DNA of 64,000 nucleotides from Patescibacteria group bacterium. Its GTDB lineage: Bacteria; Patescibacteriota; Patescibacteriia; UBA9934; GWF2-40-263. Below the pieces are notes generated by a model. The model was not told the DNA's origin. It searched no databases and saw nothing but the letters and a program-made list of their open reading frames with translations. A program made the position numbers and the translations under genes. This document shows, one piece after another, positions 1 through 64,000 of the stretch. Each line of letters begins with the position of its first letter. Within the stretch, counting starts at the first letter, position 1. The stretch spans positions 612,275 through 676,274 of the forward strand of contig SCUM01000001.1 in the NCBI GenBank assembly GCA_004297215.1. Direction: 5' to 3'.

Positions 1-76
1 CTGCTTAAGACAAGCCAGATCCGCTCCCGATTGCGCCAGCACCCCTCGTTCCGAGCCCAACTCATGTAATCCCGTT

Positions 77-1000
77 ATGCTCGCCACTCTTTCGGACGTC
101 CTCAAGAAAGCCCGGAAAGGCCGCTATGCGGTCGGCGCCTTCAACGTGAACAACCTGGAGGCGATCCAGGCGGTCATCGAGGCCGCGCAGGCCGAACGTT
201 CGCCGGTCATCCTCTCCACGAGCGAGGGTGCGATCCACTACGCCGGAATGGAGGAGCTGGGCTTGCTCGCGCGTCTCGCGGCGACGCGCGTAAAAGTGCC
301 GGTCGTATTCCACCTCGACCACGGGAAAAACGTTCCGCTCATCGAGACCGCCATCAGGAGCGGCCTGTACACGAGCGTGATGTTCGACGGCTCTTCCCTC
401 CCGTACGAGGAGAACGCGAAGGTCTCGTCACGGCTCGCGAAGCTCGCGCGCAAGCACGGCGTGAGCCTCGAGGCGGAGCTGGGCGCCATCGCCGGCATCG
501 AGGATTTCGTGTCGGTCGCGGCCAAGGACGCGCACCTCACGCAACCCGCGCAGGCCGCGGCGTTCGTCCGCGCCACCGGCTGCGACGCGCTCGCGATCGC
601 GGTGGGGACGAGCCACGGGGCGTACAAGTTCAAGAAGGCGTCCGAGCTCGATTTCCCGCGCCTGAAGGCGATTGCCGAGGCCGTGAGCGTGCCGCTCGTC
701 TTGCACGGAGCGTCCTCGGTCCCCTCTTGGGTGAAATCCCTCTGCACCAAGTTCGGCTGTGAGATTTCCGGCGCCAAAGGGGTCGCCGACGCGCATGTGA
801 AGAAGGCCGTGGGACTCGGCGTGTGCAAGGTGAACGTGGACACCGACCTGCGCATCGCCTTTGACGCCGGCATCCGCCAGTTCCTCGCCAAACGCCCGGA
901 AGTGATCGACCCGCGCGAGATCCTAGGGCCGGCAAAGGCGCTCATGACGAGGGTCGTCCGTCAGAAAATGAAACTCCTTGGAAGCTCGGGCAAGGCCTAG
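77..1000 (+). CDS. fba: class II fructose-1,6-bisphosphate aldolase (FbaA / tagatose-bisphosphate aldolase family)
   Basis: 307-aa ORF. N-terminal KKARKGRYAVGAFNVNNLE plus HLDHG and SHGAYKF motifs are typical of class II (metal-dependent) aldolases. ATG at 77. Confidence 0.85.
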   Translation: MLATLSDVLKKARKGRYAVGAFNVNNLEAIQAVIEAAQAERSPVILSTSEGAIHYAGMEELGLLARLAATRVKVPVVFHLDHGKNVPLIETAIRSGLYTSVMFDGSSLPYEENAKVSSRLAKLARKHGVSLEAELGAIAGIEDFVSVAAKDAHLTQPAQAAAFVRATGCDALAIAVGTSHGAYKFKKASELDFPRLKAIAEAVSVPLVLHGASSVPSWVKSLCTKFGCEISGAKGVADAHVKKAVGLGVCKVNVDTDLRIAFDAGIRQFLAKRPEVIDPREILGPAKALMTRVVRQKMKLLGSSGKA

Positions 1001-1025
1001 GCGCATACCAACTCCCATCCCCCCT

Positions 1026-1997
1026 ATGTTCGACATCGTCACCGTCGGGTCAGGCACGCGCGACGTGTTCCTCCTCTCCGACCAGTTCCAGATGATTCGC
1101 TCTCCGAAGTTCGCCACGGGCATCGGCGAATGCGTGTCGTTGGGGAGCAAGATCGAGGTGGAGAGCGTGATCCACACCACCGGCGGCGGGGCCACCAACG
1201 CGGCAGCCACCTTCGCGCGACTCGGGTACAACGCGGCCGTGGTATGCCGCGTGGGGGATGACAGCGCCGGGCGCGACGTGATCATCGACCTGCAGCGCGA
1301 GGGGATCGGCACCACGCTCATCCGCCGGGTCGCTGGCGAGGATACCGGCTACTCCGTGCTGCTCACGGACACGGGCACGGGCGAGCGCTCCGTCCTCGTG
1401 TACCGCGGGGTGTCCGGCTCCTTCACGGCCAAGGACATCCCTTGGGACGAATGCGCGGCCCGCGCGTTTTACCTCTCCTCCCTGGGCGGCAACCTCGCCG
1501 TTGCCCGCCGCCTGGTGTCGCACGCCGCGCAGTGCCAGGCGCTCATCGCCTGGAACCCGGGGAGCCGGGAGCTCAAAAAGGGGTTGGGGTCGATCCAGGA
1601 TTTCCTCCCGGAAGTGAGCGTGTTCATGGTGAACCGCGAGGAGGCGATGATGCTCACGGGCAAGAAGGAGATTTCCGGGATGTTCGAGCGGCTCGTCACG
1701 GCCGACAACGTGGTGATCATCACCGATGGCGAGCGCGGCTCCTATGCCGCGCGCGCCGGCAAGGCCTGGTACGCGCCGGCCGCCGGGAGCAAGGCCGTAT
1801 CGCGTACCGGGGCCGGCGACGCGTTCGGCTCGGGCTTCATGGCCTCCTTCGTGCAGGAGCGAGACGTGCCGGCCGCGCTCGCGCTTGGCACCCTCAACGC
1901 CGATTCCGTCATCCGCCAGGTCGGTGCCAAGTCCGGCATCTTGCGCAGGTGGCCCACCGCCGCGCAGATGAAGAAAATCAAGGTAAAAGCGCTATGA
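1026..1997 (+). CDS. PfkB/ribokinase-family carbohydrate kinase
   Basis: MFDIVTVGSG start, GGGATNAA and C-terminal GAGDAFGSGF motifs of the ribokinase/PfkB fold. ATG at 1026 is the in-frame start just after the fba stop; the annotated upstream extension from 978 would overlap fba. Confidence 0.75.
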   Translation: MFDIVTVGSGTRDVFLLSDQFQMIRSPKFATGIGECVSLGSKIEVESVIHTTGGGATNAAATFARLGYNAAVVCRVGDDSAGRDVIIDLQREGIGTTLIRRVAGEDTGYSVLLTDTGTGERSVLVYRGVSGSFTAKDIPWDECAARAFYLSSLGGNLAVARRLVSHAAQCQALIAWNPGSRELKKGLGSIQDFLPEVSVFMVNREEAMMLTGKKEISGMFERLVTADNVVIITDGERGSYAARAGKAWYAPAAGSKAVSRTGAGDAFGSGFMASFVQERDVPAALALGTLNADSVIRQVGAKSGILRRWPTAAQMKKIKVKAL

Positions 1998-2989
1998 AAA
2001 AGCTGGTCGTCGCCGTCACCCGCGAGATTCCCGACGAGGGACTCGCCCTGTTGCGCAAGGACAAGCGGCTGTCCGTGAAGGTCTATGGGGAGGACCGGGC
2101 CATCCCGCGCAAGGAGCTGCTGCGCTTCGTGAAGGGGGCGGACATCATCCTCTCGATCCTCACGGAGCGGATGGACAAGGAGGCGTTCGACGCGGCCGGG
2201 CCGCAGCTCAAGATGGTGGCCAACTACGCCGTCGGCTTCGACAACATCGACCTGAAGGAAGCGGCCAAGCGCGGGCTCGTGGTCACCAACGCCGCGCATC
2301 CGAACGTGTCCGAGACGGTCGCGGAGCATGCCATCGCGCTCATGTTCGCGCTCGCGCATCGCGTCGTGGAGGTGGACGCCTTCACCCGCGCAGGCAAGTA
2401 CCGGGCTTGGGGGCCGAAGATGTTCCTAGGGACCGACATGATCGGCAAGACCATCGGGGTCGTGGGCGCCGGGGCGATCGGCCAGGCCATCGTGCGGCGG
2501 CTCTACGACGGGTTCGGGATGGACGTGCTCTACGCCGACATGAAACGCAACCCGACGCTCGAGGCCCGTTCGAAAGCGCGATTCGTCACGCTGCCGGAGC
2601 TCCTCAAGAAGAGCGATTTCGTCTCCCTGCACGTGCCGCTGCTCCCCTCCACGCGCCACCTCATCGGCGCCAAGGAGCTCAAGATGATGAAGAAGACGGC
2701 ATTTCTCATCAACACGGCGCGCGGGCCGGTCGTCGATGAGAAGGCGCTCCTCGCGGCGCTCACGAAGGGGGAAATCGCCGGGGCCGGGCTCGACGTATAC
2801 GAATGCGAGCCGGCGATCGACTGCGATCTCACCGATACCCTCGAGCTGCGCAAGATGCGAAACGTGGTGCTCACCCCGCACACGGCCTCGGCCACGGTCG
2901 AGACCCGCCAAGCCATGAGTCGCACGGCCGCCGAGAACATCCTCGCCTTCGTGAATGGAAAAAAGCCGCCGAACATGGTGAAGACCTGA
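1994..2989 (+). CDS. D-isomer-specific 2-hydroxyacid dehydrogenase (glyoxylate/hydroxypyruvate reductase-like)
   Basis: GKTIGVVGAGAIGQAI NAD-binding Rossmann motif and a catalytic-domain signature. ATG at 1994 overlaps the preceding stop (ATGA). The long 1442..2989 ORF in the track is an Arg-rich 5' extension and is rejected. Confidence 0.8.
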   Translation: MKKLVVAVTREIPDEGLALLRKDKRLSVKVYGEDRAIPRKELLRFVKGADIILSILTERMDKEAFDAAGPQLKMVANYAVGFDNIDLKEAAKRGLVVTNAAHPNVSETVAEHAIALMFALAHRVVEVDAFTRAGKYRAWGPKMFLGTDMIGKTIGVVGAGAIGQAIVRRLYDGFGMDVLYADMKRNPTLEARSKARFVTLPELLKKSDFVSLHVPLLPSTRHLIGAKELKMMKKTAFLINTARGPVVDEKALLAALTKGEIAGAGLDVYECEPAIDCDLTDTLELRKMRNVVLTPHTASATVETRQAMSRTAAENILAFVNGKKPPNMVKT

Positions 2990-3000
2990 GGAGCTTGCGA

Positions 3001-3028
3001 AAAAACCGTGCCCATGGCACGGTTTTAA
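3001..3028 (+). terminator. rho-independent terminator hairpin (AAAAACCGTGCC-catg-GGCACGGTTTT)
   Basis: Perfect 11-bp stem flanked by an A-run and a T-run immediately after the dehydrogenase stop codon. Confidence 0.7.
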
Positions 3029-3033
3029 GCACT

Positions 3034-3684
3034 ATGAATCACTCATCCCGCCTGTCGTTCCTTGCCGCAGGACTCGTCCTCTTGGGTGCCGGATGCGGCT
3101 CCGATGCCCCGCCGAAGCCTGACGCGTCAAAACCCGTCTCCGAACGACCCGCCGCCGAAGCTCCGTCCCCCGCCCCCTCTGACTCTGTCGCATCCGCCCC
3201 CTCGCAAGGCCTGCGGGAGATGCGCGCCGTCGACTTCCCGCTCATCACCAAGGCCGAGCGGTTCATCAACGAGAACCAGGGAAAGAAGCTTGGCAGTGCC
3301 GGATACGAGACCATCGTCGACATGGTCGTTGCCGACCCGGACAAGGCCGGAACGTATTACTTCGCCACCTCGGCCTACGACGCGGCCACAGGAGAAAACT
3401 TCGTCGGGGTGTATTCCATGGAGGAAACCAGTTACAACTGGTGGCGCGCGTACAAGCATACGTACAAGCGGGGCGATGACGGCTCAGCTCCCGCCCAGCT
3501 GCGCGTCGTGGGCAAGAGCGGCTCAATGCTCTATCTCGTCGCGGACAAGGTCGGCGCCATTCGAGCGGATGAGACGCTTATTTCGGACATCGGCCCGCTC
3601 CACGCCCTAGACTTAGACAAGCCGCTCGACGGCCTCAAGGAACTGAAGGCGGTCCCGCCGACGCTCGAGGGCAAACGGATCTGA
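3034..3684 (+). CDS. predicted lipoprotein, unknown function
   Basis: Signal peptide with lipobox LLGAGCGS, a Pro/Ala/Ser-rich linker, then a globular domain. No recognisable family. Confidence 0.6.
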   Translation: MNHSSRLSFLAAGLVLLGAGCGSDAPPKPDASKPVSERPAAEAPSPAPSDSVASAPSQGLREMRAVDFPLITKAERFINENQGKKLGSAGYETIVDMVVADPDKAGTYYFATSAYDAATGENFVGVYSMEETSYNWWRAYKHTYKRGDDGSAPAQLRVVGKSGSMLYLVADKVGAIRADETLISDIGPLHALDLDKPLDGLKELKAVPPTLEGKRI

Positions 3685-3729
3685 CACATTGACTCCCCTC
3701 TGTTTTTGAGCTATGATTTGGCCCATTGT

Positions 3730-3805
3730 GGGCCGTTAGCTCAGCTGGTAGAGCACCTGCTTTGCAAGCAGGGGGTCGTCGGTTCAAATCCGACACGGTC
3801 CACCA
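3730..3805 (+). tRNA. tRNA-Ala (anticodon TGC)
   Basis: 76-nt cloverleaf GGGCCGT...ACGGTCCACCA. Anticodon loop CTTTGCAAG gives TGC. G3:U70 Ala identity pair. GTTCAAATC T-loop. Encoded CCA. Confidence 0.9.
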
Positions 3806-3834
3806 AAAAACGCCCGGTCACCGGGCGTTTTTTC
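3806..3834 (+). terminator. rho-independent terminator after tRNA-Ala
   Basis: AAAAAACGCCCGGT-cac-CGGGCGTTTTTT hairpin plus T-tract. Confidence 0.7.
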
Positions 3835-3875
3835 TATCCTAGCCATTTCCTGCCCTTCTGTTAGCATCAAAGCGT

Positions 3876-5204
3876 ATGAAGATTCCCGTCGTCCTGACTG
3901 CCCTGGCACTGGTCCTCTCCTTCCCTTCGCCTGCACAGGCCGCCTCGCCGCGCCCGCCCGCGACCGTGCGCCTCATGGAGGCCGACGGCACGGTCCGTGC
4001 CGCGTTCAAGCTCGCGACCGCGAACGCGGCGACCGGATTCACCGTCGCTTCGGCCGATCTCGGGGAGGATGGCGTCCCGGAGCTCATCTTCGGCGCCGGG
4101 CTCGGGAACGCCCCGGAGGTGATCGTCACGCGTCAGGACGGAAGCGAGATCGGCCGGTTCCTCGCCTATGCGCCGACATCCGGGATGGGCATCAACGTGG
4201 CCGCGTGCGACCTGGATGGCGACGGCACGCCGGAAATCGTCACGGCCGCCCAACGCGGCGGCGGGCCGCACGTGCGCGTGTTCGACAACTTCGGGCAGGC
4301 GGAGGATGGCGGCGGATTCTTCGCCTACGACGCCGCGGACCGCAACGGGGTGAACCTCGCGTGCGGGGATCTCGACGGTGACGCCGCAGACGAGCTCGTC
4401 ACCCTTCCTGCCGCCGGCGCCGCGCCGCTCGTTCGCGTGTGGGACCTCTCGGGCGGGACCGCGGCGCGCACGCAGGAGTTCTATGCGCTCTCCGAGGACG
4501 ATCGCCGCGGCGTGGTGGGCGTCGTGCATGACCAGGCACTCACCGTGTCGAGCCAGCATGCGAGCAGGACCGCCGTGCGCACGTTCGCGTTCGCGAGTCC
4601 GGCGCATCTTGCCGACGAAACCGAGTTCGACGATGCGGCCACGGGCGTCACGGGCGTGCTGTGGATAAATGGCGAGGCAATCCTCTCATCATCGTCCGGC
4701 AGCACGCTCATCGATGCGTTCGGCGCGACGTTCGTCACGGTCGCGGACGCGCCGTTCGGGAGCGTGCACGCCGCCGTCGCGGATCTCGAGGCGGACGGGA
4801 CGGCCGAGCTCGTGGTCGTCGACGGGAAGCCCGCGTTCACCAACGACCCCTCGGAAAAATCCATCGTCGTCGACCTCTCTGAACAACGGTTGTACGCGTA
4901 CGAACGCGGCATCCTCACGAATACGTTCCTCGTGTCCACGGCCAGGAAGGGATGGGTCACGCCGCCTGGAAAACACGTCATCCTAGCCAAGGTTCCGCTC
5001 GTGCATTACGCCGGACCGGGTTGGGATCTTGGCATCATCCCGTACAATCTCCGTTTCCTCCCCCACTACTACATCCACTACGCGCCCTGGAACCGCGCCA
5101 TCGGCGTACCGATAAGCCATGGATGCGTGAATGCGGATCTCGAGGGCGCGAAATGGATTTACGACTGGGGCGACGCAGGAATCCCGATGGAAGTAAGAAC
5201 GTGA
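3876..5204 (+). CDS. secreted FG-GAP/VCBS-repeat protein with C-terminal L,D-transpeptidase (YkuD) domain
   Basis: Signal peptide (ALVLSFPSPAQA). Repeated DLDGDG / CGDLDGD Asp-Gly calcium-binding-like motifs of FG-GAP repeats. C-terminal HYAPWN...ISHGCVN His-Gly-Cys catalytic motif of L,D-transpeptidases. Confidence 0.7.
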   Translation: MKIPVVLTALALVLSFPSPAQAASPRPPATVRLMEADGTVRAAFKLATANAATGFTVASADLGEDGVPELIFGAGLGNAPEVIVTRQDGSEIGRFLAYAPTSGMGINVAACDLDGDGTPEIVTAAQRGGGPHVRVFDNFGQAEDGGGFFAYDAADRNGVNLACGDLDGDAADELVTLPAAGAAPLVRVWDLSGGTAARTQEFYALSEDDRRGVVGVVHDQALTVSSQHASRTAVRTFAFASPAHLADETEFDDAATGVTGVLWINGEAILSSSSGSTLIDAFGATFVTVADAPFGSVHAAVADLEADGTAELVVVDGKPAFTNDPSEKSIVVDLSEQRLYAYERGILTNTFLVSTARKGWVTPPGKHVILAKVPLVHYAGPGWDLGIIPYNLRFLPHYYIHYAPWNRAIGVPISHGCVNADLEGAKWIYDWGDAGIPMEVRT

Positions 5205-5295
5205 TAGGGGGTAGGTGGTAGTGCGTAGTGCGTAGTTTGGATGAAAAAAAGAAAAGTTTTTCCCAGCTATCACCTACCGACTACCGATTACCTCC
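5205..5295. repeat. REP-like imperfect inverted repeat with GTAGTGCGTAG core (family copy 1)
   Basis: Left arm GGGGGTAGGTGGTAGTGCGTAGTGCGTAG; right arm is the reverse complement of GGAGGTAATCGGTAGTCGGTAGGTGATAG. The arms flank an A/T hairpin immediately after a stop codon. Confidence 0.55.
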
Positions 5296-5303
5296 TTTTC
5301 CTC

Positions 5304-5332
5304 TTTACACGACTTCAAAAAAATGCTACCAT
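5304..5332 (+). promoter_or_regulatory. putative sigma70-type promoter (TTTACA-17-TACCAT)
   Basis: -35/-10-like hexamers with 17-bp spacing upstream of the tiny basic ORF. The same TACCAT -10 is seen at 62932. Confidence 0.3.
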
Positions 5333-5472
5333 GCTTCTAATCGTCGATCGTTGCGCGTTCCTCGATCACGATTTGCACCATCGCGCGCGTGCGCGGTGAC
5401 AAATCTTTCGCGGCAGCATCGCAAGATGCGTCCGCGCCTGGCGGGACCTTTACCCGCTGACCATTGGAGGCT

Positions 5473-5571
5473 ATGAAGAAGAGGAAAAAGGCAGCCAAGC
5501 GCAAGCCGGCACGGAAGGCGAAGCGCAAGGCCGCTCCCAAGAAGCGCAAGGCGGCCAAGCGCCGCCGCTAG
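5473..5571 (+). CDS. tiny lysine/arginine/alanine-rich basic protein (32 aa: MKKRKKAAKRKPARKAKRKAAPKKRKAAKRRR)
   Basis: GGAGG 2-3 nt upstream of the ATG. GC-rich third positions. Its own terminator hairpin follows directly. The antisense ORF 5337..5558 is considered spurious. Confidence 0.4.
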   Translation: MKKRKKAAKRKPARKAKRKAAPKKRKAAKRRR

Positions 5572-5586
5572 TCCGAAAGGACTCTC

Positions 5587-5619
5587 AAAAATCCCTCGAG
5601 ACGCGTCGAGGGATTTTTG
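5587..5619. terminator. bidirectional rho-independent terminator (ATCCCTCGAGACGCGTCGAGGGAT flanked by A-run and T-run)
   Basis: Sits between the convergent small + ORF and the minus-strand EndoQ-like gene. Confidence 0.7.
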
Positions 5620-5620
5620 A

Positions 5621-6874
5621 TTAGAGGAGATTTCGCTGCGCAGGCTTCGTCGGCCGCCCGTCTCCCAACAGCCTCACGGTCCCGAAGATGCCGTCATACC
5701 CTGGCTTAATGTCCACGCGCCCCTCGCGCATGCGGCGGATGGCCTCCGAGACGTTCGGCGTGGACGCGACCTCGGCGATGGCCTCGATGGGGGTGTCGAG
5801 CAGGAGCGTGAACTCGTCCGCGACCTGGTCCGTGAGCCTCTCGTACTCGGCACGGACGCGTTTTGACAGGACGCCCACCCCGAACGCGTCCGCGATCACC
5901 TCCTCGAGCGGCACGATGCTCTTGAACGGGATCTTGCCCTCCGGCGCCGCTTCCCTGTCCGCGAGCGCCTCGACGCGGTGCTCGACGCCCAGCGTGAGCG
6001 GTTTCTTGCAGGTCGGACATCGGCCGCCGAGTCGCTTCGTTTCCTTCGGCGCGCACGAAAACTTGCAGTCCGCGCAGCCGTCGAGGTGGTATTTCCCTTC
6101 TTCCGGGAAGAACTCGATGGTGTGGAGGAACCGCTTGGGGTCGCGCGACTTGAGCGCGTCCACGAACGCGTCGTAACTTGGTGCCGCAAGATCGAACACG
6201 TTCGCCTCGCGGCCAAGATTGCGCGGGCTGTGCGCGTCGGAGTTGGAGATGAGGGCGACGGTATCCAGCCCGGACAGTCGCCAATTCATCTTCGGGTCGC
6301 TGGAAAGCCCGGTCTCGATCGCGTGCACGTGCCTCGTCATGCTTCCGAAGCACTCTTCCAACGAATCGAAGCCGGATTTGCTCCCGAACACGCTGTACCA
6401 GGGCGTCCAGGCGTGCGCTGGAACCAGGATGATGCGCTCGTCGATGTCTTTCAGGGCCTTGAAGAGCTCTTCGGAGTCGGTGCCAAGGATAGGCCGTCCG
6501 TCGGACTTGCGATTGAACTCTTCCTTGTCGAGCCACGCATTCACCTTCGCGACCGTTTCAAGCGACGGGGCGAACAGCAGGTTGTGCACGCGCCGCGTCT
6601 TGCCGCCGCGCTTGTAAATCTGGCTCACCTCCGTCACCAACATGAATCTGACCCCTTTCGCCCCTTCGGCCCCTTTCAACCGATACAATCCCGGCTCGCT
6701 CTCCACCAGACGCTCGTTGAGGTGCTCCACCCACTTCGGATGCGTCCAATCCCCGGTCGCGACGACATCGATCCCCTTGCGCGCGCACCACTTCGCGATC
6801 GTCGGCAACTCCAACTCCTTCGAGCACGCGCGCGAATGCTTGGAATGCACGTGCCAGTCGGTTATGAGGCGCAT
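5621..6874 (-). CDS. PHP-domain nuclease resembling endonuclease Q (EndoQ) with internal zinc finger
   Basis: Starts MRLITDWHVHSKHSRA, the PHP His motif. Has DGCADCKFSC...GGRCPTCKK Cys4 zinc finger. Length is about 417 aa, as in archaeal/bacterial EndoQ. Confidence 0.6.
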   Translation of the reverse strand: MRLITDWHVHSKHSRACSKELELPTIAKWCARKGIDVVATGDWTHPKWVEHLNERLVESEPGLYRLKGAEGAKGVRFMLVTEVSQIYKRGGKTRRVHNLLFAPSLETVAKVNAWLDKEEFNRKSDGRPILGTDSEELFKALKDIDERIILVPAHAWTPWYSVFGSKSGFDSLEECFGSMTRHVHAIETGLSSDPKMNWRLSGLDTVALISNSDAHSPRNLGREANVFDLAAPSYDAFVDALKSRDPKRFLHTIEFFPEEGKYHLDGCADCKFSCAPKETKRLGGRCPTCKKPLTLGVEHRVEALADREAAPEGKIPFKSIVPLEEVIADAFGVGVLSKRVRAEYERLTDQVADEFTLLLDTPIEAIAEVASTPNVSEAIRRMREGRVDIKPGYDGIFGTVRLLGDGRPTKPAQRNLL

Positions 6875-6879
6875 AGTGA

Positions 6880-6916
6880 ACGAAAACTTGAAACGTGAAA
6901 ACTTGAAATCTTGAAA
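6880..6916. repeat. short tandem repeats (TTTCAAG x3-4 on minus strand) in EndoQ upstream region
   Basis: Plus-strand sequence is gaaaacttgaaacgtgaaaacttgaaatcttgaaatgg. Lies directly 5' of the EndoQ-like start. Candidate operator or iterated binding site. Confidence 0.45.
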
Positions 6917-6931
6917 TGGCAGCCGCGGGTG

Positions 6932-7177
6932 TCAGCCTGCGTCGTGGATGGTCGTCTGCCATCCGCAATTCGGACAGACGAGGACGGCTTCGTCCCCGCG
7001 CATCTCGATTCGCACGGGCGTACCGCATGATCGGATCGGACAGGAAACGATGTCGGGAAACCGTTCTTTTTTCTGCTGAAGAGCCCGTTGGACCTCCTGC
7101 TCGATGTTCTTCGACAGTTTCCTCGCCTCGAACATCGACTCGCGATTCTCCCTGAATTCAGGAGCAAACACGCTCAT
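6932..7177 (-). CDS. small zinc-ribbon protein (CxxxC...CxxC), unknown function
   Basis: 81 aa with CPIRSC...CPNCG motifs. Sits between the nucleotidyltransferase and EndoQ-like genes on the same strand. Confidence 0.5.
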   Translation of the reverse strand: MSVFAPEFRENRESMFEARKLSKNIEQEVQRALQQKKERFPDIVSCPIRSCGTPVRIEMRGDEAVLVCPNCGWQTTIHDAG

Positions 7178-7206
7178 AGCATCGTTCTTGCCTTACGAAC
7201 CTCATA

Positions 7207-7983
7207 TCAGCGACCTTTTCTGCGCTCCAGAATGGCCTCCGCGATTTCCTTCTCCTCGACGGAGTTGATGCCGATGGCTTCTTCCGGAGCGATCTCGAGC
7301 GTACCGATCTTCTGGCCTTGCGCGAAGGCGAGGGCGACCAGGTCCGTGAGATAGAGCTCTCCCTGGGCGTTGTTCGGCCGCACCTTCTCGATGTTCCCCC
7401 AAAGCCAGGCGGCGTCAAAGCACATGAGCGCGGGATTCACCTCGCAGATCGCCTTCTCGTCGTCGTAGGCGTCCTTGAACTCGCGGATGCCGGTAATCCT
7501 CCCGCCTGCGTCGCGCAGGATGCGGCCCCAATGCTGGAACACGCGGTACCAGCCGTCGAATGACGGGACGGTGGTCGTGAACATGGTGAGGGCGTTGCGC
7601 TCCGCGATGTGCGCCTTGGCGAGCCGGCGGAGCGAGCCGGCGGAGATGAACGGGTGGTCGCCATACAGCACCGCGACCGCGTCGGCGGCACCGACGTTCG
7701 CCTTGGCGGACAGCACCGCGTGCGCCGTCCCCTTTTGGAACTCCTGGACGGCATAATCGCATTTCCCGCCGAACGTATCGCAGATGCGCGTGCGCTCATG
7801 GCCGATGACGACGACGGGTTTCGCGTCGAGCCCCGAGGCGGCAACGTTCTCGAGCAGGTGCTGCAGGATGGGCTTGTCGCCGACCGGGACAAGCGCCTTG
7901 GGGAGATCGCTCTTCATGCGCGTCCCCTTGCCGGCGGCGAGGATGACGACACGGAAGACGGGGGGATCACCTGGCAACGCCAT
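7207..7983 (-). CDS. sugar-phosphate nucleotidyltransferase (GlmU N-terminal-like / MobA-like NTP-transferase fold)
   Basis: ILAAGKGTRMKSDLPKALVPVGDKPIL glycine-rich NTP-transferase signature. Confidence 0.7.
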   Translation of the reverse strand: MALPGDPPVFRVVILAAGKGTRMKSDLPKALVPVGDKPILQHLLENVAASGLDAKPVVVIGHERTRICDTFGGKCDYAVQEFQKGTAHAVLSAKANVGAADAVAVLYGDHPFISAGSLRRLAKAHIAERNALTMFTTTVPSFDGWYRVFQHWGRILRDAGGRITGIREFKDAYDDEKAICEVNPALMCFDAAWLWGNIEKVRPNNAQGELYLTDLVALAFAQGQKIGTLEIAPEEAIGINSVEEKEIAEAILERRKGR

Positions 7984-8099
7984 ACATCATCCCGATGACG
8001 AACCCGACGGCGAATATCGCCGAGACCTTCATCACCGCACACAAGGTGCACGATGTCTTTTTCGGTTCATCCATACGGCCATAAGCTTACCCGATGCCT

Positions 8100-8135
8100 C
8101 CGGCAAAAACAAAACCGGCCGGGTTTGCCGGTCGG
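8100..8135 (-). terminator. rRNA operon terminator (ACCGGC-aaaccc-GCCGGT hairpin plus T-run on minus strand)
   Basis: Palindromic stem followed by TTTGTTTTT on the minus strand, just downstream of 5S. Confidence 0.5.
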
Positions 8136-8151
8136 CGATGTTTGAATCATG

Positions 8152-8270
8152 GCAAGGTCCCGGCGTCCACCTACTCTCGCCCAATCGGACTACCATCGGC
8201 CCCTGGCGGCTTAACTGCCGTGTTCGGGATGGGAACGGGTGTGACCCGCCGGGAACTGACACCGAGACGC
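8152..8270 (-). rRNA. rrf: 5S rRNA
   Basis: Reverse complement contains 5S hallmarks (GCGAGAGTAGG, CCGATGGTAGT-like, GCCAGGGG). Boundaries are approximate (+/-5 nt). Confidence 0.75.
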
Positions 8271-8317
8271 TGCCATGATTCGTACAGAGAAAACACGATT
8301 TCAGGATCCGATCTGAA

Positions 8318-11408
<3,091 letters not shown>

Positions 11409-11912
11409 CCAAACCAGATCTCGTTTGCCGCATGTCACCGCTACTTTCGGCGCCATGCGTCGCATCGCCTGAACTATCTGACAATCCAGGTTCCCTGTTC
11501 CATTTCCCCGACGCGAGTTGCAAGTCGCGACGACGGGTGCGTGGACATGGATGATCTGAAAGCGATCGTGTGTTCTCTGTCTGATTCAATTGTGAAGGGT
11601 CACGCTGGCCCTTCGAGCCAGGGACGAACCGTCGCGTGACGTCTCGTCTCTGTGCCGAAGGATGTCGTTCACCCGCCTTCGCTCTTGATAGAGCTTCGGT
11701 GGGTCATCCAGCTGATGCTGGATGAAAAAACCGCGCTTGGCAGCGCGGGGTACACCTTAAATGAAGGTTATCACCCCACGAGCCGATGAAGATTCCCGAA
11801 CGTGTTTGACACAACGTTGCTCCCTGATCTCCACTTGCCCTCTCTCCATCCCTGCCAGGACATCCGAAATGCTGGGGACAAAGAAGGAAGTGATTACTTT
11901 GTAAGTGTCGGC

Positions 11913-11941
11913 ATCTTAAATGAATCGAAAAACCCTGTCAA
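11913..11941 (-). promoter_or_regulatory. candidate rRNA operon promoter (minus strand TTGACA-17-TAAGAT) embedded in repeat R1
   Basis: Consensus -35 with 17-bp spacer and a TAAGAT -10 on the minus strand, about 500 nt upstream of the 23S 5' end. No 16S lies between. Confidence 0.4.
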
Positions 11942-11975
11942 GGGAACTGTCCCCTGGGTTTCCACAGTAGCGGTG
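11921..11975. repeat. ~45-bp repeat R1 (GAAAAACCCTGTCAAGGGAACTGTCCCCTGGGTTTCCACAG)
   Basis: Near-identical copy at 12485-12540. The two copies bracket rlmH. Contains AAACCC...GGGTTT and CCCT...AGGG nested inverted repeats. Confidence 0.6.
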
Positions 11976-12003
11976 GATAACGAAAATAGGCTAAGATACG
12001 CCC

Positions 12004-12477
12004 ATGTATCGCTTTCAGCTGACATCGGTCGGGGACATGCGCAACGAAGCGCTCCAAGAGCTTCGTGACCTGTATGTCGCCCGTCTCCATCCGTTCGCCA
12101 AGGTCGACCGGGAGGTGGTGCGTGCTACCCCGTTCCGCTCCGAGGCTGATCGGCCCAAATGCCGAGCCGAGGAGACTGGACGTTTACGCGCCTCTCTAAA
12201 GGAGGGGGCATTCACCGTGCTCCTCACCGAAGGCGGCAAGCTGTTCGATACCAAGGGGTTCGCGTCGTGGATGGACAAGACGGCAGAGAGCGGCGCTCGG
12301 CCTATCCAGTTCCTCGTTGCCGGCACGCTTGGCACCGAAGCGGAACTCGCAAAGGAAGTGGACATGACGCTCTCGCTCTCCCCCCTCACGTTCCCGCATG
12401 AGCTCGCCCTTGTTGTCCTGCTCGAGCAGCTCTACCGAGTGTGCACGGTCGTTACGGGGAAGACGTACCATTATTAG
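12004..12477 (+). CDS. rlmH: 23S rRNA (pseudouridine1915-N3)-methyltransferase RlmH (SPOUT family)
   Basis: 157 aa. C-terminal LSLSPLTFPHELALVVLLEQLYRVCTVVTGKTYHY matches the RlmH/YbeA signature. Confidence 0.85.
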   Translation: MYRFQLTSVGDMRNEALQELRDLYVARLHPFAKVDREVVRATPFRSEADRPKCRAEETGRLRASLKEGAFTVLLTEGGKLFDTKGFASWMDKTAESGARPIQFLVAGTLGTEAELAKEVDMTLSLSPLTFPHELALVVLLEQLYRVCTVVTGKTYHY

Positions 12478-12484
12478 GCAGCTG

Positions 12485-12540
12485 GTAGAGGGAAAGAAAA
12501 ACCCTGTCAAGGAGGGCTGTCCCGAGGGTTTCCACAGCAT
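12485..12540. repeat. ~45-bp repeat R2 (copy of R1, about 5 mismatches)
   Basis: GAAAAACCCTGTCAAGGAGGGCTGTCCCGAGGGTTTCCACAG immediately 3' of rlmH. Confidence 0.6.
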
Positions 12541-12574
12541 GGATGCGGGTTGAAATAAAGCCAGATTAAAGGAA

Positions 12575-12606
12575 AAACCCGCTAGAACCGTTGGTCCATC
12601 GCGGGT
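12575..12606 (-). terminator. terminator hairpin (ACCCGC...GCGGGT plus T-run on minus strand)
   Basis: Downstream of the minus-strand 83-aa ORF. Confidence 0.45.
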
Positions 12607-12624
12607 CGCGTCTTGGCAGCCATT

Positions 12625-12876
12625 TCAGGTGATCTTTCCCAGAGCCCAGTCGAGGTACAAGCCTTCGAGCCGAAGCTTCATGCCGACGATGCGTTTCACG
12701 ACCACCTCATCGACCTTGCCGGTCTCCTGGGCGTACCGCTCGGCGAGCAAGGTCTCCGTCTCGATCTCTTTCTTTAAGGAGATAATCGCGACGGGACGAT
12801 AGGGGTTCTCGGCGTGCTCTTGCGCGTGCCTGAACACTTGAAGCGACTCCTCTCGGGTCAAAGTGCGATGTGCCAT
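12625..12876 (-). CDS. hypothetical protein (83 aa)
   Basis: ORF with ATG start and terminator hairpin. No family recognised. Confidence 0.4.
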   Translation of the reverse strand: MAHRTLTREESLQVFRHAQEHAENPYRPVAIISLKKEIETETLLAERYAQETGKVDEVVVKRIVGMKLRLEGLYLDWALGKIT

Positions 12877-13008
12877 GGCTTCCTCCTTGTCGGTGCCGAA
12901 CCTTCTCTATCATCCTAAATGGACACGGTCAATCGAAAACCCACCGAACGCGCGGTGGGTTTTCTTGTCCCGGGCTCGAGCCGAAACGGCTCGCCAACCG
13001 AAGTCGGC

Positions 13009-13086
13009 TGGTGGAATCGACGGGATTCGAACCCGTATCTCTTGGTGGCAACCCTAGCGAGGTTAACCAGTTACCTCCACGATCCC
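13009..13086 (-). tRNA. tRNA, Ala-like (G3:U70; anticodon loop GTTGCCA, nominal anticodon TGC)
   Basis: Reverse complement GGGATCG...CGATTCCACCA folds with canonical D and T arms (GGTTCGAATCC). The anticodon stem has one A-A mismatch and C37, so the isotype and anticodon call are uncertain. Confidence 0.5.
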
Positions 13087-13241
13087 GAATCCGAGCCCGG
13101 GATACACAAACAAAACGACCCCCATTTTAAGGAGGGTCGTTTCATTGCCACCAAGAGGATACCGTAGAGGTACTCACCAGGGTTAATGGTATTCAATCAC
13201 GAAATATCATTTCCGTCAACCCATCTCCTGTGGAAAACCGC

Positions 13242-13844
13242 TTATGGATTCGCCAGCTCGTCGTGCAAACTGTGGCCGGGGGCGAATTCGAAGGGGCGGG
13301 ACTTGAGGTCCTCGATCACTTCGACGAGGATCGGATACTCCGCGTCCATGAAGTGGCCACAGCCGTCGGTCTCGACCAGCTTCGCACGGAAGGATTCGGC
13401 CAGGCGCTTGGCGTGGTCGATGGGGACCATCGTGTCGTCCTTGGAGTGGACGACGACGTATTCGCGGGCCTTCCACATGAGCACGTCGGCGTCGAGGTCC
13501 ACGATGAACAGGCGGCGCAGCGCCTGGTTCGACACCTTCCATGGGGCGGCCACCATCACGACCGCGCGCGGGGTCTCGGTCATTTCCACGGCCTCCAGGT
13601 ACTGCAGGATGATGAACGCCCCCAGGCTGTGTCCCACGAACACGTCGTCGCCGGTGACCGGGCCCACTTGGGAACGCAGCGACTCCACGATCTCCGGGAG
13701 CTTCAATTCGCCGTCTTCGCCGAGCTTCAGCCCAAGCCGCGGCGTGACCACGTCGAACCCGCGGTCGCGAAGCGCGCCGGCAAGCGAGGGGATGAACTGC
13801 CCGTCGGGAGTGGAATTGAAGCCGTGGACGAGGATGGCTCTCAT
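13242..13844 (-). CDS. alpha/beta-hydrolase (serine hydrolase, YdeN/RBBP9-like)
   Basis: MRAILVHGFNSTPDG start, GHSLGA nucleophile elbow, C-terminal DGCGHF. Start chosen at 13844 because the longer annotated ORF would run through tRNA-Leu. Confidence 0.65.
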   Translation of the reverse strand: MRAILVHGFNSTPDGQFIPSLAGALRDRGFDVVTPRLGLKLGEDGELKLPEIVESLRSQVGPVTGDDVFVGHSLGAFIILQYLEAVEMTETPRAVVMVAAPWKVSNQALRRLFIVDLDADVLMWKAREYVVVHSKDDTMVPIDHAKRLAESFRAKLVETDGCGHFMDAEYPILVEVIEDLKSRPFEFAPGHSLHDELANP

Positions 13845-13855
13845 AGGTCGGTCGG

Positions 13856-13942
13856 TGGTGCCGGAAGTGGGACTCGAACCCACATGGGATTGCTCCCGCC
13901 AGCTCCTAAGGCTGGTGCGTATGCCAATTCCGCCACTCCGGC
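13856..13942 (-). tRNA. tRNA-Leu (anticodon TAG)
   Basis: 87-nt class II tRNA on the minus strand: GCCGGAG acceptor, anticodon loop CTTAGGA, long variable arm, GGTTCGAGTCC T-loop, CCA encoded. Confidence 0.85.
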
Positions 13943-14042
13943 ATGCGTCGCAGTGTAATGAAAGAAGCGGTTTGCGGCAATTATCCACATCCGGACGATT
14001 GACGGAAAAGCTTTTTCGTGGTGGAATGAACCTACAAGAGAA

Positions 14043-14072
14043 CACGACCCTCCCTTCCTGGGCGGGTCGTGT
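14043..14072 (+). promoter_or_regulatory. terminator-like hairpin plus T7 tract in the leader of the LTD-protein gene (possible attenuator or sRNA 3' end)
   Basis: ACACGACCC-tcccttcctgggc-GGGTCGTGT followed by TTTTTTC, about 60 nt before the ATG at 14131. A second hairpin CCCTGGgacgCCAGGG follows. Confidence 0.35.
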
Positions 14073-14130
14073 TTTTTCTTGCCGCGCGAGTCCCTGGGAC
14101 GCCAGGGCGCTCATTCACAAACCGACGCCT

Positions 14131-16434
14131 ATGAAATACCTGATCATCATCGGGTTGCTGGTGGCGCTGCCGCGTGCGCCCGTGCGTGCCGAAGGGACAC
14201 CGGTCGTCGTCCTTTCCGAAGTGGGATGGGCCGGATCGTCGCTCTCCACTGCGGACGAGTACATGGAACTCGCGAACCTCACGGATGCGCCCATCGACCT
14301 GTCCGGGTACCGGCTGATCGGCGGCGGGGACATCCTTCTCCCATCCGGAGCGACGCTTCCCGCGCGCGGCACGTTCGTCATCGCGAACTTCGCCGTGGAG
14401 GACGTCCGCAGCGCGCTTTCGAGGACGCCGGACTTCGTATCGACCGCCGTCGCCCTCTCGAATTCCGCGCTCGACCTCACGCTTGTCGCGCCGGACGGCA
14501 CGGTCGTCGACCGTGCCGGGGACGCAGGCGCGCCCGCGGCCGGAAAAGCATCGAGCAGCGGCTCCGGCGCCCGCAGCATGGTCCGCGCCCTGCCGTTTGC
14601 GGACGGTTCGCTCGCCTCGTCATGGCGCACGATCGAGACGGCCGACGGGATGGACGAGGGATTGCCGGACCTCGGGACGCCTGGCGTGAACGACCTTGCC
14701 GAAGCGGCGGTCGAGACGCCAATGCCAGCCGTGACTGACCCGGTCGCAGCTGAAGTCGAACCGTTATCCGCTTCAGACGAGTCATCCCAAGACGTCGTCG
14801 AGACGCCAGAAACGGTGACGGAGCCGGTCGTCGCGCCGCCATCGGACGAACCAATCGTGACGGAGCCGGTCGTAGAACCCGCCCAAGAGAACGTTGTCGT
14901 CCTGAGCGATGGCGAAGGACCTTCTGTCGGGCAGCCTCCAATTGAAGATCCCTCATCGGCCGTCCAGACACAGGATGACACGACGACGGTCATCGCCTCC
15001 GAACCGATCGAGGTCGTCGCCACGCCAGTGGCGCTCATGCCGACGGTCTTCCCTCCCCACACGCTCCAAATCTCCGAGCTCTATCCCGTTCCCGCATCCG
15101 GGGAGGACGAGTTCGTCGAGATCCTGAATCCTTATAACAACCTGATTCCCCTTGCGGGCTGGACGCTGCGGGACGCGTCGGGCGCCAAGACCCCGCTCCC
15201 CGACCAGTTGCTCGGGCTCGGTCAGACGGTCGTCCTGAAAAATCCGAAAGGACGGCTCAACAACGACGGGGACGCGCTCGACCTGGTCGCCCCCGACGGC
15301 TCCGTGAACGACGCGGTCGCCTACGGCAAGGACGGGCAGAAGGCCGGACGCTCGTTCGTCCGCGTCGAGGACCATCTGGAACTCACGGTCCATCCGACGC
15401 CGGGGGAGGCGAACGTGCTCGAACCCGTCGTGACGCAGCCGTCAGTCTTCGACTCCGAGGTCGCTCAGACTCGAGGAGCCGTCATCACGCCGCCGCCAGC
15501 GGTTGCGCAGCCGGCCCCCGCTACCCCCTACCAACTACCCCCTACCCCCTCCCTCTATGTCCTCCCTCCCGTATCGGATCACCCAAGCGACGCGGGGATT
15601 CGGACGACGGCGCTCGTTCCTGCGCGCGCTCAACCAGTTGTCATTCCGAAGGCGGTCGCTTCTGCAAGATCCGCAGGCACGACCGCCAAGTCTGCTCCCA
15701 AGAAACCATCCGCCGCTCCTTCCCGCGTGACCGTCGCTCACGTGGCGGGGATGGCCGTGAACAAACGCGTGGTCGTGACGGCGACGGTGACCGCCGCGCC
15801 TGGCGCGATCGGCAAGCAGCTCATGGCCGTCCAAGACGAGACCGGAGGCATCACCGTGTTCAAGAACGACGGGGCGTTCCCGCAGCTCTCCCTGGGCGAC
15901 CAGGTGGAAATCGCGGGCGTCGTGAGCTCCTCCCGCGGCATGAAGCGCATCCGGCTCGACGCGAAATCCGCGGTCCGGATCCTCGACCATGAGGACGCGC
16001 CCGAGGCCGCGGAAACGTCGGATCCTTCAGGGGAAGACGTCGGCGCGCTCATCAAGATGACCGGCCTGCTCGTGAAGACGTCGGCGGGGACGGCGGTCGA
16101 GACGGACGCGGGGGCGACCCCCGTGCGCCTTCCCGCCGAGAGCTCGATACGGCCCGGGACGCGCATTGAGGCCACCGGCGTGCTCACCTCGTCCGACGGG
16201 AAGTTCAGCCTCCTTCCGCGATCCGCCGCGGACGTGGTCGCCCTTGAGGCGCCAGCCGCCCAGGAACACGCGGCGCCGACGAAAGGGGCGGGGCGGGGCG
16301 CCTCCGGCATCGCGCTCACCACGCTCGTCCTCGCCGCGGTCACGACGTTCGTCCTGCGCCCACATGTCCAACGCCTTATCACCCATTATGAAAAACGCCC
16401 CGCTCTCCCTCTTCCTGCTCAAGCGCCGGATTGA
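14131..16434 (+). CDS. large surface protein with two lamin-tail (LTD) domains, Pro/Ala-rich linkers and C-terminal TM anchor
   Basis: Signal peptide. LTD-like blocks: LSEVGWAGSS...YMELANLTDAPIDLSGYRL and ISELYPVPASGEDEFVEILNPYNN...WTLRD...DALDLVAPDGSVNDAVAY. C-terminal hydrophobic anchor. Start at ATG 14131; the 13186 extension is rejected. Confidence 0.65.
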   Translation: MKYLIIIGLLVALPRAPVRAEGTPVVVLSEVGWAGSSLSTADEYMELANLTDAPIDLSGYRLIGGGDILLPSGATLPARGTFVIANFAVEDVRSALSRTPDFVSTAVALSNSALDLTLVAPDGTVVDRAGDAGAPAAGKASSSGSGARSMVRALPFADGSLASSWRTIETADGMDEGLPDLGTPGVNDLAEAAVETPMPAVTDPVAAEVEPLSASDESSQDVVETPETVTEPVVAPPSDEPIVTEPVVEPAQENVVVLSDGEGPSVGQPPIEDPSSAVQTQDDTTTVIASEPIEVVATPVALMPTVFPPHTLQISELYPVPASGEDEFVEILNPYNNLIPLAGWTLRDASGAKTPLPDQLLGLGQTVVLKNPKGRLNNDGDALDLVAPDGSVNDAVAYGKDGQKAGRSFVRVEDHLELTVHPTPGEANVLEPVVTQPSVFDSEVAQTRGAVITPPPAVAQPAPATPYQLPPTPSLYVLPPVSDHPSDAGIRTTALVPARAQPVVIPKAVASARSAGTTAKSAPKKPSAAPSRVTVAHVAGMAVNKRVVVTATVTAAPGAIGKQLMAVQDETGGITVFKNDGAFPQLSLGDQVEIAGVVSSSRGMKRIRLDAKSAVRILDHEDAPEAAETSDPSGEDVGALIKMTGLLVKTSAGTAVETDAGATPVRLPAESSIRPGTRIEATGVLTSSDGKFSLLPRSAADVVALEAPAAQEHAAPTKGAGRGASGIALTTLVLAAVTTFVLRPHVQRLITHYEKRPALPLPAQAPD

Positions 16435-16582
16435 GAACAAGGCCTATGCGTACGGCGTCTCCTCCGTGGTCGCCACCCTGCTCGGCGAATACGTGGTGGA
16501 ACTGCTGCGCGCGAGCGCCTCCCACGGCGACCTCTCCGAAGCCGTCGCCCTCTAAACCCTTCATCATTCACCTTCCACTCAT

Positions 16583-16795
16583 ATGGCTATCAACGACAAG
16601 GCTTCCTGGTTCATGTCGCTCATCGGTTCCATCCAAGGGATGGCGGAAGAGCTCGGTCTCGACGACGTGTCCAGCCAGAAACTGCGCGAATTCGTGCTCG
16701 GCATCGCCAAGGAAGAATTCAAGGCCGGCAACCGCTCGGGCATCTCCTGGGCGCGCAAGAACCCGCCCAAGCAAGCCGTTGCTGCCGCCGCGTAG
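16583..16795 (+). CDS. hypothetical small protein (70 aa)
   Basis: ATG-initiated ORF just upstream of the repeat protein. No strong RBS. Confidence 0.3.
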   Translation: MAINDKASWFMSLIGSIQGMAEELGLDDVSSQKLREFVLGIAKEEFKAGNRSGISWARKNPPKQAVAAAA

Positions 16796-16814
16796 GTTGG
16801 TATACTCAGAGCGT

Positions 16815-17198
16815 ATGGAAGACGTTGAATTGCGGGAGGCCTTCGCCGGCATCCACAGACAGTTCGAGAAGATCGACCAGCGGTTCGACCGAATCGACCA
16901 GCGGTTTGAGATCATCGACCAACGATTTGAGATCATCGACCAACGATTTGATGCGATGGACCAGCGGTTCGATGGGCTTGAGACGAAATTCGGCGGACTT
17001 GAGACGAGGTTCGGCGGACTTGAGCAGCGCTTCGATGGGCTTGAGACGAAAATGTCAACGCAGTTCCGCATCGTCAACGAAAAGATTGATGACCTTGCCG
17101 CTGCAACGAAGGCCGGTTTCGAGGAAGCCGGCCGACGCATGGACGACATGGACGTCCGTATCCGCCTCCTATCCCTCGAACGGCGCGTCGCTTCCTGA
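16815..17198 (+). CDS. heptad-repeat protein (9 x FxxIDQR / FGGLETR repeats), probable coiled coil
   Basis: 127 aa: FEKIDQR FDRIDQR FEIIDQR FEIIDQR FDAMDQR FDGLETK FGGLETR FGGLEQR FDGLETK, encoded by 21-bp tandem DNA repeats. Terminator follows. Confidence 0.55.
   Translation: MEDVELREAFAGIHRQFEKIDQRFDRIDQRFEIIDQRFEIIDQRFDAMDQRFDGLETKFGGLETRFGGLEQRFDGLETKMSTQFRIVNEKIDDLAAATKAGFEEAGRRMDDMDVRIRLLSLERRVAS
16861..17052. repeat. 21-bp in-frame tandem DNA repeats (x9) inside CDS
   Basis: gaccagcggttcgaccgaatc / gaccaacgatttgagatcatc / cttgagacgaaattcggcgga and similar units. Confidence 0.7.
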
Positions 17199-17206
17199 CC
17201 CGACAA

Positions 17207-17236
17207 GAAAACCGCCCCGGCGCCGGGGCGGTTTTC
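17207..17236 (+). terminator. rho-independent terminator (AAAACCGCCCCGG-cg-CCGGGGCGGTTTT)
   Basis: Perfect GC-rich stem flanked by an A-run and a T-run after the repeat-protein gene. Confidence 0.75.
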
Positions 17237-17256
17237 CGTCCGATCCCGTGTCAAAC

Positions 17257-17285
17257 AAAAAGGCTCGTCTGGCGACGAGTCTTTT
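17257..17285. terminator. bidirectional terminator hairpin (AAAAAGGCTCGTC-tggc-GACGAGTCTTTTT)
   Basis: Abuts the tRNA-Gly 3' end on the minus strand. Confidence 0.6.
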
Positions 17286-17360
17286 TGGAGCGGGAAACGG
17301 GGATCGAACCCGCGGCCTTCTCGTTGGCAACGAGACGCTCTACCACTGAGCTATTCCCGC
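17286..17360 (-). tRNA. tRNA-Gly (anticodon GCC)
   Basis: Reverse complement GCGGGAATAGCTCAGTGGTAGAGCGTCTCGTTGCCAACGAGAAGGCCGCGGGTTCGATCCCCGTTTCCCGCTCCA. Confidence 0.9.
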
Positions 17361-17437
17361 AAAAGCCTCTTCTTCTTTTGTGGTCGGGACTGTAACACCG
17401 TGTCTCGCGTCTGACAAGAGGTTATACTGTCTGCACT

Positions 17438-19174
17438 ATGCCCCGACGAAGCGCCACCAACAAGCAGATTGCCGACATCCTGCGAGAGATCGGGCTCATC
17501 GACGAGGCTGAGGGAGTGCCGTTCAAGCCGCAGGCGTACGAGGTGGCGGCGGATCAGGTGGCGGCGTTAGGCGAAGATCTGTCCGACCTGTACAAGGCGT
17601 GCGGAGCGACCTGCATCGACGCGATCCCGGGCATCGGCAAGAGCATCGCGGAAAAGATCGAGGAACTGGTGACCACCGGGCGGCTGAAATCGTACGAGGC
17701 GCTCAAGAAGAAGTACCCGTTCGACATGCTGGCGCTCACCGGCATCCAGAACGTGGGGCCCAAGACCGCGCTCGCGCTCTACCGCGCGCTCAAGGTGAAG
17801 ACCGTGCGCGACCTCGAGCGCGTCGCGCGCGCGGGGAAGGTCCGAAGGGTGCCGGGGTTCGGCCGCAAGTCCGAGGACGGCATCCTGAAAGGCATCGGGT
17901 TCCTGCGCGAGCACGAAGGACGGTTCCGTTTGCACGACCTGCTCCCGTTCGCGGAAGGGATCGTCGCGAAGCTGCGCGCGGTGCCGGGGGTGACGCACTG
18001 CGAAGCCGCCGGGTCGCTGCGGCGCATGAAGGAGACGGTGGGCGACGTGGACCTCGTGATGACGGCCACGGACCCGAAGCGCGCGCTCGACGCGTTCGTT
18101 TCCCTTCCGGAAGTCTCGCAGGCGCTCGAACGCGGGGAAAACCGCGCCGCGGTGCGCTACCGTTACGGCGTGAACGGCGACCTGCTGGTGCTCAAGCCCG
18201 AGGAGTGGGCGACGGCGCTCCTGCACTTCACGGGCTCGCGCGACCACAACGTCGTCCTGCGCGAGCGCGCGATCAAGCGCGGGATGAAACTGTCGGAATA
18301 CGGCTTGTTCAAGGGGAAGAAGCGCGTCGTGACCAAGACGGAGCAGGACGTCTACGAGGCGCTTGGCATGGACTGGATGCCTCCGGAAATCCGCGAAAAC
18401 CGCGGGGAAATCGAGGCGGCGCTTGCGCACAAGGTTCCCGCGCTCGTCGGCTACGGCGATCTCAAGGGCGACCTGCAGGTGCAGACCGGATGGTCCGACG
18501 GCGACGCGTCCATCGAGGCGATGGCGGGAGAGGCGAAGAGGCGCGGGCTCTCGTACCTGGCGGTGACCGACCACACGCAGGCGCTCGCGATGGCGAACGG
18601 TCTCGACGAGAAGCGGCTCCTGAAGCAAGGGAAGGAGATCGACGCGCTCAACAAGAAGCTGCGGGAATTCCGCGTCCTCAAATCCTCCGAATGCGACGTC
18701 CGCAGGGACGGTTCGCTCGACCTCGACGACGCCGCGCTCAAGACGCTCGACCTCGTGTGCGTGTCGGTGCACTCATCCTTCACCTTATCCGAGAAGGAGC
18801 AGACCGAGCGCATCATCCGCGCGTTCAAGCACCCGCTTACGAACGTGTTCTTCCACCCCACCGGCCGCATCGTGAACGCGCGCGAGGCGTACGCCGTGGA
18901 TTTCCCGCGACTTCTCCGTGCCGCCAGGGAATATGGCGTGGCGCTCGAAGTGAACGGTTCCGAACGCCTCGACCTGAAGGACGCCCACGTGCGCGAAGCC
19001 GTGGAGGCCGGCGTGAAGCTGGTCATCGACTCCGACGCGCACAAGGCCGAGCATTTCGACAACCTCCGCTACGGCATCTCCCAGGCCCGCCGCGGCTGGG
19101 CCACGCGAGCCGACGTGCTCAACACGAAGCCTGTGGGGGCGTTCCTGAAGGCTTTGAAGGGGTTGAAGAAGTAG
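17438..19174 (+). CDS. polX: DNA polymerase X family protein with C-terminal PHP (3'-5' exonuclease/phosphoesterase) domain
   Basis: Pol beta-like HhH motifs (IPGIGKSIAEKI, GIQNVGPKTA), nucleotidyltransferase GDVDLVM, and a C-terminal PHP domain with His/Asp metal ligands (VTDHTQ...VHSSF...IDSDAH). Confidence 0.85.
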   Translation: MPRRSATNKQIADILREIGLIDEAEGVPFKPQAYEVAADQVAALGEDLSDLYKACGATCIDAIPGIGKSIAEKIEELVTTGRLKSYEALKKKYPFDMLALTGIQNVGPKTALALYRALKVKTVRDLERVARAGKVRRVPGFGRKSEDGILKGIGFLREHEGRFRLHDLLPFAEGIVAKLRAVPGVTHCEAAGSLRRMKETVGDVDLVMTATDPKRALDAFVSLPEVSQALERGENRAAVRYRYGVNGDLLVLKPEEWATALLHFTGSRDHNVVLRERAIKRGMKLSEYGLFKGKKRVVTKTEQDVYEALGMDWMPPEIRENRGEIEAALAHKVPALVGYGDLKGDLQVQTGWSDGDASIEAMAGEAKRRGLSYLAVTDHTQALAMANGLDEKRLLKQGKEIDALNKKLREFRVLKSSECDVRRDGSLDLDDAALKTLDLVCVSVHSSFTLSEKEQTERIIRAFKHPLTNVFFHPTGRIVNAREAYAVDFPRLLRAAREYGVALEVNGSERLDLKDAHVREAVEAGVKLVIDSDAHKAEHFDNLRYGISQARRGWATRADVLNTKPVGAFLKALKGLKK

Positions 19175-19190
19175 GCTAGGCTGCGAGAAC

Positions 19191-19277
19191 GGGCAGGTGC
19201 CGAAATTGGTATCCGGAGGGGACTTAAAATCCCCGGGCCGAAAGGCCGTGTGGGTTCGAGTCCCACCCTGCCCACCA
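19191..19277 (+). tRNA. tRNA-Leu (anticodon TAA)
   Basis: 87-nt class II tRNA: GGGCAGG...CCTGCCCACCA, anticodon loop CTTAAAA, long variable arm, GGTTCGAGTCC T-loop. Confidence 0.85.
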
Positions 19278-19330
19278 TCCCCCGTCGCTCAACGGCGGTT
19301 GGGCTATGGGGGATTGTTTGAGAATGAAAA

Positions 19331-19365
19331 ATGGCCACGACGCGTCGTCGGGGCCATCCTGAGGA
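19331..19365 (-). terminator. terminator-like hairpin plus T-run (minus strand)
   Basis: ATGGCCCCGACGACGCGTCGTGGCCAT then TTTTT, downstream of the histidine phosphatase gene. Confidence 0.4.
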
Positions 19366-19430
19366 GCTTCAGCGACGAAGGAACTCGTCGAGGTCGCTCG
19401 TTTGCCGTGCGAATGCGTGCGGTCGCGTGT

Positions 19431-19883
19431 TCACCCGAGGACGGTGGCCGTCTTCTCGACGCAGCGGATGGAACGGCCTTGCCCCCTTCGGAGCTCGCGC
19501 TCGGTGATGCACGTCTGCAGTACCTCCTTGCCGAAGAGGGTCGGAAGGTACCCGGCGTACTCGAGGTGCGTCACCACGAGGAGGACGTCGACCCCTTCGG
19601 ACTTCTCCCGGATGAGCGCGAGCGCGGCGGCGTAGTCCTCTCGATGCCTGTTGTCCGACCAAAGCAGGTCGTGCCGCTCGAACGACGCGAGCGCGAGCGC
19701 CTGGGCCAGCACCTCAGCGCTGTCGACGGCGCGAAGGGCCGTGGAGCTCAACAGGCGGACCGCGCGCCCGGCCAGGTCTGGCCTCACCAGCTCGGCGAGA
19801 TGGCGCATCTGGTCGCGACCAAGATCGTTGAGACGATCGTCCGCGCCGTAGTTCCCGTGACGGACGATGACAAGCAGATCCAT
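19431..19883 (-). CDS. histidine phosphatase family protein (SixA/phosphoglycerate-mutase-like)
   Basis: N-terminal LVIVRHGNYG (RHG catalytic motif). About 150 aa. Confidence 0.65.
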   Translation of the reverse strand: MDLLVIVRHGNYGADDRLNDLGRDQMRHLAELVRPDLAGRAVRLLSSTALRAVDSAEVLAQALALASFERHDLLWSDNRHREDYAAALALIREKSEGVDVLLVVTHLEYAGYLPTLFGKEVLQTCITERELRRGQGRSIRCVEKTATVLG

Positions 19884-20082
19884 GAAAGTACTCCGTTCCG
19901 CGACTTGCCCAGTCGCCGGGGTCAGGACGACGCGTCAACATAATAGGAAACGATGCTCCTGTCAACCTACTGAACCATGACTGTTTGAAATCCAGAAGTT
20001 CAAGAACACGGACCTTTGGCGCATCCCAAAAAGATCGTCCCGTCAGGCTGCGGAACGAAGGAACATATCGGTGAGATTAAAA

Positions 20083-20103
20083 AACCTCGACTCGTCGTCG
20101 AGG
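20083..20103 (-). terminator. terminator hairpin (CCTCGACGACGAGTCGAGG plus T6 on minus strand)
   Basis: Immediately 3' of the IMPCH-domain gene stop. Confidence 0.5.
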
Positions 20104-20718
20104 TCAGTGCGTCGGCTTCTCGCCGATGAAGCCGTCAATCCTGCCGCCACTATGATAACGCGCGGAGGCGAGGTCGTAGCGCGCCGTATGCATGAACACC
20201 TTCACGCGCAGCTCGTTCAGGAACGCCTCATCGACCTTTCTTTCCTCGATGGCGGCGATGACCCTCGGGTAATCCGCCGGATCGCACACCACGAGGCGCT
20301 TCCCTTTGGCGGCCGAGCGCAGCATGGCGGGGCCGCCGATGTCGGTCTGCTCGAGGACGTCGTCCGCCGTGGCGCCTGGCTTCGCGATCTCCGTCTCGAG
20401 CGGGTAGAGGTTCACGCACACGAGATCGATGTCCTTGATGCCCCGCTCGGCGATCTCCTCCGTGTGCTTTGGGCTGTCGCGACGCGCAAGCAGGCCGCCG
20501 TGCACCAGAGGATGGAGCGTCTTCAGGCGACCATCAAGCATCTCCGGGAAGCCGGTGTAGTCGCTCACCTCGATCACCTCGAGCCCTTCGATGCTCTTGA
20601 GGGCCTTCGCCGTCCCTCCGGTGCTCAAGAAGACATAGCCGAGCCTGGCCAGGCGTCGGGCCAGCGGCTCAAGGCCGGTCTTATCCGAGACGGAAACCAA
20701 GGCATACTTCTTTTGCAT
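20104..20718 (-). CDS. stand-alone IMP cyclohydrolase domain (PurH N-terminal MGS-like domain) protein
   Basis: KYALVSVSDKTGL...LSTGGTAKAL...DGRLKTLHPLVHGGLLARRD motifs of the PurH IMPCH domain. No AICAR transformylase domain follows; the protein ends after about 204 aa. Confidence 0.7.
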   Translation of the reverse strand: MQKKYALVSVSDKTGLEPLARRLARLGYVFLSTGGTAKALKSIEGLEVIEVSDYTGFPEMLDGRLKTLHPLVHGGLLARRDSPKHTEEIAERGIKDIDLVCVNLYPLETEIAKPGATADDVLEQTDIGGPAMLRSAAKGKRLVVCDPADYPRVIAAIEERKVDEAFLNELRVKVFMHTARYDLASARYHSGGRIDGFIGEKPTH

Positions 20719-20820
20719 GGATCTTTCTCCAGGTGAAGGTGCGTCGTCGTCCAATCTGGAACTTCCAGACGACCGCCGCAGCTTACCGGAAACCCGGAAT
20801 CCGGCAATGCGGGAGCTTGA

Positions 20821-21519
20821 CTATCTCATCGCGCGAGCGAAGACCGGCTTGTACATGTCGTCGCGCGGATCGATCCGCAGCTCTCGTTCCTGCACGCGTT
20901 CCGTGAATACGACCGGTGCCCCTTCGACGACGCACAACGGGGTCCGTTCGTTCCCCTCCCCCATCACGAAGACGGCGGCAGCCGCGAGCCCGTCCGCGAC
21001 ATTCGTCTGCGTCATTTTCAACGTTCTCCCGAAGATATCGGTCTTCCCGCGATAGTCTCGCAGCCCTTTGATGCCCGCGTAGCCCAACGTGACCCCGGTG
21101 ACGCCGGAACGCAGCGGCAATGTGCGGCTGTCCGTGATCACGACGCCGACCTGTTTCAGGCCATAGTGCTTCTTCAGGGCCTTCCGAAGCGCCTCGGCCG
21201 CGCCGAACGAGTCCTCGGGCCAGAGGATGAGCGATCCATCGGCGTTCGACTCGTCGATCCCGGCGTTGGGGCACCAGTGGCCTTCGTTCAAAGTGAGGTA
21301 ACACCACTTGGTCTTCACCCATGCGTCCGATTCGCGCTTGATGAGCCGCACTTTTTTCCCGCGACCGCTCTTTTCAACGCGACCCTGCGCGAGCGCCACG
21401 ATCTTAGACGTGACCACGAGCACGCTTTTCTCTTTTAGCTTCGGCACAAATCGAAATACGTACTCTTCCAAGGACTGGTTCGGATGAAAAATGGAGCCGC
21501 GAATGACGTTCACGATCAT
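20821..21519 (-). CDS. CofE-like (F420-0:gamma-glutamyl ligase family) protein
   Basis: VLVVTSKIVALAQGRV, WCPNAGIDESN and VVITDSRTLPLRSGVTGVTLG motifs shared with CofE/folylpolyglutamate-like ligases. Start chosen at MIVNV (21519). Confidence 0.5.
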   Translation of the reverse strand: MIVNVIRGSIFHPNQSLEEYVFRFVPKLKEKSVLVVTSKIVALAQGRVEKSGRGKKVRLIKRESDAWVKTKWCYLTLNEGHWCPNAGIDESNADGSLILWPEDSFGAAEALRKALKKHYGLKQVGVVITDSRTLPLRSGVTGVTLGYAGIKGLRDYRGKTDIFGRTLKMTQTNVADGLAAAAVFVMGEGNERTPLCVVEGAPVVFTERVQERELRIDPRDDMYKPVFARAMR

Positions 21520-21560
21520 AAAGAAAGAGGACGGGAAGGCGACGAGCCTTCCCGTCAGAA

Positions 21561-22262
21561 TTAGATGTCCTGCAAGGAACAATGTATGGCGCGAGCAAGG
21601 AAGGAGGCGATTTCCGAGGATGATACATCCGGATAAAGCAGCCGGTTTATCTCGATCTGAAGGGCGTCGACGCGTTGCCCGTTCCATTCTTTGGCGATGC
21701 TCCGGACAATCCATCCTCCACGATAGATTCCGGTAACGCCCAATCGTGAATCCGGCGAGAACACAACGCGATATCGCTCCTTAAGGACCCGAGCGACGAA
21801 CAGGTCGCTTTTTCCAGGACATGTCCTGTGTCCATCAGAGCCCAACACGAAGTCATACGTCTCCGGTCCCGGCGAGGCGATAAAACTGTGGAGGTCGACG
21901 ACGAGGCACCGGCCGTTCACGGCGACGGAGCGTCGGATAGCCTCGTGAAGATGATGATGGAACAGGTGGTACGTCGCTTCGAATCCGTCCACGAAGGGCT
22001 CCTGCCCTGGCGCGCGGTTTGCGTCCATATGAGAACGATGCAGCGCGCTCGCAATGCGGCTCGCGCTTATGCCCAATTCTGACAACTCCTTCACGCATGC
22101 GTCAGCGACCTCCCACGTCCCGACGTCGCGCGCATCCGGTCCGCATTCACGTTCCCATCGTAACGTCTCAGCGCGCTGCAGGGCACCGACGACGCGCGTG
22201 GCACCATCATGCGGCACGCTGATTACCACCGGCCCATCACCGAACGACACGTCGATGTACAT
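21561..22262 (-). CDS. N-formylglutamate amidohydrolase (FGase) family protein
   Basis: VISVPHDG motif. Start at M8: GAAGGAGG lies 4 nt upstream of the ATG at 22262. Confidence 0.6.
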   Translation of the reverse strand: MYIDVSFGDGPVVISVPHDGATRVVGALQRAETLRWERECGPDARDVGTWEVADACVKELSELGISASRIASALHRSHMDANRAPGQEPFVDGFEATYHLFHHHLHEAIRRSVAVNGRCLVVDLHSFIASPGPETYDFVLGSDGHRTCPGKSDLFVARVLKERYRVVFSPDSRLGVTGIYRGGWIVRSIAKEWNGQRVDALQIEINRLLYPDVSSSEIASFLARAIHCSLQDI

Positions 22263-22292
22263 GAAGCCTCCTTCAATTTGCAAACAAAAACG

Positions 22293-22325
22293 CAGAGGAA
22301 ACGGAAATCCTCTGCGTTCAAACGC
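22293..22325 (-). terminator. minus-strand terminator-like hairpin (CGCAGAGGA-tttccgttt-CCTCTGCG plus T-run)
   Basis: Strong 9-bp GC stem followed by TTTTTGTTTG on the minus strand. Confidence 0.45.
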
Positions 22326-22526
22326 TCAGATGAAGCTGGACCAGGTTTGCATCCGATGCGTGAGAATCATATCGGAGAGGAATATACGGGAGGCGATGAA
22401 AAGAAGCAAGAAATAGGTTGCCCAACGCGGATCCTTCGTCAGCCGTTCAGTCTCAGGATGACAAGGCTGTCTGCTATGGACGGCGCTTGCCCCCGGCTCC
22501 CCCGCCCTCCATAATGAACCCGACCT

Positions 22527-23561
22527 ATGATCGAACGTGACGAACCTCTCCCCGACGAACGTACCGTCTCCCCCGCCGAACAGGCGCCGGAGCGGGAGTT
22601 TGAGGTGGGGTTGCGTCCGCAAAGGCTCGACGATTTCGTGGGCCAAGCGTCAGTAAAAGACAATCTCTCGGTGCTTCTGGAAGCCGCGAAAGGCCGCGGA
22701 GAGCCGGTCGAGCATGTGCTCCTCTATGGCAACCCGGGCCTGGGCAAGACCACGCTCGCGCACGTGATCGCAAACGAGATGGGGGCGCAGGTGAAGGTGA
22801 CGAGCGGACCGGCGCTTGAGCGCGTGGGCGACCTTGCGGCCATCCTTTCCAACCTCGGCCGCGGCGACGTGCTGTTCATCGATGAGATCCATCGGATGAA
22901 CAAGACGATCGAGGAGGTGCTCTACCCGGCCATGGAGGATTTCGCGCTCGATCTCGTGGTCGGCAAGGGCCCCACCGCGCGCACGCTGCGGCTCAACCTG
23001 GAACCGTTCACCATCATCGGGGCCACCACGCGGCTTTCCATGCTCTCGTCCCCGCTGCGCGACCGCTTTGGCGCCACGTTCCACCTCAACTTCTACGAGG
23101 AATCCGACCTTGCCTCGATCCTTACTCGCAGCGCGCGGATCCTCAAAGTCGACGCCGACGCCGCCGCCGTGGCTCTGCTCTCGCAGCGCTCCCGCCGCAC
23201 CCCGCGCGTGGCGAATCGCCTGCTCAAGCGCGTGCGCGACTTCGCCCAGGTGCGCGGCACGGGCCAGGTCGACGAGGCGGCGACGCACGCCGCGCTCGCC
23301 ATGCTCGACATCGATGCCTTGGGCCTCGACCGCGTGGACCGGCACCTCCTTTCCGTCATCGCGGAAAAGTTCCGCGGCGGTCCGGTAGGCCTTGGCACCC
23401 TCGCGGCCGCCACCCAGGAGGAGGCCGATACCATCGAGGACGTGCATGAGCCGTACCTGATCCAGCTGGGCATGCTCGAGCGCACCCCGCGAGGCCGTAT
23501 GGCCACGGAGCATGCCTACCGACACCTCGGGCATCCGGTTCCAGAACAGCGGATGCTATAA
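22527..23561 (+). CDS. ruvB: Holliday junction branch-migration helicase RuvB
   Basis: [11 protein letters not shown]...[14 protein letters not shown] Walker A, DEIHR Walker B/sensor, C-terminal winged helix. 344 aa. Confidence 0.9.
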
Positions 23562-23612
23562 TCCGTCATACCTGAAGCCTGAGGCCTTGTCCGCCTGAAG
23601 CCTAACGCCTCT

Positions 23613-23870
23613 ATGCCCATCGCCATCCTCCTCATCCTTTACGCCCTGTTCGTCGTCTTTTTCGTCGTGTACGGAGGCTTCACCTGGTATCACTTGAGCC
23701 GCTTCGGGGTGGCGCACGGGCACCTTGTCGCCATGCAAGCGGTTTTCCTGGTGGGTTCCATTGCCCTGCTTGGCGCTTCCGCCCTTGCCATCCTGTCGTA
23801 TGACTGGACTGCGACCGTCACGACCGACGATCTCGATCGCCTGATCGGCTCCATCTTCCAGACCGTATGA
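23613..23870 (+). CDS. small membrane protein (2 TM), unknown function
   Basis: 85 aa, two hydrophobic helices. Translationally coupled (ATGA) to the next gene. Confidence 0.5.
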   Translation: MPIAILLILYALFVVFFVVYGGFTWYHLSRFGVAHGHLVAMQAVFLVGSIALLGASALAILSYDWTATVTTDDLDRLIGSIFQTV

Positions 23871-24427
23871 TGCGCCTCGACCAACTTCCCAATCAGCAGG
23901 AGGGCGAGAAGGCCGCCCTGTTCCTGCATCGGCATTGGCTTACGCTCGTCTCGATCGCCGCCGTGTTCGGCTTGCTCACGCTGCTCCCGCTCGCCATCGC
24001 CGTTGAGTTCGCCGATGCCCTCGCGACCTTCTTGTCGGACCCGATCCTCGGCCCGCTGCTCACGGTGGTCATGTCCATCTACTATCTCGGCGTGTGGCTG
24101 GTGACCTTCTTCGAATACGCCGACTACGAGCTCGACATCTGGATCGTCACCAACGAACGCATCATCGACGTGGAACAGAAAGGGCTGTTCAACCGCGTGG
24201 CCTCGGAGCTGCACCTCGCGAACATCCAGGACGTGACGACCGAGGTGAAGGGCATGCTGGCCACCTTCCTCGATTACGGCGACGTGTACGTGCAGACCGC
24301 CGGCCAGAAGGACCGGTTCATCTTCAAGCACGTCCCGCACCCGAACAAGGTGAAGGAAACCATCATCGAGCTTTCCGACGCCGACAAGCGCCGCCATGGC
24401 GTAGGCAACGCCGCGCACGCGGTCTGA
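23867..24427 (+). CDS. membrane protein with bacterial PH-like (bPH_2 / YdbT-like) domain
   Basis: Two N-terminal TM helices, then a YDLDIWIVTNERIIDVEQKGLFNR...YGDVYVQTAG bPH-like region. Confidence 0.5.
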   Translation: MMRLDQLPNQQEGEKAALFLHRHWLTLVSIAAVFGLLTLLPLAIAVEFADALATFLSDPILGPLLTVVMSIYYLGVWLVTFFEYADYELDIWIVTNERIIDVEQKGLFNRVASELHLANIQDVTTEVKGMLATFLDYGDVYVQTAGQKDRFIFKHVPHPNKVKETIIELSDADKRRHGVGNAAHAV

Positions 24428-24434
24428 CAATGAG

Positions 24435-24458
24435 AAAGCCGGCCTGATGGCCGGCTTT
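24435..24458. terminator. bidirectional terminator (AAAGCCGGCC-tgat-GGCCGGCTTT)
   Basis: Perfect palindrome between convergent genes. Confidence 0.65.
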
Positions 24459-24463
24459 GACTT

Positions 24464-24503
24464 GAGATTGCTTCGTCGGCTGAGGCCTCCTCGCAATGAC
24501 AGA
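24464..24503 (+). repeat. 40-bp repeat, copy A (GAGATTGCTTCGTCGGCTGAGGCCTCCTCGCAATGACAGA), intergenic
   Basis: Matches the reverse complement of 28504-28543 at 39/40 positions. Confidence 0.8.
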
Positions 24504-24525
24504 GAGGACCGGTTTTCGTTTCTCC

Positions 24526-26406
24526 TTATTGCCACCGCTTCGTGATCCCGACGTCCGTGTAGAAGTAATGGAGGATCTGCTCCCAGCCCTGGCCGCGGTT
24601 GGCCATGCACAGCGCCTCGGTGGCGCTCATGCCGATGCCGTGGCCCCAGAGCCTGTAGCCTTTTTCCTTGTCGCACGGGCAGGCCACCCCTTTCACCCAC
24701 GGCACGTCGCCGCCCCACACTTCGCCCCAGTCGTACGTCTTCCCGGCCGAGCGGGAGAAGTACGGGGTGATGGCGGTGCGGCCTTCGTAGGTGACCGTGC
24801 GGCCGCGCGTTTCCTCGACGCTCGCGACGATGCGCGGCGAGGCGGCCTCCTGGTCGTAGCCGCGATACACCTGGTCGTCGGCGTAGCCGGTGATGTGGAA
24901 GAACTCGGGCCCGCGCTTGGTGCCGCGCTCGAAGTGGTAGGTGGCATACGTGCGCGCCGCGGTGATGAGCGCCTTCTGGTATTCCATGTGACTGACGTTG
25001 CTCGTCTCGCCCAGCCCCTTGAGGTACCACTCCATCGGCAGCTCGTTGATGAGCCAGGCGCGGCTCTTCGTGTCGTTATAATGGAGCTCGAGCACGTTGC
25101 GGTAGCGGTTATACGGGCGGTCGGCCCCACGGTTGCGACGGTCCCAGTTCTCGACCGTGCAGATGCCGTTTGGCTCGTCCGGGACGAAGCGCAGGAAGGC
25201 CGGCGTCTTCTCGAACCCGTTGCCGCGGTCGAACCAGTAGCGGCTCTGCTTATAGAGCGCGGTGACCGCCTTGCGCGCCGGAAGCTCGGCGAGCAGCGAC
25301 CCGTCGCCGCCCATCAGCTTCCAGGAGGTCTCGCAGCTCACCTTCACCTGGTTGTCCGTCTCGCCGTCCACGATGAGGATGCCCACGCGCAGCATGGGCT
25401 CTTGCATGTCGAAACGCTCCGAGGGCGAGGGGGCCGGCAGGTCGTCGCGCATCGGGGAATTGAACGCGTCCGGAGCGTTTTGGGTGACTTCCACCGGGAT
25501 GTCCACCGTGAAATCCGGCACCACCTGCTCGTCCACGGCAAGCGCGTATTTCACCGTGTGGGCGCCCTGCGCCTTCGGGGCGTTGAACGTGAATTCGAAA
25601 TACTCGAGCCCGCCCGGCGCCACGTCGGTCCCGACGTTCGCGACCAGCACGGACGAGGAAAGCCAGCTGCGGTGCTGCGTCTCGTTGCGGACGCTCGCGA
25701 TCGCGAAATCCGGCGTGCGTAATTCGCGCTTGCGCCAGACAGCCGTGCCGGTGTTCTTGATCCCGACCTTGTACGCGACCGGATCCCCGCCCTTCGCGAC
25801 GACCTTCTTCTGTGAGCGGATGAGGGTGAGGGCGGAGAGGCCCGTGGGGGGCTGGGTGATTGAGGTTGTTGAGGTGGGAGAGGTCTGGACTGGGGGCTGG
25901 GGGCTGGGGGCTTTTGCCGGCTCGGCCACGACGATGTTGACCGTAAACAGGCCGCCTGGAATCCAGGCGACATCTTCTGCGGCCAGGTTGAAGGTCTCGG
26001 CATACGTGCCAACGGCCTTCGGGGCCTTCAGGTTGAACGAAATGGTACCCGTCTCTCCTGCGCGAGCCGCCTGCTCCTTCATCACGGCCGGTTGGATGGG
26101 ATTTTTCCACGAGGCATCCTGGAAAATGCTCGTGCGGTACTTCGGTCCGTACGTGTACACCGACACGTAGGCCGGACCGGAGTTGGCCCAAGCCGCCGTG
26201 CCGATATTCTTGAAGGAAATGGTGTATGCCTTGGTCTCCCCGGGCGCCATCACGAGCTTGCCGGAACCGGAACTGGAGATTTGCAGCGCCTCGTACCCCT
26301 TGAGCGGGGCGGCAAGCACGGAGGCCGGAGCTGCAAGAAGCACGAACGCCGCCACGAGCATGGCGGCGACGATCCGATGGGGTTTTCGCAAAGAAATTCC
26401 CTCCAT
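24526..26406 (-). CDS. SpoIID/LytB-domain protein with two N-terminal Ig-like repeat domains
   Basis: Signal peptide. Two ~110-aa repeats (TISFKNIGTAAWANSGPAYVSVYTYGP / YKVGIKNTGTAVWRKRELRTPDFAIASV). C-terminal SpoIID/LytB region (LHYNDTKSRAWLINELPMEWYLKGLGE...TYEGRTAITPYFSRSAG). Confidence 0.7.
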   Translation of the reverse strand: MEGISLRKPHRIVAAMLVAAFVLLAAPASVLAAPLKGYEALQISSSGSGKLVMAPGETKAYTISFKNIGTAAWANSGPAYVSVYTYGPKYRTSIFQDASWKNPIQPAVMKEQAARAGETGTISFNLKAPKAVGTYAETFNLAAEDVAWIPGGLFTVNIVVAEPAKAPSPQPPVQTSPTSTTSITQPPTGLSALTLIRSQKKVVAKGGDPVAYKVGIKNTGTAVWRKRELRTPDFAIASVRNETQHRSWLSSSVLVANVGTDVAPGGLEYFEFTFNAPKAQGAHTVKYALAVDEQVVPDFTVDIPVEVTQNAPDAFNSPMRDDLPAPSPSERFDMQEPMLRVGILIVDGETDNQVKVSCETSWKLMGGDGSLLAELPARKAVTALYKQSRYWFDRGNGFEKTPAFLRFVPDEPNGICTVENWDRRNRGADRPYNRYRNVLELHYNDTKSRAWLINELPMEWYLKGLGETSNVSHMEYQKALITAARTYATYHFERGTKRGPEFFHITGYADDQVYRGYDQEAASPRIVASVEETRGRTVTYEGRTAITPYFSRSAGKTYDWGEVWGGDVPWVKGVACPCDKEKGYRLWGHGIGMSATEALCMANRGQGWEQILHYFYTDVGITKRWQ

Positions 26407-26475
26407 AATTCGCCACTATCGTATCCGTTTTCCACGCTTCCGTCAACGACGGTTCATGCTACTATACCCGCGCAT

Positions 26476-27909
26476 ATGCCGACGGGTCACGGGCTCAGCA
26501 AAAATTTCGCTCTCCAGGCGGCCGGCAAGGCCGTTTCGGTCGTTTTGGGGCTCGTGATGATCGGGATCCTCACCCGCGCGCTCGGGCCGGAGGGCTATGG
26601 GGCGTTCACCACCGCTTCCACCTATTTGCAGTTTTTCGGGGTCATCGTGGATTTCGGGTTGACCCTCACGCTCCTTGTAATGATCTCCGAGAGCGGCGCG
26701 GATGAGGCCAAGGTCGCCGGCAACGTGCTCGGGCTACGGCTGTTCTCGGCCGCCATCCTGTTCGCGCTCGCCCCGCTCATCGCCCTCCCCATCCCGTGGG
26801 ACGCCACCGTGAAGGCGGCGATCGCCGTGGGCGCGCTCGCCTATTTCTTCATGGCCGGTTCGACGATGCTTGTCGGGGTGTACCAGAAGCATTCGGTAAT
26901 CTGGCGCGCATCGATCGCGGAAGTGGCGAGCCGCGTGGTGCTCGTGGCGCTCACGGCCCTGCTCGCCTGGTTGGGTGCCGGACTCACGGCCATGTTCGCT
27001 GCGCTCGTCATCGCGAACGTGCTGTGGCTCGCGCTTTCCATCGGCCTTGCGCGGCCGTTCGTGCGCCTGCGCCCGCTCATGGACCTCGCCGTGTGGAAAT
27101 CCACGCTCGCGCGCAGCTGGCCCATCGCGCTTTCCATCCTGTTCAACCTGGTGTATCTGAAGGGCGACGTGCTCATCCTCTCGCTCATCCGCAGCCAGGA
27201 AGAAGTGGGTTTCTACGGGGTCGCCTATCGCTTTCTCGACGTGTTCACGGCCGTCCCCACCATGTTCATGGGACTCCTGCTCCCCTCCTTGGTCACGGAC
27301 TGGACCGCCGGACGTCGGGAGGAATTCGGCCGTCACGTGAATCGGACGTTCGACCTGTTCGCGCTCGCCATCGCCCCGATGGCGGCCGGCGGCATCGCCA
27401 TCGCCCCTTCGCTCATCGCGCTGGTGGCCGGATCCGGCTTCGATGCGGCCGCGCCGGCGCTTGCCGTTCTCATGCTCGCCACGCCGGGCATCTTCCTGGG
27501 CGCCCTGTACGGCCATGCGGTCGTCGGGATCGGCAAACAACGCGCCATGGTATGGGGCTATGCCGCCACGGCCGCCCTCACGACGATCGCCTACCTCTAC
27601 CTGATCCCGCGCTGGGGGATCCTCGGCGCCGCCTGGGCAACCGTCGTCTCGGAAACGTTCATGCTCGCGCTCACCTTTTGGATGGTGATGCGCACGAGCG
27701 GCGCGCGTCCACGCCTTGTCGTTGCGACGAAAGCGGTCGCCGCGTCCATGGCCATGTATGCGTTGTTGAAATGGCTCCCGCCCATGGGAGCGCTCCCGTC
27801 CATCGCCGTGGGTGCCGCAAGCTACGCCGTCTTGGCCCTCGCGCTGCGCGCCGTGACGCTCGCGGACCTGCGCGCGCTCATCCCGCACCGATCGCCCGAC
27901 CTGCGCTGA
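26476..27909 (+). CDS. polysaccharide/O-unit flippase (Wzx-like MOP/MATE superfamily)
   Basis: About 477 aa with 12-14 TM helices. ISESGADEAKVAGNVLGLRL and SWPIALSILFNLVYLKGDVLILS regions typical of the oligosaccharide flippase family. ATG at 26476. Confidence 0.7.
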   Translation: MPTGHGLSKNFALQAAGKAVSVVLGLVMIGILTRALGPEGYGAFTTASTYLQFFGVIVDFGLTLTLLVMISESGADEAKVAGNVLGLRLFSAAILFALAPLIALPIPWDATVKAAIAVGALAYFFMAGSTMLVGVYQKHSVIWRASIAEVASRVVLVALTALLAWLGAGLTAMFAALVIANVLWLALSIGLARPFVRLRPLMDLAVWKSTLARSWPIALSILFNLVYLKGDVLILSLIRSQEEVGFYGVAYRFLDVFTAVPTMFMGLLLPSLVTDWTAGRREEFGRHVNRTFDLFALAIAPMAAGGIAIAPSLIALVAGSGFDAAAPALAVLMLATPGIFLGALYGHAVVGIGKQRAMVWGYAATAALTTIAYLYLIPRWGILGAAWATVVSETFMLALTFWMVMRTSGARPRLVVATKAVAASMAMYALLKWLPPMGALPSIAVGAASYAVLALALRAVTLADLRALIPHRSPDLR

Positions 27910-27912
27910 CGT

Positions 27913-29181
27913 ATGTATTTCCTCCTTCTCGGAGCGGCCTGCGGCTTGTTCGCCTTCGTCGCCTGGCGCGACCTGAAAGGCGGCGTCCTGCTGCTCGTCG
28001 CCGCGCTTCCCGCGTACCTGCTGCGCATCCAGGTCGGACCTGTCCCGTCGACGCTGCTCGAGCTTCTCTTCGGACTCTTGTTCGTCGTGTTCGCCCTTAC
28101 GCGACGTGACCTGGTGCGCGCCTGGCTCGTCGAGCGTCGCGCCTGGCAATCGTGGTACGTCCCATTGGCGCTCCTCATCCTCGCCGCCGGCGTAGGCATG
28201 GCCGCGTCGCCCGTGATGCTGTCCGCGCTGGGGCTGCTCAAGGCATACGTCATCGAACCCATCCTCCTGTTCCTCATCGTGCGCGACCTGTTCGTGACGG
28301 AAACCGACAGGATGCGCCTCCTCCAAGCCCTCGCCGTCGGCGGCGCGTTCGCGGCGCTCGTCGGCATCGCGCAATACGCGCTTAACGCCGGCATCCCCGC
28401 GCCTTGGGACATCGAGCGACGCGTGACCGGCCCGTTCCCCTACCCGAACGCGCTCGGGCTGTATCTTGCTCCAATCATCACGATCGCTGGGGTGTTCCTT
28501 CTATCTGTCTTTGCGAGGAGGCCTCAGCCGACGAAGCAATCTCCCGTCACGATATGGTTCTGGTCCGTCATTCTCCTACTTTGCTCTGTCGCCATCTTCC
28601 TTTCGCAAACCGAAGCGGCATGGGTAAGCATCCCGCCAGTCCTGTTCCTGGCCGCCCTGCGCGAAAAGCGCTTGCGTGTTCCGACACTAAGTGTCGGCGC
28701 GGCCTTGATGTTATTGGTTTTCGCCATCCCGGCCGGCCGACACTTCGTGTCGACCAAGCTCCTGCTCCAAGACGCTTCCGGCCAGGTGCGCATCGCCCAG
28801 TGGCAGGAGACCATCGCGTTCTTGAAGGACGGGCATTGGCTGCTTGGCGCCGGGCTCGCGGGCTATCCGGGCGCCATCGAGCCGTATCACACGCATCCGG
28901 AGTATGAGATCTTCCAGGATCCGCACAACGTGATCCTCAACGTCTGGGTCGAGCTCGGCCTGCTCGGACTCATCGGCACTGCCCTGCTCGCATGGCAGGT
29001 CGTCCGGACCCCCAAGCGCGACTGGGTGGCGCTCGCCGCGTCGTTCGCCTTGCTGCAGATGCTCATCCACGGCCTGGTGGACGTCCCGTTCTTCAAGAAC
29101 GACCTCGCGATGATGACCTTCGTCTTGCTCGCGCTCGTTGCCGCGCAAAAGAAAATGCGCTCGGAGGATCCGGGCGCGTGA
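27913..29181 (+). CDS. O-antigen ligase/polymerase-like (Wzy_C domain) membrane protein
   Basis: Polytopic; periplasmic loop with QTEAAW...HNVILNVWVELGLLG (O-antigen ligase signature region). Confidence 0.65.
   Translation: MYFLLLGAACGLFAFVAWRDLKGGVLLLVAALPAYLLRIQVGPVPSTLLELLFGLLFVVFALTRRDLVRAWLVERRAWQSWYVPLALLILAAGVGMAASPVMLSALGLLKAYVIEPILLFLIVRDLFVTETDRMRLLQALAVGGAFAALVGIAQYALNAGIPAPWDIERRVTGPFPYPNALGLYLAPIITIAGVFLLSVFARRPQPTKQSPVTIWFWSVILLLCSVAIFLSQTEAAWVSIPPVLFLAALREKRLRVPTLSVGAALMLLVFAIPAGRHFVSTKLLLQDASGQVRIAQWQETIAFLKDGHWLLGAGLAGYPGAIEPYHTHPEYEIFQDPHNVILNVWVELGLLGLIGTALLAWQVVRTPKRDWVALAASFALLQMLIHGLVDVPFFKNDLAMMTFVLLALVAAQKKMRSEDPGA
28504..28543 (-). repeat. 40-bp repeat, copy B (inverted), inside O-antigen ligase CDS
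   Basis: Reverse complement GAGATTGCTTCGTCGGCTGAGGCCTCCTCGCAAAGACAGA; 39/40 identical to copy A. Confidence 0.8.
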
Positions 29182-29184
29182 GGA

Positions 29185-30024
29185 TCACGGCAACAGCTTG
29201 ATGAGATGTTCGAGGAAGACGCGCAGCGCGGGCGCATGTCTTTTCGCCTGTGCCTGATTGTCCTCGTGAGAGTGCTCCTGCTTGTCGTCGTTGGTGATGT
29301 ACGACAGGGCGAGCACCCTCACCCCGCTCTTCCTGTGCCCGGCGAGCACCGACGCTTCCGGAAAGGTGCTCATGCCCACGCAGGTCGCTCTGTGCTCTCG
29401 CAAGACCGCCTTGTCGTACGCACGGCCTTCGAAGTTGGGACCGCGCACCATGGCATAGCAGCCCTTGAGCACCGCGAGCTTGTCCGTGTGCGGCCCGCCA
29501 AGCTGCGCGAGGCGGATGAGATCGGGGTCGAGCACGTCGTCCGCGCACCAGAACTCGTCGCGCGTGAGCGGGGGTGGCGGCGCGAACATCGACAGGAACC
29601 CGTCGATGGCTACCACCTGCCCGACCGAGGCACGACCTCCGAGCGCGCCGGCGGCGTTCGTAAGGACGAACGTCTTCACGCCCAGCTCGACCAGCATCTC
29701 CACCTGCAGACGCACCATCTGCTCCACGAGCGGATCGTGCATGCCCTCGTACTGGTGGACGCGTCCCCGCAAGACGATGACGGTCTTCCCGGCCACCTGG
29801 CCGTAGCAGACGAGTCGCTTGTGACCCTGGATTTCGCCGAGCGACTCGAAGCCCGGCAGGTCCCGCATGGGCATGGAACGTTCCTGGGCGATCTCGAGCA
29901 GGTCACCCCAGCCGGTACCCAGGACGAGCGCTGCCTTGGGCATGCGGGATTGTACGATGCTGAACTGCTTCTCGAGCGCCTTCGTGGCCGGCTCCAGATA
30001 CGCCTTCGGATTGAACGAACTCAT
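29185..30024 (-). CDS. purine nucleoside phosphorylase (PNP/MTAP family 1)
   Basis: MSSFNPKAYLEPATKAL...ALVLGTGWGDL...VLRGRVHQYEG...MSTFPEASVLA motifs. Start at 30024 avoids overlap with the upstream gene. Confidence 0.75.
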   Translation of the reverse strand: MSSFNPKAYLEPATKALEKQFSIVQSRMPKAALVLGTGWGDLLEIAQERSMPMRDLPGFESLGEIQGHKRLVCYGQVAGKTVIVLRGRVHQYEGMHDPLVEQMVRLQVEMLVELGVKTFVLTNAAGALGGRASVGQVVAIDGFLSMFAPPPPLTRDEFWCADDVLDPDLIRLAQLGGPHTDKLAVLKGCYAMVRGPNFEGRAYDKAVLREHRATCVGMSTFPEASVLAGHRKSGVRVLALSYITNDDKQEHSHEDNQAQAKRHAPALRVFLEHLIKLLP

Positions 30025-30137
30025 CGCTTCCTCCTGGGTCAAATGGACCGACCGCATCCTACCTGGCCCCTTGCCCCTGTCAAAAGACCGGCATGTGGCC
30101 GTGGCTCCTCGGCCTGGGTCGGGGCGTTTGTTGACTA

Positions 30138-30614
30138 TCAGTATCTCGAATGCCGTTTCCATCGCTCAATTCCCAATCCGACGCCATATCCGACAGCAAA
30201 ATAGCTACCGAGCAACAACAAGCTTAGCCCGACAAACCCCAATCGCTCCGAAAAACCGGCACAGAAGTCCGATGGGACATTCGTCAGATCGATGCAATAA
30301 CCGGCCCCTCCCTCCTTGTCCGTCCATGGGGTGCTTCCTGGCTCCTCATACAACGACCAGTGCGTGCATGTCTGCTCGTTGAACGGACAAAACAGGCCGT
30401 ACGGGACGATGAAATGGGAAAAGATCGGAAAAAAATGGCCGGTCAGCGTCATTGGCATGAGCACTCCATCAGGAACCATCCCGCCGTACGCGCGGTCGAT
30501 GGCCGGTAGGGAAAAACCGACATAATAAACCGCGAGGGCGATGCAAACCATCACCCCCGCGATCCCGCCCCGAATTCGGAGCGACGGCTGCTTGAACCGA
30601 TCCCAAAGTCCCAT
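30138..30614 (-). CDS. hypothetical membrane protein (158 aa, Cys-containing)
   Basis: 2-3 TM helices. No family recognised. Confidence 0.4.
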   Translation of the reverse strand: MGLWDRFKQPSLRIRGGIAGVMVCIALAVYYVGFSLPAIDRAYGGMVPDGVLMPMTLTGHFFPIFSHFIVPYGLFCPFNEQTCTHWSLYEEPGSTPWTDKEGGAGYCIDLTNVPSDFCAGFSERLGFVGLSLLLLGSYFAVGYGVGLGIERWKRHSRY

Positions 30615-30619
30615 GCCGG

Positions 30620-30976
30620 CTACTTCTTCTTGTTCTTCTTCGGCTTCTTCTTGTTGCGTTGCTGGGCGTGGTTGCCTTTGGCCATACGCGTGCGTGACGA
30701 ATGATGGGGAGATGATACCACGAGGGCCAGCTTCGCTTCACGCGACATCCGTTTGATCCGCGCCTCGCGCTTGAGGGCGGCGGAACGCGACGCGGCCGGT
30801 TCGCTCCACGCGAGCGCAACGGGGCGGCGGGAACGCGTATAGGCGGCGCCGATGCCGGCGTTGTGCTCGGCGATGCGGCGCGGAACGTCGGTCGTGACGC
30901 CCGTATACAGGCTCCCGCCATGCCTGCCGGCAGGCAGGTCGGCGCAGCGCGCGATATAGACGTGCCAGGGAGACAT
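30620..30976 (-). CDS. GIY-YIG nuclease-domain protein (YhbQ/UPF0213-like) with lysine-rich C-terminal tail
   Basis: [31 protein letters not shown]...[14 protein letters not shown] core. The tail ends [21 protein letters not shown]. Start at 30976, because the annotated ORF runs over tRNA-Ser. Confidence 0.55.
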   Translation of the reverse strand: [118 protein letters not shown]

Positions 30977-31014
30977 ATCTTTCAACAAGACCGGCCAAGC
31001 GGCCGGTCTTCGCG

Positions 31015-31089
31015 TTATTTCGCCTTGCAGCGGGTCTTGCAGCGCGGCTTGCATGCCTTGCGCTTCTTCGCGACCTTGGCTTTGGCCAT
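31015..31089 (-). CDS. tiny basic ORF (MAKAKVAKKRKACKPRCKTRCKAK, 24 aa)
   Basis: ATG-initiated, Lys/Cys-rich. Starts MAK like the GIY-YIG tail ORF. No clear RBS. Confidence 0.2.
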   Translation of the reverse strand: MAKAKVAKKRKACKPRCKTRCKAK

Positions 31090-31184
31090 AAGGTGGAGGG
31101 ATGAAGAATGATACGGACAGTATAGCACCCGATCGATTGACGATGAAGGTCTCGGATGATACGTTGCCGACGCCTTTTGGCCAC

Positions 31185-31274
31185 GGAGAGGTGGCAGAGC
31201 GGTCGAATGCGTCAGACTCGAAATCTGATGTACCCGCAAGGGTACCGTGAGTTCGAATCTCACCCTCTCCGCCA
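31185..31274 (+). tRNA. tRNA-Ser (anticodon CGA)
   Basis: GGAGAGGTGGCAGAGCGGTCGAATGCGTCAGACTCGAAATCTGA...GTTCGAATCTCACCCTCTCCGCCA, class II with long variable arm. Confidence 0.9.
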
Positions 31275-31276
31275 TG

Positions 31277-31306
31277 AAAAGCCGTCCGGTCCACCGGACG
31301 GCTTTT
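31277..31306 (+). terminator. rho-independent terminator after tRNA-Ser (AAAAGCCGTCCGGT-cca-CCGGACGGCTTTT)
   Basis: Perfect 12-bp stem with flanking A-tract and T-tract. Confidence 0.75.
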
Positions 31307-31358
31307 CATTCGGCTTCCGGGACCGGGTCCTGGTTTTTGCGCTATACTCCCCCTCGCT

Positions 31359-32234
31359 ATGACCCTGGGTGACTGGTGGAACCTGATCCGCGGCGTGCCC
31401 ACACAGGCCGGGCGGCCGCTGCCGGAAGGGTTCGTACACCCGTATGAGGACGCCGCCTACGTGATGGGCGGCTTCCGCACAAACGACTCGGCGATCCTTG
31501 TCCGAAACGGGTCTGTGCTTGGCGCGCGCTGGCGCGTGGGGCCGTTTAGCGTGGAGTCGTATTTTTCAGACACCGAGCCGTCAATCGCCTTGCACGATCG
31601 GCCGCGCATGGTGATGTGGCAGCCGCTCACGAGGCTCGACACACCCAAAGGCTGGTACCGGCCGCCCGTGCAGCTGCAGTCGCGCCAGCACGGGGTGGTG
31701 GACCTGGGGGCGGGAGGAGAATATTGGAAGGACTGGTCGAGCCACGCGCAGCGGCATCGGCGAAAATGGCTGCGCGACGAGGCGCACGAGATCGTGGAGG
31801 TCGCCTTCCCCGAATACGCGGCGGCGTACCGCGCCTCGGGCAAGCTCCCGTTCATGCGCGAGGACTTCCTCAAGATCATCGCGCGTCGGCTTGAGACGCA
31901 GGGCTCGAACATGCGCCTGCTCGTCGCGCGCGAGAAGGTGACGCGGCGGATCATCGCCGGCCTCGCCGTGCTCGACCTCCCCGACACGCGGCAAACGGTG
32001 CACGTGAGCGCCTTCCTCCATCCCGACGCCCATCGCACGAGCGTCGGCTACGGGCTCATCGACGCCTGGGCCTCCCAAAGCCTCGCCTCCGGCATCCGGT
32101 TCCTCTTCCTCGGACTCGTCTGGTACCCCGGCGACATGCGCGGCTGGAAGGGGTATTCCAAATTCAAGCGCCAGTTCGCTCCGCATCTCATCGTGTACCC
32201 GAATGCGTTGGTACGATTAGTGCGTAGGACGTAG
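31359..32234 (+). CDS. hypothetical protein (possible FemAB/GNAT-fold acyltransferase-like)
   Basis: 291 aa, Trp-rich. No confident motif; fold assignment is a guess. Confidence 0.45.
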   Translation: MTLGDWWNLIRGVPTQAGRPLPEGFVHPYEDAAYVMGGFRTNDSAILVRNGSVLGARWRVGPFSVESYFSDTEPSIALHDRPRMVMWQPLTRLDTPKGWYRPPVQLQSRQHGVVDLGAGGEYWKDWSSHAQRHRRKWLRDEAHEIVEVAFPEYAAAYRASGKLPFMREDFLKIIARRLETQGSNMRLLVAREKVTRRIIAGLAVLDLPDTRQTVHVSAFLHPDAHRTSVGYGLIDAWASQSLASGIRFLFLGLVWYPGDMRGWKGYSKFKRQFAPHLIVYPNALVRLVRRT

Positions 32235-32330
32235 GGGGTAGTGCGTAGAGGGATGATTGATTGCGGTTTTAGACGTAATACGCAAGAATTCCACCTACGC
32301 ACTACGAACTACCAACTACGCACTCTATGA
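32221..32330. repeat. REP-like imperfect inverted repeat with GTAGTGCGTAG core (family copy 2)
   Basis: TAGTGCGTAGGACGTAGGGGGTAGTGCGTAGAGGG ...(40 nt)... CCACCTACGCACTACGAACTACCAACTACGCACTC. Overlaps the stop of the upstream gene and ends at the galU ATG. Confidence 0.55.
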
Positions 32331-33190
32331 TCCGCAAAGCGATCATCCCTGTCGCCGGCATGGGAACCAGATTCCTCCCCGCTTCCAAGGCGCAACCGAA
32401 GGAGATGCTTGCCGTGGTCGACAAGCCGGTCATCCAGTACATCGTCGAAGAAGCCGTCGCGAGCGGGATCGAGGAGATCATCTTCGTCACCTCCATCGGG
32501 AAGCGCGCCATCGAAGACCATTTTGACCGCAACTTCGAGCTCGAATATCGCTTGGAACAGAAGAAGAAGATGAAGGAACTCTCCCTCGTCGGGGCGATCG
32601 GCAAACTGGCCAAATTCGCCTTCGTGCGCCAGACGAAACCCCTGGGCGACGGGCATGCGGTACTCGCGGCGCTCCCCTTCATCGACCGGCACGAGCCGGT
32701 GGCGGTGCTGTTCGGCGACGACATCATCGACGGCAAGGTCCCGGCGCTCAAGCAGTTGCTTGAGGTGTACGAAAAATATCAGGACCCGGTGGTGGCCTTG
32801 CAACAGGTTCCGAAAAAGGACGTGTCGAGCTACGGGGTGATTGGCGGGAAGAAGATCAATAAGGCCACCTGGGAGGTGAAGACCTTCGTCGAGAAGCCGG
32901 CCGTGAAGGACGCGCCGAGCAACAACATCGTGATCGGCCGGTACGTGCTCACGCCCGACGTGCTTGCCGTGCTCGAGGACCAGCGCGCCGGCAAGGATGG
33001 GGAGATCCGCCTCGCCGACGCCTTCGCCACCTATCTGCAATCCGGCCGACCCATCTACGGCCACCTGTTCGAGGGCACCCGATACGACTGCGGCAACAAG
33101 CTCGGGTTCCTGAAGGCGCAGATAGAATTGGGACTGAAACATCCGGAAGTCGGGAAGGAGCTGAGGAAGTACCTGCGCGCCGTCCGTTAG
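32327..33190 (+). CDS. galU: UTP--glucose-1-phosphate uridylyltransferase
   Basis: KAIIPVAGMGTRFLPASKAQPKEMLAVVDKPVIQYIVEEA and VEKP motifs. 287 aa. Confidence 0.85.
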   Translation: MIRKAIIPVAGMGTRFLPASKAQPKEMLAVVDKPVIQYIVEEAVASGIEEIIFVTSIGKRAIEDHFDRNFELEYRLEQKKKMKELSLVGAIGKLAKFAFVRQTKPLGDGHAVLAALPFIDRHEPVAVLFGDDIIDGKVPALKQLLEVYEKYQDPVVALQQVPKKDVSSYGVIGGKKINKATWEVKTFVEKPAVKDAPSNNIVIGRYVLTPDVLAVLEDQRAGKDGEIRLADAFATYLQSGRPIYGHLFEGTRYDCGNKLGFLKAQIELGLKHPEVGKELRKYLRAVR

Positions 33191-33250
33191 TCGAAACGCG
33201 TCATCCTGGATGACGCGTTTTCGGATCCATAGTAAAATGGCGTCAATTCT

Positions 33251-34633
33251 ATGACATTCTCCAAACGCTCGATTGCCGGCGCGCTCCTGACCGCGCTCGT
33301 CCTCACCGGCCAAGGCTGCGGCGGCCCCAGCGCGGCCGAAGTGGCGGCAACGAAGCCCGTCACCCTCACCGTGTGGCGCGTGTTCGACACGGCGAACACC
33401 ATGCGTGACATCATGGACGCGTACACGAAGGTGCATACGAACGTGTCGTTCAAGTACGTGCAGCTGCGTCCCGAGGAATACCGGGACGAGCTCCTGCGAG
33501 CGTTCGCCGAAGGCAAGGGTCCGGACATCTTCTCGGTGCACAACGACGGCATGGGCGAATTCAAGAGCCTCATGGCCCCGCTGCCGGCAACCCTCAAGAT
33601 CCCCTATACGACCGTGACCGGCTCCGTCAAGAAGGAAAAGGTGACGGTCATCCGCGAGGATCCCACCATCACCCCGCGCGAGGTGCGCCGCGACTTCCTC
33701 GACGTGGTGGCGGGCGACGTCGTGCTCCCGTTCCAGGCCACGCAGAACGCCCCCACCGAAGAAAAGGTGTACGGCCTCCCGCTCTTCGTGGACACCATGG
33801 CGCTGTACGTGAACCGTGACCTCTTGAACGCGGCCGGCATCGCGGAGCCGCCCGTCACGTGGGACGAGTTCCAGGCCGCCGTGATGAAGCTCACCAAGGT
33901 GGGCCCGAACAACGAGATCATCCAGTCCGGCGCCGCGCTGGGCACCGGGGCCAACGTGGAGCGCGCGTTCGACATCCTGTCGGTGCTCATGATGCAAAAC
34001 GGCACCCAGATGACGGATTCCCGCGGAAACCCGACCTTCGGCTCCTACGAGACTCCCGCGCACACGAATCCCGGGCAGGACGCCGTGCGCTTTTACACCG
34101 ATTTCGCCAATCCCACCAAGGAGGTGTACGGCTGGAACGCGCAGCAACCCAACTCCTTCGACGCGTTCGTGGCGGGAAAGACCGCGTTCTTCTTCGGCTA
34201 CGCCTACCACCTCCCACGCATCCGCGCCCGCGCGCCCAAGATGAACGTCGAGGTGAGCCCCATGCCGCAGATCAAGGACAGCCGCGCGGTGAACATGGCC
34301 AACTACTGGATCGAGACCGTGTCAAAGGCGAGCAAGAACCAGAACTTCGCCTGGGACTTCGTGCAGTTCGCCGCCTCGGCCGAACAGGTGCCGAGCTACT
34401 TGAAGGCCGCCGCAAGGCCCACGGCGCGGCGCGCCCTCATCCAGTCCCAGGTGAACGACGAGGACCTCGCGGTGTTCGTGGGGCAGCTTCTCACGGCCAA
34501 GGATTGGTACCGCGGGGCGGACGCCGCGACGGCCGAGGCCGCCTTTGAGAAGCTGATCGACGACGTGCTCGCCGGCATGGACGTGGAAGACGCCATAAAG
34601 TCCGCCCAGAACCGCGTGATCCAAACCTTATGA
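33251..34633 (+). CDS. ABC transporter substrate-binding lipoprotein (family 1, sugar-type), orphan
   Basis: Lipobox LTGQGCGG. Typical SBP_bac_1 length (460 aa). No permease or ATPase genes adjacent. Confidence 0.7.
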   Translation: MTFSKRSIAGALLTALVLTGQGCGGPSAAEVAATKPVTLTVWRVFDTANTMRDIMDAYTKVHTNVSFKYVQLRPEEYRDELLRAFAEGKGPDIFSVHNDGMGEFKSLMAPLPATLKIPYTTVTGSVKKEKVTVIREDPTITPREVRRDFLDVVAGDVVLPFQATQNAPTEEKVYGLPLFVDTMALYVNRDLLNAAGIAEPPVTWDEFQAAVMKLTKVGPNNEIIQSGAALGTGANVERAFDILSVLMMQNGTQMTDSRGNPTFGSYETPAHTNPGQDAVRFYTDFANPTKEVYGWNAQQPNSFDAFVAGKTAFFFGYAYHLPRIRARAPKMNVEVSPMPQIKDSRAVNMANYWIETVSKASKNQNFAWDFVQFAASAEQVPSYLKAAARPTARRALIQSQVNDEDLAVFVGQLLTAKDWYRGADAATAEAAFEKLIDDVLAGMDVEDAIKSAQNRVIQTL

Positions 34634-35211
34634 GCGCCATCTGCAACGGGGCGTCCTGCACGGTCGCGGAGGTCGGCAGGTTCATGGCCGGCATCAGCAA
34701 GGCGTGCGGCAATGAGGGCAACTGCCAGCTGCCGGACATCATGCAGGTGATCGTGAACATCGGGAATTTCGTACTCGGACTCGTGGGCGCGGTCGTGTTC
34801 CTCATGTACGTCATCGGCGGGTTCTGGTTCATCTTCGCGCACGGCAACATGGAATACGTGAAGAAGGGAAAGACCATGATGACGACCGCCACCGTCGGAT
34901 TGTTCATCGTGTTCTTCGCCTTTGCGGGGATCCAGACCTTGAAGAGCGTGCTCTCAGGCACGACCGCGGTACAGAAAGGCGGCAAGTACGTCCTGTGCAC
35001 AGGGACGGCGACCGAAGACCAGGCCTGCGCCCTCAACAGCACCTGCAAGGGGTTCGTATGCACGAGCACCTGCGATGCCGACCACCCCAACGGCGATTTC
35101 CTATGCGCAGACAAGAACGATCCGTTCACCGCGCAGCGGATCACGAGCGAATGCGAACCCAAAAAATGCCCTGGAGGCGATGCGGTGCAGTGTTGCAGAC
35201 TGAAGAAATGA
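34630..35211 (+). CDS. pilin-like small membrane protein P1 (TrbC/VirB2-type T4SS-pilin-like TM hairpin, C-terminal 12-Cys domain)
   Basis: Core GLVGAVVFLMYVIGGFWFIFAHGNMEYVKKGKTMMTTATVGLFIVFFAFAGI is shared with the four downstream paralogs. The start overlaps the SBP stop (ATGA). Confidence 0.5.
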   Translation: MSAICNGASCTVAEVGRFMAGISKACGNEGNCQLPDIMQVIVNIGNFVLGLVGAVVFLMYVIGGFWFIFAHGNMEYVKKGKTMMTTATVGLFIVFFAFAGIQTLKSVLSGTTAVQKGGKYVLCTGTATEDQACALNSTCKGFVCTSTCDADHPNGDFLCADKNDPFTAQRITSECEPKKCPGGDAVQCCRLKK

Positions 35212-35741
35212 TTCCTCTTCCTATGAACCGCCTTACTCTCATCCTTACGTCACTCGCCCTCTCGGCCAGCCTTCTCCCGACGCCCGTGTCGGCGCAAGCC
35301 GGACCCCAGACGTGCGTGGACTCCTGCATAACGCTGTGCGCGACGGATCCTGACAGTCCAGACTGTCCGGATCCTCCCAATGAGGAAGGGTGCAACGCGC
35401 AGTGCGGCATTGCCCCTCCGACCACTCCGCCGGAGACGTCGGTCGGCGCACCAGCTCCGACCCCGCCTCCTGCCGACGTCCCCCGCACCCTCCAGAATCC
35501 GCTCGGCACCTCCGACCTGCGCCAGGTCATCGGCAACATCGTGCGGGCGCTCCTGGGATTTGCAGGGGCCGGGGCCTTGCTCATGTTCGTGTGGGGAGGG
35601 TTCCAGTTCATGATGGCCGCCGGGAACCCGAAGAACGTGGAGAAGGGCAAGCTGACGCTGATTTGGGCCACCGTAGGACTTGTGGTAATATTCTCGGCAT
35701 ACACCCTGCTCGACACCCTTATCAAGGCCCTGTCGGGATAG
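35208..35741 (+). CDS. pilin-like protein P2 (signal peptide, N-terminal Cys-rich and Pro-rich region, C-terminal pilin-like TM hairpin)
   Basis: GFAGAGALLMFVWGGFQFMMAAGNPKNVEKGKLTLIWATVGLVVIFSAYTLL. The start overlaps the P1 stop. Confidence 0.5.
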   Translation: MIPLPMNRLTLILTSLALSASLLPTPVSAQAGPQTCVDSCITLCATDPDSPDCPDPPNEEGCNAQCGIAPPTTPPETSVGAPAPTPPPADVPRTLQNPLGTSDLRQVIGNIVRALLGFAGAGALLMFVWGGFQFMMAAGNPKNVEKGKLTLIWATVGLVVIFSAYTLLDTLIKALSG

Positions 35742-35793
35742 CGTGCTCTAAGCCACATTCATTCCTTAATCCTGTCTCATCAGGAGACGTCAT

Positions 35794-36216
35794 ATGCAGA
35801 AATCGTTCGCAAGGATCGCCGGCAAAGCCGCCGGCATCGCCGCAGCGGCCCAGGGCGCCCTCATCGCCGCGCACGTCAAGGCCCAGGCCCTCACGGGCGA
35901 GGAACTGTTCGGCGGCGCCGGGAGCACCACCGGCGGGACCGATTTCGCGGCCGCCGCAGGCCTCGGCTCCGGCGACCTTACCGACACCATCGCCTCCATC
36001 ATCCGCACGGCGCTCGGATTCCTGGGCGTGGTCGCGGTGGTCATCACCCTGTACGGCGGCTTCCTGTGGATGACATCCGCCGGCAACGACGACAAGGTGA
36101 AGTCCGCCAAGAAGGTGATGATCTCGGGCATCATCGGCCTCGTCATCATCCTCTCCGCCTTTGCCCTCGCGAACTTCGTCATCACCCAGCTCTCCGGCGC
36201 CACGGCCGGGGCCTGA
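35794..36216 (+). CDS. pilin-like protein P3 (signal peptide plus pilin-like TM hairpin)
   Basis: AGGAG RBS. GFLGVVAVVITLYGGFLWMTSAGNDDKVKSAKKVMISGIIGLVIILSAFALANFV. Confidence 0.55.
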   Translation: MQKSFARIAGKAAGIAAAAQGALIAAHVKAQALTGEELFGGAGSTTGGTDFAAAAGLGSGDLTDTIASIIRTALGFLGVVAVVITLYGGFLWMTSAGNDDKVKSAKKVMISGIIGLVIILSAFALANFVITQLSGATAGA

Positions 36217-36302
36217 TCCTTTCCCCATTCCCCCTCCAAAGCCCCGCAAGGGCGAAGGAGGGGTCATGGCTCGAGCTCCGACCGCCGGTCGAGGCTCGCG
36301 CT

Positions 36303-36797
36303 ATGGCAACCCAGGCTTCGGACCTGATCTCAGGCGGACTGAATAAGGCGGCGGGCACGGCTGGATTCGGTACCGTTGCTGCCAGCGCACCTTCCAACCT
36401 TGGGGTTCTCATCGGCAAGCTCCTTTCCGCGGTGCTCGGCATCCTGGGCCTCGCGCTCGTCGTCTTGCTCATCTACGGCGGCATCCTGTATCTTACGGCT
36501 GCGGGGAACGAGGAGAACGTGAAGAAAGCCAAGCGCACCATCATGAACGCCGTCATAGGCATCGTGATCGTCGCCTCCTCTTACGCCCTCGCGAGTTTCG
36601 TGGTTTCACAGCTGCAGCGTGCGGGGAGAGAAGAGATCGAACTCACTTCCCAGGAGCTTGCCGAGATTTGTGCGCTGGATCCGACCAGCTCTGCGTGCCC
36701 GCAGGGCGCTGGTACGTCAGGAAGCGGAACCTCTGGTGGAGGTGGTACCCCATGTCCTCCGGGTCAGACCTTCGTGAATGGAGCATGTAGCTTCTAA
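36303..36797 (+). CDS. pilin-like protein P4 (pilin-like hairpin plus C-terminal Cys/Gly-rich tail)
   Basis: GILGLALVVLLIYGGILYLTAAGNEENVKKAKRTIMNAVIGIVIVASSYALASFV. Start uncertain: a strong SD/ATG at 36266 lies in another frame. Confidence 0.45.
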   Translation: MATQASDLISGGLNKAAGTAGFGTVAASAPSNLGVLIGKLLSAVLGILGLALVVLLIYGGILYLTAAGNEENVKKAKRTIMNAVIGIVIVASSYALASFVVSQLQRAGREEIELTSQELAEICALDPTSSACPQGAGTSGSGTSGGGGTPCPPGQTFVNGACSF

Positions 36798-36821
36798 AAA
36801 CAATTGGTTCATAACGACCAT

Positions 36822-37205
36822 ATGAAACGTCTTTCTCTCAAGCTTTCCGCCGCCGCGTCGGCCGCTTCCCTCGCGCTCGCCCCGCTCGCCACCCGCGCTG
36901 CCATCACGCTGGACAAAGGACTCGCCGATATCGAAAGCGCCTCGGGCCTCACGGGCGGCGAGGGCGGCCTTCCCGCGCTCATCGGCAACCTCATCAAGGG
37001 GGTGCTCGGGGTGCTGGGCATCATCCTCGTCATCTACCTCGTGTGGGCCGGATTCAAGTGGATGACCGCGGCCGGAGACAGCAAGAAGGTGGATGAGGCG
37101 AAAGCCATGATCCAGAACGCGGTGATCGGCATCGTCATCGTGGTCGCCGCCTACGCCATCGCGAGCTTCGTCATCAAACTGCTCTCGACCGCGGTCGGCG
37201 GCTAG
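36822..37205 (+). CDS. pilin-like protein P5 (signal peptide plus pilin-like TM hairpin)
   Basis: MKRLSLKLSAAASAASLALAPLATRA signal. GVLGIILVIYLVWAGFKWMTAAGDSKKVDEAKAMIQNAVIGIVIVVAAYAIASFV. Confidence 0.55.
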   Translation: MKRLSLKLSAAASAASLALAPLATRAAITLDKGLADIESASGLTGGEGGLPALIGNLIKGVLGVLGIILVIYLVWAGFKWMTAAGDSKKVDEAKAMIQNAVIGIVIVVAAYAIASFVIKLLSTAVGG

Positions 37206-37306
37206 TCGCGGACACAATCGGAATTCAAAAGCGCCCTTCCCCACGAACCAGGGAGGGCGCTTTGTTTCCAGATTTCGTTGACGCTGGAAACCGCGTCATT
37301 GGCGTT

Positions 37307-37888
37307 TTACGCCGGTCTGCACGTGTGCGGACTGTGCACCACGTGCTGGCTCCGTCCGAACATCTTGTACGTGCACGTCCCGACTCGCTCGGTCTGCGTG
37401 CTGTAGACCGAGTCGTTGATCGGGACGAAGACGAACGTGTCGAACGCCGCCTCGTCGCCGAACTTGAACCGCTTCAGGTCCGCCTGCGTCGTGTGGCCGG
37501 CGTAGACCCTTCCGTCGGGAAGCGTCACGTAGCCATCGAGCAGGCACGTCTGCTCCGTGCCCGGCCGCTTCATCACGCTGTAGCCGACCAGCGTGAGCTC
37601 TCCCCCGCCCTTCGACGGGCAGTAGAGACGCGGCACGTCGTCAGCGACGAACCGGTTGGCGTCCTCCCGCAGGGAAGCGACGCACAGGCCGATGCTCGCG
37701 TGCCCACACTCCGTGGTGGCCATGCGGGCGAGCGCGGGGTTGGCGGGGATGAACGGCATCTCCGTCGGTTGTCCCGGCATCACCACCTGCGGCGGGACGA
37801 AGGTCCCGAACGGGGTAGTACAGGTGCCACAGGCAGTGTTGAGACCGACTGTGATGAGAACGAGGACGACGCTGATGATCTGGTTCAT
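37307..37888 (-). CDS. secreted cysteine-rich protein, unknown function
   Basis: Signal peptide (MNQIISVVLVLITVGLNTA) and more than 8 Cys. 193 aa. Confidence 0.5.
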   Translation of the reverse strand: MNQIISVVLVLITVGLNTACGTCTTPFGTFVPPQVVMPGQPTEMPFIPANPALARMATTECGHASIGLCVASLREDANRFVADDVPRLYCPSKGGGELTLVGYSVMKRPGTEQTCLLDGYVTLPDGRVYAGHTTQADLKRFKFGDEAAFDTFVFVPINDSVYSTQTERVGTCTYKMFGRSQHVVHSPHTCRPA

Positions 37889-37924
37889 GGTGTGCTCCTG
37901 TGTCTGGGTGGGTGTGTGGAACTG

Positions 37925-38506
37925 CTAGTCGTCATCTCCGACCATTTTGGTGAGCGCGTCGACATCGCTGTCGAGCTCCTTGATGGCCGCGCCGTGCTCA
38001 TCGACCGTCTTCTTCAGGTCCGCCGGCGCCGACGTTGCCGCCGTGCCGGGCGAGATCACCTGCGGCGGGGCCGTGGCGGCTCCGAGCAGGGCACAGTCGA
38101 TCGGATCGCTGCACAGGCCACCGCCGTACGCCCCATTGGCGCCAAGGCGGTGCACGCTCTCGTGCTCGTTCTCGGTGCGCGCGAGCAAGGCCGCGTCCTG
38201 GGCCCCCACGGCGTCCGTGGTGACCGTCCGCTGCTTGCCGGCGATGAGCCATTTCAGGCACTTGCCCGCCGTGACGTTTCCCTTGCCGTCGTCGATGCGC
38301 TCGTGCTCGGCGCACCGGTCGGGCACCGGGGCCTTTACGACCTGGCCGGTCTTCTCGTCGACCTTGGACTGATACTCCGGCTCGAAGTCCTCGATCACCA
38401 CCTTGGTATTGGTGGGATGGAAGAACCCTTCGAGGCTGACCGGGGTCGAGCAGCCGGCGAGGGCCGCGACGAACAGGATCACGAACGTGGTTGCGATGTC
38501 GTTCAC
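37925..38506 (-). CDS. predicted lipoprotein, Cys-containing, unknown function
   Basis: GTG start with GAGAG upstream. VILFVAALAGCS lipobox. Acidic C-terminus. Confidence 0.4.
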   Translation of the reverse strand: MNDIATTFVILFVAALAGCSTPVSLEGFFHPTNTKVVIEDFEPEYQSKVDEKTGQVVKAPVPDRCAEHERIDDGKGNVTAGKCLKWLIAGKQRTVTTDAVGAQDAALLARTENEHESVHRLGANGAYGGGLCSDPIDCALLGAATAPPQVISPGTAATSAPADLKKTVDEHGAAIKELDSDVDALTKMVGDDD

Positions 38507-38683
38507 TTGGAACTCTCTTTCTTTGGATTGTGAGGGTGCGAATCCCTCTGGGTGACGGGGTTGAGAAATGGTTTGCTGACCTGCCGTATCTGGAAAAACC
38601 CCAATTCCAGAACGTGTGAATATACCACTTTTTTGGGGTTTTGTCAAGGGGAAGAGGTTGATAAATTGGCTGTAATTAGCAAA

Positions 38684-38790
38684 ATGAAGGATGTAGTATG
38701 AAGAATGTAGGATACAAAAAAGCGCTCGTTTCCGACGCTTTCCATTCATCCTTCATCCTACAGTCTTCATCCTTCATTCTGCTCCCCAAT
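38684..38790. repeat. imperfect inverted repeat (ATGAAGGATGTAG...CTACAGTCTTCATCCTTCAT) with nested central hairpin
   Basis: Arms GAAGGATGTAGTATGAAGAATGTAGGAT and ATCCTTCATCCTACAGTCTTCATCCTTC flank AAAGCGCTCGTTTCCGACGCTTT. Lies in the intergenic region 3' of the giant gene. Confidence 0.5.
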
Positions 38791-38850
38791 AAAAAAAGCT
38801 GGTTGCCATGGGAGTACCCATGACTTCCAGCCTCCGTGTAGCCTCTTCTT

Positions 38851-41800
38851 TCAGCCCGTGCACCCGAGGAGCTTCATCCGCTCCGCCGACAGCCCGTACT
38901 TGGCCGCCTTGGCGCACTTGTCCGTCTTCTTCGGCTTGTCGTTGGAAGCGGTCTTTCCGTGACCGCCGCCTCCGTTGCCGTTGCCATTCGACGCGCCCTT
39001 GTCAGCGACGGTCGTCGGCTTCTTCTCGCCCTTCAGCTCGGCCAGCTCGCCTTGCAGGGCCTTCAGCTCTGCCTTGAGCTTCGTCACGTCAGCCTTTGCT
39101 GCCGTGCCCTGCCTTTCGAACTCTTCCCGCTCGCTGATGGAGATGCCCTTCTGCTTGCTCATCTCCTTCAGCCCTTCTGCTTTCCCCTCTGCGTCGACAA
39201 TTTCGGCCGGGATCGCGAGGATCCGCGCCGAGATCTCCTTGCGCCGGAGGAGCTTGGCCTTCTCCTCGTCCGTCTCCACGCCCGCACGGAGGGCCTCCAC
39301 CTCGCGCTTCTTGTTTGCGAGGTCCTTCATGGACCCGATCTCCGCCGTCGCTTGCTCGGCGAGCGCGTCGGCCGCCGTCACGACCACCGTCGTCACGTCG
39401 GCGCGGACCTTCTTCGCCGCTTCATACCTGTCCTTACTGATCGGCGCGAACGTTGAGAAGTCCGGTGCGGTGTTTCCGCCGAATCCGGGAATGGTTTTGG
39501 TCTTCCCGTCCGGCGTGGTGACCGTCATCTCCGAACCCTTCACGAAGAACGATCCGACCACCGCCGCCGCGAGCACCACCGAGACGCCGGTCACGGGGAT
39601 CCAAGCGAACTTGTGATCCTTGAACCGGTACCAGGCGGCAAACGCCGCCGCCGCGACCACGACCAGGATAGCGACCGCCACCAGGAACGCCGCATTCACC
39701 TGCACGCCGTACCAGAGGCCGCGGAGGACGTCCTGGAGGTGCGTCGACGACTGGTACAGGGTCCAGACGAGCGCCGCCACCACCACCGTCGGGATGAGCC
39801 AGTAGCACAGCAACGCGCTGCGCTTCATAAGCGACACCCAGATCCGGTCGATACTGCTTAGCTTGCTCTCGTCCTCCTTCCCGTCCTCGCCCCTGGCCTT
39901 GCGCAGCACCTGCTCCGCGTTGCTCATCTGCGCCCAGTGCGCCACGTAGAGCCCCATCACGCCCAGGGTGAGCGCAAGCCGCATGCCGAACGGGTACTTG
40001 GCACCCGGGTCCATCCACTCGAGCACCGCCGCGTACGCCGTCCCGATGCCCAGCACGACCAGCCCGAGCATGACCAGGTTGCGGAACTTCGTGATCGTCC
40101 CGGGCGTGTCGTCCTTGTAGTTCAGTCCCTGGTCGGTGCGGTCGAGCATCTCCTGCAGCAAGGTCGCCACCGGAGCGGTGAGGACCACCCCGACGATGCC
40201 CGCGAGCAGAGAGAACGCCGCCCCGACGAATCCGCCACCCATCGCGCCGAGTACCGTCACGACGACGGCCGCGGCGAGCGGGATAGCGTACGCCCAGAGC
40301 ACCTTCGGCACCGCCTCGATGAACCTCCGCGCCCGTCCCTTCTTGGGCGGCGGGGGCGGAGGTGGCGGGGGTTGCACGGCCGACTTCTTGGCCACTTCGA
40401 ACGCCTCGTCATGCGCCTTGCCAATAAGTGCCATGAGGCGTTTGCGGTGGCGCTCGGCCAAGTCGACGGCCTTTTGCAACGCCTGCGGATCCGTGGAAGG
40501 CGGATTCGCGGGCTTCAAACCATCCGCGACGGTCCGCGCCCAGTCGAAGCTGTTGGTGGGGTTCTTCCCCACCTTTGCTTGCGTCTGGCCGATGCGCAGG
40601 CACATGAACGCTTGCTTGCGCAGGCTCTTGATCTTAAACACCGATCCGAGCGCCGCATCGAACGCCGCCTTCGTGTCCTCGCCAGCCTTGGCTTGCGCCT
40701 CGGCAACGGCGAGGAACATCTCCGCCCTCTTCTGCGGATCCTCCTCGGCCCGCGCCTCGAGCGCCGTCGCGAGCGCGCCGGACAGGTCCGGCTTCTCCAC
40801 GACGACCGCCGCCGGCTCCTCATCTTCCTTCTTGAGGAGGCCGCCGACGAAGTTCACCACCGTGACCGCGCCGAGCCCCGCCTTGTTGGCAAGCTCCTGC
40901 CTGCCCTTGGCGAAGGCGCGGATGGCCGCCGTGACGTCGTCGAAGCCCTTGTCAGTGAGCTCGCCGTCGTCGTCGAACACGTCGTTCTCGACCAGGGCCG
41001 CTGCGACTTCGCTCGGGAGGTTCATCACCTCGTCGAGATACCCGTGGCCTTCGATCTGCTTGAACAGATCTGGGCTGCGATGCGCGGCGGAGCCATAGGC
41101 GATGGCGATGGCGATGACGTTGCCGTCGATCTCCTTGCGCTCTCCGGGCTTCGCCTCTCCCTCCGCCGGCGCCGCCGCTTTCTTGGCCTCGTCGGCGATG
41201 CGCCGGGCGACCTCGGGCTCGCAGTGCTTGCACACCGCGCTCCCCCCGATGGCTGCCGCGGCTTTCGCTGAGACGAACCGCAGGTTCTTAGTGAAGTCTT
41301 TCGCGTTCGCCTGCAGGAGGGACCCGACCTCGCACAGGAGGACGGGATCCTTCTTCGAGTCGACGGCGACGTTGCCGTCACCGTCGAGCTGCACGGCGTG
41401 GAACACGCCGTCGAGCGTGATCGCGATCGGCCCTTCGAGCGTCTCCCGCTTCGCCACGACCTTCGTCTTGGCGTCGAGGACGGAGTCTCCCGAGCTCGGC
41501 GTCTCGTTCACGTCCTTGATCGGACGCGCCTTGGCCGCGTCGAGGGCGCTCAGGCCCTCGGACAACGTCTGCAGACTGAACTTCTTGACGAGCTGCGAAA
41601 TGAGCCCTGGTCCGAACTCCTTATCGAGGGGAAGCGCGTAGGCCGCATCCGCGAGCAGGGCCGCAATGACTTCGACCGCCACCTCGAGGCTGGGAAGCTT
41701 CAAGGTGATATCCGTCAGCTTCTTCGTGAGCGGCCCGCCTGAGAGCCCCATCTCCTTCAGGTCCTGCACGAGGTGCGGGAGCTGCTGACGGAACTCCTCG

Positions 41801-41931
41801 CCGAGCTTCTTCGCCCCGACTTTCACGCCGAGGTCGAGCGGCTTCGACAGGTCGGGAAACCACTTCTTCCCGAGGGCTACGTCGAGATCCTTGTTCTGGT
41901 TGCCATCGTTCTGCTTGTTCTTCTTGCCCAT
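38851..41931 (-). CDS. giant (1026 aa) multi-pass membrane protein with coiled-coil C-terminus and poly-Pro tract, unknown function
   Basis: Start ATG 41931 (MGKKNKQNDG). Soluble N-half. PPPPPPPPPP at about aa 500, then a block of at least 7 hydrophobic helices. C-terminal K/E-rich coiled coil ending in CAKAAKYGLSAERMKLLGCTG. Confidence 0.55.
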   Translation of the reverse strand: MGKKNKQNDGNQNKDLDVALGKKWFPDLSKPLDLGVKVGAKKLGEEFRQQLPHLVQDLKEMGLSGGPLTKKLTDITLKLPSLEVAVEVIAALLADAAYALPLDKEFGPGLISQLVKKFSLQTLSEGLSALDAAKARPIKDVNETPSSGDSVLDAKTKVVAKRETLEGPIAITLDGVFHAVQLDGDGNVAVDSKKDPVLLCEVGSLLQANAKDFTKNLRFVSAKAAAAIGGSAVCKHCEPEVARRIADEAKKAAAPAEGEAKPGERKEIDGNVIAIAIAYGSAAHRSPDLFKQIEGHGYLDEVMNLPSEVAAALVENDVFDDDGELTDKGFDDVTAAIRAFAKGRQELANKAGLGAVTVVNFVGGLLKKEDEEPAAVVVEKPDLSGALATALEARAEEDPQKRAEMFLAVAEAQAKAGEDTKAAFDAALGSVFKIKSLRKQAFMCLRIGQTQAKVGKNPTNSFDWARTVADGLKPANPPSTDPQALQKAVDLAERHRKRLMALIGKAHDEAFEVAKKSAVQPPPPPPPPPKKGRARRFIEAVPKVLWAYAIPLAAAVVVTVLGAMGGGFVGAAFSLLAGIVGVVLTAPVATLLQEMLDRTDQGLNYKDDTPGTITKFRNLVMLGLVVLGIGTAYAAVLEWMDPGAKYPFGMRLALTLGVMGLYVAHWAQMSNAEQVLRKARGEDGKEDESKLSSIDRIWVSLMKRSALLCYWLIPTVVVAALVWTLYQSSTHLQDVLRGLWYGVQVNAAFLVAVAILVVVAAAAFAAWYRFKDHKFAWIPVTGVSVVLAAAVVGSFFVKGSEMTVTTPDGKTKTIPGFGGNTAPDFSTFAPISKDRYEAAKKVRADVTTVVVTAADALAEQATAEIGSMKDLANKKREVEALRAGVETDEEKAKLLRRKEISARILAIPAEIVDAEGKAEGLKEMSKQKGISISEREEFERQGTAAKADVTKLKAELKALQGELAELKGEKKPTTVADKGASNGNGNGGGGHGKTASNDKPKKTDKCAKAAKYGLSAERMKLLGCTG

Positions 41932-42069
41932 TGGACACTCTCGCTTTCTTCTTTTTGTGCGGGAGGGGACCCCCGCTAGATTTTCAAAGGAGACGCGACC
42001 GGAACCCGGTACGCGATCTCTCCTAACGGGATACTCCCACTCATAAATCCCGCACGGAAAAGACCCTCC

Positions 42070-42098
42070 TATATACGCGAAAAACACCCTTTTGTCAA
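42070..42098 (-). promoter_or_regulatory. strong sigma70-type promoter for the giant gene (minus strand TTGACA-17-TATATA)
   Basis: Consensus -35, 17-bp spacer and an A/T -10, about 140 nt upstream of the ATG at 41931. Confidence 0.5.
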
Positions 42099-42121
42099 GA
42101 GTGTCTGACGGTACTCTTTGC

Positions 42122-43336
42122 TTACTTGAGCGAAAAATCTGTTATCAGCCGGCCTTCTTTTATGAGCGTTGTGGCGGCTTGTCGCGCCGTGGCAGTCCCG
42201 ACGAGGGTCGCGCCGACCAATTTCCCCTTTCGGCCGAACAATTGGACGATGCCGGTCGCGGCATCGCCGAGGACCTTCGTCTCGTCGGCTTTTTCCCGCA
42301 TCACGTCGCCGACGAAGGTGATCGGCGTCCCCAAAAGCTGCGTCGCGAATGAGGACACCAGGCAAAACGGCTGCCGCTCCCCGGCCATATTCGCCGCGAC
42401 GCATCGCCCCTGCATCTGCGCGTTCATCCAGCTCCCCACCATGCGCTGCCGGCCGACGGACAGGTCGAAGAACTCGGCCACGTCCCCGGCGGTCCACACG
42501 TTGGGCGCGTTCGTCTCCAGATATTCGTTTGCCTTCACTCCCTGCCCCACCTCCACGCCGCCTTCGCGGATCCACGAAAGCTCGGCTTCGAGTCCGAGGC
42601 CCAGGCCGACGATCGCTGCCGAGTCCGCGGGCACAGACCCCCTCATGCTCCCCCTTTCCAAGGGGGAGGTAGCGCAGTTCGTCACGAGCGTGACGCCGGA
42701 TGATTCGAGCTTCGTGCGCAGCATCTCCCACGAAGCGCCGTCGAGCGACGAGGAGAAGAACCGGTCGCCGCGCAGCCGCACTTCGATGGGCAACGCACGC
42801 GAAGCGAACAGGTCCACGAACTCGCAGGCGATGAACCCGCCGCCGTAGACGACGCCGCGCGGCTCGCGCCCTACCTCACCCATGCCCTCTCCTTCTAAAG
42901 GAGAGGGGTAGCTGGCTTCGTCCAGCAGCTTCAAGATGTGGTCGGCATCATCCACCGTCTGCATGTGGCAAACATTGCGTCCCTCGAGGTCAGCAGGGCG
43001 CGGCTGGCCGCCGGTGGCGATGAGGAGCTTGTCGTATTCCAGCTCGCGGCCGTCGGAAAGGGTGACGAACGCGTTCTTCGTATCGAGCGCCTGTGCGAAC
43101 GTGCCGGCGAGCCACTCGATGCGGTTCTGCGCGTACCACGCGGCCTTTTTCAGGAACACGCGCTCGCGCGGCACCTTGCCTTGCAGGTAGTGCGGGATCA
43201 GCACGCGCGAATAGAGCGGATGGAATTCCTCGCTCACCAGCGTGATCTGCGCGTCCGGCAGGCGCTTGCGCAGCTCCTCGGCCGCGGTCGTGCCGGCGAT
43301 TCCCCCACCCGCGATGACGAACCGTGTCTCGCTCAC
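42122..43336 (-). CDS. FAD-dependent pyridine nucleotide-disulfide oxidoreductase (ferredoxin/rubredoxin reductase-like)
   Basis: VIAGGGIAGTTAAEELRK dinucleotide motif, second Rossmann VVYGGGFIACEF. GTG start overlapping the ferredoxin stop (ATGTGA). Confidence 0.7.
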   Translation of the reverse strand: MSETRFVIAGGGIAGTTAAEELRKRLPDAQITLVSEEFHPLYSRVLIPHYLQGKVPRERVFLKKAAWYAQNRIEWLAGTFAQALDTKNAFVTLSDGRELEYDKLLIATGGQPRPADLEGRNVCHMQTVDDADHILKLLDEASYPSPLEGEGMGEVGREPRGVVYGGGFIACEFVDLFASRALPIEVRLRGDRFFSSSLDGASWEMLRTKLESSGVTLVTNCATSPLERGSMRGSVPADSAAIVGLGLGLEAELSWIREGGVEVGQGVKANEYLETNAPNVWTAGDVAEFFDLSVGRQRMVGSWMNAQMQGRCVAANMAGERQPFCLVSSFATQLLGTPITFVGDVMREKADETKVLGDAATGIVQLFGRKGKLVGATLVGTATARQAATTLIKEGRLITDFSLK

Positions 43337-43602
43337 ATTTCCGGAAACAGCTGTTTTCCCGCCTCGTCGTACACGAAGATGGCGAGCGTGGGGCAGGACT
43401 GCGCGCCCAGAAGGATGTTTTCCATCTCGGATTGCGTCACCTCAAGCTCGCGCTCATAGCTCTCTCCGCCCGGCTCTTGCCCGTGGTCGAGGACGTCGGC
43501 CTTGTTCTCGGCGTTTAGCTGGAACGTGTCCGGAGCGATGGTGACGCAGCTCGCGGCACCGATGCAGAGGTCGGGATCCACTTTCACTTTGATGCGAGGC
43601 AT
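43333..43602 (-). CDS. small ferredoxin (single Fe-S cluster, CxxxxC...C type)
   Basis: MPRIKVKVDPDLCIGAASCVTIAPDTF...AQSCPTLAI. 89 aa. Confidence 0.7.
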   Translation of the reverse strand: MPRIKVKVDPDLCIGAASCVTIAPDTFQLNAENKADVLDHGQEPGGESYERELEVTQSEMENILLGAQSCPTLAIFVYDEAGKQLFPEM

Positions 43603-43603
43603 A

Positions 43604-44234
43604 TCAACCGAAATACTTTTCCTTATAAAAACGGATCAGTTCCTCCGCCGCCGGCAAGACGCCAGGGTTGCCGATGCCGACCTTGGTCTTCTGTTGGACG
43701 GCCTCGAGCGTATGCGCCCCTTCGAGCACCGCCTCCTCGATGTCGCGGTCCGTGACCTTGGCGACCGGGTCCACCAGGCGGGCGGATTCGACCACCATCT
43801 TATCGGTCTTGCCCGCTCGGCGGTAGTAATCGTTGATGGCGTCTCGCAGCGCCTTGTCGCACAGCACCGAACAATGGAACTTGCGCGCGGGCAGACCGCC
43901 CAGGCGCGCCATGATGTCCTGCGGCTTGAGGTCGCGCGCCTCATCGAGCGTCATGCCGCCGTTCTCGGTCACCATCACCGACGCCATGGAGGTCGAGGCG
44001 ATGGCGCTCCCGCACCCGAACGTCTTCCAGCGGAACTCCCGGATGCGTTCGGACTCGGGATCCACCTTCATCCACACGCGCAACTCGTCGCCGCAGGCCG
44101 GACTCCCCACCTTGCCGGTGGCATCGTACTCGTCGGGACCCACGTCGCGATCGATGAAGTTCTTCGGCCTGAAAAAGTGCTCCTTCACGGTGTCGGAATA
44201 GAACCAGGATTGCTTGCGGTCTCGGCTGGTGACG

Positions 44235-44254
<20 letters not shown>
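43604..44254 (-). CDS. Fe-S cluster assembly scaffold (IscU/NifU-like) with C-terminal extension
   Basis: GSPACGD, FGCGSAIAS and HCS cysteine motifs of U-type scaffolds. Confidence 0.8.
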
Positions 44255-45434
<1,180 letters not shown>

Positions 45435-45520
45435 AACAGGCGGAAGGTAACAGCGAAAACCATCCCTGACAAGAGATGGGGGCGAGGTTCAACCTCCAAG
45501 GTTGAACCTCGCCCCGGACT

Positions 45521-46069
45521 TCAGAGAACCACCCCGAACCTCGTCCGCACGAACCACCCGATGAGGAACCCGATGAGCGCCGCGCCCATGGATACCGCGA
45601 GCATTTCTAACCCGGACCTGATCCGATCCTGCTTCGTGAAAGAGGCGCTCCAATACCCGAGGCCGAACAGCGAGACCCCGGTGCAGGCGATGGACGGGAG
45701 ATACGCGTTTTGGATGGGCAGGAGAAGGTACGGCAGCAACGGGACGAATCCGCCCGCGAAATAGAACGTTCCCATGACGAGCGCCGAACGCCGAGGAGTG
45801 ATCTCTTCCTGATGCCTGCGACGATGTCCGTCGCGCTCGAACGCCTTCTCGGCCGCCGCGGACGACTTGGTGGAAAGATAGCTTCCGGCCGCCATGGAGG
45901 TGGCCTCTACGGCGATCAGCACGAGCCCCGAGAGCACGACGACGTAACTGCTTCCCGTCCCGGCCGCGATCCCGGTGATGGTGCCGAGCGTGGAAACCAG
46001 GCTGTCTTCCAGCCCAAAGACGATTTCCCGCATCGAGCTCACGATGTCTTTCCTCCATCCTCCTTGCAT
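45521..46069 (-). CDS. VIT1/CCC1-family membrane protein (putative Fe/Mn transporter)
   Basis: EIVFGLEDSLVSTLGTITG start and C-terminal TM helices, as in the VIT family. Confidence 0.55.
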   Translation of the reverse strand: MQGGWRKDIVSSMREIVFGLEDSLVSTLGTITGIAAGTGSSYVVVLSGLVLIAVEATSMAAGSYLSTKSSAAAEKAFERDGHRRRHQEEITPRRSALVMGTFYFAGGFVPLLPYLLLPIQNAYLPSIACTGVSLFGLGYWSASFTKQDRIRSGLEMLAVSMGAALIGFLIGWFVRTRFGVVL

Positions 46070-46105
46070 ACTTTCGTGTATTATACCGTATCATTGACTC
46101 ACCCT

Positions 46106-46549
46106 ATGAATATCCCGGAAAAATACCGCCCGTTCGATCGCCCCACGCTCATCGTCGTCACGGATAACGTGCAAGCGAAGCTGTTCAAGGCCGATGGCCG
46201 CGAGGTGAACCTGGTCCATCTCATCTCCAAGAAACTTGAACCCATGGAACAGGAGCGTTCCGCCGTGATGACCGGCGCCGGCCCCCGCAGCGCCGACGAG
46301 CACAACAAGGGGGAGCTGAAAGCGTGGACGCGCGAGCGCCTGTACACGGAGCTTTCGACGGACCTCATGCATCGTCTCCAGGCAAAGGAATTCGAGGCGT
46401 TGGCCTTCACCGCGCCGGAAGAAGACATGAACGAGCTCAAGGAATGCCTGCACGTGGACCTGCTCAAGCACGCGACCGTGTTCGTTCCGAAGGACCTGGT
46501 GAACGACGAATTGGTGGACATCGTCATCCACGTGCAAGATGAGATGTAG
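46106..46549 (+). CDS. hypothetical protein (147 aa)
   Basis: ATG-initiated ORF with terminator. No confident family. Confidence 0.45.
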   Translation: MNIPEKYRPFDRPTLIVVTDNVQAKLFKADGREVNLVHLISKKLEPMEQERSAVMTGAGPRSADEHNKGELKAWTRERLYTELSTDLMHRLQAKEFEALAFTAPEEDMNELKECLHVDLLKHATVFVPKDLVNDELVDIVIHVQDEM

Positions 46550-46554
46550 AAACA

Positions 46555-46583
46555 AAAGCGCGCCCCGAAAGGGGTGCGTTTTT
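46555..46583. terminator. bidirectional terminator (AAAAGCGCGCCCC-gaaa-GGGGTGCGTTTTT)
   Basis: Sits between the + gene and the tRNA-Cys 3' end. Confidence 0.65.
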
Positions 46584-46658
46584 GGAGGCCACGGCCGGGG
46601 TTGAACCGGCGCATAGCGGTTTTGCAGACCGCCGCGTTAACCACTTCGCCACGTGGCC
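46583..46658 (-). tRNA. tRNA-Cys (anticodon GCA)
   Basis: Reverse complement GGCCACGTGGCGAAGTGGTTAACGCGGCGGTCTGCAAAACCGCTATGCGCCGGTTCAACCCCGGCCGTGGCCTCCA. Confidence 0.9.
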
Positions 46659-46782
46659 ATTCGTGCGAGGACGATAACAGGTTTCTCCTTCCGAGGTAAA
46701 GGGCGCGACATGCGAATATTGACCAAACCGTCCGTTTCTGCCATCCTTCCGTCGCCACTAAACGGCAAGGAGACGCAGCAAC

Positions 46783-47445
46783 ATGAAGACGAAGACCGCG
46801 TTCGTGGTGGTTCTCGCCCTTTCCCTCCCCCTCTCCGCCCTCGCGGCGGACCCGCCGGCCACGCAGCCGGTCGCGCCCAAGGCACCTGCCAAGGTCGAGC
46901 CGAAGAAGAAGGCGCCGGCTCCGAAGGCCAAGGCGCCGACCAAGACAGGCCAGGAGCAAGCGCTGGCGCAGCCCGTAAACCCGAGCGAGCAGCTCGCGCT
47001 CGACATCAACAAGGAGCCGGACTGCGCGAAGTTCAAGTCGACGGGCGAGTACTTCACCTACATGAACTCTCGCGTGGATCTGCTTGGGAAGTACGCTGAC
47101 GAGCTCGGTCATGTCTCGCTCATCCTCACGGTCGCGACGCAAGAGCGCGACATCAAGGATCCAAAGCTGCGTGAAGCGGCAGTCGCCGTCAACGATTCCG
47201 TCCAGATGTCGGCCAAGCGTCTGCGTGAGCTGGCAGTCCTGCTCCACATGCCCGGCAACCTCGCGGCCGGAGACGACAAGATGGATCCAGGGATGGTGTC
47301 GACGTGCAGGCAAATGCAGACGTCGACCGCTAATCTCTACCGCTCCACGATGCAGGTCGCATCGACGGCCATCAAGCTCCAACAGGTGCTCGACCGCCGC
47401 TATCCGCCCCCGCCGGACGCCGATGCGCCGGCGGCCACCCCCTGA
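46783..47445 (+). CDS. secreted hypothetical protein with Lys/Pro/Ala-rich N-terminal region
   Basis: AAGGAG RBS, signal peptide, 220 aa, followed by two terminator hairpins. Confidence 0.5.
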   Translation: MKTKTAFVVVLALSLPLSALAADPPATQPVAPKAPAKVEPKKKAPAPKAKAPTKTGQEQALAQPVNPSEQLALDINKEPDCAKFKSTGEYFTYMNSRVDLLGKYADELGHVSLILTVATQERDIKDPKLREAAVAVNDSVQMSAKRLRELAVLLHMPGNLAAGDDKMDPGMVSTCRQMQTSTANLYRSTMQVASTAIKLQQVLDRRYPPPPDADAPAATP

Positions 47446-47446
47446 C

Positions 47447-47467
47447 CCGTCCATGACGGGTTTTTTC
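47447..47467 (+). terminator. terminator (CCCGTCCATGACGGG plus T6)
   Basis: Directly after the stop codon of the secreted-protein gene. Confidence 0.6.
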
Positions 47468-47472
47468 ATACA

Positions 47473-47498
47473 AAAACCGGCCGCATTGGCCGGCTTTT
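47473..47498. terminator. bidirectional terminator (AAAAACCGGCC-gcatt-GGCCGGCTTTT)
   Basis: Serves the convergent minus-strand 3D-domain gene. Confidence 0.6.
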
Positions 47499-47502
47499 CC
47501 GT

Positions 47503-48047
47503 CTAGTACACCTCAATCATCGCCCTGCGCCTCCCGAGCTTCCTCGCCTCGTCACGACTCTCCATCCACACGTCCATCGCCTGGCCGTACCGCGCGTTCA
47601 TGCGGTCCTCGACGATGAATTCCTTGTCTCCGAACAGCTGCGGAATCTTCACTTTCGTCCCAATGGGGAGGAAGTTGGCGGCCACGATCCCGTCGCGAAC
47701 ATGGGTGCCAGAGGCGGTCACGAATGGGGTATCGTCGGTCTGCCACGGGTCGGAGTTGTACGCGCTCACGGGAACGACCATGCGCCGTTTCCAGGCGGGC
47801 TTCGGGGAATCCGGCAGCGTGCCGAACGGCCGGGTGGCATTCTGCATGGCCGCCACCTGCAGGGCGAGGGCTTCCGCGCGCTCGGCCTCGTGGGCATCCT
47901 CCCGCGCGAACGCCGCGGGGGCAGACATGACGAGGACGCTCACGAGACAGGCGGCGGCGAGTGAAAGGTCCAAAGCATGGCGGCGCAAAGCGCGCCGCGT
48001 GCCTTGGGCCCACACCATCGACGGTAAGGGACTCATAGGTCGCGACA
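47503..48047 (-). CDS. 3D-domain (MltA-like) cell-wall protein
   Basis: C-terminal VVPVSAYNSDPWQTDDTPFVTASGTHVRDGIVAANFLPIGTKVKIPQLFGDKEFIVEDR 3D-domain signature. Start ambiguous (ATG at 48047, 48037 or 48018; TTG at 48075). Confidence 0.55.
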
Positions 48048-48178
48048 TTGTACGTTCGACGCGGCAACGAGTCAACGGATAACTTGAAAAAGAGGCTCAA
48101 ATCCGCTACGATTCTCCGAACCGTATGTCCTCCCACCGCTACCCCTCCCATCAATGGCATCCCGGGCGGAGATCCCGC

Positions 48179-51076
48179 ATGAAGCTCCCCAAGCTCAAGC
48201 TCTCCAAGGGGGCTTGGCAGAACATCCTGCTCGTCGTTTCCCTGCTCGTGATGGGCGGCTCCCTGTTCACGCTCGGGCTGTTCGCGTTCGTTTCCCGCGA
48301 CCTGCCGGACCCGAAACAGCTCACGGAGCGCACCATTCCCGAGACCACTAAGATCTACGACCGCACGGGGGAGCATCTCCTGTACGCCATCTTCAATAAG
48401 GAGAACCGCACGCTCGTGAAGGTGCAGAAGGAGTTCTGTAATCCTGAGGCAGACATCGAGAAGGATGAAAAGGGAATTCCGCCCTTTGCGGTGCAAGCGA
48501 CCATCGCGGCCGAGGACCGTTCCTTTTGCACGCACGGCGGGTTCAGCTTCAAGGGGCTGTTGCGCGCGCTCGTGTTCGGCGGATCGCGCGGCGGCGGCTC
48601 CACGCTCACCCAGCAGCTCGTGAAGAACGCGATCTTGAGCAACGAACGCACGCTCACGCGCAAGGCCAAGGAGCTCATCCTCTCGCTCGAGCTCGAACGC
48701 CGCTATGAGAAGGACGAGATCCTCCAGATCTACTTCAACGAGATCCCCTACGGCTCCACCTACTACGGCATCGAGGCCGCGAGCCAGAACTTCTTCGGGC
48801 GCCACGTGAGCGACCTCACGCTCGCACAGGCCGCGACCCTCGCCGCCCTCCCGCAAGTGCCCACCTTCTACATCAACAACCCAGACCGGCTCCGCGTGCG
48901 CCGCGACTGGATCCTCGCAAGCATGGCGGAACTCGGGTTCATCACGACGGAAGAGGCCGAGGAGGCGAAGAAGACGGATACGCCGCTCAACGACCGCGTG
49001 AGCAACATCTCAGCCCCGCACTTCGTGTTCTACGTGAAGGAACAGTTGGAGGCGAAATACGGGCAGCGCCAGGTGGAGGAAGGGGGCCTTAAGGTGATCA
49101 CGACCCTTGATTACGACAAGCAGATGATCGCCGAGGAGGAGGTGAAGCGCGGGGTGGAGGAGCGAGGCGAGCAATATGCCTTCAATAACGCCGCACTCGT
49201 CGCGGAGGATCCCAGGACCGGGCAGATCCTCGCCATGGTGGGCTCCAAGGATTACTTCGACGACGAGATCCACGGCAAGGTGAACGTCACCACGCGAGCG
49301 CGTCAGCCGGGATCGAGCTTCAAGCCCATCGTGTACGCCAAGGGGTTCGAGCTCGGATATACGCCAAGCACGGTGCTTTGGGACGTGAACACCGTCTTCC
49401 CATCCACGACCGGCGCCTACAACCCGCATAACTACGACCTGAGCGAACGCGGACCTATCCGCGTGCGCGAGGCCTTGCAAGGGTCGCTCAACGTCCCGGC
49501 CGTGAAGCTGACCTATCTGGTCGGGGTGCCGCGCGCGCTCGATTTCGCCGAGACGCTTGGCTACACCACCTTCGAGGACCGCTCGCGGTTCGGGCTCTCC
49601 ATCGTGCTCGGCGGGGCCGAGGTGAAGCTCGTGGAGCACGTGGGCGCCTATGCCGCGTTCGCCGCCGACGGGATCCGTATGCCGCAGGCATCCATCCTTA
49701 AGGTGGAAGACGCGCACGGGACCGTCCTCGAGGAATGGAAGCCGCCTGAAGGGGAGAAGGTGATGGAACCAAACGTGGCGCGCACGCTCACGAACGTGCT
49801 GTCGGATAACGCCGCGCGCGCGTACGTCTTCGGCGCGAATAATGCGCTCACGCTCGGCACCCGCCCGGCAGCCGCGAAAACCGGCACCACCAACGACTAC
49901 CACGACGGGTGGACCATCGGCTATGTCCCGTCACTCGCTGCCGGCGTGTGGACCGGGAACGCGGACAACGCCGCGATGAAGAAGGGGGCGGATGGGAGTA
50001 AGATCGCGGCGCCCATCTGGAACGCGTTCATGAAGCGGGCGCTCGACGCGACGCCGGTGGAGACGTTCATGGGCCCCGTCCTGAATCCGACGGGCAAACG
50101 CATCCTCGATGGCGAGCTCGGCGGCACCACGGTCACCGTCGATAAGGCCACAGGCAAGCTCGCGACGGAATTCACCCCTCCCTCCATGCGTGAGGAACGC
50201 ACGTTCGCTGAATATCACGACATCCTCCATTACGTGGACCGTGCCGACCCGCTCGGCCCGATCCCGGCGGACCCGGGGAGGGACGCCCAATATGCGGCCT
50301 GGGAAGCGGGCGTGGCTGACTGGCTCGCGCGCAAGGAAATCGAGACGGGGATAAAGGTCACCAATGCCGCGCCCCCCACGGAATACGACGACGTACACGT
50401 GCCAGGCAACTTCCCGAGCGTCACCATAGAATCACCAGGAAACGGCAGTGAGATCTCTTCACGCTCGATCGACGTGGCCGTGAACGCGTTCGCTCCGCGC
50501 GGCGTGCGTCGGGTCGAGTTCTATCTCGATGGATTTTTCCTCGGCTCCGACGAATCCGAGCCGTTCTCCTTGCATGCGTCGCTCCCTAGCACGGTCGGCC
50601 GAGGATTCCACACGCTTAAGGCTGTAGCCTTTGATGATGTGGAAAACAGCGGCTCTGACACGGTTGGCGTGCACGTTACCAGCGATGCCGAGGTCGGCGG
50701 ATTCGATTTGTTGGACCCGAAGAACGGCCAAACGATCGAAAAAACCAGCTCCTCCTTCCCTGTAGCCGTCACATTGCAGGATCCGGGCGACTACAGCTCG
50801 GTCACGGTCACGGCCAAGCCGTCCGGCGCGGGTTCGCCACAGCCGGTCGGGACGAAGACCTTCCCCTCTTCCCCGTTCATCACCTTCGATTGGACCCTTC
50901 CCGCCGACGGGGATTGGATCCTCACTGCCTCGGCCGTCCGCACCCGTGATGGCGCGCGCATGGACACGGCCGGCATCGTGGTGCATGTCACCACCCCGTC
51001 AGGAACCGCCATCCCGACACCCTTGGACGGCACCCCGCCCCCATCGCAAAACGATTTGAATCCGTTCAAGACATGA
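48179..51076 (+). CDS. class A penicillin-binding protein (PBP1A: glycosyltransferase plus transpeptidase) with C-terminal Ig-like extension
   Basis: TM anchor. GT51 motifs (EDRSFCTHGGF, GGSTLTQQLVKN, RKAKE). Transpeptidase SSFKP, SLN and KTGTT motifs. About 300-aa C-terminal beta-rich extension. Confidence 0.85.
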   Translation: MKLPKLKLSKGAWQNILLVVSLLVMGGSLFTLGLFAFVSRDLPDPKQLTERTIPETTKIYDRTGEHLLYAIFNKENRTLVKVQKEFCNPEADIEKDEKGIPPFAVQATIAAEDRSFCTHGGFSFKGLLRALVFGGSRGGGSTLTQQLVKNAILSNERTLTRKAKELILSLELERRYEKDEILQIYFNEIPYGSTYYGIEAASQNFFGRHVSDLTLAQAATLAALPQVPTFYINNPDRLRVRRDWILASMAELGFITTEEAEEAKKTDTPLNDRVSNISAPHFVFYVKEQLEAKYGQRQVEEGGLKVITTLDYDKQMIAEEEVKRGVEERGEQYAFNNAALVAEDPRTGQILAMVGSKDYFDDEIHGKVNVTTRARQPGSSFKPIVYAKGFELGYTPSTVLWDVNTVFPSTTGAYNPHNYDLSERGPIRVREALQGSLNVPAVKLTYLVGVPRALDFAETLGYTTFEDRSRFGLSIVLGGAEVKLVEHVGAYAAFAADGIRMPQASILKVEDAHGTVLEEWKPPEGEKVMEPNVARTLTNVLSDNAARAYVFGANNALTLGTRPAAAKTGTTNDYHDGWTIGYVPSLAAGVWTGNADNAAMKKGADGSKIAAPIWNAFMKRALDATPVETFMGPVLNPTGKRILDGELGGTTVTVDKATGKLATEFTPPSMREERTFAEYHDILHYVDRADPLGPIPADPGRDAQYAAWEAGVADWLARKEIETGIKVTNAAPPTEYDDVHVPGNFPSVTIESPGNGSEISSRSIDVAVNAFAPRGVRRVEFYLDGFFLGSDESEPFSLHASLPSTVGRGFHTLKAVAFDDVENSGSDTVGVHVTSDAEVGGFDLLDPKNGQTIEKTSSSFPVAVTLQDPGDYSSVTVTAKPSGAGSPQPVGTKTFPSSPFITFDWTLPADGDWILTASAVRTRDGARMDTAGIVVHVTTPSGTAIPTPLDGTPPPSQNDLNPFKT

Positions 51077-51108
51077 AACGAAGAACGGGCCGTACGGCCC
51101 GTTTTCTT

Positions 51109-52245
51109 TTACTGTTTGATCGGCATCACGATATAGAGGTAGCCGGTCCCTTCTGATGGGGAAATGACACAAGGGTTGCCACCGTCGATCATCTTGAACG
51201 ACACCCTATCGCCACCCATCGCGTTGAGGCCGTCGAGAAGGTAACGGTAGTTCACCGTGACGTTGTTGTCGGAGCCGGTCGCCTCCGCCCCGCACTCGGC
51301 CGTATTGTCGCCGCGCGCGGCATCAGTCGCCTTCACCCGAAGTTTCTTTTCGTTCACGTCGAATTCAAGCGTCACGTCGAAAAGGCCCGTCCGCGAGAAG
51401 AGGCTTGCGGTCTTCACCGCTTTCACCATGTCGTCACGATCCAGCAAGGATTGCGTTTGGAACGATTTGGGAATGATCTGCCGATAATCCGGATAATGTC
51501 CCTCAATGAGGCGGGAAACGAGCTCAACCGTCCCGTAATCGAATGCCGCTTGGTTGTCGGAAAGCTTGAGGGAGATTTCCGCTGGGGAATCCACCTCGTC
51601 CTTGAACACGGATAGTATTCGGTTCACTTCGGAAAGGGTCCTTGCGGGAATGATGACCGTCTCCTCCGTTTCGACGGATCCCGCCGGGAGAGGGACGACG
51701 GCTTCCGCAAGACGGTATGAGTCGGTGGCCGCAAGCGTCATGGTCGAGTTTGTCCCGCTGTTGCCGAAACGGATGCACACCCCGGCAAGCTCGGGCCTGG
51801 ACTCGTTCGTGGCCACCGCGAACAAAACTTGGGAGAGGGCCGAGCGGAACGAGGCGACGGGGATGCGATACGAACGACTCGCCGTGACCTCTGGAACGAG
51901 CGGAAATTCCGAAGCGGGGAGTCCGTTCATCCGTGTCTTGTTTCCTGCGCATGAGACGGACATGCTCGTCCCCGCCTCCTCCACCGTCACGGTCTCGTTC
52001 GGAAGGAGGGATACGTAATCGAAGAAGAGCTTGGAGGGGACGGTAAACTCCCCTGGAACCTCTACCTTGCCACGCACTGAGCACGACACGGCTATTTCCA
52101 AATTCGTCGTCGTGAACCGTATCGCCCCGCCGTCCGCTTTCACCAGCACGTTCTGCAGGACGGGTAGGTTCACGTTCTTCGATGTGATGTGACTCGTGAT
52201 GGACAACCCTTGATGCAGGTTCTCCCTAGTACAGGATAATTTCAT
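51109..52245 (-). CDS. dnaN: DNA polymerase III beta sliding clamp
   Basis: MKLSCTRENL start with a GGGGG RBS. Three-domain clamp, 378 aa. Located directly downstream of dnaA. Confidence 0.85.
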   Translation of the reverse strand: MKLSCTRENLHQGLSITSHITSKNVNLPVLQNVLVKADGGAIRFTTTNLEIAVSCSVRGKVEVPGEFTVPSKLFFDYVSLLPNETVTVEEAGTSMSVSCAGNKTRMNGLPASEFPLVPEVTASRSYRIPVASFRSALSQVLFAVATNESRPELAGVCIRFGNSGTNSTMTLAATDSYRLAEAVVPLPAGSVETEETVIIPARTLSEVNRILSVFKDEVDSPAEISLKLSDNQAAFDYGTVELVSRLIEGHYPDYRQIIPKSFQTQSLLDRDDMVKAVKTASLFSRTGLFDVTLEFDVNEKKLRVKATDAARGDNTAECGAEATGSDNNVTVNYRYLLDGLNAMGGDRVSFKMIDGGNPCVISPSEGTGYLYIVMPIKQ

Positions 52246-52546
52246 ATCGATTCCCCCCTTCCTTGTCACCCCGTTATCTATTATTAGATAGATAGAGTAT
52301 GAGACTCACGAAGATAGTAAGGGGTGTGGACGGGGTGGATAGATAAGGAATAGGCTTAATATTCGCGAAAAAACAGTTGTAAGGAATGTGCATGGACCAC
52401 CCCTTTGTCTTGAGGATGATCGGAGGATGGAAGATGAGATGGAATTCCCTTTCCGATCATCCCCCTTTTCCCCACACGCGCGTCCGCAAGGCATCTCACC
52501 CTCTATCCTCCGGTTATCGACTTGTGGATAGAGGTGGATAAGCTGT
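52246..52546. promoter_or_regulatory. oriC-like dnaA-dnaN intergenic region with DnaA boxes and A/T-rich element
   Basis: TGTGGATAG (52523-52531), GTGGATAAG (52534-52542), TTATCGAC and GGTGGATAGATAAGG (about 52333). A/T-rich TTATCTATTATTAGATAGATAGAG element at about 52275. Confidence 0.5.
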
Positions 52547-53944
52547 TTAAAGCGCGTACAGCCGTTGTTTGATGATTTCCAGGTCATGTTGAAGCTTTTC
52601 GTCCTCATTCAGGCAGTTCAGGATCTTGTCGTAGGCATGCATGGCCGTGGTGTGGTCTCGGCCGCCGAGTTCGGATCCGATGGCTGGATAGCTTGCCTTC
52701 ATTTCCTCACGGAGGAGATACATGATGATCTGGCGAGGAAAGGCGAGGCGTTTTTCCCGGCTCTTTCCCAAGAGCTCATCGACGGGCAGGTCGAAGTACG
52801 TGGCGACCGTGGTGAGCACCTGGCGCGCGGTGAGCGTCTTCTTGTTCGTGGTCGGGTTGAAGCTCGTGAGGATGGGGCGGACGCTTTCCACGGTCGGGGG
52901 GATGTTCTTGAACTGGTGGAAGGCGATGACCTTGTTAAGCGCTCCCTCCAACTCACGCACGTTCGTCTGAACCACGGTGGCGACGTGGTTGAGGATGTCG
53001 TGGTCGAGAGCGTAGTTTTTTTCGCGACACTTAGCCCATAAAATGGCCACACGCGTCTCAAAATCAGGACTTCCCACATCGGCCATCATCCCGCATTCGA
53101 ACCGTGAGATGAGGCGCTGTTCGAGCTCTGGGATGGCCTTCGGCGGCCGGTCCGAGGTGATCACGATCTGCTTATTGTTTTGATAAAGCTGGTTGAACGT
53201 GTGGAAAAACTCCTCTTGCGTTTCCTTCTTTCCCTTAAGGAATTGGATGTCATCGATGAGCAGGAGGTCCACGTTGCGGTAGCGAGACTTGAATTCCTTC
53301 ATCTGGTTGCCGCGCAACGCCCCGATGTAGTCGTTCGTGAACCGCTCGCAGGTGACGTAGAGGACGTTGAGGCTTGGGGTCTTGCGTACCAGGTCATTCC
53401 CGACCGCTTGGAGGAGGTGCGTCTTGCCGAGCCCGACGCCGCCATAGATGAACAATGGGTTATAGACCCCGCCCGGCTGGGCCGCGACGGCTTGGGCGGC
53501 CGCATGGGCGAGCTCGTTCTGCTTCCCTACGATGAAGGTCGCGAACGCATACTTCCCGTTCAAGGTGAATTCCCCATTTTGCGGCTGGGCATGGGACGTT
53601 TCGACCTGGAATGGCATGGCATCGGCCTGGATCGGATGGTCGAGGGCAGGTTCAGAGGCAGGGGATGAAACCAGGGCGCCAGCCGCAGCAGGAATCTTGG
53701 AGTCCACCCGATAACTTATGATCCGGACCGTGTGGTTGGTGAGATTTTGCAAGGAGTTCATGATCTCCTTGTGATATTTTTTCTCAAGCCACGCCTTCGT
53801 GAACGCGTTCGGGACCCCGATGCACACCTCGTTTCCCGCATGGGAAGCGATGAACGTGTTACGAAACCATGTCGTGAAATTCGCCTTGCTTAGCGATAAC
53901 TCAAGCTCCCCTAATACAGCATGCCACAACTCATGAGTCGTCAT
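52547..53944 (-). CDS. dnaA: chromosomal replication initiator protein DnaA
   Basis: AAA+ Walker A GGVGLGKTHLL, Walker B LLLIDDIQFL, sensor motifs, and C-terminal DNA-binding helix-turn-helix (AIGSELGGRDHTTAMHAYDKI). Start at MTTHELW (53944). Confidence 0.9.
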   Translation of the reverse strand: MTTHELWHAVLGELELSLSKANFTTWFRNTFIASHAGNEVCIGVPNAFTKAWLEKKYHKEIMNSLQNLTNHTVRIISYRVDSKIPAAAGALVSSPASEPALDHPIQADAMPFQVETSHAQPQNGEFTLNGKYAFATFIVGKQNELAHAAAQAVAAQPGGVYNPLFIYGGVGLGKTHLLQAVGNDLVRKTPSLNVLYVTCERFTNDYIGALRGNQMKEFKSRYRNVDLLLIDDIQFLKGKKETQEEFFHTFNQLYQNNKQIVITSDRPPKAIPELEQRLISRFECGMMADVGSPDFETRVAILWAKCREKNYALDHDILNHVATVVQTNVRELEGALNKVIAFHQFKNIPPTVESVRPILTSFNPTTNKKTLTARQVLTTVATYFDLPVDELLGKSREKRLAFPRQIIMYLLREEMKASYPAIGSELGGRDHTTAMHAYDKILNCLNEDEKLQHDLEIIKQRLYAL

Positions 53945-53994
53945 ACCATCAACGGGACATTCCTCCTTAAATCCATTGAGTGACAGGTAGTGTA

Positions 53995-54050
53995 GTCCAG
54001 ATATCCACAACGGGGCAAGTGTGTGGATAGGGGGGGAAACAGTTGATAAG
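53995..54050. promoter_or_regulatory. DnaA-box cluster upstream of dnaA / between dnaA and rpmH
   Basis: ATATCCACA (54001-54009) and TGTGGATAG (54022-54030), matching the TTATCCACA consensus at 8/9 positions. Confidence 0.45.
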
Positions 54051-54080
54051 TTGGGGATGGGGTGCTAGGATGGCCGTGCT

Positions 54081-54233
54081 ATGAAACGAACGTTCCAACC
54101 CAAGAAAGCGCGCGCCGGAAAGGTGCATGGCTTCCGCGTCCGCTCCCGTTCAAGGAGCGGCCGGGCGGTCCTTGCCCGCCGCCGCGCGGTCGGACGCAAG
54201 CGTGTGTCCGTGCAGAGGAAAAAGCTCAAATGA
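54081..54233 (+). CDS. rpmH: 50S ribosomal protein L34
   Basis: [50 protein letters not shown]. Missed by the >=60-aa ORF track. Confidence 0.9.
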
Positions 54234-54291
54234 TCCTGCCTAAGGCAGGATCATCCTGAGCCCCGACATTACGTCGGGACGAAAGGATCCT

Positions 54292-54630
54292 ATGTTGCCC
54301 GCGCAGAACCGCTTGCGGCATGAGAAGGATATCAAAGCACTCTTCTCCGAAGGGAAGGGTGTTTTTGATGCCCTCTGCGGATTGAAGTATCGCAAGAACG
54401 GGCTTGGGTCCTCTCGTTTCGCGGTGGTGGTCGGGACAAAAGTCTCGAAGAACGCCGTGGATCGCAATCGGGTGCGACGACGCATCCGTTCCGTGCTGGA
54501 AGCGCGCCTCGCTCTCATAAAGCCGGGATTTGACGTCGCCTTCCTTACCCGCCCGGGGGTCACGAAGAAGGATTTTGCGGCCATTGAGGCAGCGGTCGTG
54601 AGTTCACTCAAGCGCGCCAAGCTTTTGTGA
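54292..54630 (+). CDS. rnpA: ribonuclease P protein component
   Basis: 112 aa, basic, with RNR motif region (KNAVDRNRVRRRIRS). Classic position after rpmH. Confidence 0.85.
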   Translation: MLPAQNRLRHEKDIKALFSEGKGVFDALCGLKYRKNGLGSSRFAVVVGTKVSKNAVDRNRVRRRIRSVLEARLALIKPGFDVAFLTRPGVTKKDFAAIEAAVVSSLKRAKLL

Positions 54631-54632
54631 GG

Positions 54633-54863
54633 ATGATCGCCTTGGGAGCCATACGCCTGTACCAAATGACCCTCTCTCCGGATCATGGGCCGTTGCGTTT
54701 CCTCCATCCGAACGGATTTTGTCGGTTTCATCCTACGTGCTCGAGCTATGCGTTTGAGGCGGTCGAACGATTTGGTACAGGAAAGGGCCTGTGGTTGGCC
54801 ATGAAACGCCTCTTACGCTGCCACCCTTGGTCACCTGGAGGCATCGACGAGGTTCCGAAATAA
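54633..54863 (+). CDS. yidD: membrane protein insertion efficiency factor YidD
   Basis: AIRLYQMTLSP...CRFHPTCSSYAFEA conserved YidD motif. ATG 54633 with GAGG RBS. Confidence 0.8.
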   Translation: MIALGAIRLYQMTLSPDHGPLRFLHPNGFCRFHPTCSSYAFEAVERFGTGKGLWLAMKRLLRCHPWSPGGIDEVPK

Positions 54864-54869
54864 AACGGC

Positions 54870-55118
54870 CTAGACAGGCCGATTTTTATAAACTTCATCA
54901 GGGATTTCCACCTGTTTTAGCCGCGTTCCGGCCCCTCGGACGAGGTTCAAGCGGGACGGAGCTACCCCGAACTCGTCCGCGAGCAGCCGGAGGAGCGCTT
55001 CATTGGCTTTTCCCTTCTCTGGTGGGGCGTTCAGGTCGACTTTTATGGTCGTGTTGTCGAGCCATGACACAATTTTTGTTTCCCGAGCGTTCGGCCGGGC
55101 GTGAACTGTGAGGATCAC
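54870..55118 (-). CDS. DUF167/YggU-family protein
   Basis: 82 aa. GKANEALLRLLA motif typical of UPF0235. GTG start overlapping the upstream stop. Confidence 0.6.
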   Translation of the reverse strand: MILTVHARPNARETKIVSWLDNTTIKVDLNAPPEKGKANEALLRLLADEFGVAPSRLNLVRGAGTRLKQVEIPDEVYKNRPV

Positions 55119-55909
55119 ATGGCTTCCTCCCTCATTTTTCGGATAGTTTCTACCACTTTACGGTGGATGACCCTGTTGCTGGCCACCAAATCGTCCTTCG
55201 TGAGGTCCCAGGGGGTTCCGTCGTAGGTGGTAACCCTTCCCCCGGCCTCTTTCACTAGCAGGACTCCTGCGGCCGTATCCCAAGGCTTGTCCCCCGTGAG
55301 AATGACCGCGTCCGCACGCCCGGCCGCGACGGAGGTGAGCATGATGGTGGCCGACCCTAATCGCCGGAAGTACGGCATGGACAGCTCAAGCGCAGTGACG
55401 ATGTTGCGGTGGACCGCCCGGTCGCGGTTTCGATACCCACGTCCGGCCAGGAACATGGCGCCGTGGGCCACGCTTCGGCGAGTCACGCGGATTCGTTTGC
55501 CGTTCAGGAACGCCCCTTTCCCCCGCTCTGCCGTGAACATCTCATCGTGGATAGGGTCGTAAATCACTGAAAGTTCCGTCACCCGGTCCTTCACGCGGGC
55601 GATGGCAACGGCAAACAGCGGGATGCCGTTGATGTAGTTCGTGGTCCCGTCGAGCGGGTCGATGATCCAGGTGCGGCCGTCCCCGATCTCCATCGGGGCC
55701 CGGTCGGACTCCTCGCTCAAAAGGTGGTCGTCTGGGAACGCCTTGGCAAGACGGCGCAGGATGAGGCGGTTGCTGGCAAGATCCACTTCGGACACCGGCC
55801 CGCCCTTTTCCTTGAACCGGACCCGGTTATCCGGCCTCAAAAAGTGTCGTTTGAGGATCGCACCGGCGTCCCTGGCCGTCTTTACCGCGATGCGAAGCTC
55901 GGGAGACAT
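55115..55909 (-). CDS. inositol monophosphatase family protein (SuhB-like)
   Basis: EESDR...WIIDPLDGTTNY...AAGVLLVKEAGG motifs of the IMPase/FIG superfamily. Confidence 0.75.
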   Translation of the reverse strand: MSPELRIAVKTARDAGAILKRHFLRPDNRVRFKEKGGPVSEVDLASNRLILRRLAKAFPDDHLLSEESDRAPMEIGDGRTWIIDPLDGTTNYINGIPLFAVAIARVKDRVTELSVIYDPIHDEMFTAERGKGAFLNGKRIRVTRRSVAHGAMFLAGRGYRNRDRAVHRNIVTALELSMPYFRRLGSATIMLTSVAAGRADAVILTGDKPWDTAAGVLLVKEAGGRVTTYDGTPWDLTKDDLVASNRVIHRKVVETIRKMREEAM

Positions 55910-55921
55910 AGCCCTCGTACA

Positions 55922-56758
55922 TTACGCCTTGCGGAAACCCTTGAGAAGCCGCAGGTCTTCGCCCACCCCGTCGTCCCACGGGGTCTCGAGGATCAGGTCG
56001 AGATGTTGGATCTTGGGGTGCGAGACAATCGCCTGGAACCCTTTGAGTCCGATCTTTCCTTTTCCGAGGTGCTCGTGGCGGTCCTTGTGGGCCTCGAAAT
56101 CGACCAGGGAGTCGTTGCAATGGGACATCACGAGCCGGTCTAATCCGACCAATTCGTCGAATTGGTCGAATGTGTGGCGAACGGCCTTGGCCGTTCGCAG
56201 GTCGTACCCCGAGGCGAACGCATGCTGCGTGTCGAAGCAGACGCCAATTTCCTTCCCACGCCTAGCCCCGTCCAGAAACGCCGCAATCTCTTCAAACGTG
56301 TCCCCCATCACCATTCCGGCGCCCGCGGAGATTTCGATAAGCAGCTGACAGTCGCCTTCATATCTGTCCATGACGCGATCGATTCCCTCGATGACCATCT
56401 CCAAGCCCTTCTCCTGTCCCACGTCTTTCGCCGAACCGGGATGGAACATCACGGCGCGACACCCAAGCGCGCTGCCACGTTCAAGTTCGTCGCGAATGAT
56501 GCCAACCGATGAGTGTCGGATGCGAGGTTCGGACGAGGCGAGGTTGATGAAGTATGGAGCATGGATGTAAGCCGCCTTCTGCCCATGCTCCTTCATCGCG
56601 TCCTGAAACTTCGCCGAGACCTCCGGCGTGATTGGTGCCGGCTTCCCACCTTGGGGCGGACGGGAAAACATCTGGAACACCTCGCAGCCGAGTTCGGCGG
56701 CGTTCTTTGGTCCGTTCCAAAGGCCGCCTGCTGCGGAAACGTGAGCGCCGAATTTCAT
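55922..56758 (-). CDS. nfo: deoxyribonuclease IV (endonuclease IV, AP endonuclease family 2)
   Basis: MKFGAHVSAAGG start, HAPYFINLAS, ISAGAGMVMGD and HCNDS motifs of the xylose-isomerase-like TIM barrel Nfo. Confidence 0.8.
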   Translation of the reverse strand: MKFGAHVSAAGGLWNGPKNAAELGCEVFQMFSRPPQGGKPAPITPEVSAKFQDAMKEHGQKAAYIHAPYFINLASSEPRIRHSSVGIIRDELERGSALGCRAVMFHPGSAKDVGQEKGLEMVIEGIDRVMDRYEGDCQLLIEISAGAGMVMGDTFEEIAAFLDGARRGKEIGVCFDTQHAFASGYDLRTAKAVRHTFDQFDELVGLDRLVMSHCNDSLVDFEAHKDRHEHLGKGKIGLKGFQAIVSHPKIQHLDLILETPWDDGVGEDLRLLKGFRKA

Positions 56759-56830
56759 AGATTTCAATCCTAACACAACATTTGTTCAAGAAAAGAAAAA
56801 AGGGTGACACCGTCACCCCTTCGATAGTCA

Positions 56831-57820
56831 TCATCCGAGCACACCTGCGAGTCGCCCCTTCCAGCTCTTGGTATGAAAAATACGTGCGACAGACTTGTTT
56901 CGAGCCTCCTTCCACCCAATGCGCCCATTGGCCCAGTCGTGTGCCGTATCCTTGTTTTCCTCGTCAAACACATACAGCGCATGGCCGTAGTTCGGCGAAT
57001 CAACCACAAGGATGCGCTTGCTGTTCTTCAAGCCGGTGAACATGAGTCTTTCGCCGATTCCGACGAAAATGTCCTGTGTCTCGTCGAAGGTCCCTGGATC
57101 GAAACACTGTCCGTCCACGATGCGTCGGATGCGTTTCTGATTGCGCTCAAGCGCCATCTGACGCGCAAGTCGCATTCGGATCAGTTCGATCGTGTTCACA
57201 CCGTCGAAATAACATCCGACGATGCTGTCGAGCAGCAGCGACCAGTTCCGCTCGTGAATCGGCTGGACGAACCGGATTGCCTTGTGGCGCGACCATTCGT
57301 ACGGACGTTCTCGCGGGAAGGTGATATCCCCATTGGTGACATCCCCATTTTCCAGACGGAAGAAGGTATATTCGATTTCCGTCGCCATAATCTTCTCCAC
57401 CTCCGCGACGCATAGGCTGATGAACGGATAAGGAAGGAATGTTCCTTCACGCATCCAGCCATCCTTGATTCGTTCCCAACCATCACGCCCATGATTGTCC
57501 CCGAATTCTCGATCGTAACACCTCCATTCACCGTACGACTCTGAGTCTACGTATCCATTCCTCCACCATTTTATGTATGGCAGGGGTTCGGAAATCATCC
57601 AAAACTCGCGACCGTCATTCAAGGTTCCTTCGATTTGTTCAATCGATGTCGGATACAGGTGTCCCTCAACCGCATGGCCAATGATTTTTCCATCGACCTC
57701 AAGACGGTTGATGTGCCGTCTTCCCTTAACGGCCATCACGGTTCTGACAGGCATTTCCCTCCGACTAAGCGTAGTGATGGCGACATCCCGGACAGGCCGA
57801 ATCTTGACTAGGTGGCGCAT
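56831..57820 (-). CDS. hypothetical Trp-rich protein (329 aa) in lower-GC islet
   Basis: GGAGG RBS. Local GC is visibly lower than the flanks. No family recognised. Confidence 0.5.
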   Translation of the reverse strand: MRHLVKIRPVRDVAITTLSRREMPVRTVMAVKGRRHINRLEVDGKIIGHAVEGHLYPTSIEQIEGTLNDGREFWMISEPLPYIKWWRNGYVDSESYGEWRCYDREFGDNHGRDGWERIKDGWMREGTFLPYPFISLCVAEVEKIMATEIEYTFFRLENGDVTNGDITFPRERPYEWSRHKAIRFVQPIHERNWSLLLDSIVGCYFDGVNTIELIRMRLARQMALERNQKRIRRIVDGQCFDPGTFDETQDIFVGIGERLMFTGLKNSKRILVVDSPNYGHALYVFDEENKDTAHDWANGRIGWKEARNKSVARIFHTKSWKGRLAGVLG

Positions 57821-57981
57821 CTCTTCCTCCGATTGATGTACGGAAAGAATTCCGTTGGTGCGACCGAAGCGATTTTCAATGATCCGGTAAGGATGCTACA
57901 GGAAAATTACGATTTTGTCAATAGATTTACTGTCAGTTTATTATTACAAACTCTCTTACAAAATCAGTAGAATATGCTATA

Positions 57982-58002
57982 CTGTCATTATAGATATGAC
58001 AG
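57982..58002. promoter_or_regulatory. palindromic operator candidate (CTGTCAT-tatagat-ATGACAG) overlapping the TrmB-like gene start
   Basis: Perfect 7-bp inverted repeat centred on an A/T-rich spacer, in the divergent A/T-rich intergenic region. Confidence 0.4.
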
Positions 58003-58775
58003 ATAATGTTTTTCGAAAGACAAAAGGCAGCGAAAACCTTCTCGTTTCGAGACTGGAGGAGTTTGGGTTGAATGCCGCCGAAGCGCAGGTGTACGTCTAT
58101 TTATTGGAACGAGGATCGGAGGCCGGAGGGTCGCACATAGCCCAGGCGACCGATCTGCACCGGCAATACGTATACCTAGCTCTCCCCCGACTCATCGAGC
58201 TTGGGCTCATCGAGGAGGTTCCACGCGGAAAGCAACACGCATACAAGGCCCGCTCGCCGATCGAGATTGAGAAGATCGGGCGCAAGCGCGCGTTGCTCGC
58301 TGGCGACCTCGCGCGGGATCTAAATGCCGTGAGTGCTATCGGGAATGAGCAGGATTTCGAGGTGGTACAAGGCACTCGTGCCATCCAGGATTTTGAGCTC
58401 CAATTTGTAGGGCGCGCAAACGAGGGTGAACAGGAGTGCATCATCGGCGGCGCCTCGCAAGCGTTCGGAGAGCTCATGCGCGACCAACTCGAGGCATATC
58501 TGGAGCTCAAAAAGGAAAAGAAGATCGTAGTGAAATATATAGGGACCGAAGACGAACGACCGTCGTATCAGAAATACATCGGGAAGTTCGCGCATCAGCA
58601 ATATCGCTTCCTGCCAAAGCTTCCGAAAGGAAACGCGCACATGGTTGTGAGAAAAGACAGCGTGGCCTTTTATAGCTTTCTTCAGCCGCCGCTCGTGTAC
58701 GTCGTGAAATCTCCCGTCGTCGCGGCAAACTACAAGCAATTCTTCCTCATGCTTTGGGAAATGGCGACGGTTTGA
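57996..58775 (+). CDS. TrmB-family transcriptional regulator
   Basis: N-terminal winged HTH of the TrmB type (LGLNAAEAQVYVYLLERGSEAGGSHIAQATDLHRQYVYLALPRLIELGLIEEV). Start at ATG 57996. Confidence 0.65.
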   Translation: MTDNVFRKTKGSENLLVSRLEEFGLNAAEAQVYVYLLERGSEAGGSHIAQATDLHRQYVYLALPRLIELGLIEEVPRGKQHAYKARSPIEIEKIGRKRALLAGDLARDLNAVSAIGNEQDFEVVQGTRAIQDFELQFVGRANEGEQECIIGGASQAFGELMRDQLEAYLELKKEKKIVVKYIGTEDERPSYQKYIGKFAHQQYRFLPKLPKGNAHMVVRKDSVAFYSFLQPPLVYVVKSPVVAANYKQFFLMLWEMATV

Positions 58776-58809
58776 AACGGAAAAGCGGGGCCATTTGCCC
58801 CGCTTTTTG

Positions 58810-60099
58810 TTATTTCACCATTTCACTCCTTAGCTTATCGATCACCTTCCGATTTCGCAGTACGACCGTGACGTACTCCCGATACTGCGGCGAGTACAGG
58901 CGCTTCTTGGCCTCGGGATCCTCGTAATTTTCGGCCACCTTGTCGAGTTCTTCGTCCACTTCCTTGTCCTCGACGGTGATTTTCTCAAGCTTCGCGATCT
59001 CCTTCACGATGATGGCCACCTTCACGCGCGTGAGCGCCTGCGCGGCGAACTCGAGCTTGAGCTGCGCGATGGATTTCTTGATGGACGACAGGTACTTGTC
59101 GAAGTCGAGTCCCTGCGCGGTGACGTTGTGCTCGAGCTCCGAGAGCATCTTCATGATTTCCTCGTTCACGAGCAGGTCCGGGATGTCGTCGAAGCGGGAA
59201 TCCTTGGCGATCAGCCCAAACATCTCACGCTCCACACGGCGTCGCTCCTCCTCCGCGCGCTCAGCCACGAGGTTCTCCTTGATGCGTCCGCGCAGCGTGG
59301 CAACGTCGGCCTGTCCCATGGACTTGGCGAACGCGTCGTCGATGGGCGGCGCCTCGAGATGATAGAGCTCGTTGAGCGTCACCTCGAAGTCCACGTCGGT
59401 GCCGGCAAGCATCTTGGACGCATGCCCCTCCGGGAACTTGAGGGTGAACGATTTCTTTTCGCCCTCCTTCATCCCCAGCACATGCTCCTTGAAGCCCGGA
59501 ATGTAATACTCCTCGCCCATGTAAACCGCGTGATTGGGGGACTGCCCGCCCTCGACGGGGATGCCCGCCTTCTTCATGTCCATGGCCATCACCGCCTTGT
59601 CCTTGTCCGAAACGGCCGTACCGCCCGGAGCACGGACCTCCCTGGTCTGCATGCGCGTAAGGTCTTTCAGTACCAGGTCGACCTCCTTGTCCTCGACCGG
59701 TTTCGTCTGCGACTTCACCGACATCTTGTGCCAGTCCGCGAGCTTGGTCACGGCCGGCATCTTCGCGACCTCGGCGGTATATACGAGGTCATTGTCCGGG
59801 GCGAGCTTCACCACGTCGATCTTGGGCGAACCCACGGTCTCGAGGTCGTTCTTCGCGAACGCCTCGAACAGCGTGGCACGGACGACGGGCTCGAGCGCGG
59901 CCTCGTAAATCTTCATTTCCCCGACGCGGTTTTTCACCAGGTCGTACGACGCGTGTCCCGGGCGGAACCCGGGGATGGAGGTTTCCTCCGAAATCGCGGA
60001 AGCCGCGGTTTCAAGGTAGGATTTCAACTCCTCTTTCGGGACGGTGACCGTGATCTTTACCGCGTTTTTCGCGAGATTTTCGACCTGGATGGAAGGCAT
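58810..60099 (-). CDS. tig: trigger factor (ribosome-associated chaperone/PPIase)
   Basis: 429 aa. N-terminal ribosome-binding domain, central FKBP-like domain (FTLKFPEGH...GTDVDFEVTLNE), C-terminal arm domain. Confidence 0.85.
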   Translation of the reverse strand: MPSIQVENLAKNAVKITVTVPKEELKSYLETAASAISEETSIPGFRPGHASYDLVKNRVGEMKIYEAALEPVVRATLFEAFAKNDLETVGSPKIDVVKLAPDNDLVYTAEVAKMPAVTKLADWHKMSVKSQTKPVEDKEVDLVLKDLTRMQTREVRAPGGTAVSDKDKAVMAMDMKKAGIPVEGGQSPNHAVYMGEEYYIPGFKEHVLGMKEGEKKSFTLKFPEGHASKMLAGTDVDFEVTLNELYHLEAPPIDDAFAKSMGQADVATLRGRIKENLVAERAEEERRRVEREMFGLIAKDSRFDDIPDLLVNEEIMKMLSELEHNVTAQGLDFDKYLSSIKKSIAQLKLEFAAQALTRVKVAIIVKEIAKLEKITVEDKEVDEELDKVAENYEDPEAKKRLYSPQYREYVTVVLRNRKVIDKLRSEMVK

Positions 60100-60182
60100 A
60101 ATGGGCCGAGTTTAGGCCATAAACTCCCCCGCGTCAACGGGGAAACCAAACCCCGCCCTTTTGGGGCGGGGTTATTGGATGG

Positions 60183-62201
60183 TTATGCGATGAACGCGAC
60201 GATGAGCAGCGCCACGATGTTCAGGATCTTGATCATCGGGTTGATGGCAGGGCCAGCCGTATCCTTGTACGGGTCGCCCACGGTGTCGCCGGTGACGGCC
60301 GCCTTGTGCGTGTCGCTTCCCTTGCCGCCGTAGTTGCCAGCCTCGATGAACTTCTTGGCGTTGTCCCACGCGCCGCCGCCGGTGGTCATTGAGATGGCCA
60401 CGAACAATCCGGTGACGATGGAACCGATGAGGAGCCCTCCGAGCGCCTCCTTGCCAAGGCCGAAACCGACGACGATCGGGGCGAACACGGCGAGGAGCGA
60501 TGGGAGAACCATCTTGCGGATGGCCTCCTGGGTGACGATGTCGACCGCCTTGGCGTAATCCGGCTTCCCAGTGCCCTCCATGATGCCAGGAATTTCGCGG
60601 AACTGGCGACGCACCTCGGCCACGACCGAACCGGCCGCCTGGCCCACGGCTTCCATGGCCATGGCGCCGAAAAGATAGGTCACGAGGCCGCCCAGGAACA
60701 ATCCGGCGATCACGTCCGGGTCTGCCAGGCTGAAGATGACATCGCCGCCCTTTGCCTCGAGCGCGTGCACGAAATCGCCGAAGAGCACGAGGGTGGCAAG
60801 GCCGGCCGAGCCGATGGCATAGGCCTTGGTGACGGCCTTGGTGGTGTTGCCGACCGCGTCGAGGGGATCCGTGACGTCACGGACCTCCTTGGGGAGATCC
60901 GCCATCTCGGCGATGCCGCCGGCGTTGTCCGTGATGGGACCATACGCGTCGATTGCCACCACGATGCCCGTGAGCGAGAGCATGGCCATGGCCGCGATCG
61001 CGACGCCGTACAAGCCAGCCTGCTGGAAGGCGATGAGGATGCCGAGCACGATGGTGATTACCGGGAGCGCGGTGGACTTCATGGAGAGGGCGAGGCCGGC
61101 GATGATGTTGGTGCCATGGCCGGATTGGCTCGCCTCCGCGAGCTTCTTCACCGGGCCATACTGGGTGCCGGTGTAGTACTCGGTGATCATGATCATGAGG
61201 CCGGTCACCACGAGGCCCAGCAGGGCGCAGAGGTATACCGCCTTCACGTCGAGTCCCGCGACGCCCCCGAGCAGGTTCTTGGTGAGCGGATAGAAGCCGA
61301 TGGCGGCCAGGATGCCGGATGCCGCGAGGCCCTTATAGAGCGCCCCCATGATGTTCTTCTTGTTGGCGCCGAGCTTCACGAAGAAGGTGCCCACGACCGA
61401 GGCGATGATCGCGACGCCGCCGAGCGCGAGCGGATAGAGGGTGGCGTTCAGGTCGTTCGGGAACAGGAGGTGACCGAGCACCATGGTGGCCACGGTGGTC
61501 ACCGCATAGGTCTCGAACAGGTCCGCGGCCATGCCGGCGCAGTCCCCCACGTTATCCCCCACGTTGTCGGCGATCACGGCCGGATTGCGTGGGTCATCCT
61601 CGGGGATGCCCGCCTCGGTCTTACCAACGAGGTCCGCGCCCACGTCGGCGGCCTTCGTGAAGATGCCGCCGCCCAGCCTCGCGAACACGCTGATGAGCGA
61701 GCCGCCGAATCCCAGGCCGATGAGCGCGTCAACGTCCTGCGTGACAGCATAGAAGCCGGCGACGCCAAGGAGCGCGAGGCCTACCACGAACAAGCCCGTC
61801 ACCGCGCCGCCCTTGAAGGCCATGTCGAGCGCCTTTTCAAGGCCACCCTTCGCCGCCTCAGTGGTGCGCACGTTCGCACGCACGGATACGGACATGCCGA
61901 TGTAGCCGGCGACTCCGGAGAGGATGGCGCCCACGGCGAACCCGGCGGCCATGGTCCAGCCAAGCGCGAGGCCAAGCACCACGAAGACGACGGCGCCGAT
62001 CATCGCGATCGTCTTGTACTGGCGCGCCATGTACGCGTTCGCCCCTTCCTGGATGGCAAGCGCGATCCCCTTCATTTTCCCGTCTCCGGACGGCTGCTTG
62101 AGAATCCAGTTGATGAGAAAGCCTCCATAAGCCAGGGCGACCACGGAGGCGCCGATGGCGTACTGAATGATGTCATTCATAGATGGGCCTGGATGGGCCA
62201 A
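60183..62201 (-). CDS. hppA: membrane-bound H+/Na+-translocating pyrophosphatase
   Basis: About 670 aa, 15-16 TM. GGG(I/A)[23 protein letters not shown] and [14 protein letters not shown] signature motifs. Start may be M1 (62201) or M8 (62180). Confidence 0.85.
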
Positions 62202-62230
62202 AAAGTACCTAAGACGGTGTTATACTAGGA

Positions 62231-62875
62231 ATGAAACCGCATATTGTCAAAGAGCCCATGTCCCCTTCGGCCCCGACCTTCCTCGTCGAACGCGAGCTCC
62301 GGAAGCGCGGTTTTTGCGCCATCGCCGGGGTGGACGAGGCCGGAACCGGGGCGTTGGCAGGGCCGGTCGTCGCGGGGGCGGTCATCTTTCCGTTCGACTC
62401 GAGGCTCGGGAAGGTGCGCGACAGCAAGCTCATTCAGGAAGGGGCCCGGGAGGAGCTGTACGAGCTCGTCATCGCGCGTTCGTCGGCGCATGCCGTGGGC
62501 ATCGCGGAGGTCGAGGAAATAGCATCGGTCGGGTTGCGACGCGCCACTTTGAACGCGATGCGTCGAGCCGTGGAAGCGATCGCCGCCGTCGATTACGTGC
62601 TCGTGGACGCCTGGACCATTCCCGGCATCACGATTCCCCAACACGGCATCATCCGCGGGGACCGTACCGTAAAGTCCATCGCCGCGGCGTCCATCATCGC
62701 CAAGGTGACGCGCGACCGGCTCATGCGCGCGCTCGCGCAGGAGCATCCCGCGTACGGATTCGACATCCATAAGGGGTATGCAACGGCCGAGCACCGCCTG
62801 GCGATAAGAAAAGAGGGCCCGTGCCCCGTCCATCGGCTCTCGTATAGGTCGTTCCTGCCCATGGATACTAAATAA
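62231..62875 (+). CDS. rnhB: ribonuclease HII
   Basis: [23 protein letters not shown] and DSK...YVLVDA motifs. 214 aa. Confidence 0.85.
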
Positions 62876-62908
62876 GGCTAAGATGAGCAGTTATTTCCCT
62901 TTTTTCCA

Positions 62909-62937
62909 TTGACAGATGAGGCCGTGATTGCTACCAT
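62909..62937 (+). promoter_or_regulatory. putative sigma70 promoter (TTGACA-17-TACCAT)
   Basis: Upstream of the LysM-protein gene. Confidence 0.4.
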
Positions 62938-63060
62938 TCCGTCACTTGAAAATGAGGTAACCCTCCCTTTATCAAGCTCGCGATCAAACAACTGTTCGTC
63001 CGCGCGCTGCTTACGCTCCTGTACGGGCTGATCTGGTTTCGGAGGGCCGTCGTCCCGTTC

Positions 63061-64000
63061 ATGAAGGCCGCTTCCACGCCCCTGCGCATCGCAGGGCGTT
63101 TTGTGTTGCGCGCGTTGGGGGTCCCGATCTACCGCCTGGCTTTCTTTCTCAAGCGGCAGACGGGCCGCGTGCTCATGCCGGCAAAAAACCGCGTCGCCTA
63201 CCTGGCTTCCAACCGATATGCCATCCACGTGTCCGTGGTCGCCATCGCGGCGTTCGCGAGCGGGACGAATCTCCAGGGGAGCGAGGTGCGCGCCGAGTCG
63301 TTCGGGACCGGAAGCATGCTGTACGCCTTGGTCGCGCAAGACGATTCACAGGCGGTCGAGGTGGTATCCGCGCAGCCGGCTCCTCCCCCGTCGAACGTCT
63401 CGTATCTCGACAATGATGGCACCATCGCGTCGCGCGCCTATCCGGACCTCGACCTGAACAGCCATGCCTACGCGACCACCACGGTGGGCGGGAGCGCCGT
63501 TTCCGCCCCCACGATCTACGACGGAGGGGCGTCCGTGGCCCCGAGGACCGCGGTGGAGACCTATCAGGTCGCCGAGGGGGATACCTTGTACGGCATCGCC
63601 GACCGGTTCGGCCTCTCCTTGAGTTCGCTCCTGTGGGCCAACAACATGACGGTCCGAAGCATCATCCGTCCGGGACAGAGCGTGAAGATCCCCCCGATTG
63701 ACGGCGTGATCTATACCATCAAGAAGGGCGACAGCCTGTCGAGGATCGCGAAGGCATACGGGGCCGAGACGGAAAGGATCATCGCGTTCAACCGCCTGTC
63801 GAGCGCCGACGACCTGGTGGTGGGCGAGCAGATCGTGCTGCCGGACGCCGAACCGCCCGCCCCGCCCCGCACGGCGTCCGTCGCGAGGATCTTCACCACT
63901 GGGAAGGCGCCGCTCACGGGACAAACGAGCACGCGCACCGGCGCGCTCGCCGGATTTAGCGGGGGATCCGGCACGTGGGTTTGGCCCACCAACTGGCATG
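63061..64000 (+). CDS. LysM-domain peptidoglycan-binding protein (N-terminal TM; probable peptidase continues beyond window), partial
   Basis: Two LysM repeats (YQVAEGDTLYGIADRFGLSLSSLLWANN; YTIKKGDSLSRIAKAYGAETERIIAFNRL). The frame continues past 64000. The start could lie upstream on a non-ATG codon. Confidence 0.55.
   Translation, partial: MKAASTPLRIAGRFVLRALGVPIYRLAFFLKRQTGRVLMPAKNRVAYLASNRYAIHVSVVAIAAFASGTNLQGSEVRAESFGTGSMLYALVAQDDSQAVEVVSAQPAPPPSNVSYLDNDGTIASRAYPDLDLNSHAYATTTVGGSAVSAPTIYDGGASVAPRTAVETYQVAEGDTLYGIADRFGLSLSSLLWANNMTVRSIIRPGQSVKIPPIDGVIYTIKKGDSLSRIAKAYGAETERIIAFNRLSSADDLVVGEQIVLPDAEPPAPPRTASVARIFTTGKAPLTGQTSTRTGALAGFSGGSGTWVWPTNWH

Follow-up and report, generated by a model that had tools for sequence, protein, structure and literature searches.

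Five consecutive genes for small, pilin-like membrane proteins on a patescibacterial chromosome raise the question of whether they supply the subunits of a type IV secretion system (T4SS) or serve the cell envelope in some other way. The 64-kb stretch of DNA analyzed here (the window) is chromosomal and belongs to a MAG contig of 842 kb. Its host is an ultra-small patescibacterium of class ABY1 that resembles Uhrbacteria, the nearest relative being Ca. Uhrbacteria RIFCSPHIGHO2_01_FULL_63_20. The five consecutive plus-strand open reading frames of a preliminary description of this sequence are present at 34630-37205 and encode products of 133 to 193 amino acids (aa): P1 (34630..35211; 193 aa; NCBI TAK04141.1, EPO34_03275), P2 (35208..35741; 177 aa, or 172 aa from an alternative ATG at 35223), P3 (35794..36216; 140 aa), P4 (36303..36797; 164 aa), and P5 (36804..37205; 133 aa from a TTG start, the ATG at 36822 [MKRLSL..., 127 aa] being the more likely start). 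Their GC3 values of 0.85 to 0.91 support their status as coding sequences.

Profile searches identify P1 to P5 as VirB2-like pilin-family proteins. All five exceed the Pfam gathering cutoff of 26.6 bits for PF18895 (T4SS_pilin), with scores of 27.6, 54.2, 37.5, 51.2, and 45.6 bits for P1 through P5, respectively; P2 additionally passes PF04956 (TrbC/VirB2; 29.6 bits against a cutoff of 27.9), and P3, P4, and P5 pass NCBIfam NF045849 (pilin-like conjugal transfer protein; 44.8, 48.5, and 41.6 against a cutoff of 40). A profile search returned 1487 homologs, and PF18895 is present in nearly all of the 120 matches listed. These models confirm the T4SS_pilin and TrbC/VirB2 identity that had been suggested; the accompanying likeness to the pilins of Gram-positive T4SSs needs adjusting, since VirB2-like pilins typify Patescibacteria and diderm systems and not Gram-positive T4SSs in general (PMC12857230). 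The conserved core that had been proposed is also borne out: a two-helix core of ~75 residues is common to all five proteins, nine positions (L, G, G, G, G, V, K, G, L) are invariant in the five-way alignment, and the paralogs match one another in pairwise BLAST comparisons at 28 to 48% identity (E values of 1e-7 to 1e-24).

The two hydrophobic helices of this core form a hairpin and are joined by a short loop rich in Lys. The AlphaFold2 model of P5 places helices at residues 49-81 and 87-126 (pLDDT of ~93-96), such that the suggested helical hairpin is predicted with confidence (pLDDT of >90). The loop between the hydrophobic segments holds 3 to 4 Lys/Arg residues in P1, P2, P4, and P5, and every Cys in the five proteins lies on the N- or C-terminal side of the hairpin. 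The matches from fold searches are all helical hairpins of a generic kind, which confirm the hairpin but do not distinguish it from others; a profile comparison with Agrobacterium VirB2 aligns in the expected register but weakly (probability of 6%). Signal peptides, as read from the sequences and their orthologs, are clear in P2 and P5, weaker in P3, and absent from P1 and P4, where three classical signal peptides had been counted earlier.

Could these instead be unrelated small membrane proteins (holins, bacteriocin immunity proteins, or small subunits of transporters served by a solute-binding protein) that resemble pilins in hydrophobic composition only? Some homologs have been automatically named “TRAP-type transporter small permease subunit” or “YwzB,” and the fold searches would accommodate such proteins, but we disfavor this identity as very improbable, because only pilin families score above threshold, with no holin, immunity, or permease family among them, the window contains neither an ABC permease or ATPase gene nor a phage or bacteriocin context, and the Cys-rich termini imply extracellular exposure.

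Outside the core, the proteins differ. P1 contains 14 Cys residues, of which 4 lie in an N-terminal segment and 10 (not the 12 counted earlier) in a C-terminal ectodomain, with the hairpin at residues ~47-101 in between. Among 12 P1 orthologs (40 to 78% identity), C5, C10, C26, and C32 are nearly invariant and eight C-terminal Cys residues are invariant. Distant P1 orthologs possess a signal peptide that ends exactly at the residue where P1 of the window begins, which places the Cys-rich N terminus outside. The C-terminal domain was found in PF18895 proteins only, and the disulfide-rich termini are conserved and restricted to the P1 pilin type. P2 consists of a signal peptide, an N-terminal, Pro-rich extension with six Cys residues (rather than eight, as first counted), and a C-terminal hairpin core, this core being 61% identical to that of a positional ortholog that lacks the extension (L2_p2), while the extension of another (L4_p2) differs from that of P2. 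The Gly/Cys tail ascribed to P4 is present as a Gly-rich C-terminal tail, with the Cys count now set at four; the P4 orthologs L4_p4 (49%) and L2_p4 (34%) have neither signal peptide nor tail. P3, which is preceded by an AGGAG Shine-Dalgarno sequence, lacks Cys and begins with a segment rich in Gly, Ala, and Thr on the N-terminal side of its core, and P5 has a signal peptide, no Cys, and no extension.

P1 to P5 are positional orthologs across genomes, each nearer to its ortholog than to its neighbors in the array (P3, 60 to 75%; P1, 41 to 67%), and the gene order P1-P2-P3-P4-P5 is retained in ~20 Uhrbacteria-type loci. P3 is the best conserved (60% identity in L002 and L004, 75% in L006) and is our candidate for the major subunit. 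Positional orthology across genomes implies that the duplications are old and that the array is not a fast-switching repertoire. The diversification of surface-exposed tips envisaged in the preliminary description is not recent, given these orthologs and the retention of the Cys-rich domain of P1; lineage specificity is confined to the extensions of P2 and P4. A common anchoring or polymerizing module with variable exposed termini, as also envisaged there, fits the data.

An interchangeable-pilin role has been proposed for the VirB2 paralogs of Bartonella and Anaplasma. By analogy, P1 to P5 could be five interchangeable, quickly diversifying major pilins of a single pilus that provide antigenic or host-range variation, as suggested for patescibacterial arrays (PMC12102498), and the low identity among paralogs, the extensions of P2 and P4, and the growth in number of P4/P5-type copies in relatives (nine genes in L004) are compatible with such variation. 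We nevertheless consider it improbable in view of the positional orthology and fixed order, the confinement of all five genes to one operon with no switching elements seen, and the lack of long, near-identical DNA repeats or cassettes (the best match being 62 nt at 68 to 81%).

The array does not stand alone. Directly upstream lies a plus-strand gene (33251..34633; TAK04140.1) for an extracellular solute-binding lipoprotein (SBP) of the carbohydrate (CUT1/MalE-like) type (Pfam SBP_bac_1, 1.6e-25; SBP_bac_8, 2.3e-21), whose best PDB relatives are sugar- or oligosaccharide-binding proteins and whose N terminus, MTFSKRSIAGALLTALVLTGQGC, resembles a lipoprotein signal. As described earlier, ATGA overlaps join the SBP stop codon to the P1 start and P1 to P2. 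An SBP gene leads 57 of ~60 arrays with readable upstream sequence, often with the ATGA overlap (a gap of -4 nt in 20 of the 57 loci and of 1 to 6 nt in most others). Further upstream, a plus-strand, galU-like gene (32327..33190; PF00483, NTP_transferase, E value of 2.8e-31; UTP-glucose-1-phosphate uridylyltransferase) is the first conserved gene of a GalU-SBP-pilin block; its ortholog immediately precedes the SBP gene at 48 of 82 pilin loci, and look-ups starting from the SBP recovered both this ortholog and the pilin linkage in three of three cases. Downstream, a GC-rich, 13-bp hairpin at 37228..37267, flanked by an A-tract and UUUGUUU and situated between P5 and a convergent gene ending at 37307, folds at -31.3 kcal/mol (z = -4.0 versus shuffles) and is likely a bidirectional intrinsic terminator at which the operon closes, despite not being listed by a simple consensus terminator scan. 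From the overlaps, the terminator, and the conserved gene order, the SBP and the five pilins constitute one operon, as had been proposed, to which galU probably also belongs.

What the operon lacks is a secretion motor. Pfam scans of 45 open reading frames, including every plausible-gene frame of at least 500 aa, found no VirB4, VirD4, VirB6, or VirB3 gene in the window, in agreement with the earlier statement that no VirB4/VirD4 ATPase gene is present, and no VirB4/VirD4-like gene was found within 10 kb of ~85 related loci. We weighed the possibility that the hairpins are T4SS-independent membrane anchors or oligomerizing stalks, holding ectodomains that are Cys-rich or of low complexity at the cell surface without VirB4-driven polymerization, and that they act with the cotranslated lipoprotein, for example, in a host-glycan attachment or capture complex. 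Linkage to the SBP far exceeds that to any other neighbor (57 loci, the runner-up among flanking gene families reaching 16), and the SBP, at 55 to 68% identity across loci, is more conserved than the pilins. The same core is also found as the N-terminal anchor in giant, Cys-rich proteins (2000 to 3400 aa) that cannot serve as bulk subunits of a pilus. Set against this, we know of no system that couples an ABC-type SBP with two-transmembrane hairpins. In published data, the closest relative, whose 863-kb genome is close in size to the 842-kb contig, is scored VirB4-negative, as are three further Uhrbacteria genomes that encode these pilins (the array being present in two of the three) and half of the listed Uhrbacteria (18 of 36 VirB4-positive, versus 80% phylum-wide), but such entries could reflect MAG incompleteness or VirB4 divergence, and the pilin family is strongly linked to VirB4 loci across Patescibacteria (1135 assemblies) (Table S1 and text of PMC12102498). 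On balance, we regard a T4SS-independent module as possible but doubtful.

We favor, with a probability of roughly 0.58, the interpretation that this chromosomal VirB2-like array, operonic with the SBP and probably galU, encodes subunits of a T4SS pilus or tube. Family membership, the hairpin model, the operon evidence, published arrays, and proximity to dnaA support it (the array is ~14 kb from dnaN/dnaA, in agreement with the reported origin-proximal placement of T4SS genes); counting against it are the missing nearby VirB4, the VirB4-negative relatives, the generic fold matches, the weak profile comparison with VirB2, and the giant proteins. Each pilin would be inserted into the cytoplasmic membrane, P2, P3, and P5 via Sec and signal peptidase and P1 and P4 by N-tail insertion, leaving the Lys-rich loop cytoplasmic and both termini outside. 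A patescibacterial MPF-FATA-type T4SS (VirB4, VirB3/PrgI, VirB6, and TrsD), whose genes would lie at another chromosomal site, would then draw the subunits out of the membrane and stack them as a pilus-like filament or as a tube that spans the envelope. Known VirB2/TraA pili have the loop along the lumen and the termini on the outside; if that arrangement applies, most of the structure would consist of P3, which is plain and the best conserved of the five, perhaps together with P5. P1, through the conserved disulfide-rich domain built from both its termini, and P2 and P4, through Cys-containing extensions that are specific to the lineage, would be minor or decorating subunits in contact with the host cell surface, and the SBP lipoprotein would bind a glycan of the host or the envelope where the structure has its base.

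Several known systems invite comparison. Like VirB2, TrbC, and TraA of diderm T4SSs, the window's pilins combine a signal peptide with two hydrophobic helices and a short basic loop, P2 passes PF04956, and the Agrobacterium alignment is in register, if weak; the differences are that four of the five proteins show only marginal similarity, that virB3 and virB4 are not neighbors, that the host has no outer membrane, and that the array includes large terminal extensions rich in Cys or Pro, whereas classical conjugative pilins are ~70 residues when mature and some are cyclized. The VirB2 paralogs of Bartonella and Anaplasma phagocytophilum T4SSs also occur as several divergent copies side by side, for which surface variation has been proposed, but they lie within or beside the virB operons of intracellular pathogens, while the window's paralogs are ancient, ordered, and in an operon with an SBP. 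P3 to P5 exceed the cutoff of the Mbov_0395 family of Mycoplasma ICEs (NF045849), an 80-residue, two-helix protein of a wall-less monoderm encoded by a single gene in a mobile conjugative element; the window's array has no ICE, relaxase, or VirB4 context. To our knowledge, no pilus built of PF18895 proteins has been observed experimentally.

The closest counterparts are the patescibacterial arrays published in 2023-2025 (PMC10633639; PMC12102498), which set aside the earlier suggestion of something new. A survey that counted VirB4-positive assemblies only (Quinonero-Coronel et al. 2025, PMC12102498) reported VirB2-like pilins in 1948 Patescibacteria assemblies and 441 arrays with a mean identity of 25%, the tandem arrays comprising 2 to 11 divergent pilins in 383 assemblies; the array of six pilins within the T4SS cluster of Ca. 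Southlakia epibionticum ML1 (Wang et al. 2023, PMC10633639) is essential (PMC10633639; PMC12857230). The window's array resembles these, as well as the “Sec secreted array” of Nanosynbacter lyticus TM7x, in its PF18895/PF04956 membership, tandem same-strand genes, low paralog identity, chromosomal position near dnaA, and monoderm, ultra-small host. It differs in its occurrence in class ABY1 (arrays having been reported as most abundant in Microgenomatia and Saccharimonadia) (PMC12102498), in lying away from any T4SS cluster, in being headed by a translationally coupled sugar-binding lipoprotein gene, and in comprising five orthologous types in fixed order, including the disulfide-rich P1. Arrays of this kind are thus known; what the present locus adds is the SBP-led operon, the old and ordered paralogs, the conserved termini of P1, and the distance from a secretion ATPase.

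The genes P1 (34630 to 35211), P2 (35208 to 35741, with an alternative ATG at 35223), P3 (35794 to 36216), P4 (36303 to 36797), and P5 (36804 to 37205, with the ATG at 36822 as the probable start) follow one another on the forward strand, directly after a gene for a sugar-type solute-binding lipoprotein (SBP; 33251 to 34633). Third-position GC values of 0.85 to 0.91, in a window of 62 to 63% GC, mark all five ORFs as coding. In a five-way alignment, the proteins share a core of about 75 residues with an invariant L, G, G, G, G, V, K, G, and L, and they are pairwise 28 to 48% identical over aligned stretches. ORFs and alignment thus confirm the five consecutive same-strand genes with a common core that the preliminary description had reported, and the ATGA overlaps that it placed between the SBP stop and the P1 start and between the P1 stop and the P2 start are present in the sequence. 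Its cysteine counts need small corrections (4 N-terminal plus 10 C-terminal in P1, 6 in P2, and 4 in P4), and signal peptides, of which it counted three, are clear in P2 and P5 and weaker in P3, with none in P1 and P4. A promoter scan returned matches no more numerous than in shuffled sequence. In the P3-P4 spacer (36266 to 36346), the best Shine-Dalgarno sequence, GAAGGAGG, precedes an out-of-frame ATG; the 26-codon ORF that begins there runs across the start of P4 at 36303 and could serve as a leader or for coupling, or be due to chance.

All five proteins pass the 26.6-bit gathering cutoff of T4SS_pilin (PF18895) in whole-protein HMM searches (P1, 27.6 bits; P2, 54.2; P3, 37.5; P4, 51.2; P5, 45.6), P1 narrowly so, and PF18895 is also found across the P1 ortholog family. 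The TrbC/VirB2 family (PF04956; gathering cutoff, 27.9 bits) matches P2 at 29.6 bits, with P5 (20.1) and P4 (16.9) below the cutoff and no match for P1 or P3. These HMMs bear out the T4SS_pilin/TrbC-VirB2 identity that had been proposed, for all five proteins with PF18895 and for P2 also with PF04956; alignment by hhalign with the VirB2 of Agrobacterium that is annotated on a Ti plasmid is in the expected register but weak (probability, 6%; E value, 0.006). P3 (44.8 bits), P4 (48.5), and P5 (41.6) also pass the 40-bit cutoff of NF045849 (Mbov_0395, an equivalog model for a pilin-like conjugal transfer protein of Mycoplasma ICEs), which P2 (31.1) and P1 (11.9) do not reach; because there is no ICE context, we regard P3 to P5 as relatives of that protein, not as equivalogs. 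A core profile search recovered 1487 homologues at an E value of ≤1e-5, and PF18895 is carried by nearly all of the 120 homologues listed among them, many of which are named Uhrbacteria. The type IV pilin methylation motif (PF07963, N_methyl) has no match in any of P1 to P5; it is confined to other genes, which precede certain Magasanikbacteria-type loci. It is very improbable, and without support, that the five are instead holin, immunity, or transporter-subunit proteins: Pfam and NCBIfam yield no match of P1 to P5 to holin or bacteriocin immunity families, the neighboring genes are housekeeping genes, and the HMM searches that had been proposed earlier gave pilin-family matches above cutoff.

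The proteins are helical hairpins. In an AlphaFold2 model of P5 built from 125 sequences, a monomer prediction that the preliminary description had called for, helices at residues 49 to 81 and 87 to 126 (pLDDT, ~93 to 96) are separated by a five-residue turn. Hydropathy gives two TM-like segments in each of P1 to P5, the interhelix loop carries 3 or 4 Lys/Arg residues in four of the five proteins, and all cysteines lie on the N- or C-terminal side of the hairpin; together with the signal peptides of P1 orthologs, these features indicate that both termini are outside the cell and the loop is in the cytoplasm. By structure search, the hairpin is indistinguishable from others, the monomer fold matching generic hairpins only, and family membership therefore rests on HMMs, not on fold. 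A PDB sequence search with the pilin profile found no solved structure, its sole matches being the “Pizza” designer proteins, which are spurious.

P1 has the most elaborate termini, with 4 N-terminal and at least 8 C-terminal cysteines conserved in 12 orthologs. In its more distant orthologs, a signal peptide precedes the Cys-rich N terminus, and P1 of the window and its three closest homologues start (MS.IC...) at the predicted cleavage point of those orthologs (..ALAA|SSIC..) in the P1 ortholog alignment; the P1 subclade of the window has lost the signal peptide and kept a 4-Cys extracytoplasmic N-terminal tail. The C-terminal domain is rare: nine matches at an E value of ≤0.001 among 1.84 billion cluster representatives, of which six are credible and belong to PF18895-type pilins (the P1 ortholog P0002 and five scanned here). 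Matches of the Cys domain to FIVAR, DUF7507, and PatG_C proteins were judged compositional or repeat artifacts. The structure model of P1, moderately confident, matches nothing in the PDB.

P1 corresponds to NCBI accession number TAK04141.1 (EPO34_03275) and SBP to TAK04140.1, on an 842,311-bp contig of a MAG named “Patescibacteria group bacterium.” The best match among GTDB species representatives is “Candidatus Uhrbacteria” RIFCSPHIGHO2_01_FULL_63_20, with a P3 that is 75% identical; the entries listed in Table S1 of PMC12102498 place this genome (GCA_001791045.1), and Uhrbacteria generally, in class ABY1. The window, which holds 23S and 5S rRNA genes, seven tRNA genes, dnaA, dnaN, and genes for PBP1, trigger factor, H+-pyrophosphatase, RuvB, and IscS/NifU, among others, is ordinary chromosome, and a mobile-element origin was rejected on the basis of the housekeeping neighbors and conserved synteny. 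The 23S gene is 3,084 nt long, versus a 2,925-nt model, and may carry an insertion; it and the 5S gene lack an adjoining 16S gene (8158 to 13086), in the expected place of which are a SPOUT methyltransferase gene (12004 to 12477, forward strand) and a weak tRNA-Ala (13009 to 13086). A 1082-aa ORF with two Lamin Tail Domains (13186 to 16434) overlaps an opposite-strand tRNA-Leu (13856 to 13942); its 5′ part is without coding GC3 signal, and its true start is probably further downstream.

To place the array in its lineage, related loci were collected by P1-ortholog look-ups and by a GTDB genome scan with a P3 ortholog alignment, a query that biased the 80 loci of the scan towards ABY1, and their ORFs were searched with HMMs. 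In 57 loci, the gene immediately before the first pilin is an SBP ortholog, with a gap of exactly −4 nt in 20 and of 1 to 6 nt in most others; among loci with readable upstream sequence, just three arrays are without SBP. A galU-like gene precedes SBP in 48 loci (32327 to 33190 in the window), and the next commonest flanking family is found in only 16, so the SBP-pilin linkage is not just general synteny. Starting in reverse from three distant SBP orthologs (55 to 57% identity) on long contigs, we found a P1-like gene and 4 or 5 pilins next in all three. Further upstream (26092 to 29181) are a Wzx-type flippase gene (Polysacc_synt) and a gene of the Wzy_C/O-antigen-ligase family, a pair that is syntenic with galU, SBP, and the pilins in several Uhrbacteria. 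That family includes pilin O-oligosaccharyltransferases, and it is conceivable that the Ser/Thr/Gly-rich N termini of the pilins are glycosylated.

Uhrbacteria-type loci have a constant order of SBP, a P1 type (usually with 12 to 14 cysteines), and P2, P3, P4, and P5 types, and each pilin of the window is closer to its positional ortholog than to its own neighbors (identities of 41 to 44% for P1, 61% for the P2 core, 60 to 75% for P3, up to 49% for P4, and 40% for P5). DNA repeats between the pilin genes are short and 68 to 81% identical. The duplications are ancient, and the copies have specialized. The extensions of P2 and P4 are lineage specific when related loci are compared. Magasanikbacteria-type loci hold 8 to 12 pilins, many with Cys-rich ectodomains. 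A fast-varying antigenic repertoire is unlikely, being disfavored by the positional orthology of the paralogs. At separate ABY1 loci (L030, L034, L053, L067, L070, and L083; e.g., L070:9881-20269 and L030:6675-16685), giant proteins of 2,191 to at least 3,462 aa with 74 to 163 cysteines have the same T4SS_pilin hairpin at residues ~50 to 130, and each is preceded by a 610- to 880-aa protein whose N-terminal module is the same; evidently, very large ectodomains too are anchored by this hairpin.

Downstream of the array, three convergent genes on the reverse strand (37307 to 42087) have no Pfam match; two encode lipoprotein-like proteins of 193 aa that contain cysteines, and the third encodes a polytopic protein of 1026 aa with coiled coils. 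All Uhrbacteria loci have a positional analogue of this set (two or three small proteins and one of 690 to 840 aa), sequence similarity being gone except to the closest relative (32%), and at the C terminus of each large protein is a C-x(11-17)-C loop, e.g., DKCAKAAKYGLSAERMKLLGC. Considered as hidden T4SS parts, these genes were left out of the system for want of a Pfam match and of conservation past the closest relative.

Scans of the ORFs of the 64-kb window gave no match to VirB4, VirD4, VirB6, or a relaxase, in agreement with the earlier statement that no VirB4/VirD4 gene is present there. The related loci likewise have no T4SS or VirB4-like gene up to 10 kb away, and screening every flank for Walker-A motifs turned up other ATPases only. 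Among the entries listed in Table S1 of PMC12102498, “Presence of VirB4” is “No” for the closest relative (GCA_001791045.1; 862,982 bp, about equal to the contig holding the window), for two array-bearing Uhrbacteria (L009 and L010), and for the genome holding pilin P0029, and “Yes” for two array-bearing genomes (L061 and L064); 18 of 36 listed Uhrbacteria draft MAGs are VirB4 positive, versus 2,417 of 3,035 overall; half of these genomes of the lineage are without detectable VirB4. Because the genomes scored are draft MAGs and the source genome was read within the 64-kb window, absence of VirB4 from that genome is a real possibility, not a result.

Given the established family membership, hairpin topology, and operon, the best-supported reading, and the published one, is that P1 to P5 are pilin subunits of a patescibacterial T4SS (probability, about 0.58). 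The pilins would be inserted in the membrane with their termini outside and then be extracted and polymerized by VirB4 machinery whose genes lie elsewhere; the bulk subunit would be P3, perhaps together with P5, P1, P2, and P4 may be minor subunits decorating the outward face, and SBP may be their glycan-binding partner. The main rival, in which the same hairpin is the basis of a surface module that is linked to SBP and needs no VirB4, draws on the SBP linkage and the VirB4 scores of the relatives and is less likely. More speculatively, the SBP and ordered VirB2-like hairpins of Uhrbacteria and Magasanikbacteria (class ABY1), some with disulfide-rich ectodomains, might form a self-standing envelope organelle without a VirB4 ATPase, the pilin module having been exapted to serve at the surface, as an anchor or stalk, in recognizing host glycans or capturing nutrients; if so, the label “T4SS pilin” is misleading for that branch of the family. 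A VirB4-independent array would mean a pilin module separated from the secretion machine, pointing to surface recognition.

The members of the huge and largely uncultured group Patescibacteria live attached to other microbes. For the means by which they obtain what they need from these hosts, the T4SS and its unusual pilin arrays are leading candidates because they are essential in the one species tested. The locus leaves this picture unchanged and adds a variant that is clean and conserved, in which five pilins form a fixed set joined to an SBP gene and the conserved, disulfide-rich P1 and SBP are concrete targets for binding studies. The literature searched mentions neither the conserved operon of five pilins led by SBP, nor P1 with its disulfide-rich termini, nor a possible absence of VirB4 from the lineage.

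HMMs and relatives show that the feature is real and correctly interpreted as a pilin-family array, of a published kind and not the “something new” that had been allowed for. In Southlakia epibionticum, the T4SS cluster includes several predicted pilins that are essential for epibiotic growth (Wang et al. 2023; PMC10633639), and a 2025 review treats the possible pilus of these monoderms as an open question (PMC12857230). Quinonero-Coronel et al. (2025; PMC12102498) used PF18895 and PF04956 to search 3,035 genomes of Patescibacteria and, counting pilins in VirB4-positive assemblies, found VirB2-like pilins in 1,948 of these, near virB4 in 1,135, with 441 arrays of 2 to 11 genes in 383 assemblies. 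Five adjacent genes in a Patescibacteria genome come under their definition of an array (at least two pilin genes in tandem or with one non-pilin gene between), and the 28 to 48% identity here is within their values (mean, 25%; maximum, 54%). TrbC/VirB2 pilins (PF04956), which polymerize into an extracellular pilus whose lumen is lined by the loop, differ in being encoded with virB3/virB4 and mating-pair-formation genes, neighbors that the window array lacks. It resembles the surveyed arrays as a tandem set of divergent pilins of Patescibacteria. It also lies ~14 kb from dnaN/dnaA (51109 to 54010), which are flanked by lower-GC stretches at 52 to 54 kb and 56 to 58 kb, so that the replication origin is likely close by, much as T4SS genes of Patescibacteria are reported to be often near dnaA (PMC12102498).

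What the first reader, a model, noticed from the sequence alone, without database searches (positions are those of the whole stretch)
37307..42098. Pilin cluster neighbourhood: two secreted Cys-rich proteins and a 1026-aa membrane/coiled-coil protein with its own consensus promoter
Immediately downstream of the pilin array, on the opposite strand, lie two secreted proteins: a Cys-rich 193-aa protein and a lipoprotein with a GTG start. Next is a giant ORF of 1026 aa with a soluble N-half, a poly-Pro10 tract, at least 7 TM helices, and a long K/E-rich coiled coil ending in a Cys pair. The giant gene is driven by a near-consensus TTGACA-17-TATATA promoter at 42070-42098. The large polytopic protein could be a VirB6/TrbL-like channel or assembly component, or an unrelated envelope-spanning scaffold. 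Co-localisation with the pilin paralogs suggests a surface-appendage or secretion locus. No component has a confident family assignment, so this is the best candidate here for an undescribed system.
Basis: inference. Interest (0 to 1): 0.6.

Follow-up and report, generated by a model that had tools for sequence, protein, structure and literature searches.

The report
Uhrbacteria envelope genes beside pilin array
Next to a row of VirB2-like pilin genes, this tiny groundwater bacterium (Candidate Phyla Radiation, Uhrbacteria) carries three strongly promoted, very fast-evolving envelope genes: a 1026-aa seven-helix membrane protein, a lipoprotein and a secreted Cys-rich protein; they form a conserved but unannotated module whose function is still unknown and which shows no detectable similarity to VirB6.

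Summary
The window has a 1026-aa ORF (38851-41931, minus strand), a GTG-start lipoprotein (37925-38506), an 8-Cys secreted protein (37307-37888) and a TTGACA-17-TATATA promoter (42098-42070). The proline tract is P9, not P10.

The window comes from a Patescibacteria MAG close to Candidatus Uhrbacteria. An exhaustive phmmer search of 1.84 billion representatives found one true homologue of the large protein. Walking the neighbourhoods of solute-binding-protein (SBP) orthologues showed more. Ten other Uhrbacteria loci keep GalU-SBP-(4-7 pilins), then on the opposite strand small-small-large. The 666-829-aa positional orthologues link up by weak BLAST hits.

Shared features are a cytoplasmic N-domain, about seven TM helices, and an inferred external tail ending in a Cys pair (8 of 9).

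No member matches TrbL/VirB6 or any other Pfam, NCBIfam or PDB entry. No T4SS machinery gene lies in the window or the loci. AlphaFold models were too poor for a fold test.

The three genes diverge much faster than their flanks (31-36% against 56-87% identity). The large gene is monocistronic. Its leader RNA has a conserved closing helix that includes the Shine-Dalgarno sequence in most orthologues.

Best reading: an abundant, lineage-specific surface module, possibly working with the pilins. The mechanism is unproven.

The parts
38851..41931 (-). Large gene ('BIG'), 1026 aa, including the stop codon. NCBI locus tag EPO34_03310, annotated as a hypothetical protein.
   Evidence: ORF list. Exact match to one database protein from an 842-kb Patescibacteria contig. 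Gene call. GC3 0.86. The N-terminus MGKKNKQ aligns with MANKNKG of the homologue.
40312..41931 (-). Cytoplasmic N-terminal domain, residues 1-540. Helical at the N-terminus, a beta segment at 169-221, then helical.
   Evidence: No signal peptide. The hydrophobic stretch at 75-102 contains acidic residues and is not a TM helix. KKGRARR precedes TM1. Secondary structure. The location is inferred from the positive-inside rule.
41221..41400 (-). H178, C200, C234-x2-C237: a candidate zinc site.
   Evidence: Invariant between the window protein and P0002. A CxxC is also present in the L007 orthologue and the split L012 orthologue. It is absent from L010 and L011, so it is not universal. Metal binding is inferred, not tested.
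40867..41154 (-). Best-conserved block of the N-domain, residues 260-355 (...IAIAIAYG...IEGHGY...VTAAIRAFA...QELANKAGLG).
   Evidence: About 70% identity to P0002 against 31% overall.
40504..40782 (-). About two alpha-solenoid repeats of the 'AEAQAKAG-D' type, residues 384-476. Found only in the window and L002 lineage.
   Evidence: This is the only part that hits unrelated proteins: the C-terminal repeat arrays of TIR/NB-ARC and other STAND proteins, E 4e-10 to 2e-4. It is the best-modelled segment, with pLDDT about 70. It is absent from the other orthologues.
40345..40371 (-). Poly-proline tract, P9, residues 521-529.
39544..40305 (-). Seven-helix membrane domain, residues 543-796.
   Evidence: KD hydropathy. 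Seven helices in both AlphaFold runs. The Lys/Arg-rich loops fall on the N-terminal side.
39016..39435 (-). K/E/A-rich helical, heptad-like stalk, residues 833-972. Inferred to be extracytoplasmic.
   Evidence: Composition. Heptad scan. Long helices with pLDDT 60-73. The homologues have a shorter P/T/S/K-rich linker here.
38860..38916 (-). C-terminal Cys pair, C1006-x17-C1024-x2-end.
   Evidence: A C-x9..20-C-x1..7-COOH ending is present in 8 of 9 positional orthologues.
42070..42098 (-). Promoter of BIG: TTGACA-17-TATATA.
   Evidence: Read. Conserved in L002. A comparable site (at least 10 of 12 hexamer matches) is present in 4 of the 7 other orthologous loci, and a 9/12 site at the edge of the extracted region in L014.
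42049..42063 (-). 5' strand of the leader closing helix P1 (UCUUUUCCGUGCGGG), starting at about the transcription start.
41950..41963 (-). 3' strand of P1 (CCCGCAC-A-AAAAGA), ending about 8 nt upstream of the GAGAG Shine-Dalgarno sequence.
   Evidence: RNAalifold predicts only this helix for 8 leaders: 11 pairs, 92% of cells paired, 5 pairs with compensatory changes. No Rfam match. A pattern search for the motif across the window and 9 loci hits only BIG leaders, in 5 of the sequences.
38791..38835 (-). Intrinsic terminator of BIG: a GC-rich stem followed by U7.
   Evidence: Fold. The terminator and its loop sequence are conserved in L002.
38678..38783 (-). Extra AT-rich 106-nt hairpin with an inner terminator-like hairpin, lying between the BIG terminator and the next promoter.
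   Evidence: Inverted repeat I1. Fold z-score -10 for the region. Absent from L002.
38619..38647 (-). Promoter of the two small genes: TTGACA-17-(TGG)TATATT.
   Evidence: Scan hit with 11 of 12 matches. A TTGACA-17-TAxxxT site lies upstream of gene A in all 10 loci.
37925..38506 (-). Gene A: lipoprotein of 193 aa with a GTG start. It has an LAGC lipobox, a Gly/Tyr-containing middle and an acidic helical tail.
   Evidence: The positional orthologues all start with a hydrophobic signal ending in Cys. Several have G/Y/M-rich low-complexity regions.
37307..37888 (-). Gene B: secreted protein of 193 aa with 8 Cys. The signal ends ...LNTAC, a lipobox-like sequence.
   Evidence: Only itself is found in the word-index search. 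Orthologue s165 in L002 is 36% identical. The longer positional orthologues carry a Sec signal, a coiled coil and a beta domain with DLDGDG.
37228..37267 (.). Bidirectional terminator between the pilin operon and gene B.
   Evidence: A-tract, 13-bp GC-rich stem, then T-tract.
34630..37205 (+). Array of five VirB2-like pilin genes (PF18895). The first overlaps the stop codon of the SBP gene (33251-34633).

Best explanation
The three minus-strand genes form a lineage-specific, highly expressed and rapidly diversifying cell-envelope module of Uhrbacteria.

**The large protein.**
- It is a seven-helix membrane protein.
- Its 350-540-aa N-terminal domain sits in the cytoplasm.
- Its C-terminal tail projects outward. 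In this genome the tail is a helical stalk of about 140 residues; in relatives it is a shorter Pro/Thr/Ser/Lys-rich linker.
- The tail ends in a small loop closed by a Cys pair.

**Its partners and expression.**
- Gene A is a Gly/Tyr-rich lipoprotein and gene B is a Sec-exported protein. I infer that they sit with the large protein at the membrane surface.
- The large gene is transcribed alone from a consensus sigma-70-type promoter.
- Its mRNA leader is closed by a conserved helix. The 3' strand of that helix includes the Shine-Dalgarno sequence in most orthologues and abuts it here. Translation or mRNA stability is therefore probably controlled.

**Shown.** The sequence anatomy, the transcription-unit signals, the family and its conserved position beside the pilin array, the fast divergence, and the absence of any known-family match.

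**Inferred.**
- The topology.
- The disulphide in the terminal loop.
- High abundance.
- A role at the cell surface. I think the most likely role is contact with, or attachment to, a host or partner cell, possibly as an anchor or partner for the neighbouring VirB2-like pilins.
For: **A real family, conserved in position**
- One homologue in 1.84 billion representatives: P0002, E 2.7e-55.
- Positional orthologues are present in every Uhrbacteria locus sampled. One lineage has a split version.
- They are joined by BLAST links: win-L2 2e-56, L2-L7 5e-9, L10-L11 1.5e-28, L10-L8 3e-12, L11-L9 3e-8, L14-L10 2e-40.

**Shared anatomy**
- A cytoplasmic N-domain, about 6-8 TM helices, and a terminal Cys pair in 8 of 9.

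**Fast divergence**
- Against the L002 relative, BIG is 31% identical, gene A 36% over 72 aa and gene B 36% over 101 aa.
- The pilins are 50-75% identical and the housekeeping neighbours 56-87%.

**Strong, separate expression signals**
-.

**Leader helix**
-.

**Envelope targeting of A and B**
-.

**Extracellular Cys is common in this locus**
- Pilins 1, 2 and 4 have 14, 6 and 4 Cys.
Against: - No experimental data and no usable structural model exist (pLDDT 41.7 and 48.5).
- My crude predictor gives 6-8 core TM helices across the orthologues. 'C-terminus outside' therefore rests mainly on the window protein, the positive-inside rule and the Cys pair.
- The conserved neighbourhood also includes unrelated housekeeping genes (GalU, Fe-S assembly). 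Adjacency to the pilins may simply reflect a stable chromosome segment.
- The trio is convergent to the pilin operon and insulated from it by a terminator.
- Fast divergence could reflect weak constraint rather than diversifying selection.
- L013 lacks the terminal Cys pair.
Confidence: 0.4

Rival explanations
1. The large protein is an extremely diverged 'extended VirB6', or an analogue of one. It would be the membrane platform on which the neighbouring VirB2-like pilins are extracted and polymerised, working with a VirB4 encoded elsewhere in the genome.
For: - It is always adjacent to the pilin array in Uhrbacteria.
- It is polytopic and 666-1026 aa long, with large hydrophilic and unstructured parts. 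This matches the description of extended VirB6 and the MPF_FA VirB6 homologues (700-900 aa) in PMC12857230.
- PMC12102498 reports that VirB6 is hard to detect in some Patescibacteria classes and that many pilin genes lie away from virB4.
Against: - No TrbL/VirB6 hit at E <= 1 for any of nine orthologues in Pfam or NCBIfam.
- No PDB sequence or profile hit to VirB6-like chains.
- Foldseek on the low-confidence TM model gave only generic 7-helix noise.
- The hydrophilic mass is N-terminal and cytoplasmic. In extended VirB6 it is central or C-proximal.
- No other T4SS gene lies within 64 kb.
Confidence: 0.15
2. The module has nothing to do with the pilins. The large protein would be a membrane scaffold or signal transducer for another envelope process, such as wall growth, division or sensing. 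It sits beside the pilins only because this origin-proximal segment is syntenic across Uhrbacteria.
For: - The conserved block also contains GalU, the SBP, and PyrRedox-Fdx-NifU-NifS.
- The transcription units are separate and convergent, with a bidirectional terminator between them.
- L011 has purD inserted between the small genes and the large gene.
- The cytoplasmic domain carries protein-interaction-type repeats.
Against: - Synteny to the left of GalU is broken in L008, L009, L012 and L013, while pilins plus trio stay together.
- Housekeeping scaffolds do not usually diverge to 15-30% identity within one candidate phylum while their neighbours stay at 56-87%.
Confidence: 0.25
3. The ORF is a spurious or decaying gene in a GC-rich genome, and the promoter is a chance match.
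For: - GC-rich DNA gives many long ORFs on all frames.
- Almost no database homologues were found.
Against: - GC3 of 0.86 with GC2 of 0.43, typical of the real genes here.
- Full-length orthologue with conserved blocks and a positional family.
- The promoter, leader helix and terminator are conserved across genomes.
Confidence: 0.02

Closest known systems
VirB2-like pilin arrays of Patescibacteria (PF18895), as catalogued in PMC12102498. They are essential in Ca. Southlakia epibionticum (PMC10633639).
   Same: - Tandem array of 5 sequence-divergent VirB2-like pilins (4-7 in relatives).
- Chromosomal and close to dnaA/dnaN.
- No relaxase nearby.
   Different: - Here the array is not next to virB4 or any other T4SS gene within 64 kb.
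- It follows a solute-binding-protein gene, with an overlapping stop/start.
- It is always paired with the unannotated trio, which I did not find mentioned in the sections I read of PMC12102498, PMC12857230 and PMC10633639.
Extended VirB6 / MPF_FA VirB6-like proteins (for example TcpH-type, 700-900 aa)
   Same: Large polytopic membrane proteins with additional hydrophilic or unstructured regions, encoded near other T4SS-type genes.
   Different: - No sequence similarity in any test.
- The hydrophilic domain is N-terminal and cytoplasmic.
- The inferred external tail ends in a Cys pair.
- No VirB4 neighbour.
- The fold could not be tested.
Disulphide-bonded C-terminal loop (D-region) of type IV pilins. 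This comparison rests on my own knowledge and is an analogy only.
   Same: A short loop closed by two Cys at the extreme C-terminus of a surface-exposed protein. It is conserved in position while its sequence varies.
   Different: - The loop here is at the end of a polytopic membrane protein, not a pilin.
- The disulphide is inferred, not shown.
- There is no sequence similarity.
Shine-Dalgarno-sequestering 5' leaders (RNA thermometers, riboswitch expression platforms, 5'-terminal stabiliser hairpins). General knowledge.
   Same: A pyrimidine-rich 5' strand (CUUCU, anti-SD-like) pairs with the GGAG region just before the start codon. The helix begins at the mRNA 5' end.
   Different: - No Rfam family matches.
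- The 70-110 nt enclosed by the helix are not conserved, so no aptamer is evident.
- In the window itself the SD lies about 8 nt beyond the helix.

Membership tests
VirB6 / TrbL (PF04610) including extended VirB6 | Sequence match to the TrbL/VirB6 family profile | tested here: not met
   No hit at E <= 1 in Pfam-A or NCBIfam for the window protein or for any of 9 positional orthologues. The CONJscan PrgH/VirB6 profiles were not available.
VirB6 / TrbL (PF04610) including extended VirB6 | VirB6 fold (pentamer-forming helical domain, as in the R388 structure) | tested here: inconclusive
   - AlphaFold models have pLDDT 41.7 and 48.5.
- Foldseek against the PDB gave best E 0.15 and TM 0.27 to GPCRs, with no VirB6 chain.
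- The PDB profile search was negative.
VirB6 / TrbL (PF04610) including extended VirB6 | Encoded with VirB4 and other T4SS core genes | tested here: not met
   No VirB4, VirD4, VirB3 or VirB8 domain in any sizeable ORF of the 64-kb window or in the called genes of 10 relatives' loci. The rest of the 842-kb genome could not be examined.
VirB6 / TrbL (PF04610) including extended VirB6 | Five or more TM helices with extra hydrophilic domains placed centrally or at the C-terminal side | tested here: inconclusive
   Seven TM helices and a hydrophilic C-tail are present. The largest hydrophilic domain (540 aa) is N-terminal and predicted cytoplasmic.
T4SS_pilin PF18895 (for the neighbouring array only) | Profile match above the gathering score | tested here: met
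   All five pilin ORFs score 27.6-53.3 bits against a cut-off of 26.6. The precomputed hits agree.
Bacterial lipoprotein (gene A) | Signal peptide ending in a lipobox [LVI][ASTVI][GAS]C | tested here: met
   - ...FVAALAGC at residues 12-19.
- Weak LPAM_1 and lipoprotein-model hits only.
- A hydrophobic N-terminal signal ending in Cys recurs in the positional orthologues, canonical in about half of them.
O-antigen ligase / Wzy_C (considered because of a weak BLAST hit) | Profile-profile similarity of the membrane domain | tested here: not met
   hhalign of the 9-sequence TM alignment against 6 Wzy orthologues gave probability 0.06%.
Any Rfam cis-regulatory family (leader RNA) | Covariance-model match | tested here: not met
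   Best E 1.6, far below the gathering score.

The most novel reading that the evidence does not exclude
The large protein, the lipoprotein and the secreted protein would together be a previously unrecognised basal or anchoring apparatus for VirB2-like pili in Uhrbacteria. In that reading it stands in for the membrane components of a type IV secretion system. Its synthesis would be gated by a dedicated Shine-Dalgarno-sequestering leader RNA.
Probability: 0.12. Interest if true: 0.75.

Novelty: new variant of a known kind. Interest (0 to 1): 0.45.

Why it matters
VirB2-like pilin arrays are among the few envelope features of Patescibacteria shown to be essential for their epibiotic life (PMC10633639, PMC12857230). 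How a single-membrane cell would build or anchor such pili is still open.

This locus shows that across one whole candidate phylum the array travels with three unannotated, strongly promoted, fast-evolving envelope proteins, and not with T4SS machinery. That gives concrete candidates for pilus partners or host-contact factors: a defined protein family with a recognisable signature (cytoplasmic N-domain, about seven TM helices, terminal Cys loop) and a conserved leader RNA.

If the module turns out to be unrelated to the pilins, it is still a phylum-specific surface module, and its divergence pattern makes it a candidate determinant of host or phage specificity.

Tried and rejected
**Sequence searches**
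- The word-index search with the full protein found only the protein itself. Low-complexity words probably swamped the candidate list.
- The exhaustive phmmer search found one homologue plus repeat-only hits.
- DNA-pattern scans of the GTDB species genomes and the JGI metagenomes each found only the P0002 lineage.
- Pfam, NCBIfam and PHROGs gave only sub-threshold coiled-coil or TM noise: Cep57, HR1, DUF6057, 7tm_3, MscS_TM and similar, each in a single member.
- PDB phmmer and profile searches gave nothing. A 0.19 hit to a TAX1BP1 zinc finger over the CxxC region is only a hint.

**Structure prediction**
- AlphaFold on the 2-sequence alignment, both full length and TM domain only, gave low confidence.
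- Foldseek on the TM model gave no meaningful match.

**Specific ideas tested and dropped**
- A Wzy relationship suggested by a weak BLAST hit was rejected by hhalign.
- The two 193-aa proteins are not paralogues of each other.
- The Cys-rich protein shows no similarity to pilin 1, including its Cys-rich C-terminal part.
- A C-terminal sorting signal (MYXO-CTERM or PEP-CTERM type) was considered and rejected, because no TM helix follows the Cys pair.
- A small leader peptide in the 5' UTR was considered and dropped, because the candidate mini-ORFs are not conserved between the window and L002.
Full report
**1. What is in the sequence**

The window is GC-rich (about 63%). The 1026-aa protein is identical to NCBI hypothetical protein EPO34_03310 of a 'Patescibacteria group bacterium', on an 842-kb contig. 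Its only close relative is in Candidatus Uhrbacteria bacterium RIFCSPHIGHO2_01_FULL_63_20.

The local gene map comes from ORFs, codon-position GC and Pfam:

| Feature | Coordinates | Strand |
|---|---|---|
| GalU | 32327-33190 | + |
| Solute-binding protein (SBP) | 33251-34633 | + |
| Five PF18895 VirB2-like pilins | 34630-37205 | + |
| Gene B (193 aa, 8 Cys) | 37307-37888 | - |
| Gene A (193 aa, GTG start, LAGC lipobox) | 37925-38506 | - |
| The large gene, 'BIG' | 38851-41931 | - |
| Pyridine-nucleotide oxidoreductase | 42122-43336 | - |
| Ferredoxin, NifU, NifS, VIT1 | 43333-46069 | - |
| dnaN | 51109-52269 | - |
| dnaA | 52547-54010 | - |

The one exception is the proline run, which is P9 (residues 521-529), not P10. 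The promoter reads TTGACA(42098-42093)-17-TATATA(42075-42070).

**2. Transcription units**

- The pilin operon and gene B converge on a bidirectional terminator at 37228-37267.
- Genes A and B lie 36 nt apart. They are preceded by TTGACA-17-(TGG)TATATT at 38647-38619.
- BIG has its own promoter and an intrinsic terminator at 38835-38791, so it is monocistronic.
- Only seven TTGACA-N17-TAnnn[AT] sites occur in 64 kb. Two are these promoters. Others sit upstream of 23S rRNA and the H+-pyrophosphatase gene.
- The same promoter type is found upstream of gene A in all ten loci.
- For BIG, a site with at least 10 of 12 hexamer matches is present in the window, L002, L007, L008, L009 and L011. L014 has a 9/12 site at the edge of the extracted region. 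L010 and L013, where the extracted upstream region was short, have none.
- From this I infer that the genes are strongly expressed.

**3. Anatomy of the large protein**

- There is no signal peptide. KKGRARR lies directly before the first hydrophobic helix.
- Seven helices lie between about 543 and 796.
- The Lys/Arg-rich loops fall on the same side as the N-terminus.
- This gives an N-in, C-out topology, which is an inference.
- The N-domain contains several distinct parts:
  - a helical start;
  - a beta segment carrying H178, C200 and C234-x2-C237, all invariant in the homologue;
  - a block at 260-355 that is about 70% identical to the homologue;
  - two alpha-solenoid repeats at 384-476. 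Their only relatives are the C-terminal repeat arrays of TIR/NB-ARC and other STAND proteins;
  - a long helix followed by the P9 tract.
- After TM7 come a short beta hairpin, about 140 residues of K/E/A-rich heptad-like helix, a Gly/Asn-rich spacer, and the ending C-x17-C-TG.

**4. The family**

- The exhaustive phmmer search (residues 1-860 against 1.84 billion representatives) found one true homologue, P0002 (829 aa, E 2.7e-55).
- P0002 has the same architecture, including a terminal C-x11-C.
- Its locus is fully syntenic with the window.
- That synteny alone is weak evidence, so I anchored on the SBP, which has many Uhrbacteria orthologues at 55-68% identity. I then read nine further neighbourhoods.
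- Every one has GalU-SBP-(4-7 pilins), followed on the opposite strand by a secreted protein, a lipoprotein, a large unannotated membrane protein of 666-813 aa, and then PyrRedox-Fdx-NifU.
- Three loci show variations:
  - L011 has purD inserted.
  - L012 has the large gene split into an N-domain gene and a TM-domain gene.
  - L008 and the P0096 locus carry one extra gene.
- To the left of GalU the neighbourhood differs in L008, L009, L012 and L013. The pilins and the trio therefore stay together through rearrangements.
- The large proteins are only 13-17% identical to the window protein in a multiple alignment. They are still linked by a chain of significant pairwise hits.
- Eight of nine end in C-x9..20-C-x1..7-COOH.
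- This is therefore one very fast-evolving family, unannotated in Pfam and NCBIfam.

**5. Rate of divergence**

Identities between the window and L002:

| Gene set | Amino-acid identity |
|---|---|
| Housekeeping neighbours | 56-87% |
| Pilins | 50-75% |
| BIG | 31% |
| Gene A | 36% over 72 aa |
| Gene B | 36% over 101 aa |

The promoters, the first ~30 nt of the leaders and the terminator loop are better conserved than the proteins they serve.

**6. Genes A and B**

- Position-A proteins all carry an N-terminal hydrophobic signal ending in Cys, a canonical lipobox in about half of them. Several have Gly/Tyr/Met-rich low-complexity cores and a charged helical C-terminus.
- Position-B proteins all have Sec-type signals. 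The longer ones have a coiled coil and a beta domain with a DLDGDG motif, which is weakly FG-GAP-like (E 0.02).
- The window and L002 versions of B are shorter, Cys-rich and lipobox-like.
- Neither family has a database annotation.

**7. Test of the VirB6 idea**

- It is negative at the sequence level for all nine orthologues and for PDB profiles.
- No T4SS machinery gene is in the window or in the relatives' loci.
- Two AlphaFold runs, restricted by the tool to the two admissible sequences, gave pLDDT 41.7 and 48.5.
- Foldseek on the TM model returned only generic seven-helix matches (best E 0.15, TM 0.27). The fold question stays open.
- The literature describes extended and MPF_FA VirB6 proteins as 700-900 aa with extra unstructured domains (PMC12857230). 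It also notes that VirB6 is hard to detect in some Patescibacteria (PMC12102498).
- The idea is therefore not excluded. It now rests on adjacency alone, and the position of the large hydrophilic domain argues against it.

**8. A conserved leader RNA (found along the way)**

- In the window and seven other leaders, a motif YCUUYU-(N)-GUGCGG follows the -10 box. L008 carries a related GUGUGCGG...CCGCACAC pair further downstream as a local hairpin.
- Its complement CCGCAC-(N)-RRAG/GGAG lies just before the start codon.
- Single-sequence folds recover this long-range helix in 6 of 9 leaders.
- RNAalifold on eight leaders predicts only this helix. It has 11 pairs, 92% of cells paired and 5 pairs with compensatory changes. 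The covariation score is reached by 15 of 500 shuffles.
- In most orthologues the GGAG of the Shine-Dalgarno sequence is inside the 3' strand.
- In the window the helix (42063-42049 with 41963-41950) ends about 8 nt before the GAGAG.
- L010 and L014 also allow an alternative local hairpin that would free the SD.
- The enclosed 70-110 nt are not conserved. No Rfam family matches.
- A pattern search for the motif across the window and nine loci hit only BIG leaders (window, L007, L010, L011, L014).
- I read this as a gene-specific translational or stability element. Its trigger is unknown.

**9. Interpretation**

- The evidence supports a conserved, abundant, rapidly diversifying envelope module specific to Uhrbacteria.
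- At its centre is a membrane protein that links a sizeable cytoplasmic domain to an outward stalk ending in a Cys-closed loop.
- Three things make a role at the cell surface, in contact with a host or partner, the most likely function:
  - the conserved neighbourhood with the VirB2-like pilin array;
  - the abundance of extracellular Cys in these proteins;
  - the known importance of such arrays for epibiotic Patescibacteria (PMC10633639; PMC12857230).
- That may be as an anchor or partner of the pili (confidence 0.4 for the general statement).
- The specific 'diverged VirB6 platform' model gets 0.15.
- 'Unrelated envelope scaffold or sensor kept nearby by synteny' gets 0.25.

**10. Novelty and score**

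- Pilin arrays in Patescibacteria are already described.
- The trio and its leader RNA have no Pfam, NCBIfam or Rfam model. I did not find them mentioned in the parts of the three relevant papers I read. These papers are the 2025 T4SS survey, the T4SS nomenclature review and the Southlakia study.
- Unannotated proteins are very common in these genomes, and no mechanism is shown here.
- I therefore rate this a new variant of a known kind of locus, of moderate interest (0.45).

Noticed in passing
window 41950-42063 (minus strand), and the leaders of the orthologous genes in L002, L007, L009-L011, L013 and L014: Conserved long-range helix closing the 5' leader of the large gene (YCUUYU-GUGCGG pairing with CCGCAC-RRAG/GGAG). 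It includes the Shine-Dalgarno sequence in most orthologues, and L008 has a related local hairpin. No Rfam match, and pattern-search hits fall only in this gene's leader.
   Followed up: partly
window 38678-38783: An AT-rich 106-nt near-perfect hairpin built of GAAGGATGAAG-like units, with an inner terminator-like hairpin. It is inserted between the terminator of the large gene and the promoter of gene A, and is absent at the same place in L002. Possibly a small mobile or repeat element.
   Followed up: partly
window 34630-35211: The first pilin gene overlaps the stop codon of the SBP gene (ATGA). As called, it lacks the N-terminal signal peptide that its 220-aa orthologue in L002 has. It carries a 14-Cys content, mostly in a C-terminal extension. 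The SBP-pilin junction (overlap or a gap of a few nt to ~120 nt) is kept in all relatives, and no ABC permease gene is nearby.
   Followed up: partly
window 8158-11403 (minus strand); promoter-like site at 11941-11913: 23S rRNA (3084 nt against a 2925-nt model, so probably carrying an insertion) and 5S rRNA, with no 16S gene in the operon. A consensus promoter lies directly upstream of the 23S.
   Followed up: no
window 13856-13942 (minus strand), inside the listed ORF 13186-16434 (plus strand): A tRNA-Leu gene lies within the 5' part of the 1082-aa lamin-tail-domain ORF. The real start of that gene is probably further downstream.
   Followed up: no
window 45710-46549 (plus strand), and the equivalent gene in L002/L003: A baeRF_family12 / 'Host_attach' domain protein is encoded next to the VIT1 gene. 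The Pfam name refers to attachment to host cells, but the domain is a release-factor-like fold.
   Followed up: no
L012 15885-18261: In one Uhrbacteria lineage the large gene is split into a 395-aa N-domain gene (with its own TTGACA-17-TATAAA promoter and a different leader hairpin) and a 313-aa TM-domain gene that lacks the terminal Cys pair.
   Followed up: partly
window 40504-40782 (residues 384-476 of the large protein): The 'AEAQAKAG-D' alpha-solenoid repeat is shared with the C-terminal sensor arrays of TIR/NB-ARC and trypsin/NACHT-like STAND proteins. It has no Pfam model, so it appears to be an unannotated repeat family in its own right.
   Followed up: partly

Follow-up and report, generated by a model that had tools for sequence, protein, structure and literature searches.

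In the window, by which we mean the whole 64,000-nucleotide stretch of DNA analyzed here, two divergent open reading frames (ORFs) lie between nfo (AP_endonuc_2, E 2e-48) and tig, the flanking genes identified with Pfam. One encodes a regulator with a winged helix-turn-helix (wHTH) domain (REG), the other a Trp-rich protein (X), and a spacer of 175 bp with a GC content of 0.36 separates the two. The regulator module includes a bidirectional control region of 88 bp. The islet is located approximately 3 kb from dnaA; the tig–nfo junction lies near oriC. The coordinates of all features are compiled in Table 1. The terminator-like hairpin downstream of REG has a T-run on the complementary strand as well and, by its position, could serve both REG and tig.

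Table 1. Features of the nfo–tig islet, in window positions.
Feature	Position	Strand	Description
Inserted islet	56761..58843		Between nfo start and tig end; without counterpart in the relative L074
Terminator-like hairpin 3' of the X stop codon	56798..56822	-	11-pair stem, then T-run
Gene X	56831..57820	-	329 aa; from the ORF list
Shine-Dalgarno sequence of X	57826..57830	-	GGAGG, 5 nt 5' of the X ATG at 57820; read from the sequence
Divergent promoter P_X (predicted)	57893..57921	-	-35 TTGACA 57921-57916; 17-nt spacer; -10 TAGCAT 57898-57893
O2, operator-like	57915..57936		TTGTCAATAGATTTACTGTCAG (TGTCA-N10-TGTCA); 67 bp upstream of O1
Conserved element	57941..57950	+	TTATTACAAA; between O2 and the P_REG -35; subfamily A consensus tatTTtattaCAaaaa
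P_REG (predicted)	57956..57983	+	-35 TTACAA 57956-57961; 16-nt spacer; extended -10 TGcTATACT 57975-57983
O1, candidate operator	57982..58002		Perfect palindrome CTGTCAT-N7-ATGACAG; covers the ATG at 57996
Regulator gene REG	57996..58775	+	259 aa; ATG 57996; PF01978 and conserved C-terminal domain
Terminator-like hairpin	58780..58808		12-pair stem, 7 G-C pairs; between convergent REG and tig; scored on +

The islet was compared with the closest relative of the window (L074; GC 0.61), whose tig and PPase are 78% and 90% identical, respectively. In a blastn comparison, two collinear blocks (50538-56760 and 58844-63864) enclosed 2.08 kb in the window and 51 bp in L074. Further, tig is directly followed by nfo in at least nine relatives, including L074, L075, L078, L088-L091 and L093. 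The GC content of 56800-58800 was 0.521 vs. 0.619 for the whole window; 4 of 620 2-kb segments were equally low, and as the lowest one begins at 56701, the islet constitutes the GC minimum of the window. Codon usage was deviant in both genes, with GC3 values of 0.621 (X) and 0.642 (REG) compared to 0.816 ± 0.056 in 24 reference genes (z = -3.45 and -3.08, respectively) and CAI z scores of -2.7 and -2.4. With its broken synteny and its deviant composition and codon usage, the islet is foreign-looking, acquired DNA. This agrees with an earlier sequence-only reading, which had proposed that lower-GC DNA was acquired between nfo and tig, and for which GC and codon usage indistinguishable from the genome average would have been expected had it been wrong; the uniform flanks of about 65% GC that it had assumed were, however, measured at 0.59-0.65.

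It is very unlikely that the islet is instead ancestral and was lost in the relatives, its low GC being explained by drift together with constraints acting on an AT-rich control region. No integrase ORF (ORF list and Pfam) and no flanking direct repeats were found at the islet, the nearest tRNA was no closer than 46.6 kb, and neither the regulator nor the X family was present on the IMG/VR viral contigs scanned; all this would suit an ancestral origin, as would the near-universal presence of the regulator family in the group. However, relatives with tig identities from 54% to 78% share the tig–nfo adjacency, so that many independent and precise losses would be needed, and unrelated cargo occupies this junction in other relatives. 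Moreover, low GC3 runs through both coding regions, whereas GC3 in the X homologues of comparable high-GC genomes is host-like (0.80-0.88 vs. 0.62 here). An Rfam search of 55500-60500 gave no meaningful match; the only one, Lacto-phage-1, scored 22.6 bits (gathering score, 50; E 0.54).

REG matched PF01978 (TrmB wHTH) over residues 20-88 (E 1.6e-11; 44.3 bits vs. a cut-off of 25.6), with LHRQYVYLAL as its recognition helix. It has a single Cys, and its winged helix is followed by a conserved domain of about 170 residues at the C-terminus that lacks a family match and is presumably effector-binding. There were 299 homologues, the best 120 of which were 54-71% identical to REG, and M1 is nearly invariant in the family. 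The family is highly conserved and specific to Patescibacteria, mostly to MAGs of the Paceibacteria/Parcubacteria group. All 30 members examined contained PF01978 and no other Pfam domain; PF11495, the TrmB effector domain, gave no match at E<=1 in any of them, and no chain bearing the name TrmB was among the PDB sequences matched by the family profile at E<=10. The assignment to the TrmB family holds with regard to the wHTH domain; the sugar-sensing role that the sequence-only reading had attached to it is not supported. The literature searched contained nothing relevant on TrmB proteins of Patescibacteria or on regulator motifs of the CPR.

Protein X consists of an N-terminal beta domain (residues ~7-96), a Trp/Asp/Glu/Gly-rich linker of low model confidence (98-129) and, at the C-terminus, an alpha/beta domain that is conserved (130-329). 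Residues D274, Y283, H316 and W320 are near-invariant. It is indeed rich in Trp (11 residues, 3.3% vs. 1.07% in reference proteins); it is not acidic, since Asp+Glu (14.3%) are balanced by Lys+Arg (15.2%) and the pI is 8.6. Although the NCBI annotation begins at M23 (307 aa), the longer start is backed by N-terminal conservation (K6, R8, V13), the Shine-Dalgarno sequence and pLDDT values of 83-91 at residues 1-20. X is a cytoplasmic-looking two-domain protein, and its N-terminus shows no hydrophobic, signal-peptide-like stretch. It belongs to a rare family confined to Patescibacteria: five homologues were found among 5.8e9 clusters, and the C-terminal domain is common to 113 representatives. 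An AF2 model from six sequences was unusable (pLDDT 49.7); the model obtained with an alignment of 101 sequences reached a pLDDT of 83.3 and a pTM of 0.69. This model had no neighbours among solved and viral structures. Neither X itself, searched against Pfam, NCBIfam, PHROG and PADLOC, nor all 101 family members, searched against PADLOC and PHROGs, gave a match or a consistent match, respectively. As modelled, X represents a confidently predicted family without recognisable fold or structural relatives. Its relatives reside among housekeeping genes (ftsK/recA, rbfA-DHH/gyrA, AAA_28/DNA_binding_1, Peptidase_M50), with no TrmB or sugar genes beside them in the contexts recovered for seven. The small ORFs found downstream of X homologues in four loci (L001-L004) are missing from the window; hence, there is no conserved X operon.

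The gene divergent from the regulator differs in nearly every genome. Divergent genes encode, for example, receiver-like proteins, RNAP alpha-CTD, TauD, sigma r4/HTH proteins, Peripla_BP_6, a methyltransferase and many orphans, with Peripla_BP_6 the commonest (8 of 62 family loci). Sugar ABC transporters and glycolytic or gluconeogenic genes were found neither among the neighbours in the window (X, nfo, tig) nor across the 62 heterogeneous loci. These observations bear on the proposal that REG is a sugar-responsive TrmB regulator whose neighbour, under its control, represents a new family of carbohydrate-active enzymes or binding proteins; this proposal is exceedingly improbable and already largely refuted. 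The PF01978 match and the occasional divergent Peripla_BP_6 solute-binding protein are what speak for it. However, the effector domain and TrmB-named structures are missing from the profile searches above; the operator is unlike the known TrmB motifs (TACTN3AGTA; the TGM, TATCACN5GTGATA; TACTN7-8GAGTA; PMC4158304); and PF01978-only proteins can have non-sugar roles, as in the case of a thiol-based oxidative-stress regulator (PMC9426492). X, in turn, showed no similarity to glycoside hydrolases, glycosyltransferases, CBMs or solute-binding proteins in sequence or fold, and the structural search gave neither a sugar-related match nor any other. A link of the regulator–X pair to sugar metabolism is therefore not supported.

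The palindrome that had been described over the REG start codon is exact. O1 overlaps the final 2 nt of the -10 element (57978-57983) as well as the start codon and the position at which transcription is predicted to begin, and is the sole match in 64 kb even with two mismatches allowed (0.08 expected; at least one match in 7 of 100 shuffles). A palindrome covers the gene's own ATG in 53 of 58 family genes of the HRQYVY type. Its form is TGTCAT-N7-ATGACA in subfamily A and AGTCAT-N6-ATGACT in subfamily B, and these different arms and spacings imply that the two arms change together. GTCA..TGAC pairs spaced by 6 or 7 nt occurred 57 times in 62 related loci, mostly at regulator starts, vs. 6-16 times for each of the other spacings in 483 kb. 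The palindrome is not strictly maintained, however, since its left arm carries one mismatch in nine genes of a TGTAAT group, to which the closest homologues (L005, 70% identity; L006, 63%) belong. Its conservation across the family and the co-variation of its arms nonetheless strengthen the case for O1 as a candidate autoregulatory site. P_REG was found by a promoter scan, with a TG preceding its -10; the family consensus (TTGcAa, 16-17 nt, TGnTAtAcT) sits immediately 5' of the palindrome and 12 nt before the ATG. A Shine-Dalgarno (SD) sequence is absent before the REG ATG, and the predicted transcription start would leave an mRNA leader of ~0-6 nt.

Alternatively, the palindrome might act in RNA, either as a 5' hairpin that hides the AUG (translational control) or as a terminator-like structure. 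A transcript of 57978-58006 would have a folding energy of -8.2 kcal/mol (z = -3.7), compared with -7.6 for a subfamily B example and -7.4 for one from subfamily A, and a scan flagged O1 as terminator-like; co-varying arms are equally compatible with a hairpin and with a dimer site. O1 would lie in the leader of a long-leader mRNA if transcription began at an upstream promoter-like sequence, TTGTCA-18-TATTAT at 57915-57944. This candidate was rejected, as it is not conserved in the family, most loci having TTTTAT there. In contrast, the conserved -35 and extended -10 of P_REG place the start inside the palindrome, so that its left arm would not be transcribed. The TGTAAT variant of the closest homologue folds at only -0.5 kcal/mol, the hairpin is no better than shuffles in an 80-nt context (z = -0.8), and O2, a related site 67 bp further upstream, occupies a position at which a hairpin role is implausible. 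Altogether, we give an RNA-level function little credence and regard O1 as a probable protein-binding site.

On the other side of the control region, the promoter scan identified P_X with 10 of 12 consensus matches. The sigma-70 -35 consensus is TTGACA, and the left arm of O2 is the complement of the P_X -35. Across the family, 41 of 43 loci have GTCAA at the expected distance, which corresponds to a TTGACA -35 on the other strand; a -10 of the form TAnnnT, 16-18 nt away, was scored in 21 of them, and in most others CATAAT-like hexamers were seen by eye. The subfamily A consensus of O2, TGTCAAT..TG(A/T)CA at 66-67 bp from O1, fits all 15 sequences listed. Half-site orientation varies among loci, the right arm in the window being TGTCA (direct orientation) rather than TGACA, and a -35 role cannot account for the conservation of this TG(A/T)CA arm. 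The half-site TACTGTCA at 57928, initially considered as an independent site, proved to belong to O2, of which it forms the right arm. An Rfam search of 16 regulator loci retrieved tRNAs only, which indicates that the conserved divergent element is not a known RNA. The idea of the sequence-only reading that the regulator controls the divergent gene is partly supported, in that a divergent promoter with its -35 inside an operator-like site is a conserved property of these loci; for X itself, we infer that it is co-regulated with REG.

These results can also be read in terms of a regulator that represses only itself, with X as an unrelated passenger under its own constitutive promoter and the O2/-35 overlap arising simply because TGTCAA is the -35 complement. 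Very similar promoters (TTGACAAAATCG...) precede X homologues elsewhere, although a nearby regulator and TGWCA pairs are lacking there, and near-identical X promoters occur in Uhrbacteria-like genomes (e.g., TTGACAAAATCGCATTTTT..TAAATT), so that P_X could be X's own and regulator-independent. Among the contexts examined, moreover, X and the regulator are paired in this window only, with no second pairing in the 62 regulator loci or in the contexts of the seven X relatives. Against this, a divergent promoter at this exact position is a conserved feature of the module, and the right arm of O2 is conserved although it has no promoter role. We consider a passenger role of X rather unlikely, albeit with more in its favour than the ancestral-islet and RNA-level readings.

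On balance, we consider it probable that the islet is an inserted cassette composed of a self-repressing regulator, a bidirectional promoter with two operators and an exchangeable cargo gene, following a tetR/tetA-like logic. In this model, the regulator, most likely as a dimer, would bind O1 (TGTCAT-N7-ATGACA) and thereby shut off its own almost leaderless, SD-less mRNA, i.e., negative autoregulation by promoter occlusion. Bound at O2, which overlaps the divergent -35, this protein would repress the divergent gene too, and repression at both sites would be lifted by a signal that the C-terminal domain senses. In a bolder version, which we put forward as a speculative and doubtful extension, the regulator and the 88-bp region would be a conserved 'expression socket' of Paceibacteria, in which a fixed sensor-repressor is combined with varied divergent genes in cassettes that can relocate, as they would have done here into the tig–nfo junction, X being one such accessory effector of unseen fold.

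To our knowledge, next to nothing has been learned about how transcription is regulated in Patescibacteria (candidate phyla radiation), whose genomes encode few regulators and most of whose lineages are uncultured. The locus exposes a regulator family that is widely conserved in this group but unstudied and that, owing to its definable operator, its promoter and its predicted near-leaderless start, is directly testable in vitro without cultivation. A fixed regulator and control region next to a variable divergent gene suggest a general route by which accessory genes may be wired into regulation; if the socket version were true, this would be a main way in which regulator-poor minimal symbionts put new genes under signal-dependent control. 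Further, X adds a confidently modelled family without structural relatives, and a plausible but wrong sugar annotation, which could spread because the Pfam entry is called 'Sugar-specific transcriptional regulator TrmB', is removed.

With regard to known systems, REG resembles archaeal TrmB/TrmBL proteins in its N-terminal PF01978 winged helix and in a palindrome, its putative binding site, that overlaps core promoter elements; autoregulation has been reported or proposed for some TrmB/TrmBL members (PMC4158304). It differs from them in its bacterial (patescibacterial) host, the lack of a detectable PF11495, its HRQYVY recognition helix with operators of its own (TGTCAT-N7-ATGACA and AGTCAT-N6-ATGACT) and the absence of sugar-transport or glycolytic neighbours. 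OxsR of Haloferax volcanii is described as a single PF01978 wHTH domain with a thiol switch that serves a non-sugar process (PMC9426492). REG, with its single Cys, has in addition the conserved C-terminal domain of ~170 residues. WYL-domain repressors of the BrxR/CapW type are ligand-responsive and adjoin varied defence systems (PMC13622015). The situation at the REG loci is comparable insofar as a conserved wHTH protein, a putative repressor, stands beside genome-variable genes. Unlike them, REG has no WYL domain, the PADLOC matches were insignificant and its cargo does not consist of recognisable defence genes. In the TetR/tetA system, back-to-back promoters and two operators allow joint autorepression and target repression, both relieved by ligand. 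By analogy, one site would lie here over the regulator's own promoter and the other over the divergent promoter. In contrast to TetR/tetA, the regulator has a wHTH rather than a TetR HTH, its presumed target differs from genome to genome, and the start codon of the regulator is placed inside the candidate operator, with an mRNA that is predicted to be nearly leaderless.

The islet between tig and nfo, which consists of the gene for the Trp-rich protein X and the divergent regulator gene REG, interrupts a conserved gene order. The window has a GC content of 0.619 and comes from a high-GC Patescibacteria MAG; NCBI lists both products, encoded on a contig of 842 kb, as 'hypothetical protein EPO34_03405/03410 [Patescibacteria group bacterium]'. 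Relatives were recovered by scanning metagenomes for the window's trigger factor. In the closest one, locus L074 (tig 78% and PPase 90% identity, GC 0.61), the order is RNaseHII-PPase-tig-nfo-IMPase-YggU-dnaA-dnaN, with 22 bp separating tig and nfo, and these genes also adjoin in eight further relatives. Between the blocks aligned with L074, the window has 2,083 bp vs. 51 bp in L074; the islet is a real insertion. Because tig-nfo adjacency is so widespread, ancestral presence of the islet with repeated loss in relatives is unlikely.

In line with the sequence-only reading, which had suggested acquired DNA, windowed GC and codon usage set the islet apart. Positions 56800-58800 are the GC minimum among the 2-kb stretches of the window, GC3 is 0.62 in X and 0.64 in REG vs. 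0.816 ± 0.056 in 24 reference genes (z = -3.45 and -3.08, respectively), and the CAI z values are -2.7 and -2.4. X homologues from comparable high-GC genomes have a host-like GC3 of 0.80-0.88. The islet showed no integrase, no tRNA in its vicinity and no repeats at its flanks, and neither protein family was found in IMG/VR viral contigs. In other relatives the junction holds unrelated genes, namely an ORF6N-like gene plus other, unrelated ORFs (L086, L087) or a distant TrmB-like gene (L097; HMM E 7e-20), and therefore looks like a recurrent insertion hotspot.

The islet lies only ~3 kb from dnaA; since dnaN and dnaA are present, the replication origin is probably immediately upstream of dnaA. 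GC in the dnaA-dnaN stretch (0.55-0.57) is below the rest of the window, and a second low-GC stretch contains short ORFs only, without the usual high GC3. Elsewhere, ARAGORN placed a tRNA-Leu(tag) within an ORF with Lamin Tail Domains; the tRNA is a false prediction, or else the ORF has been extended too far at its start.

Coordinates of features, as window positions or, where a metagenomic locus carrying relatives of window genes is named (L and number), as positions in that locus
Feature	Position	Strand	Remark
X	56831..57820	-	329-aa ORF
REG	57996..58775	+	259-aa ORF
O1	57982-58002		CTGTCAT-N7-ATGACAG, exact; REG ATG at 57996
O2	57915-57936		TTGTCAATAGATTTACTGTCAG
Divergent promoter	57921..57893	-	TTGACA-17-TAGCAT; promoter scan agrees
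Motif past predicted divergent start	57882-57873	-	TCATTGAAAA
Tandem duplication in X	57320-57349		GGTGATATCCCCATT / GGTGACATCCCCATT, encodes NGDVT-NGDIT
X start region at issue	57755-57820		longer start at 57820
X terminator-like hairpin	56822-56798		computed scan
REG terminator-like hairpin	58780-58808		computed scan
Aligned with L074	50538-56760; 58844-63864		
dnaN	51109-52269	-	
dnaA	52547-54010	-	
Second low-GC stretch	8000-12000		GC 0.54-0.57
tRNA-Leu(tag)	13856-13942	-	ARAGORN
ORF, Lamin Tail Domains	13186-16434	+	1082 aa
tig-nfo junction	8291-10924; 1493-3913; 1291-3435		L086; L087; L097
X homologue loci	9292-13006; 9348-13952; 6282-10596		L001; L002; L004
Toxin-regulator loci	2330-2733; 3336-3755		L007; L024

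REG residues 20-88 match the TrmB winged helix-turn-helix PF01978 (E 1.6e-11, Pfam), and no match was obtained for the remaining ~170 residues. The family is large and tightly conserved (299 matches, the best 120 of them at 54-71% identity), ~250-265 aa long, and hosted mostly by Parcubacteria-group MAGs (Lloydbacteria, Wolfebacteria, Nomurabacteria, Kaiserbacteria and others). PF01978 was the sole Pfam match in 30/30 sampled members; the TrmB effector domain PF11495 was detected in 0/30, and the family profile recovered no chain named TrmB from the PDB. Compared to the TrmB family, whose defining feature is the PF01978 DNA-binding domain (PF11495 present or absent) and whose motifs on record are TACTN3AGTA, TATCACN5GTGATA and TACTN7-8GAGTA (PMC4158304), REG shares PF01978 only, and its conserved sites differ from all of these motifs.

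X had been described as rich in Trp, Asp and Glu; it is indeed Trp-rich (11 Trp, 3.3% vs. 1.07% in reference proteins), but not acidic. It had no match in Pfam, NCBIfam, PHROG, PADLOC or PDB sequences. Only five homologues (37-50% identity) were found among 5.8 billion clusters, while a profile search of 1.84 billion representatives yielded 113 proteins with its C-terminal 170-200 residues, none with an informative Pfam domain; the few with names come from Uhrbacteria and Magasanikbacteria and are annotated as hypothetical. An AlphaFold model (101 sequences; pLDDT 83.3, pTM 0.69) predicts two domains, the N-terminal one rich in beta structure and the C-terminal one alpha/beta, joined by a low-confidence linker (98-129) rich in Trp, Asp, Glu and Gly; as modelled, X has no structural neighbour in the PDB (Foldseek, nothing at E<1e-3) or BFVD (nothing found). 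Its homologues neighbour housekeeping genes (ftsK/recA, rbfA-DHH/gyrA, AAA_28/DNA_binding_1), and none adjoins a TrmB-like or sugar gene. These results exclude a recognisable carbohydrate-active or sugar-binding family for X and, together with those for REG, essentially refute the earlier proposal of a TrmB sugar regulator beside a carbohydrate-related protein.

NCBI starts X at Met23 (307 aa); the 329-aa start is supported by a GGAGG Shine-Dalgarno (SD) sequence 5 nt upstream of its ATG, conserved N-terminal residues and confident AlphaFold modelling of residues 1-22. X carries a 15-bp tandem duplication at a highly conserved motif, present as a single (D/N)GSVTNGK copy in homologues. In three Uhrbacteria-like loci (L001, L002, L004), the X homologue, divergent from ftsK, leads ~8 small ORFs (~100 aa; some mutual paralogues) in a run ending at rpoB; these have no Pfam match and no counterpart in the window.

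The palindrome O1 lies over the REG start codon, as reported from sequence alone, and has no second copy in the 64-kb window even with two mismatches allowed (0.08 expected). We fetched 62 genomic loci encoding REG relatives and aligned their upstream DNA at the start codon. The exact site defines subfamily A (15 sequences, window included), whose protein identity to REG is 25% in L066, 28% in L038 and up to ~64%. Its consensus, ttTGTCAATa..t.ttaTG(t/a)CA.tatTTtattaCAaaaa...TTGcAaaatAtag.TAtt.Tg.TAtA.TGTCATaa.aa.TATGACAgtt, shows a -35 separated by 16-17 nt from an extended -10, which the palindrome follows; the start codon and a codon for Thr make up the palindrome's right arm. The 29 sequences of subfamily B (28-33% identity) are arranged alike but carry tAGTCAT-N6-ATGACTa, the spacing differing by one base; the left-arm G/A is matched by right-arm A/T (Thr codon ACA vs. 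ACT), and the two arms therefore co-vary. Both subfamilies have the recognition helix LHRQYVY, and the palindrome is absent from distant paralogues with an R-x-T-V-Y helix. It covers the gene's own ATG in 53/58 HRQYVY-type genes (exact A, 12; TGTAAT left-arm mismatch, 9; exact B, 28; related variants, 4), which, with the co-varying arms, upholds its candidacy as an autoregulatory site. Further, 483 kb of these loci contain GTCA..TGAC with 6- or 7-nt arm spacing 57 times, mostly at regulator starts, vs. 6-16 times at each other spacing.

In the REG family, 12 nt separate the end of the -10 from the ATG and an SD is absent, from which an mRNA leader of at most ~6 nt is predicted. An RNA hairpin formed by the palindrome and masking the REG AUG is energetically possible (-8.2 kcal/mol at O1); however, it clashes with the conserved promoter position, and the TGTAAT variants fold at -0.5 kcal/mol.

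Several loci showed further arrangements. The 75 REG-family copies in 59 loci include two or three paralogues <8 kb apart (L008, L009, L012, L013, L020, L022, L023, L027, L033, L035, L049, L054, L059, L060), interleaved with Peripla_BP_6 genes in L008; in L035, an A-like variant site (8-nt spacing) lies 2.9 kb from a subfamily B site. In L007 and L024 a co-oriented PemK/MazF-like toxin gene lies directly upstream of the regulator, and the O1 palindrome of L007 covers the start codon of the toxin, not that of the regulator, which suggests a toxin-regulator operon. REG relatives often lie ~2-3 kb or less from xth (exonuclease III), xerC/D and the CCA-adding enzyme (L010, L016-L018, L021, L028, L033, L038, L046), and the window's REG lies beside nfo; proximity to two non-homologous AP endonucleases may reflect chance or hint at a function.

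Subfamily A shares a second site, TGTCAAT..TG(A/T)CA, 66-67 bp upstream of O1, of which O2 is the window copy. Its left arm reads TTGACA on the opposite strand, at the same position in 41/43 loci; 21 of these 41 have a scored TAnnnT -10 at a distance of 16-18 nt, and most others show a CATAAT-like hexamer by eye, many with an upstream TG. Downstream follow a 40-75-nt leader with SD and a protein gene that varies between genomes: receiver-like, stand-alone RNAP alpha-CTD, TauD dioxygenase, sigma-r4/HTH, methyltransferase or, in 8 loci, Peripla_BP_6 solute-binding proteins, with many lacking any Pfam match. No neighbour cluster is common to more than 10/62 loci. In the window this gene is X, divergent from REG across a 175-bp spacer (GC 0.36). 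Elsewhere, X homologues are preceded by TTGACAAAATCG-type promoters of their own that lack TGWCA pairs. X may, less probably, be a passenger outside this regulation.

At the predicted divergent transcript start, ~8 nt past the -10, TCAGAAG(G/A)TTC or TCAGACGATC is conserved (e.g., L021, L022, L025, L026, L043, L044), with CATTGAA/CCTTGAA further 3'; the element corresponds to no known Rfam family.

With O1 over the REG promoter and O2 over the divergent one, the module thus comprises two back-to-back promoters with an operator-like site on each. Literature searches found no description of the REG family or its operator. New are the family itself, which forms a branch of PF01978 specific to Patescibacteria and whose C-terminal domain is unassigned, an entire bidirectional control region conserved across ~30% protein identity, a start codon within the putative operator and an exchangeable divergent gene. 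The proposed mechanism itself is classical: in tetR/tetA, back-to-back promoters are each overlapped by an operator, and the REG module would follow the same logic.
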